DNA of 32,000 nt from Nostoc sp. PCC 7120 = FACHB-418 (GCF_000009705.1 NC_003272.1:1680001-1712000); one strand, 5' to 3'; positions 1 to 32,000 are shown, numbered from the stretch's first letter. Program-made: numbers and translations. The notes: generated by a model from the sequence alone, not told the origin.

Positions 1-220
1 AGTTGCGGTTAACTATAAGGATATTCGCGTCTTGATACTGCGGTTGGTCAAAAGGATGCGCCCCTTTCAAGGCTGTGCGGTCATCAATAAACGCACCTTC
101 ACGTAACCCATCAAAGGTAATGGCTTTGAGATAACGAGCCGGAATAATGCGATCGGTATCAATATCATTACCCACTAAAGGTATGGCACGCCCTGTAACT
201 TCTCTAACTTCACTGACCAT
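1..220 (-). CDS. leuD: 3-isopropylmalate dehydratase small subunit, N-terminal part (gene runs off the left window edge)
   Basis: Manual reverse translation from the ATG at 220-218 gives [48 protein letters not shown]..., a canonical LeuD N-terminus (DIDTDxIIPARxLK). It lies downstream of leuC on the same strand. It is absent from the ORF track because the window edge truncates it. Confidence 0.85.
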
Positions 221-267
221 GATTGTGATTTTTAACTAAGGGACTTCCAGATAAAAAAATAACGCCG

Positions 268-390
268 TGTGCAACTTTCTCTCAAACCTAACCCCCAACC
301 CCTTCCCTGCGAGGGAAGGGGAGCAAGATTCAAAGCCTCTCTCCGCTTCGGGGAGAGGTTTGGAGAGGGGTTTCAAAAATAAGTTGCACA
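268..390. repeat. MITE-like 123-bp element in the leuC-leuD spacer, with terminal inverted repeats and two internal GC hairpins
   Basis: Terminal inverted repeats are TGTGCAACTT (268-277) and AAGTTGCACA (381-390). Internal hairpins are CCCCTTCCCT-GCG-AGGGAAGGGG (299-321) and CCTCTCTCC..GGGAGAGG (336-358). It shares the GGTTTGGAGAGGGG-type core with the element at 6775-6897. Confidence 0.5.
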
Positions 391-412
391 TCGCGTAAAA
401 TATTCAAAATGT

Positions 413-473
413 AGGGTGCGTCAGTATGGACAATTTCTGAGTATAGTTAGGTTCTATGGCACTGACGCACCCT
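413..473. repeat. Dispersed hairpin repeat (AGGGTGCGTCAG ... CTGACGCACCCT)
   Basis: The 13-bp arms AGGGTGCGTCAGT (413-425) and ACTGACGCACCCT (461-473) are separated by a 35-nt loop. A second copy of the same arms lies at 23431-23490, inside the nifD element. Confidence 0.55.
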
Positions 474-556
474 AAGAAACTAAATAATTGCCTTTAAGTA
501 AAGAGTGCTGAGTAATGAGTAAGGAGTAATGAGCTTTTTTCATCACCCCTACACCC

Positions 557-1960
557 CTACAACAACTCCCGCACGTCCGCAACTTCCCCCTGAATCGCCG
601 CAGTGGCAACCATCGCCGGACTCATTAACAAAGTACGACCGGAAGCTGATCCTTGTCGTCCTTTAAAGTTGCGGTTGGAGGAAGAAGCGCTAATTTGTCT
701 CCCTTCTAATTTGTCGGGGTTCATGGCCAAACACATAGAACATCCGGGTTCCCGCCATTCAAAGCCTGCGGCCTCAAAGATTTTATCTAAACCTTCAGCT
801 TCGGCAGCTTTTTTCACTCGTTCGGAACCAGGAACCACAAAAGCCTTAACTCCTGCGGCCACACGGCGACCTTTGGCAATTTTTGCCGCTTCTTGCAGGT
901 CGGTGAGTCGTCCGTTTGTGCAGCTACCGATAAAGCAAACATCAATTTTCGTTCCCTTAATCGGTTGACCAGGATATAGATCCATGTAACGGTATGCTTC
1001 TTCAGCTACAAAGCGGTCTTCTTCTAATAGTTCTTCTGGCTGAGGAATCAACTGATTGACACCAATACCCTGACCAGGGGTAATTCCCCAAGTAACGGTC
1101 GGGGGGATATCCGCAGCGTTGAATACTATCACATCATCGTATTCAGCATCAGCATCACTCTTGATCGATTCCCACCAAGTCACGGCTTTTTCCCAATCAG
1201 CACCTTGGGGGGCAAAGTCTCTACCTTGGAGATAATCGTAGGTAACTTGATCAGGATTGACATAACCGCATCTAGCACCACCCTCAATAGCCATATTGCA
1301 GACAGTCATCCGTTCTTCCATGTTCATTTGCTCAAAGGTCGTACCTGCGTATTCGTAGGCGTAACCTACACCACCTTTCACTCCCAGGGTACGGATGATA
1401 TGCAGGATGACATCTTTGGCATAAACCCCAGGGTTGAGTGCGCCGTTAACTTCAATTTTACGGACTTTGAGTTTAGACAGGGATAGGGTTTGGGAGGCGA
1501 GAACATCCCGCACTTGGCTAGTACCAATACCAAAAGCGATCGCCCCAAACGCCCCATGACTAGAAGTGTGGCTATCACCACAGGCGATGGTCATTCCCGG
1601 CTGTGTCAGTCCCAGTTCTGGCGCTATGACGTGGACTATACCTTGGTTACCGGAACCAATGTTATAAAAAGTAATGTTATTTTCTTGACAATTCTGCTCT
1701 AGCGCTTGGATCATTTCCTCAGCCAAGCGATCGACAAAGGGACGCGCCTGATTCTCTGTAGGTACAATGTGATCCACTGTAGCCACAGTCCTCTCAGGAA
1801 ATAGTACCTTTAAACCTCGTTCCCGTAACATAGCAAAGGCTTGTGGACTAGTGACTTCATGGACTAGGTGCAGTCCAATAAATAGCTGTGTTAGCCCTGA
1901 AGGAAGTGTACCAACAGTGTGTAAGTCCCAAACTTTATCAAACAGGGTGCCTTTGCTCAT
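557..1960 (-). CDS. leuC: 3-isopropylmalate dehydratase large subunit
   Basis: The 467-aa ORF has aconitase-family LeuC hallmarks: [50 protein letters not shown] and MCLAMNPD. leuD follows downstream. Confidence 0.95.
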
Positions 1961-2050
1961 ACGTCTATCGTTAAATAACGAGTCAGAGTTTTTATAGTAT
2001 CAAAAAAAGTCTACTATTAATATTTTCGTGAATAAAAACTCTGCGTTACT

Positions 2051-2087
2051 CTGCGCCTTCCTTAGCACCCCTCACGGGGATGGAAAC
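2051..2087 (+). repeat. Solitary CRISPR-repeat-like sequence (single copy, not an array)
   Basis: CTGCGCCTTCCTTAGCACCCCTCACGGGGATGGAAAC contains a small CCCC-TCAC-GGGG hairpin followed by ATGGAAAC. This resembles the architecture of cyanobacterial Cas6-type repeats, which have a CTTTCCTT-like 5' part, a stem-loop and a xxGAAAC 3' handle. Only one copy is present in the window. Confidence 0.3.
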
Positions 2088-2268
2088 AAAAAGCAGATGT
2101 TTTCTTCACCCTCCATCATCTTAAAGTTGCATCTGTAACGGTTCGTCAGTCTCAGTGGTGGTAAATCGGGTAAGAAGGCTGAGTGAGCGATCGCTAATGT
2201 GTAGTTTGAAAGCAGAGTGTTTGGAGCAAGCGTCTGGGAAGCAGTGAAATTTAGTTTGATACTATCTA

Positions 2269-3102
2269 TCAGGTGGAAGTTGTCTTGCGAATGGTGGCAG
2301 CAACAATACGATCAACAAACCCTGGTAAAATCAGCTTTGCCCAAGGGATTACCTTTCCTTTCAACGTCATAATGTGTTCTCGTTTACGCCGCTCCATTGC
2401 CCAGATAATTTGACGCACACACTCGTCTACTGACATATTGCCTTGAGTTTCATCACGGGGACTTTTGCCTAGTGGTTTTCCATCTGCTCCCAAGGCTCGT
2501 TGTCGGATATCAGTTGCCACAAACCCTGGTGAGACAACCAATACATCCACTCCTGTTGAATGCAATTCAATCCGCAACGTATCAAAAAAGCCTTGCATAG
2601 CGTGTTTACTGGCAACGTAACCTGTACGAGTGGGTACACCTGTTTTGCCACAAATTGAAGAAATAGCCACTAATTGTCCTTGGCTTGCTTTCAGGTAAGG
2701 TAGGGCATAATGGGTACAATAAACAGCACCCAGATAGTTAGCTTGCATTACCTGCTCAAAAATAGAGATATCTGTCACCTCATCAAAGCGGGTGAGCATT
2801 CCAATGCCGGCATTATTGATTAAGATATCAATTTGCCCAAATGTGGCGATCGCTCTTTCTATCAACTGTTGGCAAGCTTCTGCTTGAGTTACATCTGTAT
2901 GTACTGCAATCACTTTCCCTGGATAGTTTGTGCAAGCAGTCATGGTCTGTTCTAATGCTTCTTGATTGCGAGCAGCCAAGACTAAATTTGCATCCTGTTG
3001 GGACAACGAAATTGCCAACATTCGGCCAATTCCCGCCGATGCACCTGTGAGAACAATGGTTTTATTCGTAAAGCTCATGCTCGGTGTTTCCAGTCGGAAC
3101 AT
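2269..3102 (-). CDS. Short-chain dehydrogenase/reductase (classical SDR)
   Basis: TGASAGIG (the TGxxxGxG NAD(P) motif), NNAG and YVASKHA (YxxxK) are present. The start is uncertain: ATG at 3102, or ATG at 3078 (MSFTNK...). Confidence 0.85.
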   Translation of the reverse strand: MFRLETPSMSFTNKTIVLTGASAGIGRMLAISLSQQDANLVLAARNQEALEQTMTACTNYPGKVIAVHTDVTQAEACQQLIERAIATFGQIDILINNAGIGMLTRFDEVTDISIFEQVMQANYLGAVYCTHYALPYLKASQGQLVAISSICGKTGVPTRTGYVASKHAMQGFFDTLRIELHSTGVDVLVVSPGFVATDIRQRALGADGKPLGKSPRDETQGNMSVDECVRQIIWAMERRKREHIMTLKGKVIPWAKLILPGFVDRIVAATIRKTTST

Positions 3103-3240
3103 CGCTTATTTTAGATTTTTATGCGTCAATCTGCTCTGAATAGAATGTGACAAAGAAAAAGTAAAATGGCTGAGTCGGGGATAGAAACTCTCACCGATGC
3201 AGAGGTTTAACCGTTAACAGTCACGCTAAGGGAAGACAGT

Positions 3241-4215
3241 ATGTCGTGGATGGAATTGAGCCTAGATACAACACATGAAGGAGTTGACTGGGTTTGTACG
3301 CTAGTGGCTCAAACTATTGATATTCAAGATGTTTACATCACGGAATATGCTGAAATTAACCAAGCGGAATCAGTCGCAGACAATGCTAGCCATCCTAGTT
3401 GGGCGTTTACGATTAACTTATACTTAGCTTGTGATGCCTATTTACGGACACGTATAGACAAAATTTTGCATCTGCTTTCCCCCTTAGAGCGTACTGGAAT
3501 CGCTACAGCAATTCAAACCAATATAGTTGAGGATAAACTCACTAACGCAAATATACTCAAACCCGTCATTCATCGCATTGGCAAACGCTTTGTTGTGCTG
3601 CCTCCTGATGTACCCTACCAATTAGAAACACCAGACCAAGTAAGTTTGAGACTAAATAAAAGCTTCTCCTTTGGTAGCGGGTTTCATCCAGCCACGATTC
3701 TTAGTCTCAAATTAATTGAGAAATATGTCCTTCCTGGGATGAATACTCTGGATTTGGGTTCAGGTTCAGGTATTCTGAGTGTGGCAATGGCAAAATTGGG
3801 TGCAACTGTTTTAGCGCTAGATAACGATAGTCTTGCTGTGCAAGCAACTCAGGATGCTGTCCTGTGTAATGACGTTGAGCAGCAAGTAACAGTCATGGCC
3901 GGGAGTCTAGGATCTGGTAGTGATTTGGGACATTGGATGAACCAGGAAACTATAGATTATGTACCAACAATTAAGCCGACAAAAAACTTTGACCTCATAG
4001 TTGCAAATATTCTGGCGCGAGTCCATGTTGCTCTGGCTCATGATTTCCAGAATGCTTTACGTCAAACAGATGCACATCAAGGACTATTGATTGCATCCGG
4101 CTTTACCGTCGATCATGAAGAAAATGTGACTACAGCTTTCACCCAAGCAGGCTTAGAGTTAGTTGATTGTGAGCGATTACATGAGTGGGTGGCATTTGCC
4201 TATCGCTTGGTGTAG
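3241..4215 (+). CDS. prmA: PrmA-like SAM-dependent methyltransferase (ribosomal protein L11 methyltransferase family)
   Basis: The N-terminus MSWMELSLDTTHEGVDWV is typical of PrmA. The SAM motif I is LDLGSGSGILSVAMAKLGA, and DLIVANIL follows. The length of 324 aa fits the cyanobacterial forms. Confidence 0.7.
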   Translation: MSWMELSLDTTHEGVDWVCTLVAQTIDIQDVYITEYAEINQAESVADNASHPSWAFTINLYLACDAYLRTRIDKILHLLSPLERTGIATAIQTNIVEDKLTNANILKPVIHRIGKRFVVLPPDVPYQLETPDQVSLRLNKSFSFGSGFHPATILSLKLIEKYVLPGMNTLDLGSGSGILSVAMAKLGATVLALDNDSLAVQATQDAVLCNDVEQQVTVMAGSLGSGSDLGHWMNQETIDYVPTIKPTKNFDLIVANILARVHVALAHDFQNALRQTDAHQGLLIASGFTVDHEENVTTAFTQAGLELVDCERLHEWVAFAYRLV

Positions 4216-4312
4216 CTAGTTTAAGAACGTTGTGAGCCTCCATCCATTCGAGTTTGGATTTGCAATTTTGAGTTCAAAATCTAAAATTCCCAGTCCCCAA
4301 TTTCTTCACACA

Positions 4313-4483
4313 CTATCGAACGTAAGTAACCTGAGGTGTATCAATCAGTTTAGATGACAATTCTGGATGATATTTCTGTTTTAAAATAGGCATTTCTTGC
4401 CAACATTTTCGACAAAAAAAGTAAACTTCACGACTGCGAATATGCCGTAAAAGCTGATGAGAACAGCAAGGACAATTATTCAT
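4313..4483 (-). CDS. Small zinc-ribbon protein, 56 aa (below the ORF-track cutoff)
   Basis: Manual translation gives MNNCPCCSHQLLRHIRSREVYFFCRKCWQEMPILKQKYHPELSSKLIDTPQVTYVR*. Two CxxC pairs (CPCC and CRKC) are spaced as in a zinc ribbon. It resembles a small protein family I recall as conserved in cyanobacteria, which I have not verified. Confidence 0.5.
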   Translation of the reverse strand: MNNCPCCSHQLLRHIRSREVYFFCRKCWQEMPILKQKYHPELSSKLIDTPQVTYVR

Positions 4484-4870
4484 GATTTTTTAAATTTATA
4501 AAAAAGAAATTTCAAAAAATGTATAGTTATGTAACTAATAATTTATTTGCATAACTATGATCAAATGATTATGTTTTGACTCAAGAATATCTTCAGTACA
4601 ATCACTTAAATAAATATAAAGTTTCCTAACGCATATGGGTTGATTAAGTACAGATACTTATGCTCAGACAAAATTTAGCAAAACCTTGACTACGCAGTGA
4701 TACGGCGAATGAGCATTAGGAGTGCGACGAATTCAAAATTTTTACGTAGCATCTCGTTCATTTCACCTTCCCACCGAGAATATGAGAACGCGAAATGTCA
4801 CAAGAGTTACCGAGAAAAGGATATGTTTCTCAACTTTGGCGAATCAGTATTACTGAAATTAATGATTAAA

Positions 4871-5641
4871 TTACCAAGGCAGTTGACTTCCATCCCAAGA
4901 GAAAAATTTTCCACTATCACCTTCCCGAAGGTGTGCAATCACAGCTAATAATTGGTCAACAGTGCGTTCAATGGAAAATAGTTTTTCGGCGGCTACATTT
5001 TTCTGAAAGGGTCGAGAAAGACGTGTATCGGTTGTCCCTGGATGTAAAGTTACTACTGTAGTTTTAGGGCAACTTCTGCCATACTCAACGGCTACAGTTC
5101 GCATGAACATATTGAGTGCCGCTTTAGAAGCGCGATAGCCGTACCAGCCACCAAGTTGATTATCACCGATGCTGCCCAATTTAGCGGAAATACTAGCAAA
5201 AACACTAGGCTCATTATGTCGGAAGAAAGGTAAAAGATGTTTTGCTAGGAGAACAGCACCGATGCTGTTAATTTGAAAGTAACGGAGTAAATTTTCTGAA
5301 TTAAGTTGTCTCAAACTTTTTTCAGGTTGGAAATCTCCTTCATGTAGTATTCCTACACAGTTAATTACCAAATGCAATCTATTAGTTTCAATATTTATTT
5401 GTTGCAAGATTTCAGCTATCTGTAACTCATCAGTAATATCCAATGATAGACAAGTTAATCGTTGGGAATATGCGTTTTCTAGTGTAATTAACTCAAATGC
5501 TGAGTCTTTTTGGCGATAGGTGGCATAAATTTTGGCAATTCTGTCATCTTGTAGCAATTTTTTGACAAAGCCTAAGCCAATGCCTTGGCTAGCTCCTACA
5601 ATCAGGACATTGGCATGATTAATTTCATCAATAAAAGACAT
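4871..5641 (-). CDS. Short-chain dehydrogenase/reductase (C-factor-like SDR)
   Basis: VGASQGIGLG (glycine-rich NAD(P) motif), NCVG and YRASKAA (YxxxK) are present. Confidence 0.85.
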   Translation of the reverse strand: MSFIDEINHANVLIVGASQGIGLGFVKKLLQDDRIAKIYATYRQKDSAFELITLENAYSQRLTCLSLDITDELQIAEILQQINIETNRLHLVINCVGILHEGDFQPEKSLRQLNSENLLRYFQINSIGAVLLAKHLLPFFRHNEPSVFASISAKLGSIGDNQLGGWYGYRASKAALNMFMRTVAVEYGRSCPKTTVVTLHPGTTDTRLSRPFQKNVAAEKLFSIERTVDQLLAVIAHLREGDSGKFFSWDGSQLPW

Positions 5642-5681
5642 ACAAAATAATAACGATCGCCTACTTCAGTGCAACTATAAA

Positions 5682-5909
5682 CTATTCCTGCACTACCTCG
5701 ACTAACTCTTCAATCATCACCTCGAAAGTACGGGCTAATTTCTGAATAGCGGTAAAGTCTACAGTCGCCAGTCCAGGCGATCGCGCATAGGTTCTCAGAG
5801 TGCTGTAAACTACACCAGAACGGTCAGATACTTCTTTCAACGTCCAACCTCTCTGGGCTGCATACTCTCGAATCTTGAGGCGAATCATTCCCATAATTTG
5901 CTGCTTCAA
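5682..5909 (-). CDS. Small XRE-family helix-turn-helix transcriptional regulator
   Basis: IRLKIREYAAQRGWTLKEVSDRSGVVYSTLRTYARSP...IQKLARTFEV is a typical Cro/C1-type HTH. The true start may be one of the internal Met codons (MGMIRL). Confidence 0.8.
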   Translation of the reverse strand: MKQQIMGMIRLKIREYAAQRGWTLKEVSDRSGVVYSTLRTYARSPGLATVDFTAIQKLARTFEVMIEELVEVVQE

Positions 5910-6092
5910 TGACTTGTATCAGTCGCAGAATAATTGTATCATATAAAACGATCGCCCCCCGGCCTAGGAAACTGAGAGAGCGATCGTAGTACTCAAATGT
6001 AAAACCGATAGGTTATCTGTGTCTATCCATCGACAGGAAAAATACCTACGGGACTTAACAGTTAAACATCTACCGAATTTACTGGTATTTTT

Positions 6093-6578
6093 ATGGTATC
6101 ATCACTCAACCCAAAAGCAATTGTCATCCGTCCATCAAAAATTGTTCACAAATCGTTAACTCCCCATCCTCTAGCACGATTTGTCACGGAAGAAGCAATT
6201 TGTCTGATGTTTCGCATCGGGTTTGATGATATCTACACAGTGGAATGTTGGCACTATGTAGTTTACGTCCACGCCAGAGGGGTGAGTACATTTGTCAGTT
6301 ATGCCGATTTTCCACCGACTTTAGGAGTGCAACCACCAACCAGATCAGACTTTATTAAATGGCGTAGGCGGTGGCGCAAGCAACACGACTATGCTCATCG
6401 CAAACAAGCGCCAGAATGGTGGGAAGAATTTTTTATTAGAGAGTTTTGGCAAGCACCTTCCGAGTCTGTGTTACACAGTTGGGGTGAGTTAGTCGGGATA
6501 ATTAAATTTGTTTTTAGCGAAGATACTTTGACCGAACTCCGCAGAAACTATCGTCTAGAAAAATCATCTTTAAATTAA
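6093..6578 (+). CDS. Hypothetical protein (161 aa)
   Basis: This long ORF has an ATG start and lies divergent from the XRE gene. I recognise no family. A basic/aromatic stretch is present (WRRRWRKQHDYAHRKQAPEWWEEFF). Confidence 0.5.
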   Translation: MVSSLNPKAIVIRPSKIVHKSLTPHPLARFVTEEAICLMFRIGFDDIYTVECWHYVVYVHARGVSTFVSYADFPPTLGVQPPTRSDFIKWRRRWRKQHDYAHRKQAPEWWEEFFIREFWQAPSESVLHSWGELVGIIKFVFSEDTLTELRRNYRLEKSSLN

Positions 6579-6774
6579 TTACCGAAGAATGGCAGAGAGC
6601 AGGAGACATGAATCAATTCAACTGCCTTTGGGTGAGATGTACACACATTTTGCTACAGATAAGAAGGCTTTTAAAATATCCTCTTACATACTCCTATAAT
6701 AACAACTGAATTTCTTGTTTTTCCTCAAACAAATGTGCTTTGATTGCCTCAAGCACACCGCTAAAGACCATATT

Positions 6775-6897
6775 AGGACTTACGCATGAAAACGAAAAAT
6801 CAAGGGTTTGGAGAAGGGTGTAGGGAAGGATCTAGGGGTGTTAATGTTTAAAACCTTTACCCCCAGTCTCAACAGACAACCTGGATGCGTAAATCCT
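6775..6897. repeat. MITE-like 123-bp element immediately upstream of hupW
   Basis: The inverted termini AGGACTTACGCAT (6775-6787) and ATGCGTAAATCCT (6885-6897) differ by one mismatch. The internal GGTTTGGAGAAGGG core is related to the element at 268-390, which is the same length. The ORF-track start of the hupW ORF (6885) falls inside the right terminus. Confidence 0.45.
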
Positions 6898-6941
6898 ACA
6901 TATTGAGTAATACCTGTTCTACCTGCTCAAATATAATACCT

Positions 6942-7403
6942 ATGCTGACTATTATCGGTTGCGGAAATCTCAATCGCAGTGACGATGCTGTAGGCGTAAT
7001 CATCGCTCAACGCTTACAAAAATATCTAGCCGAAAATCCTCATCCCCATGTGCAGGTATATGACTGTGGAACCGCAGGGATGGAAGTTATGTTTCAAGCT
7101 AGAGGTAGCAAACAATTAGTAATTATTGATGCGAGTTCCACTGGTTCGGAACCCGGCGCAGTATTTAAAGTCCCTGGTGAAGAATTAGCAGCTTTACCCG
7201 AACCTAGTTATAACTTACATGATTTTCGTTGGGATCATGCTTTAGCCGCCGGGAGAAAAATCTTTCCAGATGATTTTCCGCAAGACGTAACAGTTTATTT
7301 AATTGAGGCGGCGAATCTTGATTTTGGACTAGAGTTAAGTCCTGTTGTTCAACAATCTGCTGATTTGGTTGTTGAAAAAATTGTGGAAATAATTCGTAAT
7401 TAG
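6942..7403 (+). CDS. hupW: [NiFe]-hydrogenase maturation endopeptidase
   Basis: MLTIIGCGNLNRSDDAVGVIIAQRL... and ...LVIIDA... are typical of the HybD/HupW protease family. I chose the Met at 6942 because the 19 upstream codons lie in a repeat element. The neighbourhood matches the known hupW locus near the nif cluster in PCC 7120. Confidence 0.85.
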   Translation: MLTIIGCGNLNRSDDAVGVIIAQRLQKYLAENPHPHVQVYDCGTAGMEVMFQARGSKQLVIIDASSTGSEPGAVFKVPGEELAALPEPSYNLHDFRWDHALAAGRKIFPDDFPQDVTVYLIEAANLDFGLELSPVVQQSADLVVEKIVEIIRN

Positions 7404-7471
7404 GATGGGGATTGGGGATTAGGGAACTAGGTAATTTTTTCTCCTCTGCATCCCCTGCTCCCTACTCTCCA

Positions 7472-7846
7472 TCACGCCATATCTCGATATACAGAGAGTT
7501 CATCTACTCTCATTTCAAAAGGTACGCCTTCGCTTTCTGGCGGACAGACGCGGATTTTGGCGCTACTGACCATTTGATTGATTAATTTACCCATTGGCAC
7601 GAGTTTTTGCAAAACCCGCCAGTTGGTAACTTGATCGGGACATTCAATTACCAACGTCATTGCATTGGCTTGAGTTGTGACATACCAACGACAATTAGAT
7701 AGAAGATTCTGTAAGGTGCGATCGCATCCTTCATAAAAGTATTTACTCAAGGAATACTCTAATTGCTGTCTCAAGATAATGTCAGCCGAAGTTGGCTGCA
7801 TGGGATGGAAATCATCTCCGCTAAAATCAAATCTGTGCCGATTCAT
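7472..7846 (-). CDS. Hypothetical protein (124 aa), last gene of the CBS-CP12/ankyrin/SagB-like operon
   Basis: The ORF has an ATG start and begins 17 nt downstream of the preceding gene on the same strand. I recognise no family. Confidence 0.55.
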   Translation of the reverse strand: MNRHRFDFSGDDFHPMQPTSADIILRQQLEYSLSKYFYEGCDRTLQNLLSNCRWYVTTQANAMTLVIECPDQVTNWRVLQKLVPMGKLINQMVSSAKIRVCPPESEGVPFEMRVDELSVYRDMA

Positions 7847-7863
7847 CTCTGTTACAATCCTAT

Positions 7864-9150
7864 TCAGGTTCCAATTGCCGTTGCATAAAGTACATCTTTA
7901 TGTGTTTCTAAGAATTCCTGGGTTTCATCATCATAAAAAGCACCAATACCGCTACATTGAATGCCTAGATAATTACTACCCAAATAAATTCTTTGTCCTA
8001 AAAAACCAGCTATTTGCATAGCAGTTTGATAACTGGTATATTCGGACACAAAAAACAAAATCACAGCACAATCTCTGGCAAGAGCTTGATTCACACACAA
8101 GTAACCCGTGTGTTCACTAAAGTCACCTGCTTTAACCAAATTCACGCCTCTATATAACCCTGATGTCATCCCCTCGACTCGATGTATCACCGAGTAGGTT
8201 TCTATCTCCTCACCGCTTTCTGTTGGGATTGGCTGCTCTAGTAGTTGCAAGACATATAAGTAATGTTCTTGCGAAATGAACTCTTTCCGGAAACGTCTAA
8301 CCGAACGTCTATTACAGACAGTTTGGTAGAATTTCTCCTGCTCAAAATTAAAGCAAGGTTGTTTGAATTGTTGCTGGCGACTTGGTTGCACAGAGGTTGC
8401 TTGATAGCTATCTTCAATAAATTGATTAGCCTCAAAGTAATCTGTGCCACAAACAAAAGGAACTTTCAGCCTTAATTTTCTAACTTGCTTCTCGTGTATT
8501 TCGCCAGATATCGCACAACCAGTAATAAACTCTTTATTCTCAAACCCTAAATCTGTATTGAGAGTGAGTTTATCAAAATCAAAAATTAGCTGAATATTGC
8601 GGTTATGGAGATATGCTGAAGCCGCGACAGCACCTAAGTGGTGTCCGCTATCTAATAAGCAATATCTCAAGCTCCTTTGTTTATATTTCCAGCTAGACCT
8701 ATAATAAACAGAACTAATTAAAAAAATGAATCCAGTGATACATTTTGTTGGTATAACATAACTCTCTAAGCCATCATCAATTAATTCGTAGATGAGTGTT
8801 AGACAATTATTCTCAACTTCTAAATGATATATCCCATCTACTATTTCTGGCATTCCTCGAATCTGTACATAGACTTCAGTGGGATACAGTGCGCCTGCTG
8901 AAGGATTGACCCTGAGTTTGTAGGCCACATTGTTATATACCTTTTCAAAGGTGACAGCACTGGTTAACCAGATAAAAGAGTGAATTGGATTATCGAGATT
9001 TAATTTCACTCGACGATAAAACTTTGGATAAAATTTAAATGCCGATGGTTGAGTTGCAGCATTAATATAATTTGGATCAAGCTGCACCGACAAGTAAGAA
9101 TGCTTAGTAGCCTCATGGTAGGCTTTACCGAAAATATCACTTTGTGGCAT
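7864..9150 (-). CDS. SagB/ThcOx-type dehydrogenase (double nitroreductase-fold protein)
   Basis: The N-terminal half has YHEATKHSY... and LRVNPSAGALYPTEVYV...GIYHL, typical of the SagB-type dehydrogenase domain. The second half has RRSVRRF, a nitroreductase-like motif. Confidence 0.75.
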   Translation of the reverse strand: MPQSDIFGKAYHEATKHSYLSVQLDPNYINAATQPSAFKFYPKFYRRVKLNLDNPIHSFIWLTSAVTFEKVYNNVAYKLRVNPSAGALYPTEVYVQIRGMPEIVDGIYHLEVENNCLTLIYELIDDGLESYVIPTKCITGFIFLISSVYYRSSWKYKQRSLRYCLLDSGHHLGAVAASAYLHNRNIQLIFDFDKLTLNTDLGFENKEFITGCAISGEIHEKQVRKLRLKVPFVCGTDYFEANQFIEDSYQATSVQPSRQQQFKQPCFNFEQEKFYQTVCNRRSVRRFRKEFISQEHYLYVLQLLEQPIPTESGEEIETYSVIHRVEGMTSGLYRGVNLVKAGDFSEHTGYLCVNQALARDCAVILFFVSEYTSYQTAMQIAGFLGQRIYLGSNYLGIQCSGIGAFYDDETQEFLETHKDVLYATAIGT

Positions 9151-9664
9151 TTTTCAGTAACCTTAAAACTTCTACATTGCTAGCGAAATCTATAGCCTGA
9201 AAATCATCCAAATTTCTTAAATATAAGTTAGGATGGTATTGTAGGAGCAACTTCACTACTTCTGTCTTACCTGCTGATGCAGCATACATTAAAACAGTAG
9301 CACCGTTATCATTTTGGTTATCGATATTAATTTTTGCAGCCAGTAGCAGATGAATTAAGTCATAATGATTGCCAAAACAAGCAAACCACAAAGCATTATT
9401 ATTGTCGTTGTTTCTAGCATTGATATCTACACCTAAATCAATTAGTTCTTTGACGACGGCATCAACCCCTTCTCGTGTAGCTTTCATCAAAGCACTATCG
9501 CCATTTTCCCCAGGTTGTTCTAAGTCTTCAGGATTGTAGCCTTTTCCTATCAACCATTCTTGAGTGGTTTGACTCAAATTGAAATGACTTTTCCGGTTCA
9601 TCATTTGTTGTTGTAATTCAGAAGAATTTGCATAGAAAAGGTAATGGCGGACATTGCCCACCAT
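9137..9664 (-). CDS. Ankyrin-repeat protein
   Basis: Ankyrin consensus repeats are present: GDSALMKATREGVDAVVKELIDLGVDINARNNDNNNAL and NGATVLMYAASAGKTEVVKLLLQY. The stop (9137-9139) overlaps the downstream start (9150) by 14 nt. The start is uncertain: the track uses TTG at 9676, the first ATG is at 9664, and MMNRK lies further in. Confidence 0.8.
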   Translation of the reverse strand: MVGNVRHYLFYANSSELQQQMMNRKSHFNLSQTTQEWLIGKGYNPEDLEQPGENGDSALMKATREGVDAVVKELIDLGVDINARNNDNNNALWFACFGNHYDLIHLLLAAKINIDNQNDNGATVLMYAASAGKTEVVKLLLQYHPNLYLRNLDDFQAIDFASNVEVLRLLKNATK

Positions 9665-9716
9665 TACTAAACACAATGCTATATAATTCTAGTTATTAGA
9701 GTTGTAAAACCATACT

Positions 9717-10310
9717 CTAAACTGTAACTAGCTCTGGTTTATCAGCAAATAGTTCTCTAGCAGATTTGTCTGGTTTTGGTAAGCCATAAAAGCAGGCTTC
9801 TACTTCCAGTTCATCTACTAAATCCCAAGCTTCAATAGCTCGTTTAGAATCTGAGCCATAGTTAGCAGAAATTCCTCGCGCATCGGAGATAGCTTTGTGT
9901 AGTTCTTTGCGTAAGAAAGTTAATTTTGGTTTAGGAATACAGTCGCCTTTGCTGACAATATCTGTAATCGAAATTACGCCAAGTAATTCACCTTTAATTA
10001 CAGGCGCACACCACAGATTTGTAGTTGACAATAAACGAGCCACATACTCTACATCAAGATCAGGATCGACGGTGATGCAGGGTTTGCTCATAATTTCATA
10101 GACACGGACATTTTCTGAGTCTTTTCCATAAGCAATAACCTTACCTGCAATATCAGCCACAGTGACGATACCGTAAGCATCAGCACTATGACGAGGTTCG
10201 ACAATCAAAGCACGCAGTCCTTTGAGCCTCATAAGTCTGACTGCTTCTGCTACACTCGCAGAACCGCGAATAGTAGCTACGTCTTGAGTCATAATTTGTT
10301 TAGCTCTCAT
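9717..10310 (-). CDS. CBS-domain pair fused to a CP12-like C-terminal domain (CBS-CP12 family)
   Basis: Two CBS motifs are present (IMTQDVATI...; IMSKPCITVDPD...GVISITDIV). The C-terminal AIEAWDLVDELE matches the CP12 AWD_VEEL core. An AAGGAG Shine-Dalgarno sequence lies 6 nt upstream of the ATG. Confidence 0.8.
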   Translation of the reverse strand: MRAKQIMTQDVATIRGSASVAEAVRLMRLKGLRALIVEPRHSADAYGIVTVADIAGKVIAYGKDSENVRVYEIMSKPCITVDPDLDVEYVARLLSTTNLWCAPVIKGELLGVISITDIVSKGDCIPKPKLTFLRKELHKAISDARGISANYGSDSKRAIEAWDLVDELEVEACFYGLPKPDKSARELFADKPELVTV

Positions 10311-10803
10311 AATTACTGCTCCTTATGTTTGCAAGGAAGGAAATTATTTCTAAACTGCCGTAATTTTGCCCAAACTGCTTTGGCAAAGCCTGCATAATTA
10401 GAGTAATTAAATATGCCGGCAGAAAAACGTTTAAGGTAATTAGACATACCTAATGATAAGTATGAGACTTATGACAAACCCTAATAAATCTGGTTGTTTT
10501 TGTTTGAAGATTTCCGCAGCGTTCCGAGAGTATCATCTTGAAGATATATGACCATCTACCCAATTTCTAAGATTGACCAGTATTAAGGTAGGAATGTCTG
10601 AGATAACCCTGTAATCGCTTTTTGCTGAGGTCTAGGTTCACTAGCAACAATTTAGCTTACTTATATATTATCACTCTGATAAGCTTAGATTATGAATGTT
10701 TATAACGATCGCCGTGTACATTGATTAAATCCGCTTAAAAAATACTACAACGGCAGCTATTTTGACAGTTATCTTGTATGATGTCAGCTACCAAAATCCC
10801 CAT

Positions 10804-10850
10804 AGATACCCGACTTCTTAAAGAAGTCGGGTATCTGGTTTTTGGTTTTG
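10804..10850 (+). terminator. Strong intrinsic-terminator-like hairpin with a U-tract and no annotated gene upstream
   Basis: AGATACCCGACTTCTT-A-AAGAAGTCGGGTATCT (10804-10836) forms perfect 16-nt arms. It is followed by GGTTTTTGGTTTTGGTTT. Confidence 0.5.
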
Positions 10851-10956
10851 GTTTAAATTTATATCTATCGAAATAATTAAAAAAGTCTAAAGGGGTGATT
10901 TTATTTACCGTAAATGTTGGTATTCTGTTTCCTGTAAACAGGTAAGATTATAAGAT

Positions 10957-11166
10957 ATGGAAGTTAGCGCACGTAATTTTCTGAAAACAACTGTTAAAAA
11001 AGTTGTGCCTGGTACAGTTAACACCGAAGTAACATTAGAACTAGCTCCTGGAGTAGAGATAGTTTCGATCATCACCAAATCATCAGCAGATAAACTCCAA
11101 CTGGCTGAGGGTAAGCAAGCATACGCTTTAATTAAATCCTCAGATGTGATAGTTGCTGTTGATTAA
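10957..11166 (+). CDS. mop: Molybdenum-pterin-binding protein (TOBE/Mop domain)
   Basis: The 69-aa sequence MEVSARNFLKTTVKKVVPGTVNTEVTLELAPGVEIVSIITKSSADKLQLAEGKQAYALIKSSDVIVAV matches the Mop/TOBE pattern (SARNxLxGxV...ITxxSxxxLxLxxGxxxxAxIKxSxV). Confidence 0.85.
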   Translation: MEVSARNFLKTTVKKVVPGTVNTEVTLELAPGVEIVSIITKSSADKLQLAEGKQAYALIKSSDVIVAVD

Positions 11167-11201
11167 ACCAAAACTAATTAAATGGCTTACCTTTATTCCC
11201 T

Positions 11202-11247
11202 AAATAGAGACGTTATATATTAAAGTCTCTATTTATTTTATTTTCCC
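11202..11247 (+). terminator. Rho-independent terminator downstream of mop
   Basis: The arms AAATAGAGAC (11202-11211) and GTCTCTATTT (11225-11234) form the stem. ATTTTATTTT follows. It lies between convergent genes. Confidence 0.55.
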
Positions 11248-11321
11248 AATATTTTAATGATTTCAAGTACTCTAATACTGTAAGATATAGTACTTATTAA
11301 TGAAGATTTTTCTCAATTCAA

Positions 11322-11633
11322 TCAATTATTAATTACACGAACGTAGATGTTACGAGCAAGTTCTTTATCTATTTCTAAGAGAATGCTTCCTACTTGAATA
11401 ATTAAAGAAGGGAATTCTTGCTCTATGGTGATAGTGACTCCGGTATTTAAGCCCAGAGACTTGAGTTTTTTGAGAATATTTTTATCTTGAATATTGCAGA
11501 ACTTGACTATTCCGCGATCGCCAACTTTTAGCAATTGCAAAGAACTGCCATTTACAGTAAATGGAGTAAACATTGGTGTTAATAAATTCAGAATAGATTT
11601 ATATAAGAAATCAGGATGAAAAATATCCTTCAT
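11322..11633 (-). CDS. FeoA-domain protein
   Basis: LLKVGDRGIVKFCNIQDKNILKKLKSLGLNTGVTITIEQEFPSLIIQVGSILLEIDKELARNIYVRV fits the FeoA SH3-like pattern. The start codon is uncertain. Confidence 0.65.
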   Translation of the reverse strand: MKDIFHPDFLYKSILNLLTPMFTPFTVNGSSLQLLKVGDRGIVKFCNIQDKNILKKLKSLGLNTGVTITIEQEFPSLIIQVGSILLEIDKELARNIYVRVINN

Positions 11634-11688
11634 CCTGATTTAAGCTACACTTGCACAAGCTGTAAATAGTAGCGACTACAGCAATGAA

Positions 11689-11988
11689 TTAAGCAAGGTA
11701 CGGTTCTTGGTGGGTCTTAATTGTGCAGTTGGAACGAGGGTAAGTAACACAAAGTAGAGCGAAGCCTTTACCCATCTGTTCATCATCTAAGAAGATTTGA
11801 TCAGATTGGTCAACTTCACCTTCAACAACTTTGCCTACACAGCTAGAACAAGAACCAGAATGGCAAGAGAAAGGTAATTCAATACCATTTTCTTCTGCGC
11901 CATCTAAAATTGTGGTTTCTTCATCAATCTCGATGGTAGTATCGATGTCTTGTTTCTTGTTGATCAATCTAACTTGGTAGCTAGCCAT
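11689..11988 (-). CDS. fdxH: Heterocyst-type [2Fe-2S] plant-type ferredoxin
   Basis: The 99-aa sequence begins [53 protein letters not shown] and continues to LLCVTYP. It carries the CxxxxCxxC...C cluster motif and lies downstream of hesB, as in the known nif cluster. Confidence 0.93.
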
Positions 11989-12172
11989 TTGCCGATTCTC
12001 CTCAAATTTATAGGATCGATATAGTTCTCGAAGTTAAATCTCCCTGAATTCTTCGAGAATTAAGCCAGAGTTGGACACTGCATTTGATGGGAAGCAATGA
12101 TCCATACCGTTTACAGGAAGACTTGATTCGGTTAACTGTTAACTGATGTACTAGGCAATAATTACAAATTAT

Positions 12173-12547
12173 TTAGCTGCAAGGTACACCTTCGGGTGAA
12201 CAGTCACCCACCTTGAAAGACTTTCCACAACCGCAAGTACTAGTAGCGTTGGGATTAGTGAACTTAAAGCCACTTTCGACAAGACCTTCAACAAAGTCAA
12301 TGACTATTCCTTCTAACAAAGGTGCGCTTTTCGCATCGACGTAAACCAACACACTACCTTGTTGAGTTACTAAATCATCTGGTTGTGGCTGACTGGTGAC
12401 ATCCATCAGATACTCATAGCCACTGCAACCACCATCTTTGACAGAGACGCGAATACCTTTTGTGGTTTCGTTAGCGTCTTTAGCAGAACCTCGAAGAAAG
12501 GCTCGCAGACGAAATTCAGCTTTTTCTGTTAAAGTAACAGTCATCAA
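12173..12547 (-). CDS. hesB: HesB/IscA-type iron-sulfur cluster assembly protein
   Basis: GIRVSVKDGGCSGYEY and the C-terminal FKFTNPNATSTCGCGKSF are A-type carrier motifs. Confidence 0.9.
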   Translation of the reverse strand: MMTVTLTEKAEFRLRAFLRGSAKDANETTKGIRVSVKDGGCSGYEYLMDVTSQPQPDDLVTQQGSVLVYVDAKSAPLLEGIVIDFVEGLVESGFKFTNPNATSTCGCGKSFKVGDCSPEGVPCS

Positions 12548-12615
12548 ATCTCCTGATTAGTAGCGAATAGTTATTATGTTTTCAGGTGTGGTGTTTGTAG
12601 TGATTTGCATTTGTA

Positions 12616-13419
12616 TCAACTATGTGTGCAATTACTGCTGGTTTCCATTGAATTGGATTGTGCATATCTCCAAGGCGCATCATTACCGCACACTGGACAA
12701 GAGCGATCGCGGTACAAACGCCGCTTGGCAAATTCCATCCGATTCAAGTCTATGGTGAGTAATTGTGACAATAGCGGCTGACTAAAACCAGTGATCAACT
12801 TAATTGCTTCCAGGGCTGTTAGACAAGCTAGTGTCCCAGAGACAGCGCCCAAAACAGAAAAGCCACGGCGATCCCAGTCTGGTTTTTCGGGGAATATGCA
12901 GGACAAACAAGGAGTCACACCAGGGATAATTGTCGTCAGATAAGCTTCCATCCCGTCCATCGCTGCTTCCACCATTGGCTTACGCCAGCGCACACAAGCT
13001 GAGTTCAACAAATCACGCTCAGTAAAATTGTGCGCGCAGTCCAGCGCCATATCAGCAGACTGTACCAATGAATCTACGTTTTCCGAGGTGATATAGTCGT
13101 GAATTGTTTCTATCTGGATATCAGGATTAATTGCTTGTAGGGTTTCTTTGGCTTTGAATACCCTTGGTTTACCAACCCAATCATCCGTCATCAGAACCTG
13201 ACGATTCATATCATCCAGTCGCAAATCACCGCCCCGGACGAGGATTAGTCGCCCAACGCCCGCTACTGCTAAGTAAAGCGCCGCCGTACCGCCTAATCCC
13301 CCCACACCTGTCACTAAAACCGTCGCTGACTTCAGACGTTTTTGAGCCGCTTCGCCAAAATTAGGAAGCATCATTTGGCGGCTATAACGTTCTAACTCGG
13401 TAGGCGTTAGGTTGATCAC
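12616..13419 (-). CDS. hesA: HesA/MoeB/ThiF-family adenylyltransferase
   Basis: ERYSRQMMLPNFGEAAQKRLKSATVLVTGVGGLGG carries a ThiF-type nucleotide-binding motif. C-terminal CxxC pairs are present (CLSC and CPVC). Its position between nifW and hesB fits. Confidence 0.9.
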   Translation of the reverse strand: MINLTPTELERYSRQMMLPNFGEAAQKRLKSATVLVTGVGGLGGTAALYLAVAGVGRLILVRGGDLRLDDMNRQVLMTDDWVGKPRVFKAKETLQAINPDIQIETIHDYITSENVDSLVQSADMALDCAHNFTERDLLNSACVRWRKPMVEAAMDGMEAYLTTIIPGVTPCLSCIFPEKPDWDRRGFSVLGAVSGTLACLTALEAIKLITGFSQPLLSQLLTIDLNRMEFAKRRLYRDRSCPVCGNDAPWRYAQSNSMETSSNCTHS

Positions 13420-13429
13420 TTTATACCTC

Positions 13430-13747
13430 CTAATCAGACGATAGTTCTGTCAGCGTGATTACATTTTTTGGCTTATCCTTAAACACCTTGAACAACTTTT
13501 GTTCTTGTGGAGATGAGCCGAGAAAGACTTGATAAGCTGATTGCAAAGCTAATGAATATTGATTTAACTTTTCTTCTGCACTTATGTCTGGATAATTAGT
13601 ATCAATCTCACTGATTAATTGTGAGAACTTTTTCAAAATATGCAAACGATTAACATTGACAATTTTCGCATCGTAATCTAGCTCAAAGAACTTAAAATAT
13701 TCTTCTGCATCTACGAGCTTTTTAAATTCTTCTAGGCTCTTAGTCAT
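13430..13747 (-). CDS. nifW: Nitrogenase-stabilizing/protective protein NifW
   Basis: The 105-aa sequence begins ...EEFKKLVDAEEYFKFFELDYDAKIVNVNRLHILKKF, a NifW-type N-terminus. Its ATG overlaps the upstream stop as ATGA. Confidence 0.88.
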   Translation of the reverse strand: MTKSLEEFKKLVDAEEYFKFFELDYDAKIVNVNRLHILKKFSQLISEIDTNYPDISAEEKLNQYSLALQSAYQVFLGSSPQEQKLFKVFKDKPKNVITLTELSSD

Positions 13748-13959
13748 TTCGCATTCTCCAATTTCTTCAACTCTTGCTTGAGTTCATCTAGCTGACGATA
13801 AATTTCATAAGTTGCAGCCGCAACGTCCATTAGTTGGGTGTAATCCGTTGGCAAACCTTCTGCTAAATCGTGCAGATCCATTTTCATTTGCCCGGCTTTA
13901 CTATTGAGGCGTTTGATTTTAGTTTGTATTTCCTCAATACTTGTTTCTTCTACTTGCAT
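13744..13959 (-). CDS. Small conserved nif-cluster protein (71 aa; resembles the CCE_0567-type family found upstream of nifW in cyanobacteria)
   Basis: It has an ATGA stop/start overlap with nifW. The sequence is MQVEETSIEEIQTKIKRLNSKAGQMKMDLHDLAEGLPTD... The family assignment is from memory only. Confidence 0.7.
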   Translation of the reverse strand: MQVEETSIEEIQTKIKRLNSKAGQMKMDLHDLAEGLPTDYTQLMDVAAATYEIYRQLDELKQELKKLENAK

Positions 13960-13990
13960 AGTGTTGAATAATTTTTGAACATCTCACATA

Positions 13991-14050
13991 GAGGCGCAGA
14001 TAACTCTGCGTTCCTCCGCGTAAACCTCCGCGCCCCTCTGCGTTTAAAAC
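13991..14050. repeat. CTCCGCG/CTCTGCG short-repeat block ending in TGCGTTTAAAAC
   Basis: The sequence is GAGGCGCAGATAACTCTGCGTTCCTCCGCGTAAACCTCCGCGCCCCTCTGCGTTTAAAAC. Related blocks lie at 17967-18016 and, shorter, at 2039-2057. Confidence 0.6.
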
Positions 14051-14055
14051 CTCTC

Positions 14056-14532
14056 TTACAACTTACTTACTTCTTTATAGCGATTAGCTAAATCAACTCC
14101 TCTTTCGACATATCTATCGCCTTCTTCCGCCAGTTTTTCTAGAGAGTCAAAACCAAAACGATGAGCATCTCTTAGGGTTTTAACTGTCAGTATCAGACGA
14201 CCAGAAAAAACTAACGCCCAGCCAAAACCTTCATGGCTTAAGTCAAGTACAACTTGGGAGATTAAGCCTGTTTCTTGTTCAATTCTGGCAGCGATCGCCT
14301 TAAAGAAGGACATAATCCGCGAGATAGTTACCGGGTCAACTTCTCCTTGCACGGAAATTTCCCGTTTCTTTTGTTTGGTGACAACAAAGCCTTTTAGGAG
14401 TAAATCATCAGCCCAGCTACGATATACTCCATAAGCATCTTGTCCGCGAATTTGTAAGACTAATGCTTTCAAAAATGGTGATGTAGAAACGACACTCTCA
14501 GCAGTGCCATTTAAATTATTTTCTGGTGTCAT
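14056..14532 (-). CDS. NifX-associated nitrogen fixation protein (DUF269 family)
   Basis: The 158-aa ORF lies directly downstream of nifX with an ATGA overlap. ...DPVTISRIMSFFKAIAARIEQETGL...HEGFGWALVFSGRLIL...LRDAHRFGF is typical of DUF269. Confidence 0.85.
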   Translation of the reverse strand: MTPENNLNGTAESVVSTSPFLKALVLQIRGQDAYGVYRSWADDLLLKGFVVTKQKKREISVQGEVDPVTISRIMSFFKAIAARIEQETGLISQVVLDLSHEGFGWALVFSGRLILTVKTLRDAHRFGFDSLEKLAEEGDRYVERGVDLANRYKEVSKL

Positions 14533-14942
14533 ACTGTTGCTTCATCTTCAATTTCATCAGCAAAATTTCTGGTTTTTGGTTGCAACGCTTTCCGCAACCA
14601 AGGAGGGGGATTACCTTTCAAGGTTTGGACTAATTTATTTAAGAGTTCGCTGATACTTTCTTCTTCAGAACGCGCCTTGACAGGAGTGACACCTTTTTTG
14701 ATCAATTTAGCAGCAGCAGTCCCACCAATAGCCACAACATATACAATGGCACAGTCAGCTAATGCTGCTAGTTTTGGTGCAACTTTATCTTCGTTGCCAT
14801 CTTCTTTGAGTTCGCCTTCAAAGTTCAATGTTTCTAAAAATTGATATCCTTCAGCATTAATTTCGTAGACATCAATTTCTTTAGCAGAACCGAAGTGTGA
14901 ATTAATATGAATTCTGTCACTAGTGGTAAAGGCAATTTTCAT
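14529..14942 (-). CDS. nifX: FeMo-cofactor biosynthesis protein NifX
   Basis: MKIAFTTSDRIHINSHFGSAKEIDVYEI...ALADCAIVYVVAIGGTAAAKLIKKGV matches the NifX/NifB-C-terminal dinitrogenase iron-molybdenum cofactor domain. Confidence 0.9.
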   Translation of the reverse strand: MKIAFTTSDRIHINSHFGSAKEIDVYEINAEGYQFLETLNFEGELKEDGNEDKVAPKLAALADCAIVYVVAIGGTAAAKLIKKGVTPVKARSEEESISELLNKLVQTLKGNPPPWLRKALQPKTRNFADEIEDEATV

Positions 14943-14956
14943 TCTGATTACTCCTG

Positions 14957-15067
14957 AATTGGGGATTGGTGATTGGGAATTGGGGATTGGTAATTGGTAA
15001 TTGGAGACAAATTAAATTCTCTTTTATTACCTATTACCCATTACCCATTACCCATTACCCATGACCA
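14957..15067. repeat. Inverted arrays of heptameric STRR repeats in the nifN-nifX spacer
   Basis: The left arm is AATTGGG/GATTGGT heptamers (14957-15004). The right arm is TTACCCA x4 (about 15024-15067) and also supplies the last nifN codons. The arms are complementary, so the mRNA could form a long stem-loop. Confidence 0.7.
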
Positions 15068-16389
15068 GTTACAAAATTCTCATCAAAGTTCTTAACTCTG
15101 GCTTCTTCCGCATCTATAAATAGATTACCGATGCCAAACAAGACTTCCATTGAGCCGCGATAGCCGACTTTGGTGTAATGACCATTACCTAAGCGGTCAT
15201 AAATGGGGATACCGAGACGATAGTGAGGGATGGAAAGACGTTTAGCGATCGCTGCCAAGTTAGAATTACCAATTAACAGGTCAGATTCTACTGCCAGTTG
15301 TTCAAAGTCTTCTAAATCACCGATGGTTACGCTCTTGATGGGGAGTTGTTCTAGCAGGGGTGAGCGTGTGGTGGTGACGGCGGCGTGAATTTGTGTCCCC
15401 ATTGATTGCAGAAACTTGACCATTGACCACAGCAGGTCTGGTTCCAACGCCAAGGAGATGCGTTTTGCACCGAAGTAAAAGTGTGTGTCTAACATCGCAT
15501 CTTGCAACTGGCGACGTTGACGGCAATACTTTTCTGGTACTGAGTTGCTGCTGAGAATTGCTAAGGCTTGGATAAATTCGTCTACGGGTTCTAAGCCGGT
15601 GAGTTCGCTAAAGACTTCGTAGGGAATATTAAACCTGTCTTCCAGAATCCTCGCCGCACCCCGCATACTTTCACCCAAGGCGATGGTGAAGGCGGAACAA
15701 CCAACTTCTTGCAGTTGTTTTACCGTTGTTCCACTTGTTGTCACCGAACTATATTCCTCATCTAGGTGTCCATCCAAGGACGCACCAATATCAGGAACGA
15801 AGATAGGTACTAAACCAAAAGCAGTGACAATCTCTTTGATTTCTTGCAAATCTCCGGGGGTGAAAGCGGAACCAGCCAAAATTGTGACTTGTTCGCTTCT
15901 GGTTGTACCGGGTTGGGGAATTTCTTGGACGATGCTTTCCACAGCAGCCGCAAATCCATCTTGCAACGCCCCTTTAAAATCTGGTGTAGGCGCGAATACA
16001 ATTGGCAGGTGAGATATTTCCGGATGGCGATCGCGGATATCCTTAAGAAAGCGTTCAATATCATCGCCTCTGGTTTCTGTTAATCCAGTGCTACACAGAC
16101 CAATAATTTCTGGGCTGGACTTCTCCACCAAAGTGAGAATTGCTTGCTCAATATTATCTTCACCACCCAAGATAGTAGTTACTTCCGTCATCGCCGTTGT
16201 CGCCAGGGGTATGGCTTCCCGAAAATGCCGGACTAACACCACTTTGGCAAAAGCTGTACAACCTTGGGAACCGTGAAACAGAGGAATCATCCCCTTCAAT
16301 CCCAAAAAGGCTAGAGAAGCGCCTAAAGCTTGACTTTGCTTGAGAGGATTGACTGCAACTGATTTATTGGGGAGCGTAACGATCGCCAT
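15055..16389 (-). CDS. nifN: Nitrogenase FeMo-cofactor biosynthesis scaffold protein NifN
   Basis: The 444-aa sequence includes NPLKQSQALGASLAFLGLKGMIPLFHGSQGCTAFAKV. Its ATG overlaps the nifE stop as ATGA (16389). Confidence 0.95.
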   Translation of the reverse strand: MAIVTLPNKSVAVNPLKQSQALGASLAFLGLKGMIPLFHGSQGCTAFAKVVLVRHFREAIPLATTAMTEVTTILGGEDNIEQAILTLVEKSSPEIIGLCSTGLTETRGDDIERFLKDIRDRHPEISHLPIVFAPTPDFKGALQDGFAAAVESIVQEIPQPGTTRSEQVTILAGSAFTPGDLQEIKEIVTAFGLVPIFVPDIGASLDGHLDEEYSSVTTSGTTVKQLQEVGCSAFTIALGESMRGAARILEDRFNIPYEVFSELTGLEPVDEFIQALAILSSNSVPEKYCRQRRQLQDAMLDTHFYFGAKRISLALEPDLLWSMVKFLQSMGTQIHAAVTTTRSPLLEQLPIKSVTIGDLEDFEQLAVESDLLIGNSNLAAIAKRLSIPHYRLGIPIYDRLGNGHYTKVGYRGSMEVLFGIGNLFIDAEEARVKNFDENFVTGHG

Positions 16390-17831
16390 CAGATTAACTC
16401 CTCTATAGATGCCAAGATATGATCGTGATTACTTGTATATTCATGAGCCAATATCCCCATATCTTCATCCCAAGGTGCAGGCTTACGAATTTGTTCCCAA
16501 ATCGGGCTGTAGAGAGCTTCGTACAATTCCCGCGCCATCTCAATCATGCCCACATAACCAGCATAAGGATGATGGCGTTCTTGGTTGATATCAAGGAAAG
16601 GAATCCGGGCTTTGAGGGCGGTGTATTGGTTACGACCACCAGCAATTAACATATCAGCTTGCGTATCTTTTACCAGTTGTAGGAGTTCTTTGGCGTTGCC
16701 TTTTTCCAGCATGATGCCATCGGCACCCAACAACCGTTTGATTTTAGCTTTATCTTCTTCTGTACTCTTGCGGGTACTGGTAGCCACTACTTCAATACCC
16801 AAGTCCTTCGCCGCCGAGATAATCGACCAACTCTTGACACCACCTGTATAGAGTACGACTCGCTTACCTTTAAGACGAGCGCGATAGGGAGCCAGTGCCA
16901 AATCTAGAGCCGCCGTTTCCTCTGCAATCAGCTTTTCTGTGCGCGCTTGCAAATCAGGGTCGCCCAATTTGGCGGCAATATTCCGCAAACACCGATTCAT
17001 ATCATCGATGCCATAGAAAGACTCTTCAATGTAGGGGATGCCGTAATTTTCCTCCATCTTTCTCGCCATATTGAGCAACGCCCGTGAACAGATCATCACA
17101 TTCAGCTTGGCGCGGTGTGCATAGCGGATTTCTTCAAACCGAGCATCGCCTGTGATTTTCGATAGGACGCGAATACCCAATTTTTCTAGTAACGGCAGGA
17201 CTCCCCACATTTCCCCGGCGATATTATATTCGCCGATTAAGTTTATATCATAGGGTGTGGTGTACTCCGGTTCTGCTGTACCGACAACATAATCTAATAA
17301 AGATTCACCACCAAAACGGTTGCCTAAGTTCTTACTACCGATGAAACCAGGAGCGATTACTGGGATTACAGGAGTGCCAATTTTCTCCGCCGCAGTTTTG
17401 CAAACAGCATCAATATCATCACCAATCAACGCCGTCACACAAGTAGCGTAGACAAATACCGCCGATGGATTGTAACGTTTGTGAATTTCTAGAATTGCTT
17501 TATAGAGTTTCTTCTCACCACCGAAAATTACATCATTTTCTGACATATCGGTAGTAAAGCCCATTTTGTAAAGCTGGGGGCCGGAAGAGAGACTACCCCG
17601 ACTACCCCAAGAATTACCAGCACAGGCGATGGGGCCATGCACCAAATGAGCCGCATCTACAATGGGGACAAGGGAAATCATCGCCCCATCAAATGCACAG
17701 CCCCCTTGAGCCGCCCCAGGTTGCGCTTGTTGTGAACAAGACTTATTCTTCTTCTCACCATGCTTGTGCTGATTATGTTCGCATCCCGACTCATTCAGTA
17801 GCTCGTTGATTTTGCCTTGGGTGTTCTTCAT
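16389..17831 (-). CDS. nifE: Nitrogenase FeMo-cofactor biosynthesis scaffold protein NifE
   Basis: The 480-aa sequence includes [37 protein letters not shown] and [14 protein letters not shown], which are NifE/NifD-family motifs. Confidence 0.95.
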
Positions 17832-17966
17832 CTCTCTTCTCGCACGCGATCGACTTTGTTAATTTTCAGTTATCAGTAAATAGTGAAATGATCCCCAATT
17901 CACCGATAACTGTTCTTAATAAACTTCTTGCAAAAATCTTCTTTCACCACGCGAAATACACAAAAA

Positions 17967-18016
17967 TCCTCCGCGTACTCCGCGTTAACCTCCGCGATAC
18001 TTTGCGTTTAAAAAAC
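17967..18016. repeat. CTCCGCG short-repeat block ending in TGCGTTTAAAAAAC, upstream of nifE
   Basis: The sequence is ATCCTCCGCGTACTCCGCGTTAACCTCCGCGATACTTTGCGTTTAAAAAAC, the same family as 13991-14050. Confidence 0.6.
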
Positions 18017-18138
18017 TGACAAAATCATCAACGGTAGCATTTTCATAAACAGACCTTTGCAAGAAATACGGTCAATTAGATAACACAAAAAGCAAGAGAA
18101 AATCTTTTCCCTAGCCCCTAGTTCCTAACTTCTAACCT

Positions 18139-18465
18139 CTAGCAAATGTACTTTGTGATATCCTCTCCACATTCATCAGCTAGATAAGATAAAGCGCGAA
18201 AACGCAATCCTACAAATTCGTCATACAAAGGATTGAGTTTACAGAATGCTGGAATATGGATCGTCCGCCCAAATAAATTAATGTCTCGCTCAAAAGGACA
18301 ACAGCAAGGAATTACCTGGCAAACAAGATGAGCGAAACGAGCATTTTTAACCGGAAAATTATCAACCCAACCACGCAAAGGACGAAGTACATCAAATGCA
18401 CCTGGTTTCTTATAGTTTGGTGGATGGAAATTAGGATGATGCTGATGAGTGTGAGTTGATGACAT
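18139..18465 (-). CDS. Mo-dependent nitrogenase C-terminal-domain family protein
   Basis: ...FAHLVCQVIPCCCPFERDINLFGRTIHIPAFCKLNPLYDEFVGLRFRALSYLADECGEDITKYIC is the relevant sequence. I start it at MSSTHTHQHH (ATG 18465) because the 27 upstream codons of the track ORF are a translation of the STRR repeat. The family name is from memory. Confidence 0.7.
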   Translation of the reverse strand: MSSTHTHQHHPNFHPPNYKKPGAFDVLRPLRGWVDNFPVKNARFAHLVCQVIPCCCPFERDINLFGRTIHIPAFCKLNPLYDEFVGLRFRALSYLADECGEDITKYIC

Positions 18466-18500
18466 ACTAAGGAACTTAAAATGAATAGAGTATTTAGACG

Positions 18501-18708
18501 GGTGTAGGGGTATAGGGGTGTAGGGGTATAGGGGAGAAACAAACAATTGATTTGTAGCTATTTCATTGTCTTGTTTAATTTATTCCCTTACACTCCTACC
18601 CCCTTACACCCTCACACCCAAACTGATGATTAGATATTGGGTACTGGGGACTGGAAGGGACTGGGAAGATAATATTCCTAGTACCCAATACCCAATCCCC
18701 AGTCCCTA
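18501..18708. repeat. Two nested pairs of inverted STRR-type repeat arrays between nifK and the downstream gene
   Basis: Pair A is GGTGTAGGGGTATAGGGG.. (18501-18536) against ..CCCTTACACTCCTACCCCCTTACACCC.. (18584-18620). Pair B is TTGGGTACTGGGGACTGG.. (18637-18668) against ..CCTAGTACCCAATACCCAATCCCCAGTCCC (18678-18708). Confidence 0.7.
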
Positions 18709-18742
18709 AGTTCTACCTTTCAATGGCACGCTGCATTAATTT

Positions 18743-20281
18743 CTAGCGGATCAAGTCAAAGGAGATATCGGTCTTACCAGTGATGTTGGTGCTGCGATCC
18801 ATTTCATCCAACAGGGTGTTAACAACCCAGTTGAGGATATTTAGACCACCTTGGTAGCCGAGGGTAGAATAGCGGTGTAAGTGGTGGCGATCGAAGAGAG
18901 GATAACCAATCCGCACCATTGGGATGCTGGTATCGCGCCACAGGTACTTACCGTAGGAGTTACCGATGAAGAAGTCTACAGGCTCGGTGAACAACAAGGA
19001 ACGGAAGTGCCACAAGTCTTTTTGAATCCAGACTTTAGCTTCTTTACCAAATGGGCTAGCAGCGAGGATAGCTTCCATTTCTTTCTTGAAGGTGTCATCA
19101 CCGTTGTTGCAGAGGATGTGTACTGGTTCAGCACCCATTTCTAACAAGAAGCTGGTGATGGAGATGATCAAATCTGGATCGCCGTAGATAGCGAACTTCT
19201 TACCATGAATCCAAGCGTAGGAGTCAGTGATAGCATCAACTAAACGACCGCGTTCGATTTCCAATTCTTCAGGAATAGCTTTACCGGTCAATTCAGAAAC
19301 AGCAGTCAAGAACTCGTCAGTACCCTTAACACCGAAGGGGCGCAATACTTGTGTTTCTTGCTTCCACTGGGTTTTGATGTATTCGCGGGTCTTAGGTGTG
19401 GTGTAAGCTTGGAGAGCAACAGTTGCTTTAGCGTTGATAGAATCAGCCGCATCTTCCAGCTTTGTACCACCTGGGTACATTTCGTATTCACCCATGTTAG
19501 GTGAATCAAAGTAGTCGCTGCTGTCAGACAGGATGGTGTAGTCAACACCCATTACACCCATCATCCGCTTCAATTCGCGGTTGTTACCTACATAGGTATC
19601 AAAACCAGGAATGAAGTTAATTTTGCCGTTGCTGGTAGCTTTCTTCTTACCTTCTGTCAAGTTAGACAGAATACCCTTCATCATGTTGTCGTAGCCAGTG
19701 ATGTGGGAACCAACAAAGCTAGGTGTGTGAGCAAAGGGTACGGGGAAATCTTGAGGAATAGAACCAGCGTTCTTGGAGTTGGTGATGAACGCGCCCAAGT
19801 CATCTCCGATAACTTCCGCCATACAGGTGGTGCAAACAGCAATCATCTTAGGCTTGTACAGTTGGTATGAAACCTGCATACCTTCGATCATGTTGTTCAA
19901 ACCACCGAATACTGCTGCATCTTCTGTCATGGAAGAAGATACTGCGGAGCAAGGCTCTTTGTAGTGACGGCTGAGGTGTGTACGGAAGTAAGCAACGCAA
20001 CCTTGAGAACCTTGTACGAAAGGTAGAGTACCTTCAAAACCCAAAGCAGCGAACATCGCGCCTACAGGTTGGCAACCTTTAGCAGGGTTAACGGTTAAAG
20101 CTTCACGAGCGAAGTTCTTTTCCCGGTAGTCCCAAGATTTTGTCCATTCAGACACTCTTTCAACTTCTTCAGGAGGATGAGCGCCTTCAAAGTTCTTTCT
20201 CTTGTTTTCAAATAGCTCGGTGTATTCTGGCTGTTTGAATAGATCAACGTGGTCTACAGTTCTTTCTGGATTCTGAGGCAT
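18743..20281 (-). CDS. nifK: Nitrogenase molybdenum-iron protein beta chain
   Basis: The 512-aa sequence includes GCQPVGAMFAALGFEGTLPFVQGSQGCVAYFRTHLSRHYKEP, CTTCMAEVIGDDL and HTPSFVGSHITGYDNM, which are canonical NifK motifs. Confidence 0.97.
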   Translation of the reverse strand: MPQNPERTVDHVDLFKQPEYTELFENKRKNFEGAHPPEEVERVSEWTKSWDYREKNFAREALTVNPAKGCQPVGAMFAALGFEGTLPFVQGSQGCVAYFRTHLSRHYKEPCSAVSSSMTEDAAVFGGLNNMIEGMQVSYQLYKPKMIAVCTTCMAEVIGDDLGAFITNSKNAGSIPQDFPVPFAHTPSFVGSHITGYDNMMKGILSNLTEGKKKATSNGKINFIPGFDTYVGNNRELKRMMGVMGVDYTILSDSSDYFDSPNMGEYEMYPGGTKLEDAADSINAKATVALQAYTTPKTREYIKTQWKQETQVLRPFGVKGTDEFLTAVSELTGKAIPEELEIERGRLVDAITDSYAWIHGKKFAIYGDPDLIISITSFLLEMGAEPVHILCNNGDDTFKKEMEAILAASPFGKEAKVWIQKDLWHFRSLLFTEPVDFFIGNSYGKYLWRDTSIPMVRIGYPLFDRHHLHRYSTLGYQGGLNILNWVVNTLLDEMDRSTNITGKTDISFDLIR

Positions 20282-20326
20282 TGTTGTATCTCTCTACGCT
20301 TGCTGGTTGGTTTGTAAGTGATGAGT

Positions 20327-20467
20327 GAGGATAGCCTGGGAGGTTCACTCCCCCTCAAGGTAGTAACGAGTGATGAATCATGAATAATGAATAAAAATCT
20401 TCATCCAGCATTCAGCATTCACCATTCTTCCCTGGGTTCCTGGGGCAACAACCCCAGGCTATCCCTC
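20327..20467. repeat. Structured nifD-nifK spacer with a long-range inverted repeat, inner hairpin and heptamer-like repeats
   Basis: GAGGATAGCCTGGG (20327-20340) pairs with CCCAGGCTATCCCTC (20453-20467) with one bulge. The inner hairpin is CCTGGGG-CAACAA-CCCCAGG (20439-20458). GTGATGAATCATGAATAATGAAT lies opposite TTCATCCAGCATTCAGCATTCACC. Confidence 0.55.
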
Positions 20468-20480
20468 TATTTACCTGGAA

Positions 20481-20622
20481 TTAGGCAGCAGCCTTAGCCT
20501 TTGCAGCCGCTTTCTTCCAAGGAGCGCCAATCAAGCTCCAAGTTGGGCTGTTGAGGGCTAAATCCATGTCACGGGCGAAGATAGCGAATCCGTCGTAACC
20601 GTGATAAGGGCCGGAGTAATCC
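20481..20622 (-). CDS. nifD: Nitrogenase MoFe protein alpha chain, 3'-terminal segment (last 46 codons), separated from the rest of the gene by the nifD element
   Basis: Manual reverse translation gives (D)[45 protein letters not shown]. The stop is at 20481-20483. There is no start codon, and the frame is continuous with the segment at 31901-32000 once the element is removed. Confidence 0.92.
20612..20622. repeat. Left (nifK-proximal) 11-bp recombination core of the nifD element
   Basis: CGGAGTAATCC on the + strand (GGATTACTCCG in the nifD sense) is identical to 31901-31911 and in direct orientation. Confidence 0.92.
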
Positions 20623-20652
20623 TTTTTGTGGTTTAATGGCTTTCAACAGCTT

Positions 20653-20705
20653 AATGTTTGCACTGAGCAGTGTTAGTGATGAACATTGTTTGCTGATAAC
20701 ACATT
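20653..20705 (+). promoter_or_regulatory. xisA upstream regulatory region with candidate NtcA (VF1/BifA) binding sites
   Basis: Two TGT-N9-ACA palindromes are present: TGTTAGTGATGAACA (20671-20685) and TGTTTGCTGATAACA (20687-20701). Three ACATT/AATGT pentamers lie at 20653-20657, 20683-20687 and 20701-20705. Published footprinting reported three adjacent factor-binding sites upstream of xisA. My mapping onto these exact bases is inference. Confidence 0.5.
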
Positions 20706-20740
20706 AATTTTTAGGCTAAATATAGGCTAATACCACAGCG

Positions 20741-22159
20741 ATGCAAAATCAGGGTCAAGACAAATATCAACAAGCCTTTGCAGACTTAGAGCCACTTTCA
20801 TCTACCGACGGCAGTTTTCTCGGCTCAAGTCTGCAAGCACAGCAGCAAAGAGAACACATGAGAACAAAAGTACTACAAGACCTAGACAAGGTAAATCTGC
20901 GTTTGAAGTCTGCAAAGACGAAAGTCTCAGTTCGAGAATCTAACGGAAGTCTGCAATTACGAGCAACGTTACCAATTAAACCTGGAGATAAGGACACCAA
21001 CGGTACAGGCAGAAAGCAATACAATCTCAGCTTGAATATCCCTGCAAACTTGGATGGACTGAAGACGGCTGAGGAAGAAGCTTATGAATTAGGTAAATTA
21101 ATCGCTCGGAAAACCTTTGAATGGAATGATAAATATTTAGGCAAAGAAGCCACTAAAAAAGATTCACAAACAATAGGTGATTTACTAGAAAAATTTGCAG
21201 AAGAGTATTTTAAAACCCATAAACGCACCACTAAAAGCGAACATACCTTTTTTTACTATTTTTCCCGCACCCAACGATATACCAATTCCAAAGATTTAGC
21301 AACGGCGGAAAATCTCATCAATTCAATTGAGCAAATCGATAAAGAATGGGCGAGATATAATGCCGCCAGAGCCATATCAGCTTTTTGCATAACATTCAAT
21401 ATAGAAATTGATTTGTCCCAGTATTCCAAAATGCCTGATCGCAATTCGCGCAACATCCCCACAGATGCAGAAATACTATCAGGAATTACCAAATTTGAAG
21501 ACTATCTAGTTACCAGAGGAAATCAAGTTAATGAAGATGTAAAAGATAGCTGGCAACTTTGGCGCTGGACATATGGAATGTTAGCAGTTTTTGGTTTACG
21601 CCCCAGGGAAATTTTTATTAACCCTAATATTGATTGGTGGTTAAGCAAAGAGAATATAGACCTCACATGGAAAGTAGACAAAGAATGTAAAACTGGTGAA
21701 AGACAAGCATTACCCTTACATAAAGAATGGATTGATGAGTTTGATTTAAGAAATCCGAAATATTTAGAAATGCTGGCAACAGCAATTAGTAAAAAAGATA
21801 AAACAAATCATGCTGAAATAACAGCCTTAACTCAGCGTATTAGTTGGTGGTTTCGGAAAGTCGAATTAGATTTTAAACCCTATGATTTACGTCACGCCTG
21901 GGCAATTAGAGCGCATATTTTAGGCATACCAATCAAAGCGGCGGCTGATAATTTGGGGCATAGTATGCAGGTTCATACACAAACCTATCAGCGCTGGTTC
22001 TCGCTAGATATGCGGAAGTTAGCGATTAATCAGGCTTTGACTAAGAGGAATGAATTTGAGGTGATTAGGGAGGAGAATGCTAAATTGCAGATAGAAAATG
22101 AAAGGTTGAGGATGGAAATTGAGAAGTTAAAGATGGAAATAGCTTATAAGAATAGTTGA
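20741..22159 (+). CDS. xisA: Site-specific tyrosine recombinase (excisase) of the nifD element
   Basis: The 472-aa sequence has a C-terminal catalytic region, ...YDLRHAWAIRAHILGIPIKAAADNLGHSMQVHTQTYQRW, carrying the R/H-x-x-R/H/Y residues of phage-integrase-family enzymes. It lies 118 bp inside the left repeat. The C-terminal tail is a coiled coil (ENAKLQIENERLRMEIEKLKMEI). Confidence 0.95.
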   Translation: MQNQGQDKYQQAFADLEPLSSTDGSFLGSSLQAQQQREHMRTKVLQDLDKVNLRLKSAKTKVSVRESNGSLQLRATLPIKPGDKDTNGTGRKQYNLSLNIPANLDGLKTAEEEAYELGKLIARKTFEWNDKYLGKEATKKDSQTIGDLLEKFAEEYFKTHKRTTKSEHTFFYYFSRTQRYTNSKDLATAENLINSIEQIDKEWARYNAARAISAFCITFNIEIDLSQYSKMPDRNSRNIPTDAEILSGITKFEDYLVTRGNQVNEDVKDSWQLWRWTYGMLAVFGLRPREIFINPNIDWWLSKENIDLTWKVDKECKTGERQALPLHKEWIDEFDLRNPKYLEMLATAISKKDKTNHAEITALTQRISWWFRKVELDFKPYDLRHAWAIRAHILGIPIKAAADNLGHSMQVHTQTYQRWFSLDMRKLAINQALTKRNEFEVIREENAKLQIENERLRMEIEKLKMEIAYKNS

Positions 22160-22352
22160 ATTTTATAAAAATAATCTGCTCAATGCTTACAGTAAAAAAA
22201 GCTTTAAATAATATTTAAAAAAAATACAATCATAAAATATGAGTAATTAATATCTTAAAAGTATTTTATATTGAGCAAGGTAAGTATAATGAATAAAAGA
22301 GATTCTTATATTTTAGTATTAATCTTTGTTTAAAGAGATAAATAAAGAATTT

Positions 22353-23375
22353 ATGAGTACTGTTGGAATTTTTGGGGGAAGAGGTACTTCAGAAGAAAGC
22401 CATCTTCAGAATGCTAGATGCCAATATATGGTTCTTGATGAGGTAGATGTTGCAATAACGAATGAATACCGTCGCTTTAAATTTCTCATTTTTCCATCAC
22501 GATTATTTACATTTGCTAGGATATGTGCTAATGCAATTAATAATAATATAGCTTTTCCAACTTGCATGGAGCGATTTTTGGAACGTGGAGGACGCATCCT
22601 TTTTTGTCCTCCATCTCAACTACCAACTGACTATTGGTACCATGAAGAACGTACTTGCTTACTAATAAACTGGTTACCAGTTGGAACTTTAAAGTTACAT
22701 CAAGGCTCTAGACGTAAACAAACAGTCTCTATTCAAGTACAACAGCCCGATCACCCTATTTGTAACGACCTTACGGGCAAAGAGAAAGTTGATCTGTATA
22801 GTTACTTTTCATTTGAGGGAATATTGAACGCTGAGGTGCTTATTTCGAGCAGAAGAGGTACACCTTTAATCACCACAATACCATTTGGTGCAGGATTTGT
22901 TCTTGTTAGTGCTATAGACTTGCCCTTTCTCCACCCAGATTTTCCTAGTAGTGATGCTACAAGCCTATTTCATAACATTCTTCATTGGGGTCAAGAAGTT
23001 CCTAGTATAGCCGTCACTTTTAATTCATTAGTAACGCGTGTCTTAACTCATGTAGGGAGTCATGAAGCTCACCTTATGGAAAGGGCGGATCAAGCAATAT
23101 TAGCATGTCGGTATAGCGAAGCTTGCGACTACGCATTCAGAGCATTCGAGAGAATTTTACGTTTTAAGGCTGGAAGTACAAAAACATTAAATGACGCTAT
23201 TGATCAACTTTTTCCAAAAACAAGTTCACAAAATAGTTTTTGTCATGGAGTAAGAATTACACGTAATGCATCCGCTCATGGTACTCGTTTACCAGAGGAA
23301 GTTACTATTGAGGAAACTGAATGTTTATTCAGTTCAATAAAATTTATTCTTTCTGGATTGTTAGCAGATCCGTAG
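22353..23375 (+). CDS. Two-domain hypothetical protein: unknown N-terminal domain plus a C-terminal DUF4145/HEPN-like domain
   Basis: The C-terminal ~110 aa (...ILACRYSEACDYAFRAFERILRF...LNDAIDQL...HGVRITRNASAHG...TIEETECLFSSIKFIL) fits the DUF4145 pattern. It contains an R-x4-H motif, RNASAH, at 23262-23279. I start it at ATG 22353 (MSTVGIFGG); the track uses an upstream TTG at 22326. The region is visibly AT-rich. Confidence 0.6.
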   Translation: MSTVGIFGGRGTSEESHLQNARCQYMVLDEVDVAITNEYRRFKFLIFPSRLFTFARICANAINNNIAFPTCMERFLERGGRILFCPPSQLPTDYWYHEERTCLLINWLPVGTLKLHQGSRRKQTVSIQVQQPDHPICNDLTGKEKVDLYSYFSFEGILNAEVLISSRRGTPLITTIPFGAGFVLVSAIDLPFLHPDFPSSDATSLFHNILHWGQEVPSIAVTFNSLVTRVLTHVGSHEAHLMERADQAILACRYSEACDYAFRAFERILRFKAGSTKTLNDAIDQLFPKTSSQNSFCHGVRITRNASAHGTRLPEEVTIEETECLFSSIKFILSGLLADP

Positions 23376-23430
23376 TTATGTTTGTATCTCTAATGATGTG
23401 AGCATACTGATTTAGTAGCAAGTAGCAATT

Positions 23431-23490
23431 AGGGTGCGTCAGCTTGGATATACATTTCATCATGAATATTAATTAACGCTGACGCACCCT
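23431..23490. repeat. Dispersed hairpin repeat (second copy of the AGGGTGCGTCAG family)
   Basis: The arms are AGGGTGCGTCAGC (23431-23443) and GCTGACGCACCCT (23478-23490). The same arms occur at 413-473, outside the element. Confidence 0.55.
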
Positions 23491-23674
23491 ACAGAATAAT
23501 TTTTGAGAAGAAAGTGTTAGCGTAATTTACCGTAGGTATCACCCCAAAAAAAACAAGCATAAAGTTGCAGATATATCCACAGGTGATCGCGTAAACAGCT
23601 GATCGCAACAACATAAAATACAATAAAACATAATACACACAAAGCCTGTTATTCCCTTTTGTGAGGCAGTCTTA

Positions 23675-24235
23675 ATGGTACAGACCCCATCCAAACCCAT
23701 CACATTAGACGAGTTCCTGAAATTACCAGCAACAGAACCCGCCAGTGAATATATAGAAGGTAAGATTATCCAAAAACCTATGCCGCAAGGAAAGCACAGT
23801 GCAATTCAAGGCGAATTTGTACCTGTTATTAATAGTGTAGTTAAACCTCAACGTATCGCTCGTGCTTTTCCTGAACTGCGTTGTACATTTGTCGGTCGTT
23901 CAACTGTACCTGATATTTCCGTCTTTATTTGGAGTCGGATTCCCCGTGAAGAGAATGGGGAAATTGCTAATAATTTTTCTATTGCTCCCGATTGGACAAT
24001 TGAAATTTTATCACCTGACCAAAGTCAGACGAAAGTAACCAAAAATATCCTGCATTGTTTGAAACATGGTACTCAAATGGGTTGGTTAATTGACCCCGAT
24101 GAGCAAACTGTATTTGTTTACCATCCTCAACAAGAAACTGAAGTATTTGATGAGCCAGATGCACTCATAGCTGTACCATCATTTGCGAGTGAACTTCAAT
24201 TGACTATTCAAGATTTGTTTAGTTGGTTGCTGTAG
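23675..24235 (+). CDS. Uma2-family (DUF820) PD-(D/E)xK putative endonuclease
   Basis: ITLDEFLKLP...EYIEGKIIQKPMPQGKHS...VPDISVF...APDWTIEILSPDQS...K...Y...G....WLIDPDEQTVFVY is the typical Uma2 layout. Confidence 0.8.
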   Translation: MVQTPSKPITLDEFLKLPATEPASEYIEGKIIQKPMPQGKHSAIQGEFVPVINSVVKPQRIARAFPELRCTFVGRSTVPDISVFIWSRIPREENGEIANNFSIAPDWTIEILSPDQSQTKVTKNILHCLKHGTQMGWLIDPDEQTVFVYHPQQETEVFDEPDALIAVPSFASELQLTIQDLFSWLL

Positions 24236-24262
24236 TGAAAGTTATCACTTTTCTAAGTTATT

Positions 24263-24829
24263 TTAATCGAAAATTACACCGCAATAAATTTCGGCGATCG
24301 CCAACTCTTTAGCAACTGATTCCAAGAAAATAGAACCCTCCAACCCGTTAAATTCACTCAGTAACCAGCCTTGGGTTTGCTTGCTGTAACGTTCCACGAA
24401 CGGCTCATCCTGCTCGATTAATAAATATTCCCTAAAAATCTGAATTGTCTGATACATCCGAAACTTGCTTTGGCGATCGTAATCTGCGGTAGATGGAGAT
24501 AAGACTTCAACAATTAAAATAGGATTTAACACTTCATCTAGTCGAGCCTCATTCAGTTGTGGTTCACCTGCAAAAACCATCACATCGAGATATAATCCCC
24601 GTCGATATTCAGGAATCCACAGTCGCAAATCGCTGTTAATTGGCTCGAATTGAGTATCTCACAGCACAGAGGTAAGATAAGTCAAAATATTTCGACTAAT
24701 ACGACTATGTTTGAGAGTTCCTCCAGGCATAGGCACTATTTCCCCATCTCGATATTCGCTGCGTCTTTCTGCTTTTTCCTCAAGAGCGCGATATTCATCC
24801 AAACTGTAGCGGCGCTTAGTAGAAACCAT
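24263..24829 (-). pseudogene. Uma2-family endonuclease gene interrupted by an in-frame TGA
   Basis: The reading frame from ATG 24829 gives MVSTKRRYSLDEYRALEEKAERRSEYRDGEIVPMPGGTLKHSRISRNILTYLTSVL, then TGA at 24659-24661. The same frame continues DTQFEPINSDLRLWIPEYRRGLYLDVMVFAG...VEVLSPSTADYDRQSKFRMY... to the stop at 24263. The ORF track only reports the part after the stop. Confidence 0.75.
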
Positions 24830-25062
24830 AGGTCGTAGCCCATCACGTCGGCTTTAGCACAACAATAACATTTTGTCACAGATTTAGTGACAATTTTATG
24901 CTGAGAATAAAATGCGGCAGTACGAAAGAAAGTAACTATAGCAGTTGTATTCCTCTCAATATTAAGAATACTGTGATATTACGTAGGTGCGTTTTCCGTT
25001 CTCCTGATTACAATTGTGAGATTATTTATCTTTTTATATTGGACAAGGGAGAAAACTGTGAA

Positions 25063-25728
25063 ATGGCTCTTACGGAAAAGATTATTGAATTAGTCCTTGA
25101 TAAAGTTTTGCTTGGTGGCATTGTTTTGGTAGCAGGTCACTGGCTTAACAAAAGGTTTGAGATATTTAAGAATGAAACTAATGAAAAGTATTACCAAAGG
25201 CAGCTAATTGCTGAACTGGAAAATCAACAGAAGCAACAAGTTTCTGAGCTAGAGAATGAGATTGCCATAGCTAGGCACAACGCAGAGATTAACTTGATAG
25301 AAAGACAAATATCTGAGTTTTACTGGCCTATATACTTGAGACTAGAAAAAGATAATGTCATGTGGAAGCGCATCAAGTCTTTAAGTCCTGAACAAAATGT
25401 TTTACCGGAAGCGGCGAGTGACGCTATAGAAAAAGAATTTATCCTGAAAAATCATCAAGAAATGGTTGAAATTATAGAATCCAAAATTCATTTAGCGGAA
25501 AATGCTAATAACAGCAAAGACTTGATTAATGAACTATTAAAATATATCAAACACGTCGCGGTATACAAAACAATTCGCTCTGTTAAAGAACTGCAAACAA
25601 TTAATCCAGTTGATTTAAATGAGCCTTTTCCTGACAAGCTTTTTCCCATGATTGAAAGTAACTTTCGGGAATTGCAGAATAGGTATGAGTATCTTAAAAA
25701 TGTTAAATTTGGAGAACTTAAGAAATAA
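25063..25728 (+). CDS. Hypothetical membrane-anchored coiled-coil protein (221 aa)
   Basis: I start it at ATG 25063, which is preceded by AAGGGAGA. The N-terminus is hydrophobic (KVLLGGIVLVAGHWL), followed by a coiled-coil-like segment (QRQLIAELENQQKQQVSELENEIAIARHNAEINLIERQ). I recognise no family. The 55 upstream codons in the track look non-coding. Confidence 0.55.
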   Translation: MALTEKIIELVLDKVLLGGIVLVAGHWLNKRFEIFKNETNEKYYQRQLIAELENQQKQQVSELENEIAIARHNAEINLIERQISEFYWPIYLRLEKDNVMWKRIKSLSPEQNVLPEAASDAIEKEFILKNHQEMVEIIESKIHLAENANNSKDLINELLKYIKHVAVYKTIRSVKELQTINPVDLNEPFPDKLFPMIESNFRELQNRYEYLKNVKFGELKK

Positions 25729-25990
25729 CTCAATTCAAAATTCCAAATAAAAACTATATTCCCTTGTGGGTGGAGTTTTTGTCAGTGACACGGTTGATCC
25801 GCGATCGCCTACAACCAACCAGATGTCATTGCCTAACTCGTCTTTTTATGAATTTTGGTAGTCTTTATTTTTAAATAGGTCTCAAAAAACTACTATTATT
25901 ATGTAATTACCGTAATAATTGCTTGCAAAATTTATTATTTATTACAAGCTTAAGCATTTATACTGACAAAAACGCCTTTAATTTAAAAAT

Positions 25991-27145
25991 ATGCAAATAC
26001 GCTTTTTTGCTACCAACCGCGATCGCCAAAATCTAGGTCTCAATGTTGACCGTGATACACGCATTAAATTACTAAAATTTGGTTATCACTGGGTTGATAT
26101 GAAAAAATATATGGCTCACTATTTGGCGACTACTGATCCTTCAACTATGCCACCAGGAGTAATTATTGAAGATTCTGAGGAGACTGTATTTAACAAGTTT
26201 CTCAAAAAAGAGGCCGTAAAACACATTATCATTGGCACTCATGGTTACAATGTTCCTTTTCATGGGGCATTAACTTCTTTTTCGATTTTGGCAGACACCC
26301 TTAAGGGAGCCTTAAAAAAGCATAATTTTACTTTGATTGCTGATCCAGAAGAAAAGATAGATATCGACAACTCCAACCAAAATTTAATCGCTTTTGTCGG
26401 ATTTTCCTGGCCTTCCAATGGCAAAGTTTTAGATTACAATTCGGATCGTACTGAGTGTGTACAATCTGCCCCAGCCTTAGCTAATCTGATCAGTTATATT
26501 CGCACTAAAAAACCTGACATTAAAATCTACGTCATAGCTCACAGTATGGGCAGTTACCTTGTTTGCCATATGTTGGAACAGCTAGTTAACCAAGCCTTTG
26601 AGCCAACAGAATTGAATGAGGAGATTAAAAACAGATTAAAACGAAAAGATAGAGGCGGAGAAAATACTTTTTTTGTCGATCGCTATTTTATGTTAGCTCC
26701 TGATGTGGAACGTCGGGAAGTGACCAAGTGTGATCTAGGCGGATCTGAATATACAGGCCCGTTTTACTCTGGTCTGGAACACCTGGTTCAAGAAAGTCAT
26801 GTATTCTACTCTCGCTACGATAATGCACTAAAAGCCTCAGTAGTTGAAAAAGACGCAATTCGTGAGTCATTGCAGAAAGGATTCGAGTTATTCACCGGCC
26901 CCGACTTGCAAAAACGTTGGGAGAGCAGCCTTGGTCTCAACCCCTTACCAGCTTTAGCTCCCAATAATGTCTACAGTCATAATGCAACAGTGTTGACTAA
27001 TCGACAAATCGACCATGGAGACTATTTCGATGCTCCCGCAATCATAGATCAAATCGCCAATATCATATCTGAAGCAAATACTAGTCGCATTCCTGAGCTT
27101 CCCTGGCGTTTTTCTGAGTCAAGCGATCGCCCTCTAATAGAGTAA
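25991..27145 (+). CDS. Alpha/beta-hydrolase, DUF900-like putative esterase/lipase
   Basis: The N-terminus ...FFATNRDR is typical of DUF900. GTHGYNVPF is present, along with the nucleophile elbow VIAHSMGSY (GxSxG-type). Confidence 0.7.
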   Translation: MQIRFFATNRDRQNLGLNVDRDTRIKLLKFGYHWVDMKKYMAHYLATTDPSTMPPGVIIEDSEETVFNKFLKKEAVKHIIIGTHGYNVPFHGALTSFSILADTLKGALKKHNFTLIADPEEKIDIDNSNQNLIAFVGFSWPSNGKVLDYNSDRTECVQSAPALANLISYIRTKKPDIKIYVIAHSMGSYLVCHMLEQLVNQAFEPTELNEEIKNRLKRKDRGGENTFFVDRYFMLAPDVERREVTKCDLGGSEYTGPFYSGLEHLVQESHVFYSRYDNALKASVVEKDAIRESLQKGFELFTGPDLQKRWESSLGLNPLPALAPNNVYSHNATVLTNRQIDHGDYFDAPAIIDQIANIISEANTSRIPELPWRFSESSDRPLIE

Positions 27146-27506
27146 AATTTGAGATGCAAAAATTAACGTCGGCTCAATAGCTCATGGCGATGACCTTCGG
27201 CTGTCGGGGACTATCGCATCAGAGATAATTAATCATGTCTGCATACATAACTTAAAAGCTCATGAAAACATGGTTCCGGTATGTGTTGATATCGAATGCA
27301 ATCTTCAATTTGTTTGGAGCAGTCATGTTTGCAATTCTTTGCGATCACTTTTATCTACTGGCTGTTTCAAACCAGTCAAAAAACTTAGCTATCGCCAAAT
27401 AGACAATTTGCTACTATTAAAAAAATTGAGAATTGCCTACAATCCAAATTAGGTAATAAACTCCGATCGGAGACCATCGCCAGAATAGCAGATTTGCAAA
27501 AACACT

Positions 27507-28085
27507 ATGGCAAAACGCAAGAAAAGCAATCTCCAGTGGATTAAAGAAACTCTCGACTTAAAACCAGACCATCGTTGGGAAGCGCCAGATGGCTACAGAA
27601 TATTTGTAGCTAATCGCGGGGCTGTTCGCTTCAACGTCCCTCAAGACTGGTTTTTTGAGCCACAGGAAAAATCCTTCAAATTCAGCGATAAAAAACCACC
27701 CAAAGATGATTGCGCGTTGGAAGTGTCTTTTAATCAACTTCCTCCCAACGACTGGACTCTGTTTCCCCTCAAATCCACCTTGAGGAAAGTAGTAGAAGAC
27801 GACGGCCGTGATGTGATTGAGAAAGGAGAAATCATTAGCCTCAAGCGCCAAACTGCCAAAATTGTCTGGACAGAACTCAAATTTATCGATACCCAAGAAG
27901 AACCACGGGAAGCTTTTTCGCGGATTTGCATTGGTTTGGGGTCAAATGTGCAATGTTTGATTACATTCGAGTTTTGGGCTGATCAAGCAGAGCAAATGAC
28001 ACCTGTTTGGGATGAAGTCATGCGATCGCTTACACTAGGTCTGTATATCCGTGACCCAAGCACTGGTTTGGCTTTCCCCGACTGA
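27507..28085 (+). CDS. Hypothetical protein (192 aa)
   Basis: The long ORF has an ATG start and lies 28 nt upstream of the P450 start on the same strand. I recognise no family. Confidence 0.55.
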
Positions 28086-28113
28086 GCCACAGTTAATAAT
28101 CAGGGTAAATATT

Positions 28114-29493
28114 ATGTTGACTCAATTACCAAATCCTATTAGTGTCCCTTCATGGTGGCAACTTATCAATTGGATTGCTGATCCGATTGGATTTCAGAAA
28201 AAATATAGTAAAAAGTATGGCAACATTTTTTCCATGCAGCTTGCTGGAATCGGCTCTTTCGTAATTTTAGGGGAGCCTCAAGCTCTTCAAGAAATTTTCA
28301 CCCAAGATTCTAGATTTGATGTTGGTCGGGGAAATACACTTGCAGAGCCTCTCATTGGGCGAACTTCTCTTATGTTAATGGATGGCGATCGCCATCGACG
28401 AGAACGAAAATTATTAATGCCCCCCTTTCATGGAGAAAGGCTACAAGCTTATGCTCAACAAATCTGCTTAATTACCAACCAGATCGCCAGCGAATGGCAA
28501 ATTGGGCAACCTTTTGTTGCTAGGTCTGCCATGCAGAAACTGAGTCTAGAGGTGATTATACAAATTGTCTTTGGTTTAGCTGACGGAGAACGCTATCAAC
28601 AAATAAAGCCTCTATTCACAGATTGGCTGAATATGACTGATTCTCCCTTACGCTCCAGTATGCTTTTTCTAAAGTCCCTACAAAAAGATTGGGGAACCTG
28701 GACTCCTTGGGGACAGATGAAACATAAACAACGTTCTATTTATGATCTACTCCAAGCAGAAATAGAAGAGAAAAGAACAAAGGAAAATGAGCAGCGCGGT
28801 GATGTTCTAAGTTTGATGATGGCAGCACGAGATGAAAATGGGCAAGCCATGACAGACGAGGAACTAAAAGATGAATTGCTAACAATTTTATTTGCTGGAC
28901 ATGAAACTACCGCAACCACAATAGCGTGGGCTTTCTATCAAATTTTAAAAAATGTAAATGTGCAGGAAAAATTACAGCAGGAACTCGACAGATTGGGAGC
29001 AAACCCTAACCCAATGGAAATTGCCCAGCTTCCTTACCTAACAGCAGTTTCTCAAGAAACTCTGCGGATGTATCCAGTCTTACCAACACTTTTTCCACGC
29101 ATTACCAAATCATCTATAAATATTGCCGGATACCAATTGGAACCTGACACAACCTTAATGGCGAGTATATACCTCATACATTACCGGGAAGACTTGTATC
29201 CTAATCCTCAACAATTTCGACCAGAACGTTTTATAGAACGGCAATATTCTCCTTCAGAATACATTCCTTTTGGTGGTGGAAGTCGTCGCTGTTTGGGATA
29301 TGCTCTAGCTCTGTTAGAAATAAAATTGGTTATTGCAACAGTTCTATCAAATTATCAACTTGCTCTAGCGGAAGATAAACCTGTTAACGTGCAACGACGT
29401 GGATTTACCCTGGCTCCAGATGGTGGAGTTAGGGTAATAATGACTGGCAAAAAATCATTGAAATTTGAGCAAAGTAGCAAGATTTTCAACTGA
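28114..29493 (+). CDS. cyp110: Cytochrome P450 (the CYP110-type P450 known from the nifD element)
   Basis: The heme-binding loop is [14 protein letters not shown] (FxxGxRxCxG). The I-helix is FAGHETTA and the K-helix is ETLR. I start it at ATG 28114 (MLTQLPNPI); the track uses an upstream GTG at 28051 that overlaps the preceding gene. Confidence 0.92.
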
Positions 29494-29877
29494 AGATTTG
29501 ACAGTATTTCATATTGAGCTTATTTAGAAGCGTCAAGGCGAATTAAGTTAGTATTGATTAACCCATAGAATACTAATTATTGAGCATATAGATACAATAA
29601 CTTATGACTCTATCTGAGATACTTCCTGCTGTTCGGAGACTTTCCACAACAGAAAAACTCAAGCAGACTTCGCAGCAGTCAAGTTAGTGTCTGCATGGGT
29701 GCGTAGTCCGAATGCACCTCTAATTCTTGGTCAAACCAACTTTTTTATTGAGTTCGACGTTTGCTTTTACCGTTCCCAGTTTGAGTTTGAAGTACAACCA
29801 AAGTCCTCAACAGCAAGCTAACAATCATTGGGCTCGGACTAATTTGCGATCGCCATCACTGTGTCTTTTATACCTTG

Positions 29878-29954
29878 GCGTAGCTTACCATAGCGATCGC
29901 GTAGCTAATCAAGGTAATTGCATTCTTTTTATGACGATAAGATAAATTATCAGT
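29878..29954 (+). repeat. 77-bp direct repeat, copy A
   Basis: The sequence is GCGTAGCTTACCATAGCGATCGCGTAGCTAATCAAGGTAATTGCATTCTTTTTATGACGATAAGATAAATTATCAGT. It matches copy B at 70 of 77 positions, and the two copies are offset by 351 bp. Confidence 0.8.
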
Positions 29955-29983
29955 CACGCCATTAGAGTTAATAGGAGCGCAAA

Positions 29984-30100
29984 ATGACGGAGAATGATCA
30001 GGCAATCAGCCAAATACGTCAAATTCGCCACATGATATCTGAGGAAAATGAACACAACCCTCAGAAACTGGTGAATTACTACATCCAACTCCAGAAGTAA
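29984..30100 (+). CDS. Small ORF (38 aa) with a strong Shine-Dalgarno sequence, bracketed by the 77-bp repeats
   Basis: AGGAG (29973-29977) lies 6 nt upstream of the ATG. The translation is MTENDQAISQIRQIRHMISEENEHNPQKLVNYYIQLQK*. It resembles part of small conserved proteins I recall from cyanobacteria and may be truncated. Confidence 0.4.
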   Translation: MTENDQAISQIRQIRHMISEENEHNPQKLVNYYIQLQK

Positions 30101-30228
30101 TATCCTCACCTCATACAATATAATCCACAGACAGAACTTTTAAAATCGTCACCACAAAAAGGTATTGAAGCCTAAATACGCAAGTAATCTGTAAAGTCTG
30201 CCAAGTTGTAAAAAATTTTATTGCATTA

Positions 30229-30305
30229 GCGTAGTTTACTGTAGCGATCGCCTAGCTAATCAAGATAATTGCATTCTGTTGATGACGATAAGATAAATTA
30301 TCAGT
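30229..30305 (+). repeat. 77-bp direct repeat, copy B
   Basis: The sequence is GCGTAGTTTACTGTAGCGATCGCCTAGCTAATCAAGATAATTGCATTCTGTTGATGACGATAAGATAAATTATCAGT. Confidence 0.8.
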
Positions 30306-30645
30306 GATGGGAACAACTACTTAAGCTTACCGTAGGTATCGCTAACTTTAGCCATTAGTGCGTTAGCGGAGCTTACCGTAGGTATCGCCAGCCCATCAAG
30401 CTAATTCAATCATATAAAAATCCAAGGTTTTTTATGTGCTTACATAAATGCGCTTACACAAATTTTATCTAAAATATGAATGTATTATTTAATACTTTAT
30501 TTTTTTGGCTATAACTTTAGCTAATGCTCGCAAGAAATCTATATAATCTAGATTTGTGTTTAACTTGTTTACGTAATAATACTACTACAAGCAATCTTAA
30601 ATTGGTGCTAAATTAAAACAATACTTTAATACTACTGAGAGGCAG

Positions 30646-30933
30646 TTGTTAGTGATACCAGAAGGGACAGTGGTTGTGGAAGCAAACGTCAGACTGACTG
30701 TCAAAATCTTAAAAGATGGCGATCAGGTTTTAAATGTCTGGTACTGCAATTCAAGTTATTTTGTCGCCATCCGACAAAATAATGGAGAGGTTTGTGTGTA
30801 TTCTGTAACCTTAGATGAAGAAAAGATTCCAAGACTAAGCAAAACTCCGCCTTTGAAAGTCACATTTGGTGAAGGTGAGGTAGAAGCCATTATAAGTTCA
30901 GAAGATGGAGATATTAAAGTAACGACTGACTAA
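30646..30933 (+). CDS. Hypothetical protein (about 93-95 aa), first gene of the HNH mini-operon
   Basis: The ORF has a non-ATG start (TTG 30646 or GTG 30652) preceded by GAGAGG (30637-30642). The next ORF follows 26 nt later on the same strand. I recognise no family. Confidence 0.45.
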   Translation: MLVIPEGTVVVEANVRLTVKILKDGDQVLNVWYCNSSYFVAIRQNNGEVCVYSVTLDEEKIPRLSKTPPLKVTFGEGEVEAIISSEDGDIKVTTD

Positions 30934-30959
30934 GCAGGAACTTCAAACACAAATATATT

Positions 30960-31163
30960 ATGGCAAAAAATTCAGACAGAAATCGAGCTATTAACGCAAA
31001 AATTGACAATTTGACTGCTGAAGAGCAAGAAAAACTCAGCGACGCTATAAGGAAAGCTAAAAGAAGTATTGCTCCAAATGCCAGATCCACAGTTGTTGAA
31101 TACGAGCAAGGTAAGTTACCTTCTTCTCAATCTCAAAATCAACTTGAAGGACAGAACGATTAA
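30960..31163 (+). CDS. Hypothetical charged small protein (67 aa)
   Basis: It has an ATG start, sits tightly between the flanking same-strand ORFs, and is Lys/Glu/Gln-rich. I recognise no family. Confidence 0.45.
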   Translation: MAKNSDRNRAINAKIDNLTAEEQEKLSDAIRKAKRSIAPNARSTVVEYEQGKLPSSQSQNQLEGQND

Positions 31164-31189
31164 AGTAAGAATTTGAGAAATAACATTTT

Positions 31190-31420
31190 ATGACACAAAA
31201 AAGACCTTACGAACATCGAAAAGCACAAAAACAAGTCAAGAATTTAGAATCTTATCAATGTATGGTTTGCTGGGAGGTTAACTCCAAAGCTAATGGTCAT
31301 CACTTAATTCCCTATAGTGAAGGAGGTTCTGCTGATATTCAAAACATGATGACTCTTTGTCCTTCATGTCATACAAAGTATCATAAAGGTGAACTAAAAA
31401 TCGATATTCATAGATTTTGA
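31190..31420 (+). CDS. Small HNH endonuclease
   Basis: CMVCWEVNSKANGHHLIPYSEGGSADIQNMMTLCPSCHTKYH carries the HNH motif (H-H...N...H) with flanking CxxC pairs. Confidence 0.8.
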   Translation: MTQKRPYEHRKAQKQVKNLESYQCMVCWEVNSKANGHHLIPYSEGGSADIQNMMTLCPSCHTKYHKGELKIDIHRF

Positions 31421-31470
31421 TATTGACTAACAAAGCTCAGTATCTTAAGTTTATTATTCGCAATTTATAT

Positions 31471-31530
31471 CAATAGTTGTGTTGAAGAGACTCACAACTC
31501 TATTGTAGAGGATGTTTTTAGCATCCTCTA
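31471..31530. terminator. Two adjacent hairpins downstream of the HNH gene (candidate bidirectional terminator)
   Basis: The first hairpin is CAATAGTTGTG (31471-31481) against CACAACTCTATTG (31493-31505), with a 2-nt bulge. The second is TAGAGGATG (31506-31514) against CATCCTCTA (31522-31530), followed by ATTTTACATTT. Confidence 0.5.
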
Positions 31531-31900
31531 ATTTTACATTTCTTTTCTATCCTTGAATAACTTTAATTATTTTCTATATAGTAGCTGGAATATAGATTTT
31601 CTGTCGCATACCTCATCGCATACTTCCTAGTCTTAGTGATTCAAAGCGATCGCCTAACCGACCCACATTAATCTAAAATAATAACAATTAAAATAGTCTT
31701 TTATTTTACAATTTTCATATACCCCAAATCTAACCAAAACCCAAAAACCAGACCCAATAACAGTTATATTGTCTTAAGCCGCAAAAATGTATTGTTCCCA
31801 GATAACCCTACAACCTGTATTTAGGCTAAAAATAGACTCTTTTTTCTCCCCTCACAAAAAAACCTTACCTCATCTGACATCTGCACCCCGTCGCCAAGTT

Positions 31901-31911
31901 CGGAGTAATCC
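31901..31911. repeat. Right (nifH-proximal) 11-bp recombination core of the nifD element
   Basis: CGGAGTAATCC is identical to 20612-20622. Confidence 0.92.
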
Positions 31912-32000
31912 CAAGAGTGCATTTGACGGAAGGGAAGACCCATCTTTTGGAAGACGTACTTCTCTTTAATACCAGAAGCAATTAAATCAGGCTTCTTAGC
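31901..32000 (-). CDS. nifD: Nitrogenase MoFe protein alpha chain, upstream segment (partial; continues beyond the right window edge)
   Basis: Manual reverse translation gives [33 protein letters not shown], a conserved NifD region. In the unrearranged state the frame runs on into the element and stops at 31821-31823. Confidence 0.92.

Follow-up and report, generated by a model that had tools for sequence, protein, structure and literature searches.

The XisA-encoding nifD element in a 32,000-nucleotide window of the Nostoc sp. PCC 7120 chromosome

The 32,000-nucleotide stretch of DNA analyzed here (the window) carries nifD in two pieces. The 3' fragment, 46 codons and a stop with a peptide ending in AAA, occupies 20481..20621 on the minus strand and is colinear with solved NifD; the end of the 5' part lies at 31902..32000 on the same strand, and the gene extends past the window edge. 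Downstream of the 3' fragment is nifK (18743..20281, minus strand), an ORF of 512 aa with the Pfam domains DUF3364 and Oxidored_nitro (precomputed for an identical contig), which the intervening element parts from nifH and the nifD 5' part until excision. The 11-mer CGGAGTAATCC, which reads GGATTACTCCG on the nifD strand and is the published XisA repeat, occurs in exactly two exact copies in the window, both in direct orientation on the plus strand: a left, nifK-proximal core copy at 20612..20622, which takes in the first 10 nt of the nifD 3' fragment, and a right, nifH-proximal copy at 31901..31911. No such pair is expected by chance, with no match in 100 dinucleotide-preserving shuffles. The start-to-start distance of the core copies is 11,289 bp, and the original prediction of a nifD split by an element of about 11.3 kb with exact 11-bp direct repeats holds. 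The element has a GC content of 0.3775 compared with 0.4205 in its surroundings. Dyad symmetry around the cores amounts to at most 6 of 12 matching pairs. Rfam at gathering thresholds and a tRNA scan detected no RNA genes; there is no tRNA gene at the insertion site and no known RNA family is carried by the element.

Deletion of positions 20623-31911 in silico produced one continuous minus-strand frame ending in the same AAA and stop, in agreement with the prediction that removing one repeat copy plus the intervening DNA joins the pieces in frame. When 1.3 kb beyond the window was taken from an identical public contig (L088) to complete the gene, the restored nifD comprised 1,494 nt encoding 497 aa, with the repeat starting at nt 1353. 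The restored protein aligns with solved MoFe-protein alpha chains colinearly and without a gap or break across the junction (9hbc_A, E 1.7e-254), where a 27-residue stretch is identical one for one to 9hbc_A, so the two pieces follow one another directly in NifD. The 33 residues predicted for the 32000 end of the minus strand are read from 32000->31902. For the second piece the predicted peptide is right, being read from 20621->20481, and its starting coordinate, 20622, is off by one, since reading from that base meets stops. Without rearrangement, the ORF of the nifD 5' part continues past the right repeat and terminates inside the element (stop at 31821) after 26 unrelated residues, giving a truncated product of 480 aa. 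The fused nifD junction after excision would read GGGCCGGAGTAATCCCAAGAG and the circle junction AAGTTCGGAGTAATCCTTTTTGTGG.

Several public assemblies match the window at 99.99-100% identity. To the right of the window contig L088 continues, like PCC 7120, with nifH, nifU and nifS followed by xisF/xisH/xisI. An alternative, for which nothing specific speaks, is that assembly created the split by joining two separate nifD-containing regions into a chimera. The same split arrangement is found, at 99.99-100% identity, in independent NCBI, JGI, ENA and Logan assemblies and also in 78 related species, and we regard an artefact as so improbable that it can be neglected. An apparent 49-bp indel relative to contig L003 near 22194-22252 was rejected as a polymorphism; it corresponds to a run of N in the L003 scaffold.

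At the nifK-proximal end of the element, in the orientation opposite to nifD, is the xisA gene (20741..22159, plus strand). It starts 118 bp after the left repeat and encodes 472 aa, as had been predicted, and the protein is identical to BAB73399.1/XISA_NOSS1. Its assignment to the tyrosine class of recombinases is supported by a match to the PHROG integrase family phrog_1 (E 5.8e-10 over residues 72-437) and by a profile of 45 diverse XisA relatives, which retrieved from the PDB the XerC-like structure 4a8e_A (E 3.4e-17) and also XerA, XerD and IntI4. XisA alone gave a marginal match to PDB sequences (E 0.017) and a profile of close orthologues reached E 0.0013; among the PDB searches, the match obtained with the profile of diverse relatives is the only convincing one. 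The Pfam family PF00589 (Phage_integrase) scores 22.3 bits on XisA, below its gathering cut-off of 27.1, and is matched by 21 of the 45 relatives. For the R-K-H-R-H/W-Y catalytic set of the superfamily, alignment to the XerC-like protein places the putative residues at R287, K317, Y381 (in place of His), R384, H407 and Y416. All six are conserved across the XisA relatives, with R287, K317, R384, H407 and Y416 invariant or nearly so; the Tyr-for-His substitution has already been published for XisA and XisC. Judged by its sequence, XisA is a member of the tyrosine recombinase (phage integrase) superfamily.

The remaining genes of the element are cargo. On the plus strand, xisA is followed by an ORF of 349 aa (340 aa in some records) with a C-terminal DUF4145 domain (22326..23375) and by a 186-aa Uma2-family putative endonuclease (23675..24235, E 2.6e-40). 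A second Uma2 gene on the minus strand (24263..24829) is broken into two ORFs of 121 aa and 56 aa, called on contig L002 at 13523-13888 and 13919-14089, with a partial profile match (62-167/172), and is a probable pseudogene. Further along the plus strand are a hypothetical 276-aa protein of no family (24898..25728, BAB73404.1), a 384-aa DUF900 alpha/beta hydrolase (25991..27145, E 3.4e-62), a 192-aa member of the Alr1449 family (27507..28085, PF27270), the 459-aa cytochrome P450 cyp110 (28114..29493, E 1.7e-82, identical to CPXN_NOSS1 and described in PMC1079853) and a 76-aa HNH-motif protein with the database name 'anaredoxin' (31190..31420, ANRX_NOSS1). XisA, CYP110 and the HNH protein each have an identical counterpart in PCC 7120. 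Degenerate repeated fragments are present at 29866-30389.

An integrase-type recombinase and an HNH protein, carried by an element whose GC content is lower than that of its surroundings, could be seen as signs of an intact inducible prophage residing in nifD, whose excision serves a lytic cycle and not the repair of the host gene; published work has put forward a phage origin as a hypothesis. The PHROGs matches of the scanned element proteins consist of the integrase, the HNH endonuclease, one weak DNA-binding match and one family of unknown function, and no capsid, tail, portal or replication family is matched among the scanned ORFs; among the 25 matches listed for the HNH protein there is one weak terminase small subunit (E 0.0019). 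The element is no longer than 11.3 kb, related ones can be as short as 1.86 kb, with xisA as their sole gene and both borders kept, and no counterpart of the circle junction was found in viral contigs. A functional prophage is consequently a very unlikely identity for this DNA.

The features of the element are those of one that is already documented. For PCC 7120, Hilton et al. 2016 give in their supplementary table the repeat GGATTACTCCG, nifD position 1353, the tyrosine-type recombinase alr1442 located 118 bp from the end, a length of 11.289 kb and a GC content of 0.3775. All features measured here are the same as those of the PCC 7120 nifD element (xisA = alr1442; GenBank U38537; NC_003272 1700623-1711911), with no detectable difference, which upholds the predicted identity and also the statement that the element is not new. 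The 1990 Sanger sequence had a length of 11,268 bp (PMC1079853), and it is the genome-based value of 11,289 bp that is matched here. The content and dispensability of the element were reported in PMC1079853, and its repeat, GGATTACTCCG, together with excision by XisA, is described in PMC11249958. The founding papers on heterocyst excision, as they are cited, make it dependent on xisA (Golden 1985; Golden and Wiest 1988; Brusca 1990). The nifD element of the window is thus known and holds no new biology; among bacterial systems of developmentally programmed DNA excision it is the founding example.

We are nearly certain that the window is PCC 7120 chromosome, at about 1,680,001-1,712,000 of NC_003272, in the vegetative-cell state, with nifD interrupted at nt 1353 by the 11,289-bp element excised by XisA, and no sequence evidence contradicts this reading. 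The interrupting element bears its own xisA, whose transcription is directed away from nifD. According to the literature, XisA would act late in heterocyst differentiation by recombining the two directly repeated cores; the element would leave as a circle, and the chromosome would keep a single core copy, with nifD restored to 497 intact codons and the nifHDK operon made contiguous. A similar logic is seen in the skin element of Bacillus subtilis, where excision by SpoIVCA in a terminally differentiating cell restores sigK; the skin element differs in having a serine recombinase, in being a 48 kb prophage remnant and in belonging to a different phylum.

Closer comparisons are available within the Nostocales. 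Anabaena (Trichormus) variabilis ATCC 29413 and other Nostocales with the nifD nt 1353-1355 variant (Hilton et al. 2016) share the core, the insertion point and the position and orientation of xisA, whereas the length and cargo of the elements differ; in ATCC 29413 XisA is 96% identical and the element is 11.074 kb (Hilton et al. 2016). The hupL element of PCC 7120, which lies outside the window, is likewise developmentally excised from a heterocyst gene by an XisA-like tyrosine recombinase, XisC, with the same Tyr-for-His substitution, but it has another target gene and core repeats that contain GCAGTTATATGG (Hilton et al. 2016). The fdxN element with XisF-XisH-XisI, just to the right of the window (L088 15658-18910), shares heterocyst-specific excision; it differs in employing a serine recombinase with two accessory proteins, a 5-bp core (TATTC) and a length of 59.4 kb (PMC11249958; Hilton et al. 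2016).

The broken Uma2 gene and the degenerate fragments at 29866-30389 indicate decay of the cargo, and the excised-circle junction was absent from the metagenome and viral contig collections scanned, in which the control recovered only nine integrated left junctions. Both observations could be taken to mean that the element is a decayed, immobile remnant, or nifD a pseudogene, with the repeats as target-site relics at a locus that never rearranges. Against this, xisA is unbroken and has the same sequence in many assemblies, its catalytic residues are conserved, and it is under purifying selection that includes the first 39 codons, with codons 2-39 evolving as coding sequence. The borders, too, are conserved in sequence across 80 loci. 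Published experiments showed that the element is excised and that this requires xisA; the fused nifD junction has already been reported in heterocyst DNA. An immobile relic is therefore highly improbable.

Upstream of xisA, in the region 20655..20701 of the plus strand, there are two adjacent TGT-N9-ACA sites (20671-20685 and 20687-20701) preceded by an imperfect third site of this type, TGTTTGCACTGAGCA, at about 20655-20669. These probably correspond to the VF1/NtcA binding sites of the literature. No canonical NtcA site (GTA-N8-TAC) was found upstream of xisA. Window-wide, TGT-N9-ACA is not enriched (7 found, 9.3 expected), and the meaning of the sites therefore rests on position, conservation and literature rather than on statistics. 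The sequence AACATTGTT in this upstream region is kept in relatives.

For the comparison of borders we used 80 loci with XisA relatives, the relatives from the genome-collection scan having 96% identity or less. The nifD 3' fragment lies just upstream of xisA in 78 of the loci, the other two being without upstream DNA, and the 129-nt spacing from core to start codon seen in the window recurs in the loci matched from XisA residue 1. Across the 80 related loci only CGGAGTA of the left core copy is invariant. Strand exchange probably takes place within the 7-8 nt CGGAGTA(A), the sole part of the element-side core copy that never varies.

Both ends of the element also carry a subterminal motif. 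The left one, TTTAGGCTAAATATAGGCTAA (20710..20730, plus strand), contains TAGGCTA twice with 11-nt phasing, is located 88 nt inside the left border and is found at the same place in 80 of 80 related loci. The right one, TTTAGGCTAAAAATAGACT (31820..31838, plus strand), is oriented like the left one at a distance of 62 nt inward of the right core. It is present with three or fewer mismatches in 12 of the 13 related elements with a right end within reach, being more diverged in the locus L020. The occurrences of TTTAGGCTAAATATAGGCT at 20710 and TTTAGGCTAAAAATAGACT at 31820 are two where 0.03 are expected in the window, and the motif occurs nowhere else in 1.51 Mb of related loci. The consensus at both ends is TAGSCTA-N4-TAGSCTA with 11-nt phasing. 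The related elements examined are 1.86-11.0 kb long, and the minimal 1.86-kb element, with xisA alone, keeps both borders and the subterminal motifs.

The TAGSCTA-N4-TAGSCTA motifs may be accessory (arm-type) binding sites. Conserved sites apart from the core and near the element ends are a feature of lambda-Int-like heterobivalent integrases that the nifD element would appear, from its sequence, to share. It is possible, though on balance doubtful, that XisA is itself such a recombinase, binding both the core and the TAGSCTA-N4-TAGSCTA motifs. Between the left motif and the xisA ATG there are 10 nt, so occupancy of the motif could also autoregulate xisA. The motifs are not mentioned in the literature examined and may already be described in the founding papers of 1985-1990. 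Site recognition by XisA is still called poorly understood in recent literature, and the 7 invariant nt of the core, the subterminal motifs and the natural 1.86-kb element could guide its biochemical dissection. The N-terminal arm-binding domain of lambda-Int-like integrases consists of a three-stranded sheet and a helix. No Pfam arm-binding family is matched in XisA. AlphaFold2 modelled XisA with a mean pLDDT of 41.4 from the single sequence and 51.2 from a 30-sequence alignment of orthologues 78-96% identical, with the catalytic domain below 50, a confidence too low to judge the two-domain C-clamp fold of the superfamily. In the latter low-confidence model, residues 61-125 are predicted to form three strands followed by a helix, and this region is conserved family-wide.

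The 11.3-kb DNA that interrupts nifD in the window is none other than the classic nifD element. The 32-kb window holds exactly two copies of the 11-mer CGGAGTAATCC, at 20612-20622 (the left, nifK-proximal copy) and 31901-31911 (the right, nifH-proximal copy), in the same orientation and 11,289 bp apart, as the original prediction had it, and no match to it arose in 100 dinucleotide-preserving shuffles of the window. Two NifD peptides had been ascribed to the minus strand. The 33-residue one is read from 32000 to 31902; the 46-residue one comes from 20621 and not from 20622, where the frame is riddled with stops. Apart from this one-base slip the observation is confirmed. In silico removal of 20623-31911 fuses both pieces in one frame, as proposed; the fused nifD would carry AAGGGCCGGAGTAATCCCAAGAG and the circle CCAAGTTCGGAGTAATCCTTTTTGTGG. 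In the unrearranged DNA the 5' part of nifD runs through the right repeat and reaches a stop after 26 unrelated residues. It was correctly foreseen that this molecule yields no functional NifD: the truncated product is without the last 43 residues, and nifK lies 11.3 kb from nifHD'.

Because the window ends inside nifD, the remainder of the gene was supplied by a public contig (L088) that is identical to the window across their overlap. The restored nifD encodes 497 residues, with the repeat starting at nucleotide 1353. The colinearity check was run, and the fused protein aligns over its full length with solved MoFe-protein alpha chains (9hbc_A, E 1.7e-254), a 27-letter block spanning the junction being identical to 9hbc_A and ungapped at the junction.

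The identity of the element with the published one is complete at the protein level for its recombinase, XisA, which is BAB73399.1/XISA_NOSS1 residue for residue (105 blocks of the public assembly collection). The P450 of the element is CPXN_NOSS1 (cyp110), its 76-aa HNH protein is ANRX_NOSS1, and positions 10741-32000 of the window are 99.99-100% identical to NCBI, JGI, ENA and Logan contigs. In the supplementary table of Hilton et al. 2016 (PMC4874684), the PCC 7120 nifD element is entered with the repeat GGATTACTCCG at position 1353, the tyrosine-type recombinase alr1442 at 118 bp from the element end, a size of 11.289 kb, a GC content of 0.3775 and the location NC_003272 1711911..1700623. 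We measure 11,289 bp and a GC content of 0.3775, against 0.4205 for the remainder of the window, so that repeat, position, 118-bp distance, size and GC content all agree with that entry (PMC4874684), and the assignment to a known element stands. This places the window at about 1,680,001-1,712,000 on the chromosome of PCC 7120 or of a sibling strain that cannot be told apart from it.

The recombinase gene has 472 codons and starts at 20741, 118 bp past the left repeat, as had been claimed. Variation in its first 39 codons falls mostly on the third codon position (0.086/0.043/0.238), as in the remainder of the gene, which supports the 472-codon start. The Pfam Phage_integrase model gives XisA only 22.3 bits, below its gathering cut-off of 27.1 bits, and class membership was therefore tested by other routes. 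The PHROGs integrase family phrog_1 matches residues 72-437 (E 5.8e-10). An exhaustive HMMER search collected 941 relatives, reaching 25-30% identity; a profile built from 45 of them matches the solved XerC-like recombinase 4a8e_A over both domains (E 3.4e-17), as well as XerA, XerD and IntI4, and 21 of the 45 match PF00589 on their own sequence. By alignment the catalytic residues are Arg287 (GLRPRE), Lys317, Arg384 (YDLRH), His407 (LGH) and Tyr416, which vary little or not at all within the family, and Tyr381 stands where the canonical set has its first histidine, a Tyr-for-His substitution already published for XisA and XisC (PMC3466309). Two AlphaFold2 runs gave models of XisA too poor for use (pLDDT 41 and 51).

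With xisA inactivated, neither the rearrangement nor nitrogen fixation reportedly takes place, to go by the title of the paper concerned. At a late stage of heterocyst differentiation XisA removes the 11-kb element, restoring nifD (PMC11249958), and nitrogen fixation is normal in a strain cured of it (PMC1079853). Our own computation establishes the repeats and the restored reading frame, shows that the element is the published one, and assigns the recombinase to its class along with its catalytic residues. The circle junction was not found in metagenome and viral contigs, a result that says nothing either way, since most cells are not heterocysts; a control scan of the contigs recovered nine integrated left junctions. 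The original prediction described a real arrangement, interpreted it correctly and rightly called it familiar: every aspect of the system that was tested is known already, and the sole points that are possibly new are an invariant 7-nt portion of the core and a pair of subterminal motifs.

The first of these comes from a comparative set, a scan of one genome per species that gave 80 loci with XisA relatives 81-96% identical. In 78 of the 80 the nifD 3' fragment adjoins xisA upstream in the opposite orientation, the other two being without that DNA, and loci matched from residue 1 place the xisA start 129 nt from the core, as in the window. On the nifH-proximal side the core is without exception CGGAGTAATCC, held constant by the W-D-Y-S that it encodes. 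In the element-side copy CGGAGTA is kept, and the last four bases are ATCC, GTTC, ATTC, ACTA or TTTC, the ends other than ATCC being found in loci L028, L033, L035, L038, L050, L051 and L062. The exact repeat in these species is just 7-9 nt, which limits the possible position of strand exchange. If the variant elements, whose xisA is intact, still excise, strand exchange would take place within CGGAGTA(A); the overlap region of tyrosine recombinases is usually 6-8 bp, which fits. At loci with both ends in reach the elements measure between 1,856 bp and 11.0 kb. The smallest, L050 9871-11737 (MAG Cyanobacteria bacterium P01_D01_bin.50), is a natural minimal nifD element consisting of xisA alone, bordered by about 130 nt on the left and about 310 nt on the right.

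Among the related loci, conservation extends about 130 nt inward from each element border. The left border holds adjacent TGT-N9-ACA sites at 20671-20685 and 20687-20701 and a third, imperfect one; these presumably correspond to the three VF1/NtcA sites that, to go by a paper's title, have been reported for the DNA preceding xisA. Inside both ends, in the same orientation, TAGSCTA occurs twice with 11-nt phasing (TTTAGGCTAAATATAGGCT at 20710-20728 and TTTAGGCTAAAAATAGACT at 31820-31838), two such double motifs in the window against 0.03 expected. Allowing up to 3 mismatches, the double motif is present at 80/80 left ends and 12 of the 13 right ends in reach, including the minimal element L050, and at the same tolerance none was found elsewhere in 1.51 Mb of related loci. 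The N-terminal part of XisA is long and conserved across the whole family, and a low-confidence AlphaFold2 model of it has three strands followed by a helix. Since the motifs stand at both ends and this N-terminal part is family-wide, with a three-strand-helix model, our preferred reading is that they may be arm-type binding sites like those of lambda Int and Tn916 Int. At the left end the motif, taken as 20710-20730 and ending 10 nt short of the xisA ATG, could in addition serve to regulate xisA. No mention of the motif was found in the literature searched, a body that excludes the founding papers of 1985-1990.

The cargo of the element comprises a DUF4145 protein, intact and broken Uma2 genes, a 276-aa orphan, a DUF900 hydrolase, an Alr1449-family protein, cyp110, several small ORFs and the HNH protein. 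An intact prophage was considered and rejected: setting aside the integrase and the HNH protein, whose matches include one weak terminase small subunit (E 0.0019, HNH protein), none of the element ORFs scanned hit a PHROGs family for virion or replication functions. Neither a tRNA gene nor an Rfam family was found. The HNH protein (31190-31420, plus strand) is named anaredoxin in UniProt, which conflicts with its assignment to the HNH endonuclease family (Pfam HNH/HNH_5; PHROGs E ~1e-9). Beside the intact Uma2 gene (23675-24235), a second one (24263-24829, minus strand) is split into ORFs of 121 and 56 aa and is probably a pseudogene. The gene-poor stretch 29866-30389 contains an 89-nt repeat (29866-29954 and 30217-30305, 87% identical) and five copies of the 19-nt unit AGCTTACCGTAGGTATCGC, another of which lies at 23524. 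These look like gene remnants: read on the minus strand, the first 89-nt copy supplies the end of a small ORF, and a stop lies in the second.

To the right of the window, L088 continues with the rest of nifD, nifH, nifU, nifS, xisF, a Uma2 gene, xisH and xisI. The last four (L088 15658-18910, about 5.5 kb past the window's right end; xisF encodes a serine recombinase) mark the end of the fdxN element, matching PCC 7120, and its excision is the second programmed one in this nif region. To the left of the element are nifK, a Mo-nitro_C ORF, nifE, nifN, nifX, a DUF269 gene, nifW, hesA, hesB, fdxH and feoA, and left of the nif genes is an ORF trio (7864-10310, minus strand) whose products are a 428-aa protein with a weak match to nitroreductase, an ankyrin-repeat protein of 179 aa and a CBS-CP12 fusion of 197 aa. 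In the spacer separating nifK from the Mo-nitro_C ORF (18500-18619, minus strand), two inverted octamer arrays, GGGTRTAG and CCCTTACA, fold into an extended RNA hairpin (-55.2 kcal/mol, z -6.2, 0/200 shuffles as stable). The nifN-nifX spacer (14956-15072) is filled by heptamer arrays, about seven copies of GAATTGG and six of ATTACCC, whose predicted pairing is weakly better than that of shuffles (z -1.9), and which we take to resemble the short tandemly repeated sequences of Anabaena.
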